Positions 1 through 64,000 of a stretch of 64,000 bases of DNA are shown one piece after another; within the stretch, counting starts at the first letter, position 1, and the number at the start of each line of letters is the position of its first letter. The notes below the pieces were generated by a model, which was not told where the DNA came from, ran no database searches, and saw only the letters and a list, made by a program, of their open reading frames with translations. Made by a program: the position numbers and the translations under genes. This DNA comes from Mobula birostris (lineage: Eukaryota): positions 135,001,035 through 135,065,034 of the forward strand of contig NC_092375.1 in assembly GCF_030028105.1 (NCBI RefSeq), given 5' to 3'.

Positions 1-80
1 CTGAGACCCTTCCTGAGTCCTGCTGAGTAGTCTTTTCCACAGATGCTGCCTGGCCTGTTGAGTTCCTCCACCATTTTGTG
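1..80 (+). repeat. Penelope-derived hairpin-repeat fragment
   Basis: gatgctgcctggcctgttgagttcctcca motif shared with many copies in the window. Confidence 0.7.
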
Positions 81-165
81 GGTGGACCCTGGAAATTTGA
101 CTGGTTTTGGAAGATGTGTTTAATTTAGTTTTTTTTTGTTTTTGTGTTCCTTCCACACCCTGTAG

Positions 166-329
166 ATTTGTAGAGACTCTCATCGAACTGTTTCAGTCAC
201 ACATGTCAAAGTGCTCATCGGTGGAGTTGCTTCAGGGAGTTTACTACCTTTGTCTAATGGGACACTATCCCCCAGCTGTACTAAACCATCTCTTCCAGGG
301 TGAGGTCCTGAGCAAGCTCCAGTCCTCAG
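166..329 (+). CDS. FASTKD2: FASTKD2 internal coding exon (FAST region)
   Basis: Polypyrimidine tract plus tgtag acceptor; donor CAG|gtgagt. Translates FVETLIELFQSHMSKCSSVELLQGVYYLCLMGHYPPAVLNHLFQGEVLSKLQSS, resembling remembered human FASTKD2 FLEAMASAL...[34 protein letters not shown]. Upstream exons lie outside the window. Confidence 0.9.
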
Positions 330-569
330 GTGAGTGGCTGTCACATACATATTCTCATAACTCTACTGTCCTTTCTCTTTGAACAGTGTTTTAGTGAGTA
401 AAAGTAGGCCATTCAGTCTCCGTTAGCATGTGCCATGGATAACAGCACATCTCTGCACGCGGTCCATCCATATATCAGAAAGTGCTGGATTAATAAATAT
501 GGTTTGGACCCAATCAATATGTTTGGGAAGTTATTTTGTTGCTTATAAATGGTTAACAACAAGAGGAGC

Positions 570-1370
570 AAAAACCTGTTTACACTGTTCAAGAAATAAA
601 GATTCTTGCGTTCCTTCTACGGTTAGAGACCTCTGGTGGCAGCAAGTAGAACAGTCTCCACTAGCTGTCAACACCACTTACAACCACAGTTTGAAGGGGA
701 AGTCCACTAAATTAATCTTGAGAGAAAACAAACAGAGTGCACCCTGGTGATAGCGTATCCTTCCTTTTTACAGCCCTTGGCTCAGTTTGCAACTCCAGTC
801 TGAAGAAGAAGTCCACTCTGTCAGTGAAATATTCCTTTCTCTTGAGCAAACAACTTCATGTCGCAGGTTACCGTAACAAATCATTACGGCAACCAGCTTT
901 AATCAAGCTGTTTATCATATTCTTGGTACATTAGTCATTACCACACCAATGAATTGTACAATGATAATTGCAAATATACCCAAAAATTCATAAAAGTTTT
1001 AAATATTTTAAGTAAAATGCACAATGTTACTCTTTTAATACAATTGCAATGTTCTTGCTGCCTTCCACTGCATCATGGGCTGCGGAGGCCAAGCCTTTGG
1101 GTTATTTCTGGCAGGGATTGATAGGTTCTTGACTGGTTAATGGTTTAAGGGTTACAAGGAAAAGGCATGAGAATTGGGCTGAGAAAAAGAAAACAGCCAT
1201 GATTGAATGGCAGAGCAGCCTCAAGGGGCTGAATGATTAATCTGCTTCTCGGTGTTCTGCAAGTGGTGTTGACAGATACTGGAGAGTCTTCCATTTGCTG
1301 CCACCAGAGGTCTCTAACAGTAAAAGGGAAGCAAGAATCTATATTTCTTAAACAGTATAAACAGTTTTTT
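570..1370. repeat. Pair of ~110-bp inverted repeats (570-681 and 1259-1370), each with a CTCF-like motif
   Basis: Arms roughly 80% identical by eye. Core gagacctctggtggcagca at 626-644 is the reverse complement of tgctgccaccagaggtctc at 1296-1314. Confidence 0.75.
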
Positions 1371-2005
1371 AACATCTTGTCTACTGGATGGGCCTTAGTT
1401 ATTCCTTTCAAATCTTTTAATTGTACTGAACTCAACTAAATCACTGACTGATTTTTTGCATTCAAGAGTATCCAAGCCTGGTGTATCCACGCCAGCTTGT
1501 ACTCAGTTTGATCATCTGAGGTCAGACACTGTTGTAGTGAATCTATATTGCACCCCCCCATAAATAATATTTTCCTGAGCTGTGTGTCCAGAATTAGGGC
1601 TGGCTTCTTGTTAAAAGACCAGTCTTTACATGACCAGTACTGGATCCATCTTCTTTCGTGTAAATTGATCTTTAAATTTTTGTGGTTACTGAGAACCATT
1701 TCACTCCTAATGCCATCATTAGAGCTTCCTCTTGATGTTTGGTCTGTGCTCCCATCACTTCCATTCCTCATAATTTCCACCCTATCCCCAACCCAATTCA
1801 GTTCCTGGCCAACTTCCTTTCTATTCTCCACTGTCGTCATTTAAGGCCTCTTCTACCACATAAGTACCGTGGTCCTGGAGCGTATTAAAATATCCAGGTC
1901 AATGACTGTACAAGCAGAGGACTTCAACATGGATTACTTTAATCCTATCATGATCTTGGCATTGTTTTGTTATCATTCCTAATTATATCTCCTCCCTCTT
2001 TCTAG

Positions 2006-2227
2006 ACAATTTCAATCGAGCGTCAAATAAGCGAATGCTTCAGTGCATCAAGCTCTGTATGGAGTTGGAGAATCCTTCTTTTGCCATGCCCGACATTGCT
2101 GGGATCGCAGAGCCCTTGGCAACCAATATTGTGGTAAACACGGCCATGAAGGAGGTGGTGGAAACCATCCTGGGTGACAGTAGTCTGTATCGCTGTGGGT
2201 CGGTGTTGAGAGACATTCATTTGATCG
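2006..2227 (+). CDS. FASTKD2: FASTKD2 internal coding exon
   Basis: tctag acceptor, G|gtattt donor. Phase 1 at both ends fits the neighbouring exons. Translates DNFNRASNKRMLQCIKLCMELENPSF...VVETILGDSSLYRCGSVLRDIHLI. Confidence 0.88.
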
Positions 2228-2309
2228 GTATTTAAAACATTATTGGTTATTTGCTGTGATTTTGCTGCTCCTCTCATGCTATTCACATTCCCCATTGTCG
2301 AGATCTACC

Positions 2310-3070
2310 AAATTCAGATTCACTTATTGATCACACCCATCAAAGCATACAGTGAAATGTGCCTTTCGCATTAACCAACACAACCTAAGGATGCGATGGG
2401 GGCAGCCCCTAAGTGCTGGCATACATCAGCATAGCACGTCCACAATGTTCAGAACATCACAAGCAGCAACGACACACCAAAACAACAACAGCAAAACTAG
2501 CCCCTCGCCTAATCAAGTTAAAATAGCATGAGCTGATCTAGAACTCTTTCCTGGATCCATTCATCGCGAATTTTGATCCTAACCTCAGGTCCTGTCTGCG
2601 TGCAGTTTTCCTCTTGCTGCTCTGGTCAATTAACCAACTGACCCACGCATCTTTGGGATGTGGGAGGAAACTAGAACACCCAAGGGAAACTGTGTAGAGC
2701 TGCCAGCAAATTGACAAAATCCAGGCCTAAATTGAAGAAAGCCACAGAATCGTACTGTATAGAAACAGGCCCTTCAGTCCACTGAGCCTCTGCTGACCAT
2801 CAAGCACCCATTTCCACTAATCCCATTTCATTCTCTCCACATTTCCATCAACTGGAATAGATTCTACCACTCACCTACACATTAGAAACAATTTCCAGCA
2901 GCCAATTAACCTCCAAACTGCAGAGTTTTGTAATGTGAAGGAAAAAGAAACCGAGCAGGCCAGGGGAGACCCAAGCATTGTCAGTGAGAACATACAAGCT
3001 CCGTGCAGACAAGACCTGAGGTGAGGCTCAAATCTGGATCTCCACTGCGGTGAGGCAGTGGCTGCAGCAG
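2310..3070 (-). mobile_element. Cluster of decayed SINE fragments (V-SINE-like)
   Basis: ctttgggatgtgggaggaaactagaacaccc is the antisense V-domain motif; aattcagattcacttatt tail. Confidence 0.55.
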
Positions 3071-3879
3071 CTGAGCTGCTCTGCTTCCCCTGTACTCAGT
3101 GTAGTCTAGTAAAAGTTAACATTTTGGAGAGTGAACATTGGAGATGTATGAAAATGTTACCAGTGTTGTGAGCAGAAAGGTTAGCACTTCTCCTTTGCTC
3201 AGGAAGATACTATCTTGTTGCCACTATCCATGTTGCTGCTGTCTGGAGCTTGCCGCCTGGATGGTTCCATAATGTTTTGAGGGTACCTTCAAAGGTGAAG
3301 TTGTGGAGTTTTCAGGGCAGTGTGGAAAGAGGAGGGGCTTGGGCCCTACGGGACCACCAGTTCAGAGAGCCAGCCCGGGCACACACTGGGACTGTCGAAC
3401 ACAAGTGCCAGAGCGGACAGCACGAGGAATCCACTCTGAAGTGGACTAGGCCACTGGGTGGTAAGGGCCAGAGCTACCAAAACTATTAATTTTAATGGTT
3501 CACAAATACTGGTGCTATACCTTAATATGATTCAGGATCAGAAATCCATGCAGAAGGAGGTATGGCCAGGTTTAGTACACTGGTTGTAGATTTATCTTTG
3601 GCTCAGAGTTGATTTGCATTAGGAGAGCAATATTCTGCTTCTACATTAGTGACAATGCTGTCACTCATCAGATTCAGCATTACCCCCCATAAGATCTTCC
3701 TCCATGCTTCCCTTTTACTGCTCCTCAACAGCTGACATTTATAGAGCTCCATAAGATTTCCAAGACAAATTTGACTCAGCACCAAGTAAGAAGATATTAC
3801 AACTGGTTCTCTGGGGTAGGTTGTACACAACCTCCTAAAGCAGGAGCTGGGCAGAAGGTTAAGGAGGACAATCCAGAGT

Positions 3880-4600
3880 TCACTCTGCATACAGCTGGAG
3901 GTACAGACACCTGTAGTGAGCAAGGAAGGTGAGGATGAGAGCTGGAGGAATGTGCCGTATTGCTAGATGGGGATGTGGGCACAATAAAGGAAGAGACTTA
4001 AATGCAAGGCTTACAAAGTTAATGCTGAAGCTTTATAAGGCATTGGTCAGACCACATCTGAAGTATTGTGAGTAGTTCTAGCAGTTTAGAACATATCTAA
4101 AGAAGAATGTACTGGCATTGGAGAGAGGGTCCAGAGGAGGTTTACAAGAATGATTGCAGGAATGAAAGGGTTAACATATGAGGAGCACGGGCTCTGGGCT
4201 TGTATACCCTGGACTTTAGAAGAATGAGGGAGAAACTCATTGAAGCCTATCGAATGTTAAAAAGCCTAGATAGAGTGGATGTGGAGAGAATGTTTCCAAT
4301 AGTGGAAGTGTCTAGGACCATGAGAGCACAGCCTCAGAATAGAATGGTTGAACAGAGGTAAGGAGGAATTTAGTTAGCCAGAGGAAGTGAATCTGGAATT
4401 CATTGCCACAGCTGGCTATGGAGGCCAAGTGATTGGGTGTATTTAAAGCAGGTTGACGGTTCTTTATTAGTAGAGCTATCAAGGATTACAGAGAGAATGG
4501 TGTTGAGAGAGAAAACAAATCAGCCCTGATCGAATGGCAGGGATGATTCAGTAGACCAAATTCTGTCCTAATTCGGCTCCTATGTCTTATAGTCTTAAGA
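3880..4600 (+). mobile_element. CR1 LINE 3' fragment
   Basis: Decayed ORF2 C-terminus (LYKALVRPHL...QRRFTRMI) and cctatgtcttat tail. Confidence 0.8.
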
Positions 4601-4925
4601 CATTGTTTAACAAGTATCTAGCTGAGCACTTTGATCACTAGACATAATCCTGGAAGATGTATTAAAAATGGATGGGTGCCAACTGGTTGACATGGATGTG
4701 ATGGGCCAATGGCCTGTTCCCCTGATGTATGACTCTGGCCTGTGAAGGTAACAGAGGTAATACTGCCAGCCTCTGCACTGACGTAGATGATGGGAATGTA
4801 GGGGTGCATCCTTGATGCAAATGGCATATCACTGGATTTTTCAGACCTTGTAAATGAGTTTTAAAAATATAGGATGCATGAGAAGACGCATGGTTTAATA
4901 TCAGTTTTCCATACTCCTTTTAAAG

Positions 4926-5013
4926 ATTTTGAATTTGCTTTGGACCAGGAGAGAAAACATGCAGTACCTTTTCCTCAAGATGATGAAATTGTCCAGAGTA
5001 CCAGTGTACAGAG
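4926..5013 (+). CDS. FASTKD2: FASTKD2 internal coding exon
   Basis: ttaaag acceptor, AG|gtaagg donor. Translates DFEFALDQERKHAVPFPQDDEIVQSTSVQR (human DFEIRMDTNRNQVLP...TDIQR). Phases 1 and 2 are consistent. Confidence 0.9.
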
Positions 5014-5339
5014 GTAAGGGTTACTCTTTCAAATCTTCTCATTGATCCACCTGTGTCTAGGTTTAAAAACTTTTCTACTTGCAACAATTGTGCATTATTT
5101 GTACAGAAATATTAAGTATGCCATTAATTTAAATTTCCCAGTTCCTTAAAATTTCCGTAAACTATTTTTTTTTTACAGATTACATCAGTAGTTGGTACTT
5201 TTGTAAACACTATGCTCATTTGATAAGCGCAATATCTTCCATCTTTCTTTATTCTTCTTTCTGAATAACTTAATATTTGCAAACAATTCTGCTAATGAAG
5301 AATCTGTGCAAAAAAATTGTATACATGCTGTAATTACGC

Positions 5340-5885
5340 AAGCAAGAGATTCTGCAGATGCTGGAAATCTAGAGCAACATACACAAAATGCTGGAGGAAC
5401 TCAGCAGGTCAGACAGCATCTATGGAGTAAAATGGTCAGTCAATGTTTCAGGTTGAAACTCTCCATCTGAACAGAAAGGTAGAGGGGAGAAAGACAGAAT
5501 AAAAAAGAGAAGGGAAGGGGTGGAGCAAGAGTTAGTAAGCAATAAATGAATCCAGGTGAGGAGGGGTGAGAGGCAAATGGAGGAGGGAAGGCTGGAAATA
5601 GTGACAGTGGTTGGAGGTGGGGGCAGCAAAGGGCCAAAGATGGTCAAAGCTTGACAGGAAAGGGAAAGGAGGGGTGGGCTGATAGGAACAGGAAGGGGAG
5701 GGACCCAGACAAAGGATTTACAGATGGAGGAGAGGAAAGAAACGAGGTGATGGGGCAGGATTAGGAGGAGTGACAAAAGGAATAGAGGGGCAGCTGTTAT
5801 CTGAAAATTGAAAATTTGGTGTTCATGCCATTTGGTTCTACACTACCCAGGCAGATTGTGAGGTGCTTTTCCTCCAGTTTCTATG
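5340..5885 (-). mobile_element. Penelope-like element 3' fragment
   Basis: Minus strand encodes KLEEKHLTICLGSVEPNGMNTKFSIFR* (GIY-YIG C-terminus), then a pyrimidine-rich UTR and a decayed hammerhead/terminal repeat. Confidence 0.75.
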
Positions 5886-6189
5886 AGTCTTGGGCTTTGC
5901 CCAAAGAATAGTGGACTAATCTTACACAGGGACTAGGTACCTCCATGTATGACCTCTACATCCCTGGTAAGCTTGAAACATAATATGGGCTACAGTTGTG
6001 TTTAAATCTGGGTCCTCTGAAATACCCTGAAAGGAAGTGGAAGAAAATAATGTCTTTTTTCCCAAGCATAAAGTACAAAAACAAAATAATATTGGCTTTG
6101 AAGAAAGTTCTGGGACAATGATGTGGATCTTTTATTGTTAACACAAAAGGAACATTCCTTGCAATGTAACTGTTATTTGTGTCTTCTAG

Positions 6190-6304
6190 AGTGGCAGTGC
6201 TGTGTGCACCAGTATCTGCCTTTTGCCTTGGGACAGGGCATCCCAAAGACAAGCTGGCACTGGAGATCCGGCATCTCAAGGCACTGGGCTATCATGTGGT
6301 ATTG
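6190..6304 (+). CDS. FASTKD2: FASTKD2 RAP-domain exon
   Basis: ttctag acceptor, TTG|gtgagt donor. Translates RVAVLCAPVSAFCLGTGHPKDKLALEIRHLKALGYHVVL, matching the RAP motif (human [39 protein letters not shown]). Confidence 0.95.
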
Positions 6305-6564
6305 GTGAGTTTTTACAATAGCTTCCTTGGTCTGAAAACTTCCCAATCTGATTGAAATGGCAGGTTTGGAAAAAAAAAAACAGCTGATAAAAATTCAACC
6401 TGCTGGTACTCTGACAAGTTGCAAAATTTCCATTATTGTGATTTGTTTTTCTGGATAGGTTTTAGCTCACTTGTTTAACTGTTATCTAGTTAAAAGTCAT
6501 TATACTTTATGGTCTTCCAATTTCACATCAGTTACAGGGACAGAACAAGTAATGGCTATTTAAG

Positions 6565-7130
6565 ACCATAAGACATAGGAGAGAGTCCATTTGGCCCATT
6601 GAGTCTGCTCTGCCACACCATCATTCTATCTCATTTATTATCATTCTCAACTCTGTTCTTCTGCCTTCTCCCTGTAACCTTTGACTCCCTGACTAATCAT
6701 AAACCTATCAACCTCTGCTTTAAATATATGCCAAGTCTGGCAATGAATTTCACAGATCCACTACCCTCTGGCTAAAGAGATTCCTCCTCATCTCTGTTCT
6801 AGATGGACATCCCTCTGTTTTGAGGCTGTCTCTTTGGTCCTAGACTCCCCCACTAGAGGAAACATCCTCACTACATCCGTTTTATCTAGGCCTTTCAATT
6901 TCCTACAGGTTTCAATGAGTCGTTCTCCCCCCCCCCACCCGCTTATTCTTTTAAGCTGAGTACAGATCCAGAGCCATCAAACAGTCCTCGTATATTAACC
7001 CTTTTAATCCCAGAATAATTCTTGTGAACCTCCTCTGGACCGTCTCCAATACCATTTCATCTTTTCTTACTAAATGCCCTGTAAAGGCTCAGTATTACAT
7101 CCTTGATTTTATCTTCAAGTCTTCTCGAAA
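6565..7130 (-). mobile_element. CR1 LINE 3' fragment
   Basis: agaccataagacatagga antisense tail and CR1 ORF2 end. Confidence 0.8.
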
Positions 7131-7186
7131 TAACTAAATTTAGCTTTGTGTTTGCTCATTGCTGTTCAACACCCTCATTCCTTCCA

Positions 7187-7910
7187 TTTGGTAGGTCAAA
7201 TATAATGGCAGAATATAGTATTAGTGCTAAGACTCTTGGCAGTGTGGAGGATCAGAGGGATCTTGAGGTCTGAGTCCATAGGACACTCAAAGCAGCTGCG
7301 CAGATTGACTCTGTGGTTAAGAAGGCATATGGTGTATTGGCCTTCATCAACCATGGGATTGAATTCAAGAGCCGAGAGGTAATGTTACAGCTGTTAGAAC
7401 CCTGGTCAGACCCCACTCGGAGTACTGTGCTCATTTCCGGTTGTCTCACAACAGGAAGGATGTGGAAACTATAAAAAGGGTGTAGAGGAGATTTACAAGG
7501 ATGTTGCTTGGATTGGAGAGCATGTCTTACAAGAATGGGTTGAGTGTACTTGGCCTTTTCTCCTTGGAGCGATGAAGGATGAGAGGTGACCTGATAGAGG
7601 TGTATAAGATGATGAGAGGCCTTGATCATGTGGATAGTCAGAGGCTTTTTTCCCAGGGCTGTAGGTACAGAGGGGATATCAGAGGTATGTTTTTTTCACA
7701 CAGAGTGGTGAGTGCGTGGAATGGGCTGCCAGCGACTGTAGTGGAGGTGGATACAATAGGGTCTTTTAAGAAGCTCCTGGATAGGTACATGGAGCTTAGA
7801 AAAATAGAGGGCTATGGGTAACCTTAGGTAATTTCTAAAGAAAGTACATGTTTGGCACAGCATTATGGGCCAAAGGGCCTGTATTGTGCTGTAGGTTTTC
7901 CATGTTTCTA
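7187..7910 (+). mobile_element. CR1 LINE 3' fragment, same subfamily as 59689-63314
   Basis: MRGDLIEVYKMMRGLDHVDSQRLF...KIEGYG; near-identical 3' UTR. Confidence 0.9.
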
Positions 7911-8129
7911 TCTGCCTTGGTCCCAGAATAAAAGTAAAACCAGAAGATGCTGGAAATACTCAGAAAAATAGTCCTAATGTTTCAGGTCAGAGACTCTTCA
8001 CCAAAACTGTTGAGAATTTCCAGCACTGTCTACCAGTCTCAGTATTCTGAGTGTTTGATTCTTTCAGTCTCCAACTTCCACAAATGCAGTTTTAGTCATT
8101 TTCCAAAATTCCATAGACTTTGTGACTTC

Positions 8130-9050
8130 TCCAACAGTTTGGCCAGTAGGTAAATGTAATCATCCCAACTGACAAGAGGAGAGAAAAAGGAAGCAGGGAA
8201 TTGTACAGGGATTATCTTGTCGTCAGTAGTGGGGAGAAATATGAGAGTCTGTCATAAAAGATGTAATAGAAGAGCACCTGGAAAACAGGGAAAGACCTGA
8301 CACGGTTAACCTGCAATTTACAAAAAGGAACTCTCGCTGGAAAACTCTACTGGAACTTTTTGAGGATGTAACCAGCAGACCAGATACAGTATGGCAGAAT
8401 GGATACACATGGATGTTAGTACTTTCAAGAAGGTCTTCGATAAGATCTCACATAAGATATTGGCATGCAAAAGTTAAAGCGCAGGTGATTGCATTAGAGA
8501 GCTGGTTGGCAGGCAGGGAATTAAGGATAAGAATAAAGGGAGCTTTATCCAAGTGGGTGGTGAGGTCACTGCTAGGACCCAGGCAATTCACAAAACTTAC
8601 TAGTGATTTAGATAAAGGAAATAAAAAGATGTGGTGGCATGAAGCTGAATGGCAGTAGGAGCAATGAGGAAGGATGCACTGGTGCTGTAGTGTGAGGTGG
8701 GCACATTGAATGAAAGAGCAGATGCAGAATATTCTGGAAGTAACTTTGGTGGCAAAACCAGGAAGTCAGGGTATTATTTGAATGGTGATAGATTGGGAAA
8801 GGAGGAACGGGGAGACCTAGGTGTGCTTGTGCACCAGTCACTGGAAGTGGACAGGCAGGCATGAAGGCAGCTAAGAAAGCAATTGGAATATTGTCCTTTA
8901 TAGCCAGAGGGTTTGAGTACAGAATCGGGGATGCCTTCCTCCATTTATACAGAATCTTGGTGAGACCATATCATGAGTATTGTATGTAGTCTCACAGATC
9001 CTTGTATAAATGCTATTGAGGGAGTGCAACAAAGGTTCATCCAACTAGGC
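8130..9050 (+). mobile_element. Old CR1 ORF2 fragment
   Basis: Decayed RT motifs (LLELFEDVT, FQEGLR/FKKAFD-like, LYRILVRPY). Confidence 0.7.
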
Positions 9051-9057
9051 TGATATT

Positions 9058-9499
9058 CTGGAGTGGACAAGTCAGAGTCCAGACCTCAATCCAATTCAGA
9101 ATTGGTGGCTGGACTTGAAAAGGGCTGTTCACTCACGATCCCCCGTCCAATCTGACAGAGCTTGAACAGTTTTGTAAAAAAAAATGGGGAAAATTGCAGA
9201 GTCCAGGTGTGCAAAGCTGATAGAGACCTATCCACACAGACTCAAGGCTGTAATTGCTGTCAAAGGTATAGCTACTAAATACTGACTTGAAGGGGGTGAA
9301 TACTTATGCAATTAATTATTTTGTGTTTAATATTAGTAATTAACTTAGATCACTTCATAGAGATCTGTTTTCACTTTGACACTAAAGAGTCCTTTTCTGT
9401 TGATCAGTGCCAAAAAAAGCCAAATTAAATCCATTGTGATTCAAAGTTACAGAACATGAAAACTTCCAAGGAGGATGAATACTTTATTTATAGGCACCG
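9058..9499 (+). mobile_element. Tc1/mariner 3' fragment
   Basis: [13 protein letters not shown]...LKRAV...CAKLIETYPHRLKAVIAVKG-ATKY*, followed by a TIR end ggcaccg|ta. Confidence 0.88.
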
Positions 9500-11016
9500 T
9501 ATTTGCCAGGCACCAGGCCTCGAGCTCTTCCACCTCCTTTCTATTGACCATCTCATCATTATTGGTGATGAGCCCCACCACTGTTGTGTCATCTGTGAAC
9601 GATGTGGTTGATCAGGTGTTTGATTGTGCAGTCATGTGTGATCAGAGTGTACAGCAATGGACTCGGCACACAGCCTGGGAGTTACCCGTGTTGAAGCTGT
9701 TGGGGATGAAGGAGTGGTTGTGTATCCTGACTATCTGAGATCTAATTTGACTGAACCACAATCCTCCCATCACTGGCCTGATAAAGCATTACGCTGCTGT
9801 GCTACACTCATTTCAGGTATCAAGTGGAACCATCAGGTTTCAGTGGATGTGAGGTCAGTTCTCTTTTGGTTAAATAGCTATTTGAGGATTTTCTTTTTGA
9901 CAGTCCTACTGGGCCAAGATTTCAACTTATCTTAATTTGATGTTATGATGTGTGTGATGTTGCTAAGGCAGGCAACTTTCTCTGCAAACAGTTTCTTCGA
10001 GAAGTGCCTATTTCTGGTGGTTTGATTGTCATCTAGTAGAACCCTTTGTGAGGGCCATTGAGTGTCAGCCACATTGGAGTTGTGCCAAAGCCTAGGCAAG
10101 GTCTCTTTCCATAAAGTACAACAATAACTCTGAGCATTGTTTTTTACAATTGTCAAACAGCTTGATGTTTCCTTTTACATCTACCAGCTTTGTATTTTCA
10201 GATCTGTTTGAATTGAATTTTAATTCTCAAACTTGCTTCAGTGGCTTTCCCATGAAGTATTGAGGAAGTGCTGCAGTGTCAAAGGTCCTGTAATTGGATG
10301 GTATTACACTGACACCCATCTCCCTTATGAGACTGTAACGTTTTTGGGACACTCTCTTCGGGAACAACAATGGTACTAAACCCATTGTCTCAACTAATAC
10401 TTTACAAACTTGCATCACTAAATGTTTATCTCATTGATGTGTCTGGGTATTTCTTGGGTGCTGTGTTTCCCAAATTGAACCAATGGCTATAGTTCAGAAG
10501 TATTTAATTGCTGGCAAAGTAGTTTACTATGTCTTGAATTTGTGAAAGAGGCTAATTCAAAAAAGTAAAATGGGGGAAAAAATATATATGCTTTTCATTT
10601 TATTTGTCTAACCCTCTGGTTTAATGTTCCATATATGACCACCAGACTTGTGTGTCATTCAGGAGTGTGCGTGAGAAGGGAGAGGGAGATGTGTATGTCA
10701 TGCTCCCAGTGAGCATCTCAACATCTGTTTCAACACACCAAGAAGCAGCTCAGGTCGTATCTGCAGAAGGCAGCTTAAGTTAATGTTTCAGATTTTCTGT
10801 TTTTGTTTCAGATTTTCAGCATCTGCAGTTTTTGATTATTATTAAAGGGAAAATGTTCCCTGATAAATTATTTTCAAGCATCTACTTCCTGATCGCTGCC
10901 TGAGTTTGGGGTCAAAACCCTTTATTGTTGGCAGAACAGATCTTGCAGTTTCTTAGGGATATTCTTGCTTTTATATTTTTTTTAACCTCCCCACCCCCAA
11001 TATTCCTATCTTCCAG

Positions 11017-11094
11017 GTGTCAAATCATGAGTTTGGAAAGATGTCAGAAGATGAAAGAGTTCAGTTCTTAACGAGAGCGATCTTTGCAGAATGA
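11017..11094 (+). CDS. FASTKD2: FASTKD2 terminal coding exon
   Basis: ttccag acceptor, phase 0. Translates VSNHEFGKMSEDERVQFLTRAIFAE* (human [24 protein letters not shown]). Confidence 0.9.
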   Translation: MSNHEFGKMSEDERVQFLTRAIFAE

Positions 11095-11760
11095 ATAGCC
11101 TTTGAGAACTGACTGAGTGCCTGTTGTGGACAAGATGTGGTCAACTGGCTCAGCCCCTGACAACATGGCACTCTCCAAGGAATGGAATCTCTAACTTGAA
11201 GCAGTGCCACATTTATCCTGAACCCAATGACAGTCGGATGTGAATGAAGCCATATCAGATGAACCTGAATATTTGTTTTAGTGATGATGCCCTGGATATC
11301 ATGGCAAAGGATGAGTTTGACAGACCCTCTTCTGCAGTATGTTCTTCCCCTATACACAAGAATACACTCTCGATTAACTTCTGGTTTTGTGGGACAACTG
11401 TGCCTTACAAATGAGAGTTTAAGCTCAAATTTGTTTTTCCTTGGGAGGCAACCAAAAAGTACATTTTTTTAAAAATTTAGCAATAGAAACTACCTCCCTA
11501 CAAGATGCAAAACCCCATGCATACTGCAAATAAGGATAAACAAAAACCATTGGAAATGCTCAGCACTTCAGGCAACATTTGTGTAGAGAGCAAGGGTTAC
11601 CCGGATTCTGTCTCCACAGATGCTGCATGATCAGCCAAGTATTTCCTACACTTACTGTTGCCATGCTTCCACCTGCTGGAATGCTGTTGTTGGGCTTCAC
11701 AGAACAGGTACAGCTTTGTGTGAATAATGTGGATCAGAGCCACAACGGACATGTTTAAAA

Positions 11761-11766
11761 AATAAA
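11761..11766 (+). terminator. candidate FASTKD2 polyadenylation signal
   Basis: AATAAA about 670 bp after the stop, ATTAAA at 11795-11800, then T-rich sequence. Confidence 0.45.
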
Positions 11767-12059
11767 ATGAATGATTTAAGTGACAAATACACACATTAAA
11801 AAGTCAATTATTTTTTAAAAAGAAAAATGTTTTCTTCCTTTGATATTACTTACCATCAGTTATATACTGTACTTCACCTCACCGGCAACTCTTCACCTAT
11901 CACAGACTTTTCCAGTACATCTCCTTTTGGTTAACTAGTGCCCTTCATGTTATCTGGCTGTCCAAGAGGGTTTTACCAGTAAGGAGGTGTGTTTGAGAGA
12001 CAAGTGTTGGTTAGGTTCCTATAATTTTCATTTATCATTGGTTTGCTTATATCGAGGTT

Positions 12060-12485
12060 TTGAAGAGGGTGTTGCAGAGATTTGCCAGGATGCTGTCTGA
12101 ATTAGAGGGCATGTACTATAACGAGAGGCTGGACAAACTTGGGTTGTTTTCTCTGGAGCACAGAGACTGAGGGGAGATCTGATAGATGTTTATAAGATTA
12201 CGAGAGGCAGAGATAGAGTAGACAGTCAGTACCTTTTTCCCAGGGTTGAAATGTCTAATACCAGAGGGCATGTATTTAAGATTAGAGAGGATAGTTTCAA
12301 ACAAGATGAGGGCCAGGTTCTTTACACAAAGTGGTGGTAGAAGCAGATATATTAGGGACTTTTAAGAGACATCAATGTGAGAAAAATGGAAAGATACAGA
12401 CATTGTGTAGTATCATTGGGCATTTGTTTACTAATTTAGTTTGACTCTGCATTGTGGGCCTGATACTGTAATGTACTGTTCTATT
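12060..12485 (+). mobile_element. CR1 LINE 3' fragment
   Basis: QRFARML, LRGDLIDVYK motifs. Confidence 0.75.
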
Positions 12486-14489
12486 CAGATCAGATTCATT
12501 TATCTCATGTACAGTGAAACAGAGTGAAATGTGTCATTTACAGTAACAACCAACACACCTAAGGAATGTCACCACACATTCCAGTGCCACCATGATGTGC
12601 TCACAATGCTTGGCAGAACAACAACGAGCACATCAAGACAGAACCTGCCAAGCAACAACAGCAAAACAAGTTCCATTCCTGCCACGCACGCACACGCACA
12701 TGCACACAACAGACACCACACTCACTCACTCTAACCCCAGGACAGACGGTCTTCTTCGACCTCCGGCAGACTCGTAGACATTGAGCCCCAATATTCCAAT
12801 GCACTCGCAAAGATTTGCAGACCTAGGCTCCGGCCATCAGGCCTCAGCTGGACCTCCGATCCAGTGCGGAGTTCACAACTAATCTGGAGATTACCATGTG
12901 GGGACAGCAAGACTGAAGGAGGCTGAGAGATTAGCTCAGTAGAGACCTTTAACATTAGCAAGTGTTTAAGTGGACAGAGATGATGGCTCATAAATACTGT
13001 ATAAAAGAAACATCAATAGATCCAACAACTTAGATCTGTGAATAGTGGGATTTTAGGGTAGAGTAATGAGTATGCAGAAAGCAACAGGTGGTGATGCTCC
13101 CCACTGAGGCTGTTTAACCTGGTGTGGCCATCAAGCTTTTTCTGTTTTTGTCTGAGATGGTGATCCTGATGAGTTGTACTGTATAGAGTGTGACAACAGC
13201 ATAAGGAGTGAGCTAAAAAGCCTGTTCTATGCCCAACAGATTCTTTGTGTTATTGGATCTACAGTTTCTTTGCTTTACAAGTTCTTTGTATTACTCCGTG
13301 ACCTCCTGATTGTGGTGAATTAAGGAGAGTGTGGTCCTTCCCAGTACTTATGCCCAGTTCCTGCCCTGCCATAGAAAATTGTACAAGTAGTAGTTTCTCA
13401 CTTCTGGATAGGCATCAAGATCCAGCTCACTTTACTCCTTCCCTGACTTTTCCTGGTTTGCAAAAACCAAAAGCACGGACCAGTGGAAAACTGGTGGACA
13501 AGAGGAGCTGGTAGAGGGCAAAAAGGGGAGCTAAGAGAAAAATGAGTATCAAGTGTTGGGTCAAAATGTCTCTAAGAAACTTGGTCTGGTGAGCTGGGGA
13601 AAGGAAGAGAACCAGGAGAAGGAGCTGAACAGATCTCATTCTTGGTGCTAGTTCCAGCTACTTATGTTTAAAGACACAATTAAAAGAAAGGAAGAATAAT
13701 ATTTGCATACAGTATCATCTTTCACAATGTCCCAATTTACTTCACAGGCAACAGAGTATATTTTAAAATGTTGCTATGTTGAAAGCACCTGCAAAGAGTA
13801 TGGGTAACTAGTAAGGAAATCCATTCTTCGTGTTGACGTTTGAGGAATAAACATGGACTAGACATTGAGGAGAATTGCTCCACTGTAATTCATTCCCATG
13901 CAGTTTTCTGTCAATTTACAAACATGTAAAGAATTCACCAAGTAAAGGAAAATGCTGATTCAAAGCAGAGTTTAAAAGAACTGAGACACTTATTGATAGC
14001 TACTGCTGCTCTGTACACTTAGTGTGGTTGCCATTACTTTTACAGCAGGAGGAAGTCTTAGCATTTCCTCACAGGGCTTCAGTAACATTGACTCTTAATA
14101 AGCACAACAAACCAAAATTGTCATTTAAGTCTTTTAGGGACTTGGAGGTAACAATATTGTACTTCCATAACCTGTATGAGACATGAGCTTCTGTTTGCCT
14201 CTATTTCCATGGGAGTCACAGTAAGGGATTTAAATCACTAAAGATTCAAACGCACAATGATACACTGTTTTGGCTTTAATATGCAAATTTACATGTAATT
14301 CAGGTTGCTTCCTGTAATACAGAATACTGTTAACAGGAATTGTTAATAGAGACAGAGATATATGATCAACAGCCTGCAAAATCCAAGTACTTTTTGGTTA
14401 TTGGCACTATGGGGATATAATGCCTGCACCAGATATGCTGAATAATGTAGATAATGTTGGACTTGAATCTTGCTGTCTTTGTCTTGAGA

Positions 14490-16292
14490 AGGTATATTAA
14501 GAGCAAAAGGATTGTAAGGGATAAAATTGGTCCTCTTGAAGATCAGAGTGGTCGGCTATGTACAGAACCAAAGGAAATGGGGGAGATCTTAAGTAGGTTT
14601 TTTGCATCTGTATTTACTAAGGAAACTAGCATGAAGTCTATGGAATTGAGGGAATCAAGTAGTGAGATCATGGAAACTGTACAGATTGAAAAGGAGGAGG
14701 TGCATGCTGTCTTGAGGAAAATTAAAGTGGATAAATCCCCGGGACCTGACAGAGTGTTTCCTCGGACCTTGAAGGAGACTAGTGTTGAAATTGCGGGGGC
14801 CCTGGCAGAAATATTTAAAATGTCACTGTCTGCGGGTGAGGTGCCAGAGGATTGGAAAGTGGTTCATGTTGTTCCGTTGTTTAAAAAAGGATCGAAAAGT
14901 AATCCGGGAAATTATAGGCCGGTGAGTTTAACGTCAGTAGTAGGTAAGTTATTGGAGGGAGTACTAAGAGACAGAATCTACAAGCATTTGGATAGACAGG
15001 GGCTTATTAGGGAGAGTCAACATGGCTTTGTGCGTGGTAGGCCATGTTTGACCAATCTGTTGGAGTTTTTCGAGGAGGTTACCAGGAAAGTGGATGAAGG
15101 GAAGGCAGTGGATATTGTCCACATGGACTTCAGTAAGGCCTTTGACAAGGTCCCGCATGGGAGGTTAGTTAGGAAAATTCAGTCGCTAGGTATACATGGA
15201 GAGGTGGTAAATTGGATTAGACATTGGCTCGATGGAAGAAGCCAGAGAGTGGTGGTAGAGAATTGCTTCTCTGAGTGGAGGCCTGTGACTAGTGGTGTGC
15301 CACAGGGATCAGTGCTGGGTCCATTGTTATTTGTCATCTATATCAATGATCTGGATGATAATGTGGTAAATTGGATCAGCAAGTTTGCTGATGATACAAA
15401 GATTGGAGGTGTAGTAGACAGTGAGGAAGGTTTTCAGAGCCTGCAGAGGGACTTGGACCAGCTGGAAAAATGGGCTGAAAAATGGCAGATGGAGTTTAAT
15501 ACAGACAAGTGTGAGGTATTGCACGTTGGAAGGACAAACCAAGGTAGAACATACAGGGTTAATGGTAAGGCAGTGAGGAGTGCAGTAGAACAGAGGGATC
15601 TGGGAATACAGATACAAAATTCCCTAAAAGTAACGTCACAGGTAGATAGGGTCGTAAAGAGAGCTTTTGGTACATTGGCCTTTATTAATCAAAGTATTGA
15701 GTATAAGAGCTGGAATGTTATGATGAGGTTGTATAAGGCATTGGTGAGGCCAAATCTAGAGTATTGTGTTCAGTTTTGGTCACCAAATTACAGGAAGGAT
15801 ATAAATAAGGTTGAAAGAGTGCAGAGACGGTTTACAAGGATGTTGCCGGGACTTGAGAAACTCAGTTACAGAGAAAGGTTGAATAGGTTAGGACTTTATT
15901 CCCTGGAGCGTAGAAGAATGAGGGGAGATTTGATAGAGGTATATAAAATTATGATGGGTATAGATACAGTGAATGCAAGCAGGCTTTTTCCACTGAGGCA
16001 AGGGGAGAAAAAAAACCAGAGGACATGGGTTAAGGGTGAGGGGGGAAAAGTTTAAAGGGAACATTAGGAGGGGCTTCTTCACACAGAGAGTGGTGGGAGT
16101 ATGGAATGAGCTGCCAGATGAGTGGTAAATGCAGGATCTTTTTTAACATTTAAGAATAAATTGGACAGATACATGGATGGGAGGCGTATGGAGGGATATG
16201 GTCCGTGTACAGGTCAGTGGGACTAGACAGAAAATGGTTCGGCACAGCCAAGGACCAAAAGGCCTGTTTCTGTGCTGTAGTTTCTATGGTTT
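14490..16292 (+). mobile_element. 5'-truncated young CR1 LINE with ~510 open codons of ORF2 (RT)
   Basis: ORF 14454-16055 contains [33 protein letters not shown] and KFADDTK. Frameshift at the A-run near 16010; ttctatgg tail. Confidence 0.95.
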
Positions 16293-16340
16293 AAGTAAAG
16301 TTACAGTTGTCCTGACTTTCCTGTATAGAATGTGAAAGGT

Positions 16341-17742
16341 CAGCCCATTGAATCTGCTCAACACTTCGATGATGGGCTGATCCAAATCTTGCAGTCATTC
16401 CTACTCCCCTGCCTTCTCCCCATACCCTTTGATGCCCTGGCTAATCAAGAACCTATCTCTGCCTTAAATGCACCTAATGACTTGGCCTCCCCAGCCATTC
16501 GTGGCAGCAAATTCCACGGATTTACCTCCCTCTGGCTAAAGTAATTTCTCCACTTCTCTGTTCTAAATGGACGTCCTTCAATCCTGAAGTTGTGCCCTCT
16601 TATCCTAGACTCCCCTACCATGAGAAATAACTTTCCCATATCTAATCTGTTCAGGCCTTTCAACATTTGGAATGTTTCTGAGATCTCCCCTCATTCTCCT
16701 GAACTCCAGGGAATACAGCTCAAGAGCTGCCAGACATTCCTCATATGGTAACCCTTTCATTCCTGAAATCATTCTCGTGAATCTTATCTGAACCCTTTCC
16801 AATGTCAATATATCCTTTCTAAAATAAGGAGCCCAGAACTGCACACAATAATCCAAGTGTGGTCTCACGAGTGCCCTATAGAGCCTCAACATCACGTACT
16901 TGTTCTTATATTCTATACCACAGAAATTAATGCCAACATTGCATTTGCCTTCTTCACCACGGATTCAACCTAGAGGTTAACCTTAGGGCATCCCGCACAA
17001 GGACTCCCAAGTCCCTTTGCATCTCTGCATTTTGAATTCTTTCCCCATCTAAACAACAGTCTGCCCATTTATTTCTCCCACCAAAGTGCATGACAATACA
17101 CCTTCCAACATTGTATTTCGTTTGCCACTTCTTTGCCCATTCCCCTAAGTCTCTCTGCAGGCTCTCTGTTTCCTCAACACTACCCGCCTCTCCACCTATC
17201 TTTGTATCATTGGCATATTTAGCCACAAATCCATTAATCCCATAGTCCAAATCATTGACATACATCATAAAAAGCAGCGGTCCCAACACCGATGCCTTTG
17301 GAACTCCACTGATAACTGGTAGCCAGCCAGAATAGGATCCCTTTATTCCCACTCCGTTTTCTGCCAGTCAGCCAATGCTCCACCCATGCTAGTAACTCTC
17401 CTGTAATTCCATGGGCTGTTATCTTGCTAAGCAGCCTCATGTGCGACACCTTGTCAAAGGCCGCCTGAAAATCCAAGTACATCACATCTACTACATCTCC
17501 TTTGTCAACCCTGCTTGTAATTTCCTCAAAAAACTGCAGTAGGTTAGTCAGACAGGATTTTCCTTTCAGGAAACCATGCTGACTTTGGCCTATCTTGTCA
17601 TATGCCTCCAGGTACTCAGTAATCTCATCCCTAACAATCGATTCCAACAACTTTCCAACCACTGATGTCAGGCTAACAGGTCTATGGTTTCCTTTCTGCT
17701 GCCTCCCACTCTTCTTAAATAGCAAAATAACATTTGCAATTT
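16341..17742 (-). mobile_element. CR1 LINE ORF2 3' portion
   Basis: Minus-strand ORFs with QHGFLKGKSCLTNL, DFQAAFDKV and LVRPHLDYCVQFW. Confidence 0.92.
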
Positions 17743-17954
17743 TATTATGTTCTAATGTAATGAATGCCGGGGAAAGGCAGCATCATTTGCTGAGACCTCT
17801 AGTGGGGATTTTGTTCTCATCTAGCACAAACACAATGGATAAAATGATACCCACTGTTGTAAATGGACAGATTAGTCGGCTCCTTCCAAATCTACCTCAA
17901 CCAGTTAGAAGTTTGGTGGAATTATTGATAATGCACAAGGTTGTCATTGATTAG

Positions 17955-18555
17955 AACAGGTCAGGATGTAGAGCTGAGCTGAGTAGTGGCAGATGGAGTT
18001 CCATTCAGAAAGCTGAAGTGATTCACTTTGGAAGGTTGAACTTGAAGGCAGAATACAAGGTTAATGGCAGGATTAATTAGCCATGTGGAGGAACAGAGGG
18101 ATGTTGGGGTCCTCATCCATTGATCCCTCAAAGTTGCTACACAAATTGATAGGGTGGTTAAGAAGCCATATGGTGCGTTGTCCTTCATTAGTTCGGGAAA
18201 TGATTCAAGAGCCATGCGATAATGTTGTAGCTCTATAAAACTCTGGTTAGACCACACTTGGGAATACTGTGTTCATTTCTGGTCACCTTATTATAGGAAG
18301 TTGCTTTAGACAGGGTGTAGAAGAGATTTACTAGGATGCTGCCTTGGTTAGAGAGCTTGCCTTATGGGGATGGGTTGAGTTTTCTCTTTGGGTCAAAGGA
18401 GAATGGAGGGTGACTTGACAGAGATGTACAAGATGACATGAGGCATAGATTGAGCAGATAGCCAGGGCAGAGTTAGACTGATCTTAGAGTAGGTTTAAAG
18501 GCCAGTACAACATCGTGGGCTGAAATGCCTGTACTGTGCTGTATGTTCTAGTTCT
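17955..18555 (+). mobile_element. CR1 LINE 3' fragment
   Basis: Decayed ORF2 end and 3' UTR. Confidence 0.8.
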
Positions 18556-18839
18556 ATAAGCCACAAGGATGTTGCCCTCCTAGCCACATGCCATGGTGGC
18601 TTGGAAATACATGGCCATTTCTTTACTGTCACTGGGTCAAAATCCTGGAATTCTTCCTAACAGTTGTTATGAGTACACCCACACCTCATTGACTGCAACT
18701 CATCATCTCAAGGACAATCAGGGATGGGTAATTAAATGCTGGAAGCCTGCATCTTTTAAGTGATTTTTTTTTAAGTTTATCATTGCACAGTTCTATGCCT
18801 AGCTGTCCCATCTCTTCATGACTTCTATAAAGTTATATC

Positions 18840-19084
18840 TTATTTTTTCTTTGTTATAATGAATTGACAAAGTACGTATTTAATAAGAAAGAACAGGGCT
18901 GCAGTCCCTTGAGATGAATTCAGGAAGTGCTTATCATTGACATACTGGATGATGGTTGTCACGGCTGCCATGGTTTCCTCACAGCAGGGCTGGATCTGAT
19001 CTTCGGGGAGTATGAAGTGATAGGTCGCATTGCCCCCAATCCCAAGGTCAGCTGCCCGGTCACGTGAGGTGCCAGATGTTTTAT
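18840..19084 (-). pseudogene. CPO: CPO pseudogene, last coding exon; catalytic Glu270 segment deleted
   Basis: ttttag acceptor. Translates (Y)KTSGTSRDRAADLGIGGNATYHFILPEDQIQPCCEETMAAV...NSS plus hydrophobic tail, versus human CPO [50 protein letters not shown]. Arg at CPA position 255 is the CPO hallmark. About 8 codons (PFSYTFEL) are missing. Confidence 0.9.
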
Positions 19085-19417
19085 CTAAAAGAGGGAACAT
19101 TCAGGCTGTTAGAGCAGTATTTTTCAATCCTCCATACAACGACATCACAAAGGCACTTCCATCCATCCTAACCCCAGGCCATCAATGCAGGACGTTCTCA
19201 AAGCACCGTGTCCTACCCTGGACCTAGCTTACGATAGGACATTGAAAGGATGAGAAGTGGCAGATGGCATTCAACCCAGAAAAGTATGGAGTAATTCACT
19301 TTGGAAGGTCAAATTTTAAGGCAGAATACTGGGTAAATGGTTGGATTTTTAAAAGGGTAGAGGGATGTTGTGGTTCATCTCCAATCCCTCAAAGTTGCCA
19401 CACAAATTGACAGGGTT

Positions 19418-20470
19418 AGAAACATTAAAAACCCATGGCACAGTACAGGCCCTTCAGCCCACAAAGCTATGCCGAACATAGCTAGGGTTACCCATAGCCC
19501 TCTATTTTTCTAAGCTCCATGTACCTATCCAGGAGTCTCTTAAAAGATCCTATCGTATCTGCCTCCACCACCATCACTGGCAGCCCATTCCACACACTCA
19601 CTAATCTCTGCGTTAAAAAAAACTTATGCCCAACATCTCCTCTGTACCTACTTCCAAGCACCTTAAAATTGTGCCCTCTTGTACTAGCCGTTTCAGCCCT
19701 GGGGAAAAAGCCTCTGACTATCCACATGATCAATGCCTGTCATCATCTTATACACCTCTATCAGGTCACCTCTCATCCTCCATCGCTCCAAGGAGAAAAA
19801 GCCAAGTTCACTCAACCTGTTTTCATAAGGCATGCTCCCCAATCCAGGCAACATCCTTGTAAATCTCCCCTGCACACTTTCAATGGTTTCCACATACTTC
19901 CTGTAGTAAGGCAAGCAGAACGGAGCACAGTACTCCAAGTGGGGTCTGACCAGGGTCTAATATAGCTGCAACATTACCTCTTGGCTCCTAAACTCAATCC
20001 CACGATTGATGAAGGCCGATGTACCGTATGCTTTCTTAACCACAGAGTCAACCTGCGCAGCAGCTTTGAGAATCCTATGGACTCAGACCCCAAGATCCCT
20101 CTAATCCTCCACGCTGCCAAGAGTCTTACCATTAGTGCTATATTTTGCCATCATATTTGACCTACCAAAATGAACCACCTCACACTTATCTGGGTTGAAC
20201 TCCAGCTGCCACTTCTCAGCCCAGTTTTGCATCCTATCAATGTAAACTCTGACAGCCCTCCACACTGTCCACAACACCCCCAATCTTTGTGTCATCAGCA
20301 AATTTACTAACCCATTCCTCCACTTCCTCATCCAGGTTATTTATAAAAATCACAAAGAGTAGGGGTCCCAGAACAGATCCCTGAGGCACACCACTGGTCA
20401 CCAACCTCCATGCAGAATATGACCCAACTACAACCACTCTTTGCTTTCTGTGGGCAAGCCAGTTCTAGAT
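19418..20470 (-). mobile_element. CR1 LINE 3' portion in a CPO intron
   Basis: [32 protein letters not shown]. Confidence 0.92.
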
Positions 20471-21105
20471 CCACTGTATTGTTGGAGTTACAGCACCTTA
20501 CTTTATAATATTTAATATAATGCAACAGTTATAAAGGCCTACTGTATAGAAACAAGCCCTTGGGCTCACCTATCAAACACTTCAATGCTAATCCTATATT
20601 AATCCCATGTTGCTCTTCCCACTTTCCCACCAATTCCCCTAAGTTTCTACCGTTCGCCTACATACGAGGATCAATATCCAGTAGCCAATTAACCAACAAA
20701 CCAATCTTACCAGCTGACAGAATATTTTATCAATGCCAACAATGTTATCCAATTTCCACAAGTTTCCTTTATGAAATCTGATAATCAGAAATTAATTTTT
20801 CCTACAAAGCGATATGTTAAGGCACCCACTTCTAGTTGTAGTAGCCATATTATTGGAAAACATTCACAACTGAAGTTGAAAGCAGTCAACACTTTTCCAA
20901 ACATAATGAAAGGTCAGCAGACTGAAGCATTAATTCCATCTCACTTCACTCTGCTAAGCACCCCCAGCCTTTTCTCTTTTTATTTCAGATTTCCAACATC
21001 TGTGGTTTCTTTTTTGCTGTTAGCTTACGTTAGGAGAGACCTTGGAGGGACCATTGAGAGGTATTTGCATAAATGGAAGGATTAGTAAGTAGAGATGAAA
21101 TTTAC

Positions 21106-21179
21106 AAAGAATCCATGAGGAAGTACTTGGTTCCATACTTCTGCTTCAAAGCTGTGGCTGCCATCTTTGCAACTTGCAC
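21106..21179 (-). pseudogene. CPO: CPO pseudogene exon, frameshifted (about 11 nt short)
   Basis: ttccag acceptor, gtaaat donor. Translates VQVAKMAATALKQKYGTKY (human IQVGQKAANALKAKYGTNYRVGSSADIL). Length 74 nt versus 85 expected from the human peptide. Confidence 0.88.
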
Positions 21180-22579
21180 CTGGAAAATAACAGAGCAGCA
21201 ACTCTCATTCTGAAGGACATTGCAAGAACAAACTTAAGACATCAAAACTCTCAGCACAGGTCATTTTCGTATCTTAATGGATTTCAAATTAACTGCAGTA
21301 ATTATGCAATCAACCTCATCCCTTTATTGTCCTTCTGAGTATGAGACACTAGTCTTCTTTAAATGTATCTCTCTCACACACTCACATTCCCCCACCACTC
21401 CCCCCCCCCCGGGAAGCAAGCTGCAATCTTCATGACCCCATCTCTCAAAATCTCAGTTTACACTGTGGGCAGGCTGTTAGTGCTTGGACTACGGACTACT
21501 GAGGAGACTAATACTGAGAAAACATTCTATTGGTGGCCAAGGCTTGTGCAATTGGTGAACAATTAGAGAACTGTAATCTTGTGATCAGGGCTGTGAAAAT
21601 CTGGAGACCAGTTAGGAGCAGTTTCTGGTTATTAGGTCGGAGATGTGGGTGGGGAGAGTGATTATCATCAGGAGGGGGAGGGGAAGGCAAGAGAAGTCAG
21701 CTGGGCAAGTCTTCCAGCCAGAAATGCATCATGGGGATTGAGAGTTTATTGATAGAAGTGGTGGTGTGCCAGCAAAGGAAATAAGATCACTAGACATAGC
21801 TGAATTGGGCCATTCAGCCCATTCAGTCTGTTCTATGATTCGATCAAGGCTGATTTATTTTCCCTCTCAACCCTATTCTCCTGCCTTCTTCCAACCTTTG
21901 ACACCCTTACTAATCAAGAACTCTGTTTTAAATATACGCAATTACTTGGCCTCCTGTGGCAACGAATTAATGTTGAAAAACTAATGGAAGTAGAACACAG
22001 TGCATTTCTACACCATTTTTCATGACTGCAGGATGTCTTGGAGTATTTTGCTGCCAATCATATGCATTTAACAATGCATTTGCTCTAGCACCCAATTTGC
22101 ACACAGTAAGGTCTCACAAGCAATGATTAGATGCTGTCCATGGGACTACTTCAATAGTGCTGGAGGAGAGGGAGCCCATGCCAGACTATAGTTGTCCTTT
22201 AGAGGATGCTGTACGATCTTCCTGAGAGCCAACAAGGTGGCAATGTGGTGGCAACGATGAGTTTCCTCCAGTTTCTATCTATTGAAGTGAAAACAGGCAC
22301 TGGTTCACGGTGGTGACACAGCCCTGCCGTCACCCTCTCCACTACTGAGCACATTTTCCAAGAGTGCTGCCACAAGAGAGCAGCATCTATCATGAAGGAC
22401 CCCTATCTCTCTCCCTTCTCACTACTACCATAGGGATGGAGGTACAGAAGCCTTAGGTCCCACACCACCAGCTTCAGGAACAGTTTTCACCCTACAACCA
22501 TTTAGGATCCTGAACCAATGAAGCTAACTTCACTCACCCCAACACTAAACTGACTCCACAGCCTATGAACTCACGTTCA

Positions 22580-24770
22580 CGTGTTTAAGGTAAAGGAATT
22601 ATTAGGGGCCAGTGATCATAATATGAAAGAATTCACCCTGCAATTTGAGATGGAGATGCTAAAGTCAGATGTATCAGTATTACAGTGGAGTAAAGGGAGT
22701 TACAGAGGCATGAGAGAGGAGCTGGCCAAAGTTGATTGGAAGGTGACATGTGCAGGGATGATGACAGAGCAGCAATGGCTGGAATTTCTGGGAGCAATTT
22801 GGAAGCACAGGATAGATACATCCCAAAAAAAGTATTCTAAAAGGTAGAATGATGCAACTGTGGCCAATAAGTGAAGTCAAGGCCAGCTTAAAACCAAAGA
22901 GAGGGCATGTAATAGAGCAACAATTACTGGGAAGTTAGAGGATTGGGAAACTTTAAGAAAAAACAGTAGGCAAATAAAAAAGTCATAAAGCGTGAAAAGA
23001 TGGAATATAAAGGTAATAGTCAATAATATTAAAAGGATACCAAAAGTTTCTTCAAATATATAAAGAGTAAAAGAGAGGCAATAGTAAATATCAGACCACT
23101 GGAAAACAATGCTGGAGGACAAGGAAATGGCAGAAGTGAGTGAAGTTGCCATTACCAGGAAGAAGGTGCTTGGGAAACTGAAACATCTGAAGGTAGATAA
23201 ATCACTTGGACCAGATGGTCTACACCCCAGAATTTTGAAAGAGGTGGCTGATGAGATTGTAGAGGCATTAGTAATGATCTTTCAAGAATCAGCACATTCT
23301 GGCATGGTTCCACAGGACTGGAAAATTGTAAATGTCACCCCGCTCTTCAAGAAGGGAGAGAAGCAGAAGAAAGGAAATTATAAACCAGTTAGTCTGACCT
23401 CTGTGGTTCGGAAGATGTTGGAGTCGATTGTTAAGGAAATGTTTTCAGGATAACTTGGAGGCACATGATAAAATAGGCTATTATCAACATAGTTTCCTTA
23501 AAGGAAAATCTTGCTGACAAATCTGTTGGAATTCTTTGAAGTAACAACAAGCAGGATAGACAAAGGAGAATCGGTGGATGCTATGTACTTGGAATTTCAG
23601 AAGGCCTTTGTCAAAGTGCCACACGTGAGGCTGTTAAACAGATTAAGAGCCCATGGTATTACAGGATAAATACTAGCATGGATGGGACATTAGCTGATTA
23701 GCAGGAGGCAAAGAGTGGGAATAAAGGGAGCCTTTTCTGTTTGACTGCCAGTGACTAGTAGTGTTCCACAGGGGACTGTGTTGGGATTGCTTCTTTTTAT
23801 GTTATATGCCAATGATTTGGATGATGGAATTGTTGGCTATGTGGCCATGTTTGTGAATGATAAGAAGAGAGGTGGAGGGCCAGGTAGTGTTGAGGAAGCA
23901 GAGGTGCCGCAGAAGAACTTAGACAGATTAGGAGAAGGGGCAAAGAAGTGGCAGATGGAATACAGTGTCAAGGAGTATATGATCATGCACTTTTGTTAGA
24001 AGAAATAGAAGTGTAGACTATTTTCTAAGTGGAGAGAAAATTCAAAAATCCAAAGTACAAAGTGACTTAGGAGTCCTCATGTAGGATTCCCTAAAGGTTA
24101 CTTTGCAGGCTAAGTCAGTGGTGAGAAAGGCAAATGAAATGTTGGCATTAATTTCAAGAGGACTAGAATATAAAACTAAAGATGTAATGTTGAGGCTCTA
24201 TAAAGCACTGGTAAGGCTTCACGTGGAATATTGAGAGCAGTTTTGGGCCCCTGATCTAAGAAAGGATGTGCTGGCATTGGAGAGGGTTCAGAGGACATTC
24301 ACAAGAATGATTCTGAGAATGAAAGGGCCACCACATGAGGACTGATCGATGGCTCTGATCCTATACTCACTGGAATTCAGAAGAATGAGGGAAGATCTCA
24401 TTGAAACCTATCAAAAGTTGACAGGCCTTGATAGAGGGGGTACGGAGAGGATATCTCCTATGGTGGAGGAGTCTAGGACCAGCGGGCACAGACTCAGAAT
24501 AGAGGGATGTCCATTTAGAATGAAGATGAGGAGGAATCTCCTTAACCAGAAAATGGTGAATCTGTGGAATTTGTTGCCACGGGTGACTGGAGGCCAAGTC
24601 ATTGGGTATATTTAAGGCAGAGGTTGAAGGTTTCTTGCTTAGTCAGAGCACGTAGGGTTATGGGAGTAGGCAGGAGACTGGAGCTGAGAAGGAAATGGAA
24701 TAACCGTGATGAAATGGTGGAGCAGACTTGAAAGGCCAAATGGCCTAATTCCACTCCTATATCTTACGGT
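22580..24770 (+). mobile_element. CR1 LINE ORF2, decayed
   Basis: SDHN endonuclease end, GPDGLHPRILKE, VPQGTVLG; cctatatcttacgg tail. Confidence 0.9.
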
Positions 24771-25479
24771 CCCTTCTACAATGTAGAAGATACAGTGAAT
24801 ATGTGCACAGTTGCTATGGCAGCAACTGGAATAATCTTCACCTTCAGCAATAAGAATGATGGCTATAACGATGGGAAGAAAATCAAGCTTGGCAGCTCAA
24901 CCAAAAATGACAAACCCCAGTACACAGCACACCCTCGATACTATACTGGAATGTCAATCCAGAGATCAGGCTAAGTTTAAGCACTCAAATAGCTGGAACG
25001 ATCTGGTTGAATGATGTCACAACCACAACCTTGCACTCAATGTCAACAAGACCAAAGAACCAACTATAGACTCCAGGAAGGGAAAGTTGGGAGAACACAT
25101 ACCAATCCTCATTGAGGGGTCAGCAGTAGAAAGGGTCAGCATCTTTATGTTCCTGGGCTTTATAAGGCCTTCTGTCCCATCTCACCCCAAGTGTGCTGCA
25201 CTGCCCTTCGCTGAGCCCCGTGATTCCACTGTCACCACTGACCTCTGCTGCATTGGATGTGCAAAGAGATTAGGAGACAGGAAGATAACACGATACACGC
25301 TACCAGAAGAAACCTTGATGCTGATGGCTGTGGTGGATATATAAGAGACAGCATGTTTGATCAGTCCATTAATCTTTGATTGATATAAAATAAGTTAGAA
25401 ATCATTGATAGGCAACCAAATCATCGTAAGTGCTAACTTGCAAATCAGAAGGGATAAAGGGTGAGAGAGCTCCACTTAC

Positions 25480-25570
25480 TGCACCAGTGTGCACCGAAGT
25501 TCCTGTTGAGATCAGTTCCAAAGCAGGTGCTGTTGCTGTACGGAGACATGGACTTTCTCCACAGACGATC
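25480..25570 (-). pseudogene. CPO: CPO pseudogene exon (Arg127 and Asn144-Arg145 motifs)
   Basis: ctcag acceptor, A|gtaagt donor. Translates [30 protein letters not shown] (human [30 protein letters not shown]). Confidence 0.92.
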
Positions 25571-25644
25571 CTGAGATGGAGAAGGATGTTGAACTTGTGA
25601 TTAACTCCTGCAGAATGCAACAGAGCATTTCAGATCATACTTAC

Positions 25645-25754
25645 TGTTGTCCAGGAGTAAAGGTAGCCATCGATGTTCATAACCGGTAGACATAGAATTC
25701 AATGTTTTGGAGGAAACGATCCATTTTAGGGTCTGGGGTGTAGGTCTCTAATAC
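25645..25754 (-). pseudogene. CPO: CPO pseudogene exon with 1-nt deletion and damaged acceptor
   Basis: Reads VLETYTPDPKMDRFLQNIEFYV, then a frameshift, then PVMNIDGYLYSWTT|gtaagt. Length 110 nt versus 111. The acceptor reads tcaa|GTA. A 74-nt intron separates it from the next exon. Confidence 0.9.
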
Positions 25755-25922
25755 TTGACACATACAACATAATAACAGCTTAAAGAGAGTGATTGGATAT
25801 ATTGCATGGGTAATTACTTATGGGGCTTACCTTGACTGTGACTCATATTGGACTTGCCTTGTTGATACCCAAAAGACGCATTGAGTTTCAGATGTCATTG
25901 CTTCATATTAACAATATGATAG

Positions 25923-26740
25923 TGTCACGTACCCTGTGACAGGTTAAAGAACCAGCAGAAATAGAAAACACTTTGGTATTGCTATTAGCTAATACTATTT
26001 ATTAGTAACTACACAATACAGTAATATAAATTCAGATATATCAAACACGTTAGCAAAGATTATATGTATATAACTGTGGAAATATAGAAACCAAGCTTCT
26101 TCAAGCCTAGGGGTAAATGGATACAATCTTACAGTGATGAGTAAAGTTCAGTTCAGTTCGTGGTATTCAGTTGAGGGGGGAGGGAGGAGGGGGAGGGGTT
26201 TGAGTCTTCAGGTGAGCTGATGCCATCGATCTTCCCGTTGTCCTCCGAATGTGACCACAACAAAGGGGACTGTTCTTCTGTTGTGGAATTATCAACCTAG
26301 GCGAGGGTTGGACGCATGAATAACACCCCACCAGTCACACCTTTTCCACACTGTGAGAGCCACTGATCGATTCTCCTGATCGATCCTCCAAAAACCCACC
26401 TTTCTGCGGGCATAACAAAGCTCATCCAGTGTCCAAAACCATGTGTCTGTCTGTCTACCAGCTGACCTTCTATTTATCTCACCATGCTGAACACCAGCTG
26501 TCCATCAAGTAGCTCCTCCCTTCCCTCTCTGTGGGAACACAGAAGATGCCAGTGTCCTTGCAAAAGTGTAAACACGCTGCAGAGAAACCATAACATCATC
26601 TCCAAGCAAACTGTGAGCAGTCTTTGTCTCTCTCTTAATAACAAGGTGTTTGTGTTGTACAGATCTCGCTCTCTCTCTCTCTTTCTCTTTTTAAAGGAGG
26701 CACAGTCCATAGAAAATATGACCCCTAGGGGTACATAACA
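25923..26740 (-). mobile_element. Solo LTR (818 bp) with 4-bp TSD ATAG
   Basis: TGTCACGTACCC...GGGTACATAACA terminal inverted repeat; ATAG on both flanks; minus-strand AATAAA near 26000. Confidence 0.8.
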
Positions 26741-28179
26741 ATAGCAAGCTATTCTTTCAAGTGTAAATGACTGGTCTTCACTATGGAATATGTTTACATT
26801 TCTCACCACCTCAGTAAAGTACCCAACATAATAAAAGATCCCACCCACCCTGGAAATTCTCTCTTCCGCTCCTCCCATTGAGCAGGATAGAAAACACATA
26901 TCACTGGGTTCAAGGACAGCTTCAATCCCACTTTTACATGACTATTGAATGAGCCTCTTGTATGAAAAGATGGACTCTGGATATCACAATCTACCTCATC
27001 ATGGCCTCACACCTTTGTGGAAGGGGTGGATGTAGAGAGAGTGTTTCTATAGTCAGGGAGTCTAGGAACAGAGGATACAGCTGCCTCAGAATAGAGGGAC
27101 ACCTATTTAGAACAGAGATGAGGTGGAATTTCTTTAGCCAGAGGGTAGTGAATTAGTGGAATTCATTACTAAGAAGGTTGCGTATTTGATGTATTGTTGG
27201 AGTAGACACTGCAATTGCTGCCTACACTAAATTCTGTTGGTTTTATCCTCTGCTCCCCACCCCTCTGCCTATTCGCCACTGCTTTCAGTAACACAACGAA
27301 AGCCTCAGACTCGGCACCGGGATTGTCCGACATACTGGTTTCTTGAGGAATTTGCAGGATCTAACATGAAGGGGTGGAGAATGGGTTCTCTGTACATAAC
27401 TGGAGATGAACATGACAAATATACTGGTGAGCAGAAGAAAAATGAGCAGACTCAGGGCCCTGGAATACTCGGGAAATGGAAAGACTCTCTAACATCCTGA
27501 GGGAGCGCAGAGAACTGAGCAAAACAGTGATGCACGAGGAAAAGGTGGCAATATTATGACTGAAGACTTTTAAGGCCATCAACTGTATAGAAGACAAACT
27601 GCAAATAAAAATAGAACTGAAAACATGAGTTGGAAGGAGTTCTTGAAATTGAGTCTGTAGGTCATAAGACAAGCTCAGAGTGGTGGTGTTTCAAGTAATC
27701 CATGCCGCCAGAGCAATGTCACAGCATAAGATATAGGAATAGTATTAGGCCATTTGGCCCATTGTGTCTGCTCTACCTTGGATCATGGCTGATTTACTAT
27801 CCCTCTCAACCCCTTTTTCTGCTTTCTGTAACCATTGACATCCTTACTAATCAAGAACCCATCAATCTTTCCTTTAAATATATCCGATAACTTGGTCTCC
27901 ACGGCCATTTGTGGCAATGAATTCTACAGGTTCATCACCCTCTGGCTAAAGAAATTCCTCCTCTTCTCTGTTCTAAAAGGATATCCTTATATCCTGAGTC
28001 TGTGCCTTCAGGTCTGTGACTCCCCCACTACAGAAAACACCCTTCGACAGGAGTTCAGTGATACGCGATCTCACTGCTCCCCACCCACCATGATCTCTGC
28101 AGCCCTGCGGCTCTTTGACCACGTGCTCACCCAGACCCGCCACCACAGCCATATATCCCCTCTGGGAGCTGGTCTCACC

Positions 28180-28376
28180 CAGCACTTTACCCCAATCCTT
28201 CCCCCTTTCCCAGTTTCACCTATCACCTCCCACCTCGTACTTCTTCCTCTTTTCCCCCCACCTTCTTACTCTAACTTCTCCTCTTTCTTTCCAGTCTTGA
28301 TGAAGGGTCTTGGCCCAAAACATCAACTGTCTACTCTTTTCTGCAGATGCTACCTGGCCTGCTGAGTTCCTCCAGC

Positions 28377-28438
<62 letters not shown>

Positions 28439-28480
28439 TGTATTGCTTTGGATTTCAAGCATCTGCAGACTTTTGCATGT
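28180..28480 (+). mobile_element. Penelope-derived 3' fragment with decayed hammerhead
   Basis: cagtcttgatgaagggtcttggcccaaaacatcaactg followed by the common terminal repeat. Confidence 0.75.
28379..28428. repeat. (TG)25 microsatellite
   Basis: Perfect dinucleotide run, expanded from the tgtgtgt within the host repeat. Confidence 0.97.
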
Positions 28481-29479
28481 TTCTGGGATTATGCTTAGGT
28501 GGGCACCTTGAACAAGTTGCGTCAAAGTCTAAAAATTGTACTAGGTTTATAAAGTTATTGCTACCCTTGGCTAGTCATCAATTACTAATAAATAACTTCA
28601 ATGCTAATTTACTTCATCTACTTACTCATTGTATTGCGTCTTGAAGCAGTTTGCAAACAAGGAAAAGATCCTCAAAATTAAGATACCTCCGAACCACCAG
28701 TTTATGTCACCCATGAACACGTTCCACTGGCATCTCATCAAACAGCCACAAAGAGCATTTGAAATAGTGTGCTAAGCAGACCGTATTCTTACAAACCTAT
28801 TATTAGATGTGCCCACATCCCAGATTACATTATAAATAGAGATTACAAAAGTGTATTATATGTTTATCAGTACCGTGTGGGAAAACACCTTTACTTTCCT
28901 GGGACTCAACCTTTCCTCATAAGTCGTGATCTCTAATGCAGGCAGCGTCCTGTTAAATCTCCTCTGAATCCCCTCTAAAGTTTCCATGTCTTTCCTATAA
29001 TGAGGTGATCAAAAATGAACACAATGCACCTAGTGTGGTCTCACCCCAGCTTTAGGGCTGCAGCACTACTTCATGTAGTCCGTGATCCAGTAGGGTTGGT
29101 TGGTACCATCTGAGATGAATAATGCTCAGTGATTTTTGGCAAGGTATACTTCTCTAGAGTTAGAAAATATGTGATAGCATTGCGCCAGTGGTAGCTTTGT
29201 GTGTGCTATCATGCATTTTATAACACTACCAAGTGGCCAATATAAAGTACAACGTATATATTCAACCTAGTGGTATTTTGTCATCAGTGATCCCTCAACA
29301 TTGAAATTTCTCGCAATGATAGCTGAGTTCAAGCACTTTTCATCACCTGTTGTTATAAAATTCTACGTTGAAAACTATGTCATTGATGGCACTCACAGTA
29401 CAGTGCCCAATTTAAGTAGAGTGAATCATTTCATTTTTAGAAAAATATTAGTCTGTTGTTTACTTTGGAAAAGTTAATA

Positions 29480-29730
29480 AAAAAACCCTTGCATGGTGGG
29501 AGTTGATGACTTTTGATTTCACCTTTTTTTTCCCCCACAGAAAAGGTGATACCTCAGTTCATTGACCTTAGTGGTCAATGCTTTTGGGGCATATAGGAGA
29601 CATGCAAATGCCTCCAGTTTGTCCATCAGTTCTGGGGAGAGGTCCCAGTCCTGACCCAACTCTAAGAATGTCAAGTATGCTGCTCAATTTTGGCTTCTAA
29701 AATCTTTAGTATACTTCCTTCTTCCTCTTG
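29480..29730 (-). mobile_element. Academ-like DNA transposon fragment (XPG-domain region)
   Basis: TFLELGQDWDLSPELMDKLEAFACLLYAPKALTTKVNELRYHLFC, frameshift, GEIKSHQLPPCK. This resembles the XPG-to-Cys8 region of Academ proteins. Confidence 0.65.
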
Positions 29731-29734
29731 ACTA

Positions 29735-30680
29735 TATGTTCCACCTATCTTCTCAACCATGGTTCCTTCACCATACCATCCATCCCTTGCCACAGAGGGA
29801 CAAACTTATCCAGAACCCCTCACAAGAGCTCCCTAAACAACCTCCAGATTTCTACTGTGCATTCCCCTAAGAACATCTGCTCCCGATTTATGCATCCAAG
29901 TTCCTACCTAATACCACTATATCCCTCAACTAAGTACTCTCCCATACTATCTGCTCCTATCCTCGGCCAAGGCTATGCCATCTATGTCACTGGTAGCAAT
30001 GTGTACAGGTTCTGGCTTCTCACTTTCTCCCCAAGAACGCTGTGGACTCAGTCCAAACTGTCTCTGACCCTGGCACCTGGGAGGCCACATACCATCCAGG
30101 AGTCTTGCTATTGTCCACAGAATCTCCTATCTGTTCCCCTAACCAATAAATCCCCTATCGCTGCCGCCCTCTTCTTCTGCCCAGTTCCATTTTGTACAAT
30201 AGAGCCAGTCCCAGTGCCAGTGCCAGAGACGTGACTGCTGTGGTTTTCCTCTACCAGGCCAAATCCCCCAGCCATCCACCCCCCACCCCCCGACACTATT
30301 CAAAATATTATATTTGTTATGATGGGAACACTCACATTTGTTCTCTGCACTGACTTCCTATTCCCTCTGTCTCTCCTGGCAATCTTACAGTTATCCATGT
30401 CCTGCAGCTTAGGTGAACTGCCTCCCTGTAACTGTTATCTACCAACCCCTCAGCCTCCCAAGTGATCCTGAGATCATCCAGCTCCAGCTCTCTGACATGG
30501 TCTGCAAGGAGCTGGAGCCAGATACACTTCCCACAGATGTAGTCATTAGGGACATCCCCCGCCACTGTAGGTCTCCCCGACTTCCCACATCCCACAAGGA
30601 GCACACCATTGTCTGGACTGCCGTTCCACTACTCTACTTGTGCAATAAGATGAAAAGAGATCTTACCTGTGCTTTGCCTT
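29735..30680 (-). mobile_element. CR1 ORF1/5' ORF2 fragment
   Basis: YICGKCIWLQLL zinc knuckle; AIGDLLVRGTDRRFCG esterase start. Confidence 0.8.
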
Positions 30681-31289
30681 AGCCTCCACTCACCAAATCT
30701 TCTGAAAACAAATAAATGATAACACAAAATAAAATAAAACCTTATCTTTTATACAGTCATAGAAGCATAGACCTCTACAGCACAGGAGACCTTTCAGCCC
30801 ATCTAGTTCATGTCACACTGTTTTTCAGCTTTGTCCCATGGAACTGCACCTGACCATAGCTGTCCATATCCCTCCCATCCATATCCTAATCCAAGCTTCT
30901 CTTAATTGTTGCAATCATACTCCTATCCACCACTTTACTAATGACCTACTGTATGCTTTCTCTCTGAAGCCCTTTTCTGTCACAGTACGTGGTGACAGAT
31001 GACTGAACCCTGGTGCTGAGGAACGACAAACTCCCATGTTGAGACAGAAGAAAGAATGACCGTTGTCTTTCTTAAGTATTGCTTCTTTATAATTCACGCA
31101 ATTTATATAATAAATCTGTGTACTTATAACGAGTATACCTATACCCATTCATAGCTCTAGAGCTAATTTAAAGTTTTGAAGGTAAAACAAACTACAGAAT
31201 GGTAAGTTGGCAGAGAATAAGCTACGTTAGTTGTATCACAAACAGCAGAAAATTGCTCTGGTCATGTCCGCTGAACAGTCAATCATGTG

Positions 31290-32900
31290 ATTAGGGGCAC
31301 TGCTTTTAAGGGCATTATACAAGGGGAGCATACGTTCAGTAGCTCACCGAATGAAGCAGTGATAGAAATTCACCATACCTAAAAACTCTTGTAGTAGTGC
31401 AAGGTAGTGGGAAATCCACGATAGTGGCTACTTTTGTTTGGAGAGGCCGAGAAAGTCAATGGTTGACAACCCAAACTGGCATTTAGCAGGATTAATGATA
31501 AACCTACATCGGTTTAAGTGCTCGAGAAGTGTGAAGAGATGTGATAAGTGTTTGTATTTGGATGCACTGGCAACAAGTATGTCATACAGATAAACAAAAA
31601 GAAAATCGATGTCTTTTAATACAGAGTCCATCAGCCATTGGAAAGTCTGTGCTGCATTTTTCAGTCCAAACAGCATGCGCAGAAACTCAAATAGGTCAGA
31701 TGGGGGTTATCACAGCCATTTTGAGAATGTCCTCCGAGCACACATGCACCTGTTGGGAGCCTCTAAGTCAACTTTAGAAAAATTTAACTTTCCAGCTAAA
31801 TGTGCCAAAAAGTCTTGGGTGTGTGATACAGGGTAACGATCGGGGTTGGTAATCTCATTAAGGCTTCGTTAACTGCCACACATGTGGCAACCACCATTGG
31901 ACTTGGGGACCATACGGAGGGGCAAAGCCCAGGGGCTATTCAACCTGCGTACAATGTCAAGTCTTTCCATGTTGACAAACTCAGTCTTCAGGGTTGCCAG
32001 CTTCGATGTGTCTAGTCTATGTGCACAGGCATGGACTGGCAGACCAGTTGTGGAAATGTGGTGCTCAAGCCCATGGTTTGTGACTGTAGTTGAGAATGTG
32101 GGCTTGGTGAGGTTTGGGAATTCACCCAACAGTCAGGTGAACTTACATGCAGTGGTGCATGTGCTTGACAGAGTCATTGTGGGGAACTTATTGGGGAGGT
32201 AGGGTAACAACCAAAAGTCCTTGACGTCCACAAGCCGGCAGTTCTTAAGATCAACTAGCAGTCCTGGGCACATAGAAAAACTGCACCAAGCAGAGGTCTA
32301 GCCACTTTAGCTAGGACAAAGTCCCATGTGTAATGTCACCCGCTGAAGCAGAGTGTCACCCATCATGTGCCTTAAGTCTATATCTTGCTGCCATTGGTGG
32401 CCTCCAGTGAGGTTTCGTCGCTCTTTGCTTTCTGATCAAAAGGCAACGCTGGCCACACACTCACTTGAGCACACATGTTGCCCTGAATGGGAGTTCATAA
32501 TGAGCAGTAGACGACCCTGGCAGCTGGAAACCACAGTGATCACAGTCCTCTGATGTCCCACTGCTCTGGCACAATCAAAGTTGCAAGACAGTTGGCACTT
32601 CCTAGTATTGGTGCAAAAGCGACGGTGATAAAAGCACAAACCCAGTGTAGTCTGTTTCACAGCCACGGGTGTGTGTGTGTATTGGAAGCCTTGCTGACCA
32701 GGGTTACTGAGGCTTTATTTTCATCATGCAATATTTTTCATGTTCAGATCGGTGTTCAAGCAGAGTCACCACTCTTGATCCTGTGGAACTACCGAGCAAT
32801 GCTACAAACCAAGTGATGGCATTTTGCTCCCAGAACTTCTGCAGTTTCAAAGCAACTGTGTTGGCGGACATGTTCAATAACTCTGGACTCATCCAAGAGC
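31290..32900 (-). mobile_element. Gypsy LTR-retrotransposon internal fragment (CsRn1-like gag-pro-RT)
   Basis: Gag ALKLQKFW and CFYH-x9-C-x3-C (CHCC) motif. RT HHISTTG, SPWALPL, FGLKNAAQTFQ, FVYLYDILVAS, INPAKCQFG. Confidence 0.9.
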
Positions 32901-33399
32901 ACTGCTGTATCTGGTGCTGGGAGAAAGCCACTTTTCGGTTAAGCATAGAATAGAACAGACTCTCATTTCCCTCTGATACAGCAATCTTGCCCTCAGGTCC
33001 TTAATTTTGTCCTCCAGTGACTGCACATTTGCCAACAAGGTGTTGGGTAGAGGAGCCCTCATCCCTCCTCATTTCAGCCTGGCTTGTAGCCCCCACCCCC
33101 CCCCACCCCACTCCTGTCTCACTTCCAGCCATGACAATGAATCTTCAACCTCTTAAATGTGCCGTACCTGTCAGGTCTGCTGAGTCCTTCAGACAATTGA
33201 GAGTTCTGAAGATCATTAGCTGATTTAACAGTACATTGCCTAGAGGGATGTTACTTGCTGCAGATTGCAGTGAGAGTAATTTGAAAGAGTATTTAAAAGA
33301 ATATTTGGAACTATCGTCTGCAGCCCACAGAACATCGATGATCACCAGTGCCATCTTGTCTAGTTTAGGTTCATCCAGTAATGGGCCATAGTCTATTCA

Positions 33400-34400
33400 A
33401 GAATAAAGATTCAAGATTGTCCAGTATCATTTTCAGTACACAACTGTAAAGGGGAATGAAATAGTTGTACTCTGGATCTGATGCAGCACAAAAAAAACAC
33501 AATAAATACAAATACATAAGATAGCTTATATACATAGATTGATTGTGTGTCCATGAAATGACCCCAGGCACAGGAGTGACTGTACATATGGTGATTGACA
33601 AGAATTGATTAAATAGTGGTGCTGAGGGATGTGGAGCAGTGGGTTAGTAGGTGGAGGTGTTAATCAGCCTGACTGCTTGGAGGAGTTAATAGTTATTAAG
33701 TCTTGTGGTCCTGGCCTGGGTGCCACGTAGCCTCCTCCTTGATGGGAGTGGGACAAACAGCCTATGAGCAGGGTGAGTGGGATCCTTCATGACACTACTG
33801 GCCCTCTTTCAGCCCCTTTCTCCTTACTGTACATGTCCTTGATGGCGGTTAGGCTGGTGCTGGTGACGTGTTGGGCAGTTTTGACTGCCTGTTGTAGAGC
33901 TGTCCTGTCCGCTGCAGTGCAGTTTCCGTACCGCGCAGTGATGCAGCATGTTGAATGCTCTTTACTGCACATCTGTAAAAGGACGTGAGCAGCTACGTAC
34001 GTGACATTGGTGAGTTTTTGTTCATGATGTAGGATGTGTTCTGGGAACGAGAGGTTGTGTGAGATAGGCACTTCCTGGAGATTGAAACTGCTGTGCCACC
34101 GGTGTAAAGAGAAGTGAGAGTGGTGTGAGTTCTCAATGACCATCTCCTTTCATTGAGAAAGGGGTTGTTGCCAGTCATCAGGCCTCAAGCACTGGTACCT
34201 TCCAGCCCCTGTCTGTAGACCATCTTGTTGCTGGTGATGAGCCCTACCACTGCGGTGTCATCGATGAACTTGCAATGGGCTCAACACTCAAAACCTGGGG
34301 AGGCACGCATGCTGACAATGATGGGGAGGGAGGAGCGGTTGTGCACCCGACTATCTGAGGTCTGTTGGTCGAGAAGTCCAACACCCAGTTGCACAGTGGT
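33400..34400 (-). mobile_element. Rex1/Babar LINE fragments
   Basis: CITARYGNCTAADRTALQQAVKTAQ; LCNWVLDFSTNRPQ. Confidence 0.75.
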
Positions 34401-34584
34401 GTATCTAGACCGAGGAGAAGGAGTTTGTTCCCCAAGTGGAGGGATGGGAATAAACAAAGGGTCAGTGCTCTGCTAGATACCAGCACTGAACACACAGATG
34501 TAATATATCTGGAAAACATACACAAGAGATTCTGCAGATACTGGAAATCCAGAGCAATACACACAAAATGCTGGAGGAACCGGA

Positions 34585-34882
34585 AACAAAGCCTCAAGAT
34601 TTGGGGGAGTAAATTTAGGACGGAAATGAGGAGGAACTACTTTCCCCAAAGAGTGGTGAATCTGTGGAATTCTCTGCCCAATGAAGCAGTGGAGGCTACC
34701 TCAGTAAATACATTTAAGACAAGGTTGGATAGGTGTTTGCATAGCAACGGAATTAAGGGTTATTGGGAAAAGGCAGGTAGGTGGAGATGAGTTCATGGTC
34801 AGATCAGCCGTGATCTTATTCAATGGCAGAGCAGGCTCAACAGGCCAGATGGCCTACTCCTGCTCCTATTTCTTATGTTCTT
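34585..34882 (+). mobile_element. CR1 3' end inserted into a hairpin repeat
   Basis: MRRNYFPQRVVNLWNSLP...KGY and ttcttatg tail. Flanked by the two arms of a Penelope-derived repeat. Confidence 0.8.
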
Positions 34883-35100
34883 ATGAAGGATCTCAGCCTG
34901 AAATGTCAAATGCTCCTTCACTCTGTTGATGCTGCTTTACTTGCTGACTTCCTCCAGCATTTTGGATGCATGCTTCACTATTCCACTATTACCTGTGCCA
35001 CAGGAGCAGATTGCCTTCATATGGGAAGGCAGGCAGTACATCGTCACCAGATTGCCTCAGGGGTACGTGCACAGCCCATATCACAGGCTGAGAGCGCACA

Positions 35101-37407
35101 ATCAGAATCAGGTTTATTATCACCAGCATGTGACGTGAAATTTGTTAACTGAGCAACAGTAGTTCAATACAATACATAATCTAGCAAAGAAAAATAAAAT
35201 AAATAAAAATAATAATAATCAATAAACAAGTAAATCAATTACATATATTTAATAGATTTTTTTAAAGTGCAAAAACAGAAAGGCTGTATATTAAAAAAAG
35301 TGAGGTAGTGTCCAAGGATTCAAAGTCCGTTTAGGAATCGGATGGCAGAGGAGAAGAAGCTGTTCCTGAATTGCTGAGTGTGTGCCTTCAGGCTTCTGTA
35401 CCTCCTACCTGATGGTAACAGAGAGAAAAGGGCATGCCCTGGGTGCTGGAGGTCCTTAATAATGAACACTGCTTTTCTGAGACACCACTCCCTAAAGATG
35501 TCCTGGGTACTTTATAGGCTAGTACCCAAGATGGAGCCGACTAAATTTACAACCTTCTGTAGCTTCTTTCAGTCCTGTGCAGTAGCCCCTCCATACCAGA
35601 CAGTGATGCAGCCTGTCAGAGTGCTCTCCATGGTATGATAGAAGTTTTTGAGTGAATTTGTTGACATGCCAAATCTCTTCAAACTCCTAATAAAGTATAG
35701 CCTTCTTTATAACTACATCAATATGTTGGGACCAGGTTAGATCCTCAGATCTTGACACCCAAGAACTTGAAGCTGCTCACTCTCTCCACTTCTGATCCCT
35801 CTATGAGGATTGGTAGGTGTTCCTTCGTTTTACCCTTCCTGAAGTCCACAATCAGCTCGTTCATCTTACCGACGTTGAGTGCCAGGTTGTTGCTGCGGCA
35901 CCACTCCACAAGTTGGCATATCTCACTCCTGTACGCCCACTCATCACCACCAGTGATTCTACCAACAATGATTGTATCATCAGCAAATTTATAGATAGTA
36001 TTTGAGCTATGCCTAGCCTCACAGTCATGTGTATATAGAGAGTAGAGCAGTGGGTTAAGCACACACCCCTGAGGTGCACCAGTGTTGATCGTCAGCGAAG
36101 AGTATATGTTATCAGCAATCTGCAAAGATTGTGGTCTTCTGGTTAGGAAGTCGAGGATTCAATTGCAGAGGGAGGTAAAGAGGCCCAGGTTCTCTCAAAC
36201 AGGATTGTGGGAATGATGGTGTTAAATGCCGAGCTATAGTCGATGAACAGCACCCTGACGTAGATATTTGTGTTGTCCAGGTGGTCTAAAGCTGTGTGGA
36301 GAGCCATTGAGGTTGCCTCTGCCGTTGACCTATTGTGGTGATAGGCAAATTGCAATGGGTCCAGGTCCTTGCTGAGGCAGGAGTTCAGTCTAGTCATGAC
36401 TAACCCCTCAAAGCATTTCATCACTGTCGATGTGAGTGCTACCGGGTGAGTCATTAAGGCAGCCCACATTATTCTTCTTAGGCACTGGTATGATTGATGC
36501 CTTTTTGAAGCAAGTGGGAACTTCCACCCGGAGCAGTGAGAGATTGAAAATGTCCTTGAATATTCCCGCTAGTTGATTGGCACAGGTTTTCAGAGCCTTA
36601 CCAGGTACTCCACTGGGACCTTCTACCTTGCGAAGGTTCACTCTCTTTAAAGACAGCCTAACATCAGCCTCTGAGACAGAGAGCACAGGGTAATCAGGTG
36701 CAGCAGGGATCTTCACAGCTGTAGTTGTCTTCTCCCTTTCAAAGCGTGCATCGAGAGCATTGAGTTCATCTGGTAGTGAAGCATCGCAGCCATTCATGCT
36801 ATTGGGTTTCGCTTTGTAGGAAGTAATGTCTTGCAGACCCTGCCGGGGTTGCCGTGTATCCGATGTCACCTCCAACCTCATTCGAAATTGTCTCTTCACG
36901 CTTGAAATAGCCCTCTGCTGTGTGGGCCGGCTGGTGGCACGACATTGGCACCGGACCCGGGAGCAGAGGTTCCCGGGTTCGAAACTAGTCAGGTCTGCTC
37001 CCAAGTACACTTTCCATCCGTGCCGGGTTGAGTGTCAAGATTGCAACTCGCCCTCGTAAAATAAAGGGAAAATACTGTGAAAATGTCTGAGGAGTGACAC
37101 GCCACACAGTCTCTCTCTCGCTCCGCGCCTTGTAAAAAGCCATGAAAAAGACAATCACAGACGCGCAGACACACACGCCAAAACAAAAATTAAGGATGAC
37201 TGAAATGATTAAAGAATTATATATAAAAGAAGAAATAGCCCTCTGCAAATCATTCCTCATTTTCTGGTACAAGCCTGGGTTGCCAGACTTGAATGCCACA
37301 GATCTAGCCTTCAGCAGATGACGTAGCTCCTGGGTCATCCACAGCTTTTGGTTTGGGAATGTACAGTAAGTCTTTCTGGGCACACACTCATCCACACAGG
37401 TTTTAAT
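35101..37407 (-). mobile_element. Rex1/Babar LINE (5'-truncated)
   Basis: [32 protein letters not shown]; (TCTGAT)-type tail. Confidence 0.95.
36919..37231 (+). mobile_element. Young tRNA-derived SINE with 15-bp TSD
   Basis: TSD gaaatagccctctgc at 36904-36918 and 37232-37246. A box tggcacgacattgg, B box gggttcgaaac; CpG-rich; A-rich tail. Confidence 0.85.
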
Positions 37408-37504
37408 GAACACTGCTGTTGAATCTCCCAGTATCCAGGTAGTCTACTGTAACGATGACAACTGACTAAGAGGACCCAATGGAGAGGAGGTAGCTGAGGC
37501 CCTG

Positions 37505-37865
37505 TGTGTGCTGGTAAGCTACATGCAAAGCCACACTCTGGAGAAGTTGGAGCCCAGTGACTGTGAATCTGGGAGCCTGGAGGAGGCCTGTACTGTGCTG
37601 TACGTGCGTGGCTGGATGGCGGAGACTGAGGACAGGGCTTGCTTTGCTGTTGTTTTGCTGCTTGCTGAGTTGTTTTGCCGTGTTGTGCCGTGTGTTCTTC
37701 CGCCAAGCATCGTGGGCATGATATGTTGGTACCACAACATGTGGTGATTTGCAGATTGCCCCTAGCACATCCTTAGGTTGTGACTGGCTGGACGTTAGTG
37801 CAAAAGATGCATTTCACTTCACGTTTCAATATATATGCGATAAACAAAATGAACCTGAGTCAGAA
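37505..37865 (+). mobile_element. SINE-like repeat interrupting ERV pol
   Basis: Same family as the antisense copies at 2310-2500, 12485-12780 and 49840-50010; aatgaacctgagtcaga tail. Confidence 0.6.
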
Positions 37866-38937
37866 TGTGGAGGATTGAGGACGGACGGCTAACCCACAGA
37901 TGGTACTAGGATCGAGTCAGTTTTCGGAAATCCTGTGTGAATCAGGAGATCAAGTGATCCCAGATGAAGTACAAAATAATATTGTTCTAATGGTTCCTCC
38001 AGCCAATAAGCAAGAGACACAACGGCTTGTGGGCCTATTGGGCTACTGGAGGTGGCACATAGCGTACCTAACTGTCCTGTTCGAACCCTGACATAAAGTA
38101 ACTATAAAAAAAAGGCAGCTTTTGAATGGGGTTGAGCCATAGCAAGCATTTAAGGTTGCCAAGGAAGCAGTGGCTCAGGCCCTGTCCTTGGGCCTTCATT
38201 TCCTCAGGCTGCCATTATGGGTGTCCGTGTACATCAGGGCACCTCTGTGTGGAGTCTATGGCAGAAAGTAAAAGGAGCAAACAGTCCCCGAGGGGTTTGG
38301 TTCCACACTCTTTGAAAGACAGTTGCTAGGTTGCTGTGGGCAAAACGAGAGCAAATCCAGAAATCCAAGGTGCAAAGGGACTTGGGCGTCTTTGTGCAGG
38401 ATTTCCCCACTTAGTTGCACTACTGCAAGAGGTTGTGTTGGTGTGGGATACAACATTGTGATGTGAAGGATTGAGGAAAGCATTGTGGCAATGACACCTT
38501 CCTGGAGATGTGAGAGACTGAAGATCCTGGACCCTGGGGTGAAAAAAATACAGACTGCTGGAGGAACTTGGGGTGTTAGGCAGCATCTGCAGAGGCAAAA
38601 AGATGGCCAACGTTTCAGGTCAATTTGCTTCATGGGGACTGAGAGGAGGAAGGAAAGGTGGCCAATATAAAGAGGAGAGAAGGAGTGAAGAGTGGGGAGA
38701 TAGGGCTGGCAGATGAAGCAAGTGAAGTTGAGGATAATGTTCAGGTGAGTTCAGGGGAGCTTTTTTTGTTTAGGATAAGATCAAGGTCTGGGCAGATGAC
38801 AGTATTAGTGGAGGGAACTGAGTGTTTCTTTGTTCCACAAAGTGTTGGATGTGCTAAGACCTTTCTGATGGGTGATAGAGGTATATAACGACTGGACAAG
38901 GCCTTATCTGGCACTGGTCCTTGTCAGCAATGGGTCA

Positions 38938-39240
38938 AAATCAGAATCAGTTTTAATATCACTGGCATATGCTGTGAAATTTAATGTTTTGCAGCAGCAG
39001 TGAAGTGCAATACATAATAAAAAAATATAAATTGCAATAAAAATATATATATATAAAAATAAATTACATAAGTAGTGCAGAAAGTACTGAGGCAGTGTTC
39101 ATGGGTTCATTGTCCATTCAGAAATCTGATGGTGAAGGGGAAGAAGCTGTTTCTAAAATGTTGAGTGTGTGTCTTCAGGCTCCTGCACCTCCTCTTTGAT
39201 GGTGGTAATAAGAAAAGTGCACGTCCTAGGTGATAGGAAT
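38938..39240 (-). mobile_element. Rex1/Babar 3' fragment
   Basis: FRNSFFPFTIRFLN and tail. Confidence 0.8.
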
Positions 39241-40092
39241 CTGTTTTAGATCCAATGGTTAATATCAGGACATGCAGCCTGGTTCCAGTGTAGGATGGAG
39301 ACGAGATTTTGTGGACTGTCAAACTGGTGTCCTTGCTATTGGATCCCTTGGCCACTACTCTATCTCATTGGCCTAAGTTAGGAATCATTTCCTATTTCAG
39401 TGTTTGTCTAAATGTCTCACAGTATCTGATTGCACCACCACCTCTGGCAACAAGTTCTATATATCAGCTGTTCTCTGTGTAAGAAGACCTATCCTGTCAG
39501 ATCCTCTGTTCTATGCCCCGCAACTGTGTGCATATTTACTTTTGCCCAGCGTCCAGCTGCACGCCTACCCCTCAGGAGTGTCACACTGCAGTGCTATCCA
39601 TCCTTCCAGAATCGACGAGCTCAAACGGGAATCTGATCATTACCATTGCCTAGGAAACTTTGTTGCCATACTTTGTAACAATCTTGTTAAACTGAGGTAT
39701 TGTTCTTTACTTTTGTGTCAGAAGGTCATGTGTTCAGAGACCCTTCCAGAGCCATTGAAAGAAACCTAGTCCCAACAGAGGGTACTTCGCTGTCTGGGGT
39801 GTCTACTTGTAAGTGAGAACCTATTTCAAAGCCCTAGCTGCTCTCTCAGATTGATAAATAAATATCTATGATAGTATAGCAAAATGCAACAGAGATACCA
39901 CCTGATGATATTGATAACCTATATGGTCTGCCCTGCTCAATACTTACTCCTGATATTGATGACCAAAATGATGTTCTTTGAACAATATTGACTTCTCATT
40001 CAAAATTACTGATAAATTATTTATCTGGTCATCATCACATTATCAGTTCATGGAGCTTGCTGTTACCTTTTCCCCTTCTTTACCTGTGTTAA

Positions 40093-40400
40093 AGCAGCCC
40101 AGTAGCGTAGTGGTTAGTGCACCACTATTACAGAGCCAGTGACCCTTGGTGAGGGGTTCAATTCCTGCAAGGAATGTGTGTGTTCTCCCGGTGATCACGT
40201 GGGCTTCCTCTGGGCACTCTGCTTTCCTCCCACATTCTAAAGATGCATGGTTAAGGTTAAAGACACACAATGTAGGTGCTGTGGTAACACTTGCAGGCTG
40301 CCCAGCAACACCACCACTGATTTGGTTTGATAGAAACAGCGCACGTCACTATGTGTTACAATGTTTTAATGCACTTATAGCAAATAAAGCAAACATTTAA
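40093..40400 (+). mobile_element. tRNA-derived V-SINE
   Basis: A box tagcgtagtgg, B box ggttcaattcc, V-domain gtgggcttcctctgggcactctgctttcctcccaca. Confidence 0.8.
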
Positions 40401-40539
40401 AATTGCTTTACAGAGAAAATTCATTTTCTGTATAATGTTTCATGATATTCTGAAGGACAGTAGACAGATGTAAATCTTTCTTTCTCTTAAGTTACTGATG
40501 GATATTATCAATAATAAGAGTAACATTGGAATCACTTAC

Positions 40540-40619
40540 CCATTGTATTCAGTCCTGGAACTGTGAAGGAACAAGAGGAATATGTGCAGAAGAGGGATGT
40601 ATTTTAACCACCTCTTCAT
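40540..40619 (-). pseudogene. CPO: probable CPO exon 1 (signal peptide)
   Basis: ATG...GG|gtaagtg encoding MKRWLKYIPLLHIFLLFLHSSRTEYNG: basic N-terminus, hydrophobic core, and a phase-2 end in aromatic-x-Gly as in M14A exon 1. Same strand as, and upstream of, the other CPO exons. Confidence 0.55.
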
Positions 40620-40949
40620 GATAACAATGAACTGGGACCTACTCTGCATGCAGCAAAAGCTCTGAACTGTGAGCTTGATGAAATAGTGATCAAGTAAAAC
40701 TGTTTTCAGATACACATTCCTACCCTCAAATAACTATGCTGCAGCTTAATTGAATTCTAAGCAAACCTAATGGCTGGAATGCAAAACAGCTGTCTGTGGT
40801 GGTTGAAGACACTGAACTTGTTCTTCTTAAAGCAGGGAAAGTTAGGGAGAGATGTGTTTAAAAGTTTTGATAGAACAGATCTGCAGAAACAGTTCCCACT
40901 CACTGAAGGGTCAATTTCCAAATGGCACCAATCAAAAATAAAAAGCTAA

Positions 40950-41408
40950 AAGTCCATAGAATGCCACAAATTATATTATGACTGATCAGTTATTACAAAT
41001 AGGACAATCCATATTAACCATCCAGATATAATATTACAGGATAAACAAGCAAGAACAACTTATTCAATAGATATAGCCATTCCAAACACATATAGAGGTC
41101 AATAAGTGAAAACACCAGAAATATGCTGAAATGAAAGAGGAAATTGAAAGACTTTGGAATATGAATAGGTTATGCTTGTTTCAACAGTAATATCTACAAT
41201 TGGTGTCATCCCAAAGTCACTACACAATAGCATTAAACAATTAGAGCTATACAGAAATATCTATGTAAATCTTCAGAAACCAACTGTCTGAATAGTCTGA
41301 AAGTTCCTAGCAATTAACAAATGAGCATGCTTGGTTATGCCTGTACCTCAGGATTTACCAGCTTGAGTTGAGAAAAATTAAAAAAAATAATAATAATAAT
41401 AATAATAA
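40950..41408 (+). mobile_element. R4/Dong-clade LINE 3' fragment (RLE endonuclease) ending in (TAA)n
   Basis: NHPDIILQDK...IDIAIP...KYAEMKEEIERLW...VISTIGVIPKSL, a PD-(D/E)xK type motif, followed by a TAA repeat. Confidence 0.8.
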
Positions 41409-42200
41409 ATAACAAATAGAGATGAAGAGTCATTGAAGTGAGTGCATTGGTTGTGGGAAAAGTTCTGTTTTGGGGTGAGTGAAGTTATCCTCTCTGGTTC
41501 CAGAGCCTGATAGCTGAGGGATAATAACTGTTTCTGAACCTGTTGGTGTGGGACCTGAGCCTCCCATATCATTCTTCCCCATGGTTCAGTGAGACGAGAG
41601 CATGGCCTGAGTGGTGGGGATCCTTGATGATGGATGCTGCTCTCCTGTGAAAGCACACCATGTAGATGTGCTCAACGGTGGGGAGGGCTTTACCCATGAT
41701 GGACTGGGCCGTATCCAGTACCTTTTGTAGAATTTTCCATTCAAGGGCTTTGGTGTTTCCATACCAGGCTGTGATGCAACCAGTCAATATACTCTCCACC
41801 ACACAACTATAGAGATTTGGCAAAGGTTTAGATGTCATGCCGAATCTTCCCAAACTTCTCAGAAAGCAGAGCTGCTGCTTCCTTCTTAATTGCATTTACG
41901 TGCTGGGCCCAGGACAGGTCTGCTGAAATGACTGGCTCATGTGCCTCCAGTTTCCTCCTCCTGAAGTCAGTAATCAGCCCCTTGGTCTTGCTGACATTAA
42001 GTGAGAGGCTGTTGTTGTGGCACCTCTCAGACAGATATTCAATCTGCCTTCTGTATGCTGATTTGTCACCACCCTTGATTCAGCCAAAGACAATGGTGTC
42101 ATCAGCAAACTTAAATACGGCATTGGAGCTGTGCTTAGCCTCACAGTCACAAATTTAAAGCAAGTGATCAAGATGATGCTGGTGAACCACGGTGAAGTGC
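41409..42200 (-). mobile_element. Rex1/Babar 3' fragment
   Basis: VVESILTGCITAWYGN; KFADDT. Confidence 0.85.
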
Positions 42201-42976
42201 CAGGGGCTGCTTGCAAAACTTCTGAATATACAGTAGCTCCTTTGAACTACTCCCACTGCAATCTGTAGTGCAGCATGTAATTTCCCCTTAAGCAATGTAC
42301 TTTTGAATTGTCTGAATGAACTAGCAATTTCATGATCTTCTAAAAGACTCGGCGGACTTAACTCTCAACCAAGCAGATACTGCACCGACAACAGTACATC
42401 ACCATGGCTGGAAGAGAAAATCGAGGGGTAGACTCCAAGCCAGGGTGAAACGCAGAGGAGAGAGACCCCCTTTACCCAGAATCTTGTGAGTAAATGTACA
42501 GTCGCTGGGGAATAAGAATGACGACCCAAGGGCAAGATTGCTGTGTCAGAGAGAAATGAGGAATTGCTGTGTTTCACAGAGTCATAGCACACTCCAAACA
42601 CACCAGATGCATCAGTAAGACTCAAAGGCTTCCCACACACGGGATGGACCGGGCTTCTGATTTAAAGGAGGCAAAAGGTGGGGGTCTGTGTTCCATGATA
42701 AGCTCTCTGTAGTGCTCCAATGTGGTGGTGTTCTCATACTCTTATTCCCCCAACCTGGAACATCTAACAACTAAGTGTCAACTGTTCTAATTACCAGGCA
42801 AGTTCTCTTCCGTGACACCTAACCGCAGTCTACATATCACCAAAAGTCAACGTTAATCAGGCACTCAAGATATTAATTCTTCCATCACCAAGCAAGAAAC
42901 AGTCTACCCTGACACTTTTCAAATCATGGTCTGGGACTTCAATCAGGTTTGTTGGAATAAATCTCTACCCAGTTGT

Positions 42977-45900
42977 CCTTCTTCTTGGACCCTTAGCTCT
43001 CACTGGAGCATAGACCATCAACGACCTCCCACCTCCATCGTCCTCTGTTCTGAGCCAGTTTCTCAAGGGTGGACCAGGAGTATCCCCATTGTCTAATTTC
43101 AGCCTCGGCGTCTTTCCTCCATGTGTTCTTTGGACATCCCTTTTCCCTCTGTCCTCTTTCCTGTCTGGTGATGTTGATTGACTTCCTCAAGGTGTGGCCA
43201 GTCCATCTCCATTTCCATTTGTGTATTTGTATGTCTATGGACTCCTGGTTGGTGTTCTCCCACAGTGTCTGGGTGGTTAATGTGTCAGTCCATCAGATGT
43301 TTAGGATCCTTCTCGGGCACTGGTTGATGAAAGCCTGCGGTTTTTGTAATTGCTTCTTTGTTGTTCTCCTGATTTCAGAGCCGTATAGGAATGCTGCTTT
43401 AACATTGGAGTGGAAGATTCTGATTTTGTTTTTCCTTGATATGGATGGCCACACATTCTCAAGATGTAGAATGCTACTTCGACCTTGTTGATCCTGGCTT
43501 TGACATTCTCATCTGTCCCACTATATACACCTACAATGCTTCCAAGATAGACAAAGGAAGTCACTTCTTCCAGGGTTGTATCTCTCATCACTATGGATCT
43601 TTTGCTGGTGCAATTGATCTTCATCACTTTTGTTTTATCTGCATTTGGTCTTAGACCTAGCATGGTGGAGTTAGCAGTCAAGAGTGTTGATTTTACTTGC
43701 ATCTGTTGGTTAGAGCTAGACAGTAGGGCGATGTCACCTGCAAACTCTAGATCATCAAGTTGCCACCACATAATCTGCTGGATTCCATTTCCTTTCTCAT
43801 TTGTTGCCTGTTTCATAATCCAATCCATTGCCAACAGGAACTGGAAAGGAGCCATCAAGCATCCTTGCTTCACCCCAATGTTGACAGTGAAGCTTGCTGA
43901 CAGTTTTCATGTAAGTATGACTTTGCATGAGATGTTGTAGGAGTTCCTGATGATATTGATAAATTTCTGTGGTATTCTATAATGTTCATAAGTTTCCATA
44001 GGGAGTTTCTGTCTAAACCATCAAAGGCTTTCTCACGGTCAATGAAGTTGATTAGAGAGAAGTATTCCATTCAATTGACTGGTCTATGATTATTCTTAAG
44101 GTAGCTCTTGATCCGTGCAGGAGCGATCTTTCCTAAAGCCTGCTCGTTGGTCCCTTAATGTTGTGTCAACAGCTTGTTGAAGGTGATGCAGAATAATTCT
44201 ATTTAGCACCTTTCCAACCACAGATGTTAAGGATATAACTCTGTAGTTTTTACAGTCTCAAAGGTTACCTTTCTTTGGAAACTTGATTAGGTGGCTTTCT
44301 TTCCTCTCTTGTGACGTCTCTTCTTTGCCCCAGATGTTGCAGGACAAAGTGTATAGGACATCAGCCAAAAGCTTAGGGTCTACCTTCAATGCCCCTGGTG
44401 GTACGCTGTCTGGGCCAGCTGCTTTTCCTGACTTTAGCCTCTTGATTGCCTGTATCATTTCCTTCTTTGAAGGACGCCACAGTTGACAGCCAAGTTTGAT
44501 AGTGCTTCTGGAATTAGAGGAGATTCTGGAGGAGGTAGTCTGTTCAGAATCTCACTGAAGTACTGTGTTCAGCGTTGGAGCTGTTTCTCTTCTTTAGTTA
44601 GGATATTTCCATCTTTATCCTTCACTTGGGTATTGATCTGGTTGAATTTGCCAACAAGTTTCTTGGTAGTATTGTACAGTTCTTACATATTCCCTCTTGC
44701 TGAGGTTTCTTCTGCTTGGGATGCAAGGGTGCTGATGTACTCTCTCCTGTTCACCTTGATATTTCTCCTTCCTTCCATGTCCACTCTGTCATACTCCCTC
44801 TGTGCCTCAATTTTCTCATTCCTAGTTCTGCTATTCCCTTGTCTTTTAATGCTCTCCTCTTCTTGATTGTTTCCATTGTTCCTGGTGCAATCCACTCCAG
44901 GATTACACCAACTACTCAAAAGTCCTTTTTCCCCAGCACTTCCTCACAAGCTTCATTTATTGCTTCCTTGACAGCAGACCATTTGTCTTCAATATCAAAG
45001 TCCTCAAGTGGAACCTGTTGGAAAGTGTGAGGGAAAATCTCTGAGCTGTTTCTTTGTCTTTCAGATAGCTCACATCATACTTCAGTCACTGATTGTGTGC
45101 TATGTAGCTTCTCTTTAGCTTCTTCTGTACTTTGGCAATCTGAGGATGGTGGTTTGACCTGGCACCTGCACCACGTTTCACTCTCACATCATGGAGTGAA
45201 TTTCAAAACTTCTTTGGGATACATACATGGGTAATCTGGTTTTCTGTAACCTTGTTTGGTGACATTCACGTTGCCTTGTGTATTGACTTGTGTGGGAATA
45301 AGCTTCCACCAATAACTAGCTTGAAGTTAGCTCAAGTTTCAGCAAATCGTTCCCCATTTTTGTTCATTTCTCTGAGATTGTGTCCCCATCACCTGGTCAT
45401 GTCCCGCATTACCCCTGCCTATTTTGGCATTAAAATCTCTCATAACAAAGATCATTTTCCTTCTCTCTGCTGATGACTGCACTGAATGTGATGTAAAGTT
45501 CATCTTTATCTTCTTCATTAGTGTCATTTGTTGGTGTGTAACATTGGATAACTTAAGCTATTATCTTCTTGTGCTTGGTTTTAAAGCTAGCAGTGATGAA
45601 TCTGGAACTTGTGGCTTCCCATGTGATCTTGGCTTGACATGCTTCTGGTGTCACCCTGAAAGCTACTCCCTCTGTATATGGGGCACCAATACTCTGATGG
45701 CCTGAGTAGATGATAGTTATCCCATCTGTCAGTTGAGTCTCTCCAGTTGATCTCCATCTCATTTGCTATGACTGTGGATTTTCCTGCCTGATACATGGTT
45801 CTCGCATTCCAGGTATCCAAGGTAGATATGGACTTTGGTGACAGAAGTGTTGTCCACTGTGCAGGATCCTGATGACTTTCCCTGCACTGTGTCATATGCT

Positions 45901-46060
45901 CACTTGATGGTGAGCTTCTTCTCACAAAGTTGATGCTATGGTTGGAGATCAATGTTTCTGTAATCCATTGCATCCACTGTACAGCTTCACCAGAGCCCTG
46001 CTTGCTGATCTTCCCATTTCCACCTTTCACGACGAGGATGCAGGGCTGGACTTTGAGAGG
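42977..46060 (-). mobile_element. Near full-length decayed RTE-clade LINE
   Basis: TWNARTMYQAGK, DFNAKIG, GKAAGPD, NFID-EKAFD, KQGCLMAPFQFLLAMDWIM, LDDLEFAGDIALLS; (AAG)n tail. Confidence 0.9.
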
Positions 46061-46924
46061 TCTGCCCATATACCATCAGTATTAAACCTGAAGCACCAGG
46101 AGTCCAAACACACTAGACCACAGCTACACCACAATAAGGGATACCCACCATTTCATGGCAAGGCCACATTCCAGGAAATCTGATCGCTTGGTTGTCCTTT
46201 TCCTGCCTGCACACAGGCAGAGGCAAAAGAGCAAAGCTCTGGAGAAAAGGACAATGGAAAGGTGGTTGCAGGAGGCAGAGGAGAAGCTACAAGATTGTTT
46301 TGAGTCAGTGGACTGGGCCGTGTTCAGGGACCCTGAATGAATACACCACGATTGTCATGGGCTTTATTAAAACAGTTGTAGGTGAGTGTTTTCCCTTCAA
46401 AATCATTCAGAGTCTTCCCCAAACAAGAAGCCCTGGATGAACCATGAAATCCACAATCTGCTGAGGGCCAGATCATTGGTATTCAGGTCTGGTAACCAAG
46501 ATACAAATGGTCCAGGTATGTTCTCCGGAAAGTCCTCTCACGGGCGACGTAGCAATACCAGATGAAACTTGAATCAATGAAGGATGCTCAACAGTTGTGG
46601 CAGGGCTTGGATGCCATCAGCTCTAACAAAGTGAAACCAAGTGACATAGGCAACAACAAAGCTTTGCTTCCAGATGAACTCAGTGCCTTCTTTGCCGTCT
46701 TGACCATCACAACATGGAAGAACCTTCACAAGCTCCCACAATGCCCCCCCGCCCCATGACTCTGTGCTTTCAGTATCTGAGGCTGACATGAGACCATACC
46801 TCTGGAGGGTGAACCTAGAGAGATCACTTGGCCCTGACTGGGTATCTGGCAGAGAACTAAAGACCTGTGTGGATCAGATGGCTGGAATGTTCATCAGTAT
46901 CTTTAACTTATTGCTTCAAGCAGG

Positions 46925-47400
46925 TGTCAGGGCACTGAAGCAGGGACCCAATCGCAGACCAAGTACTGTGCTCACTATGATATTTACTGAGTTGCAAATC
47001 CAAAGGGGCAACAAAGTCAGTGTCAAAGTTCAGGCAGAGATCAAAACTTCCAGAGAAATACAAAATTGGGAAACAAGCAGAGTCGATATTCGGATGGACA
47101 GAGTTCAGATACAAATGCTGGAAAGGTCAGGAAAACTCATTTGCACAATCTGGTGAAAATGCAGGACTAAAATAAACAGAGATGCAGATGATAGGTGGAG
47201 CACAATGAGACAGAAGTGGTAATAATGAGAAACAGGTGAGAGACGGAGTACTCAGTAATACAGGGGCCAGAGTAGAGCAGGAGCGGGGACAGGAGCACAT
47301 GGGGCATGAAAACAAATGAGCACATGGCAATATAAAACCACAGACTGATGGCTAGGGGGAAAACCCACAAAAAGACAGAGTTCAACTGGAGGTACTAACA
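46925..47400 (-). mobile_element. Solo LTR (476 bp) with 5-bp TSD GCAGG
   Basis: TGTCAG...CTAACA termini; GCAGG on both sides; cleanly interrupts the Rex1 ORF. Confidence 0.82.
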
Positions 47401-48254
47401 GCAGGCTTCAAGTATACCAGTGCCTAAGAAGAACGTGGTAACCTGCCTCAATGCCTATTGTCCAGTAGCATTTACATCCACAGTGATGAAGTGCTTTGAG
47501 AAGCTGGTGATGAAACATATCGACTCCTGCTTGAGATGCTACTTGGACCTGTCTACCAGCACAAAAGGTCCACAGCAAATGCCATTTCCTTGGCTCTTTA
47601 TTCAACCCTGGAACATCTGGATACATCAATCTGCTCTTTATCAACTACAGCTTAGCATTTAATACTATCATCCCTTTAAAGCTAATCAATAAGCTTCAAG
47701 ATCTTGGACTCAATACTTCCTTGTACAATTGGATCCTCGATTTCCTCACTTGCAGACCCCAGTCAATTCAGGTTGGCAACAACATCTCCTCCACAATTGT
47801 CCATCAGTACAGGTGCACCACAAGGCTGTATGCTTAGTCCCCTGATCAACTCGCTTTTATCTTTTGCTTCTGGGATTCTACTTTAACTTGGATTGCTTTG
47901 CCTGGAAGCACAGGAACTTTCATACAGGAATTGAGAAACGTAATTTTGAATTGTTCAAGCTCTGGGTGTCCTGAGTCAGAGTATATTTAAAGGAGAGGTT
48001 GATAGGTTCTTGATTAGTGAGGGACAGGAGGAGGCAGAAGAATGGGTTTGAGAGGGATAATAAATCAGCCATGATGAGATGGCAGAGCAGATGGTGGGCT
48101 GAATGATCTGATTCTGCTCTGGTCTTAGTGTAAAATGGTTTATAAATGCAATTCTTTAATCACTTTAATTTACAATTGATAACCACAATGATTGTCTGAT
48201 CTTTGTTGTATTTTTAGTTTTATTTTTTAGTTTCTTGTTCCTTAAGATTGTTAT

Positions 48255-48760
48255 AGTTGGGGGTAGTATTGGGGATAAACTCCCACTAACTGCTCCCAAA
48301 CAGCCTCTGACAACCAAGTCCAGCTCCTGACCCTCAGGTGTGGTTTAGCTGCTAAGCCAGGCAGAACTGTTTCTGCTGACAGGAGAAGGGGCAAAGGCAG
48401 GCTTCTAGCACCTTAAAACCAGTCACTTTGAGCAGATCAGGTTTGTCAGCCGTCGTTGGTAGCTCTTTTAGGAAAAGGAAAACTCTGATCTCCTGCTGTC
48501 TTACAGCTATACCCACCCATGGGGAAGACTTCGGCAGTAAATCCAAGGAGTCCCTAATGCAGTCCTACGTTGAGTTCAACTCCTATGATGCCACTGATAC
48601 CAAACTGTATCAGGCCCTGCCGTTCCAACGGTTGTGTGGAGCCAGCTAAATGGGCAACAGCTTGCTCTCCATATCATGCTGCTCTGGCTTCCATATCACG
48701 TAGACAGCCAGGACGGGACATCCATGGTCAAACTCAACCAACGGAGGGCCTCAACTTTAA
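48255..48760 (+). repeat. Non-coding interspersed repeat, possibly RTE-related non-autonomous element
   Basis: Contains ggaaaaggaaaactctga, an RTE 5'UTR-like motif. No ORF homology seen. Confidence 0.4.
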
Positions 48761-50329
48761 GCTTCTTAGAACATTCTGGAAGCTGCATTTTTAGATTGAT
48801 GCTCACTGGAAGTGCCACAGTGCTACCTTTCAGGTTGGATGTTGTAGTCTGCCCTCTCAAGTTTGTGTATAATATATTGTGGGCAAGTTACCCTTGACGT
48901 CTCAGTCATTATTCATCCCTCAGTTAATATGAGCAGCTGAGCAGTTTGTTGGTTATGGGAGGTTGCTGTTTATAAATTGGATAACTTGTTTCATAAATTA
49001 CAACAGAGTCTTCAAAAGTAATCAGTGGCTGTAAAGAACTTGGAATGTTCTTAAGATGTTGAAGACCACTGCGTAATTAAAAACTTCCCATTCTAATGGA
49101 GCAGTACCAAGTTTGCAAATGTCCATTAGGCCAGCCTGGCTTCGGGATTCAGCGAAGACTTTGGTAGCGAGCTGGGGAACTGTGGATCTCCTTGGCCATC
49201 CTTATTTGCTGGTGAATCGGATGTGGTGTTGCTTTCAGACTTTAGAAAATGGCAAGTGTCAGGAAACCTGATACAAAATATCATGTTGATTCATTGTATG
49301 TGATTGTCCAAACAATAAAGTTTTTATTTATATGTCTGCAGTAAAACACTACCCATAAATAAAATCATAAAAGTTAAAAAATTGTCATTTGATGTAACTT
49401 TATGTTAATAAGAAAGGTACACAATGTTGATTTCACGAATCGTTCATGGACCTCTCAAACAGCAGGTAGGGTTTCAGAACAACATTTTACGTAAAAGCAG
49501 GAATCTTAGACGTAATGCCCTACAAGAGGCGCAGTCTATGATTTGGAGGTTTGGTCTGGCTTCCTTGTACAGGTAGTTATCGGTAAAGTTTTCCACACAC
49601 TTTCTAAATTGGCTTATTCACCAGGCCAGCCAGCTCCAAAGATTTACGATTCTAACATCTCAGCTACCTTCTCTCCTCCACCTTCTCGACACTGGCACCC
49701 ACAATTCCATCTCAACATTGCCTCCTGTGTGCTGGACGTCGCTTTAGTATCAGAATGTACTGACTATAGAGTGAGTGGTTAACAGGCAGGTGGGCATAGG
49801 AGATCACCAACAGCCCTGAGCCCTGATGCTGAACAAAATTCAGATCCAGGTTTGTTTATCATATACCATGCAGTACATTGTTTGCATTAACAACCAACAC
49901 TCCTAAGGATGTGCAAGTGTCACCACCACCTCAAGGGCCACCATAACATGCCCACAATGCAATGCAGGACACACCACAACAGGCAAAAACAAATAACAAT
50001 AGCAAAGCAATCCCCTGTCCTCTCTTCATCTCCAAGCTTTGCCATCAGACTTCAAATTCCAGACTTCTGATCAATCTATTGACTCTGGCACTAGCCAATG
50101 GCAGGACCACAAACCCCAGGCTTGAACTCTGGGCATACCAACTCATCAATAGTAAGTATGTAGAATCATAGAGTCATGATGCTAACTACTAGGAGCCTTC
50201 AGCCCATCTGGCCTATGACCGCCAAGATTCCCATCTACATTAGTCTCATTTGCCAGAATTTGGCCCATATCCCAAACCTTTCCTATCTATATATCTATCC
50301 AAGTAATTTTTCAGTGTTGTTAATGCAAC

Positions 50330-50870
50330 CAATACGCACCCATATGCTTACTGACAAAACCATCCGTCATCCACCTGGACCTGACACATATAGAAAGCAA
50401 AGGCACGTATATCAGAATGTTGTTTCTGGATTTCAGTTCGACATTCAACACTGTTGTCCCACAGACCTTGATGAACAAACTCCAAAACCTTTGGTCTAAA
50501 TACTCCGCTGTACAACTGGGTGTTGGATTTCCTAAGCAACGGACAACAGATAGTCAGGATGCACAACCATCCCTCCCTCCCCATCATCCTCAACACGGGT
50601 GTCCCTTCAGGGCTGTGTGCTGAGCCCATTGTTGTACACTCTGCTCACACATGACAGCAAGGCCAAACACCCCAGTAGTCACATTGTCAAGTTTGCCAAT
50701 TACACGACAGAGGAGGGGCCTCATCACTAACAATGATGAGACGGCCTACAGAGGGGAGGTCGAAGAGCTCAAAAGGTCTGGTACCAGGCAAATAACCTCT
50801 TCTTTAATGTCAACAAGACAAAGGAGATGTTTATTAACTTCAGGAGAGTTTGTGCACTCACATTTCCCTT
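50330..50870 (+). mobile_element. Rex1/Babar RT fragment
   Basis: MLFLDFSSTFNTV; [16 protein letters not shown]. Confidence 0.8.
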
Positions 50871-51851
50871 TGCATCAGTTAATTAAGGAGTGGGCATAGG
50901 TTTAAGGTGAGATATGAAAAGGATGTGCAAAACAACTTTTTTCACCCAGAGGGTGGCTGGAATCTGAACACTCTGCCTGAGCTGATGATCACTATCACAG
51001 CATTTCTGAAGCATCTGAATCAAGGCTCAAGCTACAGACCAAATGCTGGTTAATTGGACGCGATGTCAGCATGGACACTGATGGGCTGAAGGCTTGTGTG
51101 CTTTGTGGCCCTACTCAGATGGAGAGTGAGAGGCCAGCACGGGATAATTAGGTAAGGAGCTTTGGAGAACGGATGTGGATGTGAAGGCTCAGATGCCAAC
51201 AGTGGAATCGGAGCAAGTTGTGGAATACTGGAGCAAGAGGACGAGGGTGATCTTGGCTGGGGCTGGTGGCGCAGAACCCAGTTGTAGTGATGGGAGCGAC
51301 CATGCATCGGCTTGGAGTGGTGATAAGCGGAGTGCACATCGTCGTCTGAGCAAACTGCTGCTGCAGCGGTGCCCTATTTCCACTGTCTGATCCAGTGACT
51401 CCTGCTGCACTGGCTCACAGCAGAATTAATCAGTCAGGAGCCTGATACTGCTACACAAGATCCCGAGGGATGTGGATAGAGTAGAAAGCAGGGAACCTCG
51501 CTCCATAACAGATGCCTGGATGAGTGCAGCTTTCACAACACCCAAGAAGCTTGACACCATACAGGTGGTTCGCTGGGTACCCATCCACAGCTTTTCCCTC
51601 ATTCCACCATCGATGCACAATCGCAGTACTTTGTATCATTTTACGGTACATTGCAGGAACTCACCAACTCTCCTTACACATCACATTCCAGCCCCACCAC
51701 CTCTACTCAGCTAGAGGGCCAGGGGCAACAAAGCCACTGGGACACCACCAGCTGTAACTTGCCTTCCACGACACACGATCCCGACTTCCCTTCGACCATC
51801 GCTGGACCAAAGTCCTGGCTCTCCCTCCCCAGCAGCTTGAAGGCTGCAGCA

Positions 51852-52087
51852 CAAGCAAGAGAAAATCTGCAGATGCTGGAAATCCAAGCAACACACACAA
51901 AATGCTGGAGGAACTCAGCAGGCCAGGCAGCATCCATGGAAGAGAATACAGTCAACGTTTTGGGCCGAGACCCCTCATCAGCAGCACGACCTGTTAAAGT
52001 CCTGCCAAAGGGTCTCGGCCCGAAACGTCAAGTGCACTCTTTTCCAATAATGCTGCCTGGCCTGCTGAGTTCCTCCAGCATTGTGTG
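51852..52087. mobile_element. Palindromic Penelope-derived element with hammerhead motifs on both arms
   Basis: Inverted arms; hammerhead-like motifs at 51949-51981 (-) and 51998-52033 (+). TSD-like 14-mer tgaaggctgcagca / tgaagactgcaaca. Confidence 0.8.
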
Positions 52088-52711
52088 TGAAGACTGCAAC
52101 AGTTCAAGGCAGCAGCTCGAAACTACCTTCTCAAGTGCAGCGAGGGATGGACGCAGCCTCTGATGCCCACGTCCCTTGGATAAATATAATGGAGATGTTT
52201 GTATCCAGAGGGCATAGGGTAAAGGGTTAGAGGTTTAGAGGGGATTTGAGGGAGTACTCTTTCACCACGAGGGTGTCTGGAATGTGGAATACACCGCCTG
52301 AGAAGGCGGTAGAGGAAAAGACTCTCATTGTATTTATAAAATATCTAAACAAGCACTTGGATCTCCAAGACTCTGGGCCAAGTGGTAGTAAATGGGATAA
52401 ATCAGCACACAGACCCTGTCCTGCTGTGACCCTGAGGGCAAACAGGACCAGCTTAGATTGGCATCTTGGTGGGCATTGTTGAGTTGGGCTGAGGGGCCTG
52501 TTTCTGTGCTGTATTAGTCTATGAATATAGAATGGCAATTGATGGTCAGTATGAACATAATGGGCCAAAGGTCCTGTTACTATGGTCTATGATTCTATGC
52601 CTTCGACTCTGATTCAAACCATGTGAAATTTTTCACAAGATGAAGACATGTCTATACAACAGGAACTGACGTGAGCTTCAATAACAAACTACCAGATTGC
52701 TAATATTACCA

Positions 52712-52848
52712 AGAGCCCTGAAGAAGGGTCTTGGTCCAAAATGTCGACTATATTCATTTCCATAGATGCTGCCTGACCTGTTGAGTTCCTCCAGCATTTT
52801 GTGTGTGTTGCTTTGTATTTCCACTATCTGCAGATTTTCTCGTGTTTG
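52712..52848 (+). mobile_element. 137-bp single-arm hammerhead-bearing element with 11-bp TSD
   Basis: taatattacca at 52701-52711 and 52849-52859. The insert begins just before ctgaagaagggtcttggtccaaaatgtc. Confidence 0.8.
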
Positions 52849-52882
52849 TAATATTACCACTACTTGCTGAGTTAAACGTTCT

Positions 52883-52897
52883 CCACTAGATGGTGCC
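52883..52897 (+). promoter_or_regulatory. CTCF-consensus motif
   Basis: CCACTAGATGGTGCC versus consensus CCACYAGRKGGCRS. Confidence 0.45.
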
Positions 52898-53114
52898 AGT
52901 GTGCTAATTTTAAACTGTTAGCCAAATACAGTGGTTCCCAAATATTTTCGTATTGCCGACGCCCTTGGCTCCCAGCCCACATCGCCACTCTCCCTTTCTA
53001 ACCTGAAATAAAAACTACGAAGAATTTTGTTACAATGAACAGTTAAAAATAAGAACTGCAAATTCAAAACAGTGACAAATAATTGCAAAGATTATTCCAA
53101 TCTATTTAAAGCTC

Positions 53115-53640
53115 AAAACCCAGAGGATGGGCAAAGGGTATAGTGAGAGGGACAGAGGGAGAAAAAGGAGAGAGAGAAAAAGAATGTGTGTGTATAAATA
53201 AATAATGGATGGGGTACGAGGGGAAGGTGGGGCATTAGCAGAAGTTTGAGAAGTCAATGTTCATGCCATCAGGTTGGAGGCTACCCAGAGGGAATATAAG
53301 GAATATACCCCTTGCCCATCCTCTGGGTTTTTCCCCCCCTCCCCCTTTTCTTTCTCCCTGGGCCTCCTGTCCCATGATCCTCTCATATCCCCTTTGCCAA
53401 TCACCTGTCCAGCTCTTGGCTCCATCCCTCTGCCTCCTGTCTTCTCCTATCATTTTGGATCTCCCCCTCCCCCTCCAACTTTCAAATCTCTTATTAACTC
53501 TTCCTTCAGTTAGTTCTGACGAAGGGTTCCGACCCGAAACGTCGACTGTGCCTCTTCCTAGAGATGCTGCCTGGCCTGCTGTGTTCACCAGCAACTTTGG
53601 TGTGTGTTGCTTGAATTTCCAGCATCTGCAGATTCCTCGT
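53115..53640 (+). mobile_element. Penelope-like 3' fragment with inverted 5' part
   Basis: 53115-53300 on - encodes LIFPLGSLQPDGMNIDFSNFC*. 53304-53640 continues on +. A 28-bp junction sequence is duplicated in inverted orientation. Confidence 0.85.
53512..53547 (+). ncRNA. Minimal type I hammerhead ribozyme motif, intact core
   Basis: AGUU-CUGACGA-A-GGGU(UCCG)ACCC-GAAA-C-GUC-GACU: stem I, conserved CUGANGA and GAAA, stem II, GUC cleavage triplet. Confidence 0.8.
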
Positions 53641-53990
53641 ATCTCCCTGATGTGTCTTTATTGCAGCTCACCCAGGTGAGCACAGTATACTTGAAGATCA
53701 TCTGGTATTCATTCTTTCTCTTTCAACTCAGAGAGGCTCAGAAATTGGAAAAGGTCACAACGGACAATGTTGCACTTAAACAGGGTTAACATGGAAAGAA
53801 ACGTGGAAACAATTGATTTGACTTTGATAAGATTCACATCTTTTCCTTGCAATTGAAGATTAATTTCATTAAACATTGCAAACAATTCTGACAAATAAGC
53901 AATGTCACGACTAATGTTCTTGAGTTGATAACTGAATGAAGCATTCAAGTCTTCAAAGAATTTTATCAGTCTCAAGGAATGCATAAAAGT

Positions 53991-56066
53991 CAGAATCAGA
54001 ATTGGGTTTATTATCACTGGCATGTGATGTGAAATTTGTTAACTTAGCAGTAGCAGTTCAATGCAATACATAATGTAAAAGAAAAATAATAATAAATAAA
54101 TAACAGTATACATATATTGAATAGATTAAAACTCATCAAAAAGCAAAAATAATATATATTAAAAAAGTGAGGTAGAATTCACGAGTTCAATGTCTATTTA
54201 GGAATCGGATGGCAGAGGGGAAGAAGCTGTTCCTGAATCACTGAGTGTGTGCCTTCAGGCTTCTGTACGTCCTGCCTAATGGTAACAGTGAGAAAAGAGC
54301 ATGCCCTGGGTGCTGGAGGTCCTTAATAATGAACACTGCTTTTCTGAGACACTGCTCCCCGAAGGTGTCCTGGGTATTTTGTAGGCTAGTACCCAAGATG
54401 GAGCCAACTAAATTTACAACCCTCCGCAGCTTCTTTCAGTCCTGTGCAGTAGCCCCTCCATACCAGACAGTGATGCAGCCTGTCAGAATACTCTCCACGG
54501 TATGATAGAAGTTTTTGAGTGAATTTGTTGACATGCCAAATCTCTTCCACATCAATATGTTGGGACCAGGTTAGATCCTCAGATCTTGACACCCAGGAAC
54601 TTGAAGCTGCTCACTCTCTCCACTCTGATCCCTCCATGAGGATTGGTAGGTGCTCCTTCGTCTTACCCTTCCTGAAGTCCACAATCAGCTCTTTCGTCTT
54701 ACTGACGTTGAGTGCCAGGTTGTTGCTGCGGCACCATTCCACTAGTTGGCATATCTCACTCCTGTACGCCGACTCGTCACCACCTGAGATTCTACCAACA
54801 ATGGTTATATCATCAGAAAATTTATAGATGGTATTTGAGCTATGTCTAGCTACACAGTCATGGGTATATAGAGAGTAGAGCAGTGGGCTAAGCACACACC
54901 CCTGAGGTGTGCCAGTATTGATCGTCAGCGAGGAGGATATGTTATCACCAATCCGCACAGATTGTGGTCTTCCAGTTAGGAAGTTGAGGATCCAATTGCA
55001 GAGGGAGGTACAGAGGCCCAGGTTCTGTAAATTCTCAATCAGGATTGCGGGAATGATGGTATTAAATGCTGAGCTATAGTCGATGAACAGCATCCTGACA
55101 TAGGTGTTTGTGTTGTCCAGGTGGTCTAAGGCTGTGTGAAGAGCCATTGAAATTGCATCTACCGTTGACTTATTGTGGCATTAGGTAAATTGCAATGGGT
55201 CCAGGTCCTTGCTGAGGCAGGAGTTCAGTCTAGTCATGACCAACATCTCAAAGCATTTCATCACTATCGATGTGAGTGCTACCAAGTAATAGTCCTTAAG
55301 GCAGCTCACATTATTCTTCTTAGGCACTGGTATAATTGTTGCCTTTTAGAAGCAAGTGGGAACTTCTGCCCGCAGCAGTGAGAGGTTGAAAATGTCCTTG
55401 AATATTCTGGCACTAGATTTCAGAGTCTTACCAGATATTCCATCGGGACCTTCTGCCTTGCAAGGGTTCACTCTCTTTAAAGACATCCTAACATCGGCCT
55501 CTGAGACAGAGATCACAGGGTCATCAGGTGCAGCAGGGATCTTCACAGCTGTAGTTATATTCTCCCTTTCAAAGCGGCATAGAAGACATTGAGTTCATCT
55601 GGTAGTGAAGCTGCCATTCATGCCATTGGGTTTCACTTTGGTGGAAGTGATGTCTTGCAAACCCTGCCAGAGTTGTCGTACATACGATGTCACCTCCAAG
55701 CTCATTTGAAATTGTCTCTTCACCCTTGAAATAGCCCTCCGCAAATCATACCTGGTTTTCTGGTACAGACCTGGGTCGCCAGACCTGAATGCCACAGATC
55801 TAGCCTTCAGCAGACGACGTACCTCCTGGTTCATCCACAGCTTTTGGTTTGGAATGTACAGTAAGTCTTTGTAGGCACACACTCATCCACACAGGTTTCA
55901 ATGAAGTCAGTAACAACTGCAGCATAGTCATCCAGGTTCGAAGATGAATCCCTGAATACAGACCAGTCCACCGATTCAAAGTAGTCCTGTAGGCGTTCCT
56001 GTGCTTCCCTTGTCCATACCTTCTTGGTCCTCACTACTGGTGCAGTCTTCAGTCTCTGCCTATATT
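53991..56066 (-). mobile_element. Rex1/Babar LINE, same family as 35101-37407
   Basis: ORF 54611-55147 ([22 protein letters not shown]). Splits the hAT reading GDCLR|HFYAF. Confidence 0.95.
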
Positions 56067-57039
56067 GTCTCAAGCAGTCTCCTTTTGAGAGCCACCTGAC
56101 TTCTGTGTGCAACAGCAAGTGTCCAACCTGTTCATTATTCCCAATACAAAGCTCTTGAAATAGAGAGACATGGGACTTCATTTTATTTACCACTGTGATA
56201 GCAGTATTTAATGATTTGTGCAGCCGATCACTTAGGTTTTTAATGACAAGATGTTGTCTGTGAATTTCACAATCTTTATTCAAGAAAGTCATAACCCCCA
56301 CAGTGGCATTCTGACATTGATGGTGCCCCATCTGTTGCACAAGCTAGAATGTTGGTGAGCAGACTCTTTCTCTTTGATAAATTGCTCAACAACCCAAAAT
56401 ATTAACTCTTCCTTTGTATGTATTTCTAGTCCCCTTGCAAATAACAACTGTTCAACCATGCTTTAACCTTTTATGAAGTGAATATTACCAAGAAGCAAAG
56501 ATTCACTGCCTAGCAAAGTTGACTCATCCAACTGCAGAGCAAATTCTGTCATCCTAAGAGTGTTGTACAATGTGTTTTCCATATTCTCAGACATTTCATC
56601 TATTCATCTTTGAACAGAGTTGCTGCAGAGTGGAAGCGTTTTAATTCCTTGGTCTGGTAACTTATGCAAAAACATACTCAGAACCTTCCTTACTGTTGGC
56701 AGAATCAATTCTCCAATTGTAGGGGCTTTCCAAATTTAGCAATGAAATGTTGTGTGAAGCACACAGACCATTACTGTTTTATGGGGAAGTGCTGGAAAAT
56801 ATGCTTTGAAATGTTTTCCACTTCTTAAAGTTTTCACAAAGTGACCAAAAATAAGCACGTTCTTGTTTGCTTATTCAGAGTGTATTCTCTTCAAATCTTC
56901 AAGGAGCCTGGAGGGTTTCATTGCCTCATTTGAAAAGAATCGTTTCACACAACAGACGCAATGGCTGCTGTTGGTTACAGAGTTATGGTACAAATCCATA
57001 ATTCTGTATATTGTTTCTTGCCTTGTGAATTACTGTATT

Positions 57040-57500
57040 CTAATTGGTTGCATGATTATCTGGTATGGAAGGGCCACTGGATGGGATCAGAAAGAGCTTC
57101 AGAAGGATGTATCTCTATCATGGGCACTAGCCTCCCCACCATTGAGGACATCTTCAAAAGGCAGTGTCTCAGAAAGGTGACATCCATCATTAAGCACCCT
57201 CACCATCCAGACCATGCCCTCCTCTCATTACTATCACAAAAGAGGAGGTTCAGAAGCCCGAAGATGCACGCTGAGCATAAGAACTTCCTTCTTCTTCGCC
57301 ATCAGATTTCTGAATGGACAATGTACCCTTGAACACTACCTCCGTATTTTTGTACTAGTTTACTCTTTAATATATACATGCCCTTGTTTCTTATATTACC
57401 ATAAATTATAGTATATTTTATAAGTTGCACGTACTGCTGCTGCAAGCCAACTGATTTTACAACATATATCAGTACAAATAATCCTGATTTTGGTTCTTGT
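57040..57500 (+). mobile_element. Rex1/Babar 3' fragment
   Basis: GTSLPTIEDIFKRQCLRKVTSIIKHPHHP. Confidence 0.8.
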
Positions 57501-57789
57501 AGTTTCTCCACCCCCATTAAATTTTCCCCATTGATTTTTTTCTGATTGATGTTTTCCTCTGGAGGACTTCCTGCTCACATTATTTACAAACAAACATTGC
57601 AACGAGAAGACATTTCAAGACTGCCCCAGTATTTGGCATTCCTTGCTCTGAGGCAATGTGTAGAGATGGAAAGGTCATGGGGTTTCTGAAGTCACAAGTT
57701 CAGGGCTGGGGAGGTTCTGATAGGAAAAGAAATAAAAGGCGGCAGAGGAGGGAACTACAGCTTTTCCTGAACAGCTGCAGATTTTTCTT

Positions 57790-58160
57790 TGGATCGTAGG
57801 AGAATGAGGGGAGATTTGACTGAGGTACAGTATACAAAATTTTGAGGGGTATCATTAGGGCAAATGAAAGCAGGTTTTTACGACAAGTTTAGTGAGACTA
57901 GGTCATTGGTAAAGGGGTGAAAGGTGAAATATTTAACAGGAACCTAAAGGGGAATTCTTCACTCAGAGAGTGGTGCAAGTGTGGAACAAGCTGCCAGTGG
58001 AGGTGGTGGATGTGAGTTTTGATAGGTACATGGATGAGAGGGGTATGAGCGACTATAGTCCAGATGCAAACTGATGGGACTAATTGGAATAACAGTTCAG
58101 CACAGGCTAGATGGGCTGAAGGGCCAGTTTCTGTGATGTAGTGCCATACGACTTTATGAT
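57790..58160 (+). mobile_element. CR1 3' fragment
   Basis: RRMRGDL and FFTQRVVQVWNKLP motifs. Confidence 0.75.
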
Positions 58161-59688
58161 TTTGAACTACCAGGAAATATAAAACAGATACAACAGGGTC
58201 AGGACCCCTATCGTCTGCCTGAAGTCCATGGGAGAAGTACTGAAAGGGAAAGGAGTCAGAAGAAGAGAGTGTGACGTGCACTGGTTAACTACCTTCAGAT
58301 GGCCAGTGCTGAGAGGTTACACCTGGTCAACATGGTGGCCCAGTACCTTTGGGTCAGGCCTGTCTGGGCTTGAACCCAGGTCTCCAGTGCAGCTGTCCAC
58401 AATTGTACCACTGTAGCGAAGGGGCTGAGAGAGAGGAACCCAGGTGCCGAGATCACAGGAGGCCAAAATGAATATTCAGACAGATATCTTACTCAATATC
58501 TTGCCTTTCCAGCAGAGTTTCAAAACAAAAGCAATTATCCAATTCAGAAGGCTGAGCAGTGGTTCAATATTACAAAAAAAAGGAGTCAAAAAGGAGCAGG
58601 CAAGCAATTCCAAAACAAAAAACAATGGCCTGAATCCAATGTTCAAAAATAAAACATGCCCAACATACAGAAACAGCAAAGCAAACACAAGAACCCACTC
58701 AAAGGTAATACAGCACTTGATTACAAGACAAGTATACTATCAAATGTTGACTCAAAGACTGAGCAAAGAACAGCACGATTCACACAACTTAAATACGCAG
58801 AATAACTAGGCACATGTGTAGTCAATGATACAGGTAGCACAGCAAGGCTCGAATGTTCAGAAACCAGAAGCCCACTGAGGGCTTTTAGAGGCCAGCTGTG
58901 GAATGGACTCCAAAACCCTGACACTTTGTGGTCTCCTTCATTTGATCCAAACAGGAATAGATCTGGGCCCAGAGAGACAGAAACCAAGAAACACGTCCTT
59001 GGAAAATAAATGCTGAAACAGCTCATTCTACCTGCTTCTCACATCCACCATTTATTGGAGCCTGGTGTGTCTGTGCACCCCAGGTGCTGAGAGGCAGCTC
59101 ACTGTTGCTCACCTTCTGGTTGCCTAGGCGATCTTGGCAATTTTTCTGAAGAGGTAACCAAGAAGGCTGATGAGGGCGGGACACTGGATATCGTCTATAC
59201 AGATTTTAGCGAGGCATTTGACTAGGTCCCAAATGGAAGGCTAATCTGGAAGGTTAAATTGTACGAGATCCAAAGGGAGTCACAGTAGTTGAGTGGATCC
59301 ATAATTGGCTTGATGATAGAAAGCAGGTGGTGTTGGTGGAGGGTTGTTTTTCAGTCTAGTGGTGTTCTCCAGGGGTCAGTGCTACACCACTGTACTTGGT
59401 CATTTTCTGTATGTGAATAATTTGGATGAGAATATATAAGGCATGGTTAGGAAGTTTATGGATAGCATTAAAATAGACGGTATTGTAGACAGTGAAAAAG
59501 GCTATCAAACAATAGAGGTGGATTTTGATCAGCTGGGTAAGTGGGCCATGGACTGGCAAATGGCTTTCAATTCAGATCAGTGCAACTTTTTGCATTTTCG
59601 GAAGGTAAATCAGGGTAGGACTTTCAAAGTAAACAGTAATGCCGGGGGAAGCATTGGAGAACAGAGGGACCAAGAAATACAAGTACTC

Positions 59689-62600
59689 CTGTTTGAGTAC
59701 TGTTGGGGGTGTGGGGGGGGCGGCCTACCTGGGGGAAGCAACAGTGCCCATGCCTCTGGCACAGAGTCTGGCCCTGTGGCTCAGAAGGGTAGGGAAAGGA
59801 AGAGGATGGCAGCAGTGATGGGGACTCTATAGTTAGGGGGTCAGACAGGCGATTTTGTGGACGCAGGAAAGAAACACGGATGGTAGTTTGCCTCCCAGGT
59901 GCCAGGGTGCGGGATGTTTCTGATCGCATCCACGATATCTTGAACTGGGAAGGAAAACAGCCAGAGGTCGTGGTACATATCGGTACCAATGACATAGGTA
60001 GAAGAAAGGAAGAGGTTCTGAAAACAGACCACAGGGAGTTAGGACGGAAGTTGAGAAGCAGGACCACAAAGGTAGTAATCTCGAGATTACGGCCTGTGCC
60101 ACGTGACAGTGAGTATAGGAATAGAGTGAGATGGAGGATAAATGTGTGGCTGAGGGATTGGAGCAGGGGGCAGGGATTCAGATTTCTGGATCATTGGGAC
60201 CTCTTTTGGGACAGATGTGACCTGCACAAAAAGGATGGGTTGCACTTGAATCCCAGGAGGTCCAATATCCTGGTGGGGAGGTTTGCTAAGCCTACTGGGG
60301 AGAGTTTAAACTAGAATTGTTGGGGGGTGGGAACCAAACTGAAGTGACGGAGGAAGGGGCGGTTGGCTCACAAATAGAGAAAGCTTGTAGACAGTGTGAG
60401 AAGGAGGATAGGCAGGTGATAGAGAAGGGACGCGCTTAGGCTGACGGTTTGAGACATGTCTATTTTAATGCAAGGAGTATTATGAACAAAGCGGATGAGC
60501 TTAGAGCGTGGATCAGTACTTGGAGCTATGATGTTGTGGCCATTAGAGACTTGGGTGGCTCAGGGGCAGGAATGGTTACTTCGAGTGCCAGGCTTTAGAT
60601 GTTTCAGAAAGGACAGGGAGGGAGGCAAAAGAGGTGGGGGCGTGGCACTGTTGATCAGAGATAGTGTCATGGCTGCAGAAGAGGAGGAAATCATGGAGGG
60701 ATTGTGTACAGAGTCTCTGTGGGTGGAATGTTAGGAACAGGAAGGGGTCAATAACTCTACTGGGTGTTTATTACAGACTACCCAACAGTAACAGGGACAT
60801 AGTGGAGCAGAAAGGGAGACAGATTCTGGAAAGGTGCAATAATAACAGGGTTGTCATAGTGGGAGATTTTAATTTCCCAAATATTGATTGGCATCTCCCT
60901 AGAGCAAGGGGTTTAGCTGGAGTGGAGTTTGTTAGGTGTGTTCAGGAAGGTTTCTTGACACAATATGTAGATAAGCCTACAAGAGGAGAGGCTGTACTTG
61001 ATTTGGTATTGGGAAATGAACCTGGTCAGGTGTCACGTCGCTCAGTGGGAGAGCATTTTGGAGATAGTGATCGCAATTCTATCTCCTTTACAATAGCATT
61101 GGAGAGAGATAGGAACAGACAGTTAGGAAAACATTTAATTTGAGTAAGGAGAAATATGAGGCTATCAGGCAGGAACTTGGAAACATTAATTAGGAACAGA
61201 TATTCTTAGGGAAATGTACGGAAGAAATGTGGCAAATGTTCTTGGGATATTTGTGTGGCGTTCTGCATAGGTACGTTCCAATGAGATGGGGAAAGGATGT
61301 TAGGGTACAGGAACTGTGGTGGATAAAGGCTGCTGTAAATCTAATCAAGAAGAAAAGAAGAGCTTATGAAAGGTTCAAAAAACTAGGTAATGATAGAGAT
61401 CTAGAAGATTATAAGGCTATCAGGAAGAAACTTAAGAATGAAATTAGGAGAGCCAGAAGGGGCCATGAGAAGGCCTTGGCGGACAGAATTAAGGAAAATC
61501 CCAAGTCATTCTACAAGTATGTGAAGAGCAAGAGGATAGGACGTGAGAGAATAGGACTAATCAAGTATGACAGTGGAAAAGTGTGTATGGAACCGGAGGA
61601 GATAGCAGAGGTACTTAATGAATACTTTGCTTCAGTATTCACTACGGAAAAGGATCTTGACAATTGCAGGGATGACTTACAATGGACTGAAAAGCTTGAG
61701 CATGTAGATATTAAGAAAGAGGATGTGCTGGAGGTTTTGGAAAGCATCAAGTTGGATAAATCACCGAGACTGGACGAAATGTACCCCAGACTACTGTGGA
61801 AGGCAAGGGAGGAGATTGCTGAGCCTCTGGCGATGATCTTTGCATCATCAATGGGGATGGGAGAGGTTCCAGAGGATTGGAGGGTTGCAGATGTTGTTCC
61901 TTTATTCAAGAAAGGGAGTAGAGATAGCCCAGGAAATTATAGACCAGTGAGTCTTACCCCAGTGGTTGGTAAGTTGATGGAGAAGATCCTGAGAGGCATG
62001 ATTTACGAACATTTGGAGAGGTATAGTATGATTAGGAATAGTCAGCATGGCTTTGTCAAAGGCAGGTTGTGCCTTACGAGCCTGATGAATTTTTTGAGGA
62101 TGTGACTAAACACATTGATGAAGGTAGACCAGTAGATGTAGTATATATGGATTTCAGCAAGGCATTTGATAAGGTACCCCATGCAAGGTTTATCAAGAAA
62201 GTAAGGAGGCATGGGATACAAAAGGACATTGCTTTGTGTATCCAGAACTGGCTTGCCGCAGAAGAGTGGTTGTAGATGGGTCATATTCTGCATAGAGGTC
62301 GGTGACCAGTGGTGTGCCTCAGGGATCTGTTCTGGGACCCTTACTCTTCTTGATTTTTATAAATGACCTGGATGAGGAAGTGGAGGGAGGGATTAGTAAA
62401 TTTGCTGTTGACACAAAGATTGGGGGTGTTGTGGACAGCGTGGAGGGCTGTCAGAGGTTACAGCGGGACATCGATAGGATGCAAAACTGGGCTAAGAAGT
62501 GGCAGATGGAGTTCAACCCAGATAAGTATGATGTGGTTCATTTTGGTAGGTCAAATATGATGGCAGAATATAGTATTAATGGTAAGACTTTTGGCAGTGT

Positions 62601-63314
62601 GGAGGATCAGAGGGATCTTGGGGTCTGAGTCCATAGGATACTCAAAGCTGCTATGCAAGTTGACTCTGTGGTTAAGAAGGCATACGGTGCACTGGTCTTC
62701 ATCAATCATGGGATTGAGTTTAGCAGCGAGAGGTAATGTTGCAGCTATATAGGACCCTGGTCAGACCCCACCTGGAGTACTGTGCTCAGTTCTGGTCACC
62801 TCACTACAGGAAGGATGTGGAAACCATATAAAGAGTGCAGAGAAGATTTACAAGGTTGTTGCCTGGATTGGGGAGCATGCCTTATGAGAATAGGTTGAGT
62901 GAACTCGGCCTTTTCTCCTTGGAGTGACGGAGGATAAGGGGTGACCTGTTAGAGGTGTACAAGATGATGAGAGGCATTGATCATGTGGATAGTCAGAGGC
63001 TTTTTCCCAGGGCTGAAATGGCTAACACGAGAGGGCACAGTTTTAAGGTGCTTGGAAGTAGGTACAGAGAAGATGCCAGGGGAAAGTTTTTTTTTAAATA
63101 TACGCAGAGGGTGGTGAGTGCGTGGAATGGGCTGCTAGTGACGGTGGTGGAGGCAGATACAATAGGGTCTTTTAAGAGACTCCTAGATAAGTACATGGAG
63201 CTTAGAAAGATAGAGGGCTATGGGTAACCCTAGGTAATTTCTAAGGTAGGGGCATGTTCAGCACATCTTTGTGGGCCAAAGAGCCTGTATTATGCTGTAG
63301 ATTTTCTATGTTTC
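59689..63314 (+). mobile_element. Long CR1 LINE: ORF1 esterase, ORF2 APE-RT (frameshifted) and 3' tail
   Basis: VVHIGTNDI and DGLHLN (SGNH); GDFNFP, SDRN; NYRPVSL; DFSKAFDKV; VPQGSVLGP; ttctatg tail; TACTC on both flanks. Confidence 0.95.
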
Positions 63315-63403
63315 TACTCAGCTTGCTGAAAGTGGTGTCCCAGAGACACAGGGTGGGGAAGAAGGTATTTGGCCTTTATCAACCAGAGCACTAAGTATAG
63401 GAG

Positions 63404-63645
63404 ACACAAGAAATTCTGCAAATGCTGGAGATCTTGAGAAACCCACACAAAATGCTGGAGGAACTCAGCAGGTCAGGCAGCACCTATGGAGGGAAATGAA
63501 CAGTCTACGTTTCAGGCTGAGACCCTTCATCAGCTCTCTTCCATTCCAGACTGGATGAAGGGTCTCGGCCCAAAATACCAACTGTTCATTTCTCTCCATA
63601 GGTACTACCTGGCCTGCTAAGTTCTTCCAGCAGTCACTGTGTGTT
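63404..63645. mobile_element. Palindromic Penelope-derived element with 16-bp TSD and hammerhead motif
   Basis: TSD gcactaagtataggag / gcactaagcataggag. Minus-strand CUGAUGA-AGGGUCUCAGCCU-GAAA-CGUA at 63501-63533. Confidence 0.85.
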
Positions 63646-64000
63646 GCACTAAGCATAGGAGTTGAGACATTATATTACAGTTGTATAAGCCATTAGCAAG
63701 GCAGCTTCTGGAGTGTCATGTACATGTTATAGAAGAGATACCATTAAGCCGGGAAGAGTGCAAAGAAGATTGATGAGAATGTTCTCAGAATTCGAGGGCC
63801 TGAGTTATAGAGGGAGGTTGGGGCAGGCTGGAATTTTATACCCTGGAGCCTAGGAGACTGAAGAGGCTGGCCTTATAGAGGTGTATAAAACTATAAGGGG
63901 CCTAGATAGGGTGAATGCATACAGTCTTTTTCCCCAAGGAATAGGTTAAGGTGCAAGGGGAGAGATTTAAAAAGGACCATGGGGAAATTTCTTCACGGAG

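Follow-up and report, generated by a model that had tools for sequence, protein, structure and literature searches.

The 64,000-nucleotide stretch of Mobula birostris DNA that we analysed (hereafter, the window) contains no Ns, and an Rfam scan of it returned no matches. It carries the last five coding exons of FASTKD2 on the plus strand and, convergent with them on the minus strand, the remnants of a carboxypeptidase O (CPO) locus (Table 1). The translated FASTKD2 exons agree with the M. birostris protein at 221 of 221 residues and with that of Hypanus sabinus at 199 of 221; the FASTKD2 stop at position 11094 is 7.8 kb from the CPO stop. This adjacency, claimed in the initial annotation and confirmed here, is also found in mammals, and the mouse Cpo pseudogene likewise adjoins FASTKD2 (PMC3580494).

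Table 1. Features of the window, with positions counted from its first nucleotide. Scores are frameshift-aware profile scores.
Feature	Position	Strand	Remarks
FASTKD2, last five coding exons	166–329, 2006–2227, 4926–5013, 6190–6304, 11017–11094	+	Intact; Pfam FAST_1, E 1.2e-11
CPO exon 1 (signal peptide), copy A	40540–40619	-	Score 67 (null maximum 34); ATG, phase-2 GTAAGT donor
CPO exon 1 (signal peptide), copy B	28626–28714	-	Score 62 (null maximum 34); phase-2 GTAAGT donor
CPO exon 7	25645–25754	-	Score 161 (null maximum 43); 30 of 36 residues identical to Heptranchias
CPO exon 8	25480–25570	-	Score 153; 27 of 30 residues identical to Heptranchias; frame and splice sites intact
CPO exon 10	21106–21179	-	Score 53–56 (null maximum 33–37); 17 of 24 residues identical to Narcine
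CPO last exon (11)	18854–19084	-	Score 211; human CPO top match, E 1.8e-8, 8-residue gap

Intact shark CPO comprises 11 exons, prodomain included. Five of them are still recognisable in the window (exons 1, 7, 8, 10 and 11); exon 1 occurs twice, giving six remnants, with profile scores of 67, 62, 161, 153, 53 and 211 compared to null maxima of 33–43 from 8 shuffled or reversed windows. The initial annotation had described four CPO-like exons on the minus strand. These are real, but the profile search raises the count to six: the second signal-peptide exon (copy B), with its intact GTAAGT donor, had been missed, and exon 8 proved to be a separate, clean exon, divided from exon 7 by a 74-nt intron. 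The presence of splice sites and introns at a FASTKD2-adjacent locus marks these remnants as the orthologous locus and not a retrocopy.

The subfamily to which the remnants had been assigned was upheld. Human CPO (5mrv) was the top solved-structure match for both exons tested (E 2.6e-12 for exon 8; Table 1 for the last exon), and all 15 matches of a protein search were CPO or unnamed CPO-like models. In trees built without a CPA or CPB outgroup, the surviving 3' exons grouped with the batoid Arg255 CPOs of Narcine and Rhinoraja with a support of 95/95. Arg255 is used as a criterion for CPO (PMC9925722); its reported presence in the last exon was verified, the codon (19064–19062) aligning to the Arg of human CPO. 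It is hardly credible that the remnant represents another M14A subfamily (CPB1, CPB2 or CPA), as CPB and CPB2, although second in the structure searches (E 9e-6 and 7e-8), trail CPO by three to four orders of magnitude in both, exons 7–8 are 83–90% identical to the closest shark CPO, and Arg255, the aligned GPI-type tail and the FASTKD2 adjacency all favor CPO.

How badly is this gene damaged? Exon 7 measures 110 nt, compared to 111 in sharks, having lost 1 nt near 25689/25688, and AA stands in place of AG at its acceptor. Exon 10 is 74 nt long; an 11-nt deletion at 21123/21122 shifts its frame. In the last exon, a 24-nt in-frame deletion near 19037–19035 takes out the catalytic Glu270. All of these lesions had been recognized earlier, and our alignments confirm each of them at its reported position. 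A fourth deletion had been overlooked: 17 nt are missing at 18893/18892, which causes a frameshift inside the GPI-signal tail. Position 18840, given previously as the gene end, is where the shifted frame stops, whereas the original stop codon has its end at 18854. The tail, despite its frameshift, and both copies of exon 1 are homologous by alignment to their counterparts. Among substitutions, Trp257 has become Arg in the last exon, and a Cys of exon 8 that is invariant across eight intact orthologs is now Tyr; exon 8 keeps the carboxylate-binding residues R127, N144 and R145. We had suspected a loss of the catalytic R127, but rejected it: the Met found in exon 8, three positions past R127, is what elasmobranchs normally have there. 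Overall, the window departs from 13 of 89 residues that are invariant in the eight intact orthologs; for two intact batoids the figure is 7 of 185 (Fisher p=0.002).

The other exons were sought by profile. With a mixed elasmobranch profile, exons 2–6 and 9 gave no signal above the null in the whole window on both strands. With a type-2 profile (the types are defined below), neither these exons nor the 3' exons of an upstream paralog stood clearly above the null on either strand; four plus-strand scores exceeded the null maximum and one minus-strand score equalled it, the excess being no more than 3 points. Matches listed by a low-stringency tblastn search were mostly noise. The power of detection was gauged with simulated decayed exons: exons 3, 5, 6 and 9 were recovered in 59–60 of 60 cases even when 15% of sites were substituted and 11 nt deleted, exons 6 and 9, which carry zinc ligands, in 60 of 60 at each of three settings. 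Power was weaker for exons 2 and 4 (39–44 of 60 at the harshest setting). The exons carrying the three zinc ligands (H69, E72, H196) were found nowhere in the window, nor were any prodomain exons; with Glu270 deleted as well, no active enzyme is possible.

A 1-nt deletion by itself would be suspect, and one might ask whether the gene is in fact intact and its lesions arose through errors of assembly or consensus. We regard this as very improbable given the deletions of 11, 17 and 24 nt, the splice change, the excess of missense changes, the six exons missing from N-free sequence and the exact agreement of FASTKD2 in the same window. Having suffered four deletions, the death of an acceptor and the disappearance of six exons, and showing relaxed constraint, the CPO ortholog is a pseudogene, as first proposed, and on firmer grounds than were given then.

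Does this pseudogene amount to the loss of CPO? No CPO of Mobula or Hypanus appeared among the best 120 of 1255 protein matches, nor among the 15 matches of the other search; as a control, the same database contains FASTKD2 of both rays. A Pristis type-1 CPO and any Callorhinchus CPO are also missing from the best 120 of 1255, and absence from the database is therefore not proof. The earlier proposal that a digestive enzyme may have been lost in this lineage agrees with the protein searches, which showed no Mobula CPO among these matches, and this absence from the protein database supports a lineage-wide loss as far as such a database can carry it.

Mobula rays are filter feeders, as are the whale shark and the basking shark. 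Since CPO is a dietary peptidase (PMC6214572), its loss could be viewed as an adaptation to, or a consequence of, plankton filter feeding. However, the whale shark (P0017) and basking shark (P0016) retain full-length CPO with all catalytic residues, which makes filter feeding a poor explanation of the loss, and the bottom-feeding stingray Hypanus is also without CPO among the matches considered above. We find this cause quite improbable.

Another view holds that the remnants are dead duplicates only and that a working Mobula CPO exists elsewhere, e.g., as a third copy in tandem, past the upstream end of the window. CPO duplicates were always found in tandem, often in 2–5 copies (PMC9925722). 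Beyond exon 1A, the window extends another 23 kb upstream, and a further copy could be located past that point. An intact Mobula CPO, however, should score like other batoid CPOs (655–830 bits) and appear near the top of the matches, the 120th of which scored 514, and none appeared. The database is clustered at 90% identity, and to be hidden in the CPO cluster of another order the protein would need that identity; between orders, batoid CPOs share only 72–78%. A surviving copy is therefore rather unlikely, and we favor the loss of the gene.

The two copies of exon 1 raised the question of whether one gene or two had died. In our trees, elasmobranchs have two ancient CPO paralogs, type 1 (Arg255) and type 2 (Cys/Phe255). 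The type-2 group (sawshark, bamboo sharks and sawfish) had a support of 99/98, and the window fell with the type-1 batoids; in a tree of the last exon only, type-2 support dropped to 85/95 and the window was unplaced. The 5' half of the last exon has a mixture of type-1 and type-2 residues, and the 3' end of exon 10 is of the type-1 kind. Copy A of exon 1 best matched a Pristis type-2 protein (score 82, 15 of 26 residues identical) and copy B a Rhinoraja type-1 protein (score 83, 14 of 26); each is thus nearer to another species' gene than to its sister copy (score 50). The two copies are identical at 47 of 80 nt (59%). A 301-nt alignment between them scored 66, which none of 1000 random windows reached (those overlapping exons were excluded), while their 5' and intron flanks alone were not significantly alike, with 80 and 123 of 1000 nulls reaching the score.

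Judged by 26 residues and one type-2 reference, copy B is probably the first exon of the Arg255 gene, and copy A is probably the only remnant of an upstream type-2 paralog. A fused Chiloscyllium model (P0001), in which a type-2 last exon is followed by type-1 exons, has the same order. From the two signal-peptide exons and the two ancient elasmobranch paralogs, we conclude that the span probably holds two dead tandem CPO genes. The initial annotation was correct that CPO is present and dead, but its single gene should probably be divided into two. The span that it gave implies a single dead gene in which either of two first exons could be used, which would comport with the absence of any 3' exon of a second gene from 28714–40540 in the profile scans and with the few residues that inform the exon-1 assignment. 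We nevertheless deem this unlikely: at 59% DNA identity the exon-1 copies are far older than the ~5% decay, and they are closest to different paralogs of other rays, in a group where a two-paralog system exists.

We therefore consider it likely that the FASTKD2-linked CPO locus of this ray is dead and eroding, and that two ancestral tandem genes were both lost. Ancestral elasmobranchs would have possessed a tandem pair of CPO genes, each with 11 exons and a prodomain: type 1, with Arg255 and a predicted specificity for acidic residues, and type 2, with Cys or Phe at position 255. The signal-peptide exons would be the first exons of the two paralogs, type 2 preceding type 1, and type 2 would have been stripped of everything past exon 1. 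Presumably, once selection had relaxed, large deletions took out the bulk of the exons, with retroelements then occupying the space. In this way the ray probably lost a GPI-anchored brush-border enzyme that trims C-terminal Glu/Asp, a non-essential activity that rodents lost independently. More tentatively, the prodomain-bearing pair, whose specificity pockets differ (Arg255; Cys/Phe255), may be an undescribed, ancient feature of sharks and rays that was lost once, in its entirety, in the stingray–manta ancestor. As to whether the loss came before or after the Mobula–Hypanus split, the CPO decay (~4–10% per site) overlaps the range allowed by the FASTKD2 identity of the two rays (89%; 608 of 680) and fits either order. 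If the pair was lost in that ancestor, the whole order Myliobatiformes would be without a CPO gut peptidase whatever the diet.

Rodent Cpo is a unitary pseudogene (PMC3580494; PMC9925722) and resembles that of Mobula: it is the same gene in the same FASTKD2 neighborhood, with frameshifts, and unannotated. This kind of loss is already known from rodents; what is new is the animal group, represented here by a manta or devil ray. The Mobula case differs in being independent, in a cartilaginous fish, with most exons deleted, probably two paralogs lost and an ancestral prodomain. CPO is already recognized as a gene that animals can do without and that is readily duplicated or lost, so its demise is not very surprising. 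It would still be the second independent CPO loss among vertebrates, next to that of rodents, and would fall in a group for which few losses of digestive genes have been catalogued; as a natural knockout, it could be used to ask whether the digestion of dietary protein or the handling of lipids depends on CPO. Lesions in common could mark relationships among stingray families.

Human CPO, the best structural relative by sequence, shares Arg255, R127, N144, R145 and, by alignment, the GPI-type C-terminal tail, whereas the Mobula remnant has neither zinc ligands nor Glu270, and its frames are broken. Human CPO lacks a prodomain (PMC6214572); most elasmobranch CPO models, in contrast, carry PF02244. 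The intact type-1 CPOs of Narcine (P0003), Rhinoraja (P0004) and Heptranchias (P0007) are direct orthologs with open frames and all catalytic residues, of whose 11 exons the window keeps five. Tandem CPO arrays of Xenopus and teleosts include Cys255 or Gln255 paralogs and show gene conversion (PMC9925722). They are alike in tandem duplication, in the altered residue 255 and in gene conversion, but the type-2 lineage of elasmobranchs occurs in both sharks and rays, and the Mobula copies probably both died without diversifying. Our trees indicate that elasmobranchs possess another CPO paralog, in which residue 255 is polar or aromatic.

The initial annotation had placed a decayed carboxypeptidase O (CPO) gene on the minus strand beside FASTKD2. 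When compared with solved structures, two of its exons both found human CPO (5mrv) as their best match: exon 8 (E = 2.6e-12, vs. 7.4e-8 for CPB2) and the last exon, exon 11 (E = 1.8e-8, vs. 9.3e-6 for CPB). A protein search with exon 11 returned 15 matches from sharks, rays and amphibians, 10 of them named CPO or CPO-like and five hypothetical M14 models. We also cut a shark CPO into 11 exon-sized blocks, whose boundaries were presumed from M14A gene structure and agree with the observed splice sites, and applied a frameshift-tolerant profile to both strands. Against a null of eight shuffled or reversed windows, six sites stood out.

CPO exons, FASTKD2 and transposable elements in the window (window positions; scores are from the profile scan)
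Feature	Position	Strand	Evidence
CPO exon 1A (signal peptide)	40540-40619	-	score 67 (null maximum 34)
CPO exon 1B (signal peptide)	28626-28714	-	score 62 (null maximum 34)
CPO exon 7	25645-25754	-	score 161 (above null)
CPO exon 8	25480-25570	-	score 153 (above null)
CPO exon 10	21106-21179	-	score 53 (null maximum 33)
CPO exon 11	18854-19084	-	score 211 (above null)
FASTKD2, last five coding exons, left end of window	166-11094	+	Pfam FAST_1, E = 1.2e-11
LINE reverse-transcriptase frame, open, 534 codons	14451-16055	+	E = 5e-36
Reverse-transcriptase fragment between the exon-1 copies, presumably Gypsy-type	31428-32132	-	Pfam RVT_1, E = 9.7e-15; type from motif
Two broken fragments, LINE piece between; putative retrovirus-like reverse transcriptase	34902-35135 and 37879-38088	+	motifs
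Two fragments, LINE piece between; putative hAT-type DNA transposase	53709-54038 and 55831-56343	-	motifs
Near full-length LINE (GDSL/SGNH esterase ORF1, endonuclease, reverse transcriptase), presumably CR1-type	59793-63227	+	domain matches

The lesions reported initially were borne out exactly: exon 7 lacks 1 nt and has AA as its acceptor, exon 10 lacks 11 nt and exon 11 lacks 24. Additional damage to exon 11 had been overlooked. In the alignment, the 24-nt deletion encompasses Glu270, the acid-base catalyst; Trp257 is replaced by Arg; and the GPI-signal tail is thrown out of frame by a 17-nt deletion at 18893/18892, the original stop ending at 18854. Residues are given presumed CPA numbers. 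The list of catalytic residues is that found in PMC9925722.

For exons 2–6 and 9, where the prodomain and the zinc ligands H69, E72 and H196 are located, nothing exceeded the null on either strand of the window, and a profile of Cys/Phe255 CPO (type 2) gave nothing clearly above null there. Detection power was gauged by scoring simulated skate exons against a shark-only profile. With 6% substitution and a 1-nt deletion, each of the six exons was detected 60 times out of 60; with 15% substitution and an 11-nt deletion, detection was 59–60 of 60 for exons 3, 5, 6 and 9, 44 of 60 for exon 4 and 39 of 60 for exon 2. Because such decayed exons are detected, we conclude that the zinc-ligand exons are truly absent within the window. 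Among residues invariant in eight intact orthologs, 13 of 89 are changed in the window, vs. 7 of 185 when two intact batoids were put to the same test (p = 0.002). Constraint on the window CPO is relaxed, with a fit to about 4–10% substitution per site. The locus is unable to code for an active M14A enzyme, and is a real, well-supported CPO pseudogene.

Does this locus hold the remains of one gene or of two? The second signal-peptide exon (1B), missed initially, has the same phase-2 donor as exon 1A. The two are identical at 47 of 80 nt, and a 301-nt alignment of the copies outscored 1000 of 1000 random windows; their flanks by themselves were not significantly alike. Reference CPOs from the protein searches are of two kinds: most have Arg255 (type 1), and Pristis P0002, Chiloscyllium P0020 and Pristiophorus P0074 belong to the Cys/Phe255 kind. 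In a tree of exons 10–11 that leaves out Xenopus, Cebus, Columba and Mauremys, a branch supported at 99/98 separates type 2 from the rest, and the window joins the Arg255 batoids (95/95); in a tree of exon 11 only, with Mustelus left out as well, type-2 support falls to 85/95 and the window could not be placed. The best match of exon 1A is Pristis type 2, with a score of 82, and that of exon 1B is Rhinoraja type 1, with 83; aligned with each other, the two copies score 50. A fused Chiloscyllium punctatum model (P0001) has a type-2 last exon followed by type-1 exons 7–11, in the same order as the window, and is probably an annotation chimera that records tandem order. On the evidence of 26 residues and one type-2 first exon, the window probably holds two tandem CPO paralogs, both dead.

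The Cys/Phe255 lineage of elasmobranch CPO extends across sawfish, bamboo sharks and sawshark; in Scyliorhinus (P0005, P0009), residue 255 of CPO is Gln. Our literature search found no mention of a second elasmobranch CPO lineage.

The initial annotation had further proposed a gene loss. We considered the best 120 of 1255 protein matches (proteins of 249–793 residues) to full-length Heptranchias CPO. These 120 include CPO of Heptranchias, Pristiophorus (two), Heterodontus, Cetorhinus, Rhincodon, Scyliorhinus, Mustelus, Chiloscyllium, Rhinoraja, Narcine and Pristis, and none named from Mobula, Hypanus or any other stingray. Batoid CPOs scored 655–830 bits and the 120th match 514, and FASTKD2 of both Mobula and Hypanus is present in the same database. 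A Mobula or Hypanus CPO is unlikely to be hidden in a 90% cluster, given that CPOs from different batoid orders share 72–78% identity. Type-1 (Arg255) CPO of Pristis and CPO of the chimaera Callorhinchus are equally absent from the best 120, which cautions against over-reading; either further losses or gaps in annotation could explain this. CPO, a dispensable gut peptidase, has probably undergone a new and independent loss in this lineage. Plankton filter feeding as its cause is argued against by the whale shark and basking shark, which have kept an intact CPO.

CPO is described as a GPI-anchored protein of the enterocyte surface that strips acidic residues from C-termini, with an action complementary to that of CPA and CPB (PMC6214572), and as non-essential, a pseudogene in many rodents and frequently duplicated in tandem (PMC9925722). 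Most similar among known cases is the Cpo unitary pseudogene of rodents, which lies between Fastkd2 and Klf7 (PMC3580494). In mostly open-access main texts, we found neither loss nor duplication of CPO described for sharks or rays; a cartilaginous fish might appear in the supplementary CPO trees of PMC9925722. At the Mobula locus, selection on CPO may have relaxed and one lesion then become fixed, after which deletions and retroelement insertions would have removed most exons. Among the matches listed, most CPO models from sharks, rays, amphibians and birds carry the prodomain PF02244, and human CPO does not; loss of the prodomain therefore looks derived.

The spliced FASTKD2 exons share 221 of 221 residues with M. 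birostris, vs. 199 of 221 with Hypanus, and the DNA is accordingly assigned to a Mobula ray; one exon as query gave two protein matches, M. birostris and Hypanus sabinus. The window contains no N and is ~43% G+C, and at least 20,980 of its 64,000 bases are repeated within it. Five of the 15 long ORFs tested match a reverse-transcriptase Pfam family, and one further an endonuclease family. Its open frame suggests that the LINE at 14451-16055 inserted recently between FASTKD2 and CPO. Pfam gave no match for the putative retrovirus-like or hAT-type fragments, nor did the PDB for 37879-38088. FASTKD2 and CPO (18854-40619) are arranged tail to tail in the window. We take the human genes to lie on the same strand, which would imply a local inversion. 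In mouse, Fastkd2 is termed downstream of Cpo (PMC3580494).

What the first reader, a model, noticed from the sequence alone, without database searches (positions are those of the whole stretch)
53512..53547. Intact minimal hammerhead ribozyme downstream of a Penelope GIY-YIG end
Seen: stem I AGUU/GACU, CUGACGA, stem II GGGU-UCCG-ACCC, GAAA, then CGUC. Stem III is reduced to a near-palindromic AACGU. Established: Penelope-like elements carry minimal type I hammerheads that cleave as dimers. Inference: cleavage after C53543. Stem II differs from sibling copies (GGGUCUCGGCCC) yet still pairs, which hints at structural selection.
Basis: partly seen in the sequence, partly recalled or inferred. 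Interest (0 to 1): 0.7.

Follow-up and report, generated by a model that had tools for sequence, protein, structure and literature searches.

The report
Penelope-type minimal hammerhead in truncated copy
The motif is a real, well-preserved copy of the small self-cutting "hammerhead" RNA that Penelope-like jumping genes carry at their ends, left in a young truncated insertion; this kind of RNA is already described, and nothing here shows that this copy is being maintained by selection.

Summary
The motif at 53512-53547 (+) is real. It is the only descriptor hit in the window (2 of 300 shuffles give one). It lies in a ~525-bp, 5'-truncated, internally inverted PLE remnant. The last 21 endonuclease codons are on the opposite strand (53238-53300); relatives link them to a Neptune/Nematis-type RT + GIY-YIG protein, and named hits are rays and skates. 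Two of the three stem II differences are loop letters; the third turns U·G into U-A on one side only. The copy also has a rare U·G wobble beside the cut site. Ten window copies show no covariation, and nine siblings decay mostly at CpGs. Likely mechanism: two copies pair through ACGU into a slow, probably protein-assisted double hammerhead. Cleavage was not tested. This scan reported the same kind on other DNA. A new member of a known kind; low interest.

The parts
53511..53515 (+). Stem I, 5' strand (positions 2.5-2.1); U53515 makes a U·G wobble with G53544
   Evidence: Sequence; the family letter at 53515 is C in 94-99.8% of depth in 4 of 4 runs
53516..53522 (+). Catalytic box CUGACGA (C3-A9)
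   Evidence: 0 core departures
53523..53523 (+).
   Evidence: listed as a conserved trait in PMC4209133
53524..53535 (+). Stem II (4 bp, G10.1-C11.1 closing pair) with a 4-nt loop
   Evidence: Pair probabilities 0.85-1.0 in the isolated 38-mer, about 0.05 in context
53536..53539 (+). GAAA box (G12-A15.1)
53539..53542 (+). Self-complementary ACGU: no loop, so stem III can form only between two copies
   Evidence: Sequence; the same C/G/U/C arrangement appears in published min-HHRs such as Acropora, Takifugu and Xenopus
53543..53543 (+). C17; predicted cleavage 3' of this base
   Evidence: Inference from hammerhead numbering; not tested
53544..53548 (+). Stem I, 3' strand (positions 1.1-1.5)
53235..53300 (-). 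Last 21 codons and stop of a PLE GIY-YIG endonuclease
   Evidence: 16 of 20 identical to the C-terminus of P0004; P0004 aligns to the EN of the full-length RT+EN protein P0037
53115..53301 (-). Inverted 5' piece of the insertion (EN end plus about 120 nt of 3' non-coding sequence)
   Evidence: 1379 contigs in X1 run on past 53301 into sequence absent here (table 7)
53304..53640 (+). Forward piece: pyrimidine-rich 3' region, hammerhead, about 95 nt of 3' end including the optional tail
   Evidence: (852 loose ends at 53634 in X1)
53304..53331 (+). 28-nt overlap repeated in inverted form at 53115-53142 (inversion breakpoint)
   Evidence: 27 of 28 identical
5340..5880 (-). Older colinear copy: EN C-terminus, then a decayed hammerhead 332 nt after the stop; shows the native order of the parts
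52714..52845 (+). Nearest same-strand sibling (G12 lost; positions 16-17 and stem I 3' strand intact)
51860..52090 (.). Head-to-head inverted pair of short decayed copies
63400..63650 (.). Second head-to-head inverted pair of short decayed copies

Best explanation
This is the minimal type I hammerhead of the pseudo-LTR of a high-copy Neptune/Nematis-type Penelope-like element, probably in a ray or skate, carried passively in a young, truncated, inverted and non-autonomous insertion. SHOWN: the core, the extra A, stems I and II, the loop-less ACGU, and the link to the endonuclease end. INFERRED from the literature: one copy cannot close stem III, so two copies in a tandem element transcript pair ACGU with ACGU and swap stem I strands. 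Each core then cuts the other copy 3' of C17, slowly and probably only with help from the element's protein. INFERRED for this copy: it looks whole because it is young, not because it is kept by selection. Its own site needs a partner with an intact core, and both same-strand neighbours within 1.5 kb have broken cores. I put cleavage at C53543 in vivo at about 10%, and cleavage of a tandem dimer of the 38-mer in vitro at about 60%.
For: Descriptor hit above chance. It fits the published consensus, and the Acropora Neptune motif has the same layout: CUGACGA+A, 4-bp stem II, GAAA-C/G-U-C. EN link: of 31 profile hits, the 8 fetched carry the same EN tail; P0004 has the CxxC and linker zinc finger, and P0037 is a full RT+EN protein. 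A colinear older copy puts the hammerhead 332 nt after the stop, against 305 nt here. Inverted 5'-truncated pieces and 30-40-bp tails are described PLE traits. High copy number: 78,685 contigs laid in X1 and 143,798 in X5, and up to 13 other matches in 64 kb, two of them weak. Decay in 9 siblings is CpG-driven: 27 of 36 CpG sites lost, 27 of 28 changes are transitions. Non-CpG core divergence (10/81) is not below that of the tail (35/324), Fisher p=0.69. Of the 40 rows shown, 9 positions in the element differ from at least 89% of X1 depth; 2 of the 9 are in the 36-nt motif (0.62 expected, p=0.12), so the motif is not depleted of changes.
Against: No cleavage data. This copy keeps all its motif CpGs (0 of 4 lost, chance 0.004 at the siblings' rate), and both rare changes in the motif keep pairing. 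That is what selection would also give, although the siblings are visibly older and the copy was picked for being intact. No genome was held, so age and covariation rest on 10 window copies and depth-weighted contig letters, with 92 rows not shown and a bias towards contigs resembling the query. Some sibling core mismatches may be 5' boundaries rather than decay. Pfam GIY-YIG scores for P0004, P0022 and P0037 are below the curated cut-off, and the two window peptides alone hit no Pfam family. Nearest-neighbour energies disfavour the active dimer (-11.9 against -28.5 kcal/mol), though such models ignore core tertiary contacts.
Confidence: 0.85

Rival explanations
1. This copy is kept by selection as a working ribozyme in a host transcript.
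For: It is the only copy of 10 with a full core, both stems and all CpGs; its two rare changes keep pairing.
Against: The changes are one-sided transitions, and one of them weakens the pair beside the cut site. No covariation. The motif is not depleted of changes. In context the stem I pair probability is below 0.01 and stem II about 0.05. No partner with an intact core lies nearby on the same strand.
Confidence: 0.05
2. The family motif is a hammerhead by descent, but its job in the element is structural (protein binding, or a stop or pause for reverse transcription) rather than cutting; uncleaved RNA is the template.
For: In the anole PAc element, hammerhead mutants did not change insertion in vitro and no RNA-seq reads began or ended at the site (PMC11167929). 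Here 4 of 13 other matches begin within 4 nt before C3, about 28-32 nt upstream of the cut site, so they were copied from uncleaved RNA.
Against: Small, post hoc count with boundaries taken from local alignment; one copy (window 27+) begins close to the cut site. The catalytic core is kept across 56 published representatives, and PAc does cleave when protein is added. This rival is compatible with the best explanation.
Confidence: 0.25
3. Chance resemblance to a hammerhead within a repeat.
For: No Rfam hit; folding z-score -0.39; the bare core pattern is not enriched.
Against: 2 of 300 shuffles give a descriptor hit. Traits not required by the descriptor (extra base, G10.1-C11.1, palindromic 15.2/16.2) are all present, and the motif lies where PLE hammerheads lie.
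Confidence: 0.03

Closest known systems
Minimal hammerheads (min-HHR) in pseudo-LTRs of metazoan Penelope-like elements (Cervera and De la Pena 2014, PMC4209133)
   Same: Type I; CUGANGA plus one extra base; G10.1-C11.1; GAAA-C/G-U-H without loop 3; short stem I; mostly single motifs in truncated copies, some in opposite-strand pairs; downstream of the EN end. The Acropora digitifera Neptune motif has the same layout with a 4-bp stem II.
   Different: No cartilaginous fish is among the species in Fig. S3. This copy has a U·G at 2.1-1.1. Stem II is at the short end of the published range.
PAc (Poseidon, Anolis carolinensis) hammerhead (Frangieh et al. 2024, PMC11167929)
   Same: A vertebrate PLE pseudo-LTR hammerhead followed by a short 3' part with two alternative ends (tail).
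   Different: Different clade: relatives here carry the linker zinc finger of Neptune/Nematis. PAc was tested (protein-assisted, not needed for insertion in vitro); this one was not.
Non-LTR retrozymes (bioRxiv 10.64898/2026.07.22.740005)
   Same: Type I hammerheads derived from PLE pseudo-LTRs, reported in the one chondrichthyan sampled.
   Different: Defined as tandem repeats with a hammerhead in at least two consecutive units; this copy is single and carries EN sequence.
Canonical type I hammerheads (Rfam hammerhead models; Schistosoma Sm-alpha type)
   Same: Same catalytic core and topology.
   Different: No stem III loop, no evident loop 1-loop 2 contact, and no Rfam match.

Membership tests
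PLE min-HHR | CUGANGA and GAAA core with U16.1-H17 | tested here: met
PLE min-HHR | Unpaired base between positions 9 and 10.1 | tested here: met
   A53523; trait
PLE min-HHR | G10.1-C11.1 pair and a stem II | tested here: met
   G53524-C53535, 4 bp
PLE min-HHR | Palindromic 15.2-16.2, stem III absent or minimal | tested here: met
   ACGU 53539-53542
PLE min-HHR | Short stem I closing the motif (type I) | tested here: met
   4-5 bp, with a wobble at 2.1-1.1 that departs from the family letter
PLE min-HHR | Located in the pseudo-LTR of a PLE, downstream of the EN | tested here: met
   EN tail 305 nt upstream in element order, and 332 nt in a colinear copy; a full element with two pseudo-LTRs was not seen
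PLE min-HHR | Covariation across copies of the family | tested here: inconclusive
   None in 10 mostly decayed window copies; no genome was held for a larger test
PLE min-HHR | Self-cleavage as a dimer | not testable with these tools
   Needs a bench assay; all runs laid were contigs, which cannot show RNA ends
Neptune/Nematis-type EN+ PLE | [quoted passage not shown] | tested here: met
   Met in relatives P0004, P0022 and P0037; only the last 21 codons are in this copy
Neptune/Nematis-type EN+ PLE | Linker zinc finger CX2-5CxxC between RT and EN | tested here: met
   Met in P0004 and P0037 (criterion); not present in the window copy
Neptune/Nematis-type EN+ PLE | Placement in an RT phylogeny | not tested
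   No RT of this family was found in the window; no tree was built
Non-LTR retrozyme | At least two consecutive tandem units, each with a complete hammerhead | tested here: not met
   Single descriptor hit; copies are dispersed or inverted
Rfam hammerhead families | Score at or above the gathering threshold | tested here: not met

The most novel reading that the evidence does not exclude
With about one copy per 5-6 kb, intact and decayed min-HHR copies could pair as mixed double hammerheads in long host transcripts, helped by element protein. An intact core like this one would then cut the still-intact site of a dead neighbour. The sequence allows it: all 12 required pairs between this core and the copy at 52718 are standard or wobble pairs. 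The family would then act as a dispersed, genome-wide RNA-cutting system. Folding argues against it: the arrangement costs about 16 kcal/mol in the 900-nt context, and transcription was not shown.
Probability: 0.04. Interest if true: 0.7.

Novelty: new member of a known kind. Interest (0 to 1): 0.12.

Why it matters
As it stands it adds a probable ray or skate family to a kind of ribozyme described in 2014 across metazoans, including fishes, coelacanth, frog and reptiles. What these hammerheads do for the element is still open, and a very high-copy family with subfamilies of different ages is good material for a genome-wide test of where copies begin and whether active subfamilies covary. This single copy does not answer that. 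If intact copies cut host RNAs through mixed dimers it would matter for RNA turnover in repeat-rich vertebrate genomes, but no evidence for that was found.

Tried and rejected
No whole genome is held for the window, so there was no genome-wide count or covariation test. Rfam: no hammerhead hit in 3 searches; the weak hits come from an inverted pair of copies or chance. Degenerate motif scans found 0 matches in metagenome, viral and prokaryote contigs. A word-indexed protein search with the 44-residue frame found nothing among 3 candidates; Pfam on the two window peptides gave 0 families. Sequencing runs: no RNA holder listed; the one 'RNA?' run laid was flagged as probably DNA and all 4 were contigs, so expression and cleavage ends could not be tested, and no listed piece spans the whole stretch. 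The depth dip over the motif was not used. RNAalifold on 10 copies predicts stem II plus a non-hammerhead helix with 0 two-sided changes. Lünse, Weinberg and Breaker 2016 is not held; only its title was seen, and it may already list this family. Searches pairing Penelope with shark, Chondrichthyes, cartilaginous or stingray listed no paper on this family by title or abstract start; the library lacks most subscription papers, and the bioRxiv supplement naming the one chondrichthyan was not seen. A search on the stem I wobble gave nothing that I read further. Rejected: compensatory evolution in stem II; a tandem retrozyme; the EN end reading in line with the ribozyme; a clear target-site duplication (none seen by eye).

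Full report
Observation. A descriptor needing the core, at least 4 bp of stem II and at least 3 bp of stem I finds this site alone in 64 kb; 2 of 300 dinucleotide shuffles give any hit. The core pattern by itself is not enriched (9 against 6.06), the folding z-score is -0.39, and Rfam reports no hammerhead in three searches. The true self-complementary unit is ACGU (53539-53542), with no loop.

Surroundings. The motif is inside an insertion of about 525 bp in two pieces. 53115-53301 reads on the minus strand and 53304-53640 on the plus strand, and they share a 28-nt overlap (27 of 28 identical). The minus piece holds 21 codons and a stop. A profile of this peptide and its older window copy found 31 proteins at E<=0.001. 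The 8 that I fetched carry the same tail; many are mis-predicted gene models that absorbed the repeat, and 3 or 4 of the 31 look like chance repeats (P0002, P0026, P0029). P0004 continues upstream into a CX2-5CxxC linker and a GIY-YIG region with CxxC (Pfam E=0.0021, below cut-off). P0004 aligns over 169 residues (42% identity) to the C-terminus of P0037, an 893-residue RT + GIY-YIG protein. By the criteria in PMC8557442 this is a Neptune/Nematis-type element; no tree was built. The five clusters looked up are named from Hypanus, Leucoraja and Rhinoraja, so the window is probably from a ray or skate (inference). An older copy at 5340-5880 (-) keeps the native order, with the hammerhead 332 nt after the stop against 305 nt here. 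So 'downstream of the GIY-YIG end' holds in element order, but in the genome the EN end faces the other way. Inverted 5'-truncated pieces and optional 30-40-bp tails are described PLE traits. The geometry also resembles twin priming of LINEs (recalled, not tested).

Copy number. Up to 13 other matches lie in the window, two of them weak; 9 include the hammerhead region. Laying four public runs at 80% likeness placed 78,685, 143,798, 5,785 and 34,453 contigs on 761 bases. This is not a copy number, but it shows a very abundant family in three coded organisms.

The selection claim. Fractions below are my arithmetic on table 3, which shows 40 rows and hides 92, and which favours contigs resembling the query. 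At 53532 the family letter is G in 87-96% of depth, so the family has U·G and this copy U-A: a change on one side. At 53528-53529, both loop positions, the other letters make up 50-59% in X1 and X5, so this loop is probably a common subfamily form. At 53515 the family letter is C in 94-99.8%, so this copy has turned the pair beside the cut site into a wobble. All 56 representatives in Fig. S3 of PMC4209133 have a Watson-Crick pair there (read by eye). Among 10 window copies, stem II has no two-sided change and the covariation score is reached by 454 of 500 shuffles. The nine siblings have lost 27 of 36 CpG sites, with 27 of 28 changes being transitions (the N7 site was left out because it may be a subfamily letter). 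Eight of the nine have a broken core. Non-CpG core divergence (10/81) matches the tail (35/324; p=0.69). Nine shown positions in this element differ from at least 89% of X1 depth, two of them in the motif (0.62 expected; p=0.12). Against my reading: the copy keeps all 4 CpGs (0.004 at the siblings' rate) and both rare changes keep pairing.

How it most likely works. One copy cannot close stem III. In a tandem element transcript, two copies pair ACGU with ACGU and exchange stem I strands, and each core cuts the other copy after C17 (model from PMC4209133 and the review PMC6765202). Published activity is low: a Schistosoma monomer was inactive and dimers were weak. The anole PAc hammerhead cut only with protein added, was not needed for insertion in vitro, and showed no RNA-seq ends at the site. 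For this copy, cleavage at C53543 needs a partner with an intact core, and the two same-strand neighbours (52718, 51998) lack one. The double hammerhead evaluates at -11.9 kcal/mol against -28.5 for the best co-fold, and in its own context stem I has a probability below 0.01; these models omit tertiary contacts. I judge the family motif functional in active elements (inferred) and this copy a passenger (about 85%).

Unexplained. Four of the 13 other matches begin within 4 nt before C3, that is about 28-32 nt upstream of the cut site; one begins near the cut site, and the rest begin further up or down (three of the four reference offsets there are off by 1-4 nt, so I used the finding copy as reference). 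If this holds genome-wide, uncleaved RNA is the template and the folded ribozyme may mark where copying stops. The count is small and post hoc.

Comparison and novelty. It works like, and meets every testable structural feature of, the PLE min-HHR family; cleavage is untested and covariation inconclusive. It is not a tandem retrozyme and not an Rfam hammerhead member. Fig. S3 of the 2014 paper lists no cartilaginous fish, and four searches listed no paper on this family, but the Lünse 2016 survey could not be read. Earlier notes of this scan report the same kind in other genomes, including a shark; I did not check them, and they did not change my reading.

Papers seen. PMC4209133: main text parts 1-2 of 4 and supplement PDF parts 1-2 of 3, machine-extracted. 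PMC11167929: parts 1-2 of 4. bioRxiv 10.64898/2026.07.22.740005: part 1 of 5 and passages; supplements not seen. PMC8557442: introduction and passages. PMC6765202 and PMC6155905: passages. Lünse et al. 2016: title in a reference list only. Hammerhead numbering is standard and recalled.

Verdict. Real, correctly named, known kind; the selection hint is not supported. Interest 0.12.

Noticed in passing
window 51860-52090 and 63400-63650: Two head-to-head inverted pairs of short copies. In each, one arm ends about 30-35 nt further 3' (with the tail) than the other, matching the described one-sided PLE tail.
   Followed up: partly
window 1-100: A probable third inverted pair cut by the window edge: bases 1-17 are the minus-strand start of a hammerhead, and the plus arm begins near the predicted cut site.
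   Followed up: partly
window 51981(-), 51998(+), 52718(+), 63533(-): Four short copies begin within 4 nt before C3, upstream of the predicted cleavage site; the cause is unexplained.
   Followed up: partly
window 34850-34990: A decayed copy sits directly behind what looks like the 3' tail of a CR1-type LINE (tail recognised from recall).
   Followed up: no
window 28380-28440: A (TG)n microsatellite has expanded inside the 3' part of a sibling copy.
   Followed up: no
window 14451-16055 (+), 61194-62105 (+), 54611-55180 (-), 43301-43906 (-), 59793-60314 (+): LINE-type RT fragments (RVT_1; two of the four below cut-off) and a GDSL/SGNH-like ORF1 piece; the window is rich in retroelement debris and no host exon stood out in the ORF list.
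   Followed up: partly
P0003, P0004, P0006, P0014: RefSeq gene models of rays and skates (a GPCR, 'mucin-2', LAMP3 isoforms, ATP synthase subunit c-like) end in this PLE endonuclease tail; either mis-prediction or exonised repeat.
   Followed up: no
window 53026-53110 and 53660-53760: Both flanks of the insertion are themselves a lower-abundance repeat (depth in the thousands); it may be one older element split by the insertion.
   Followed up: no
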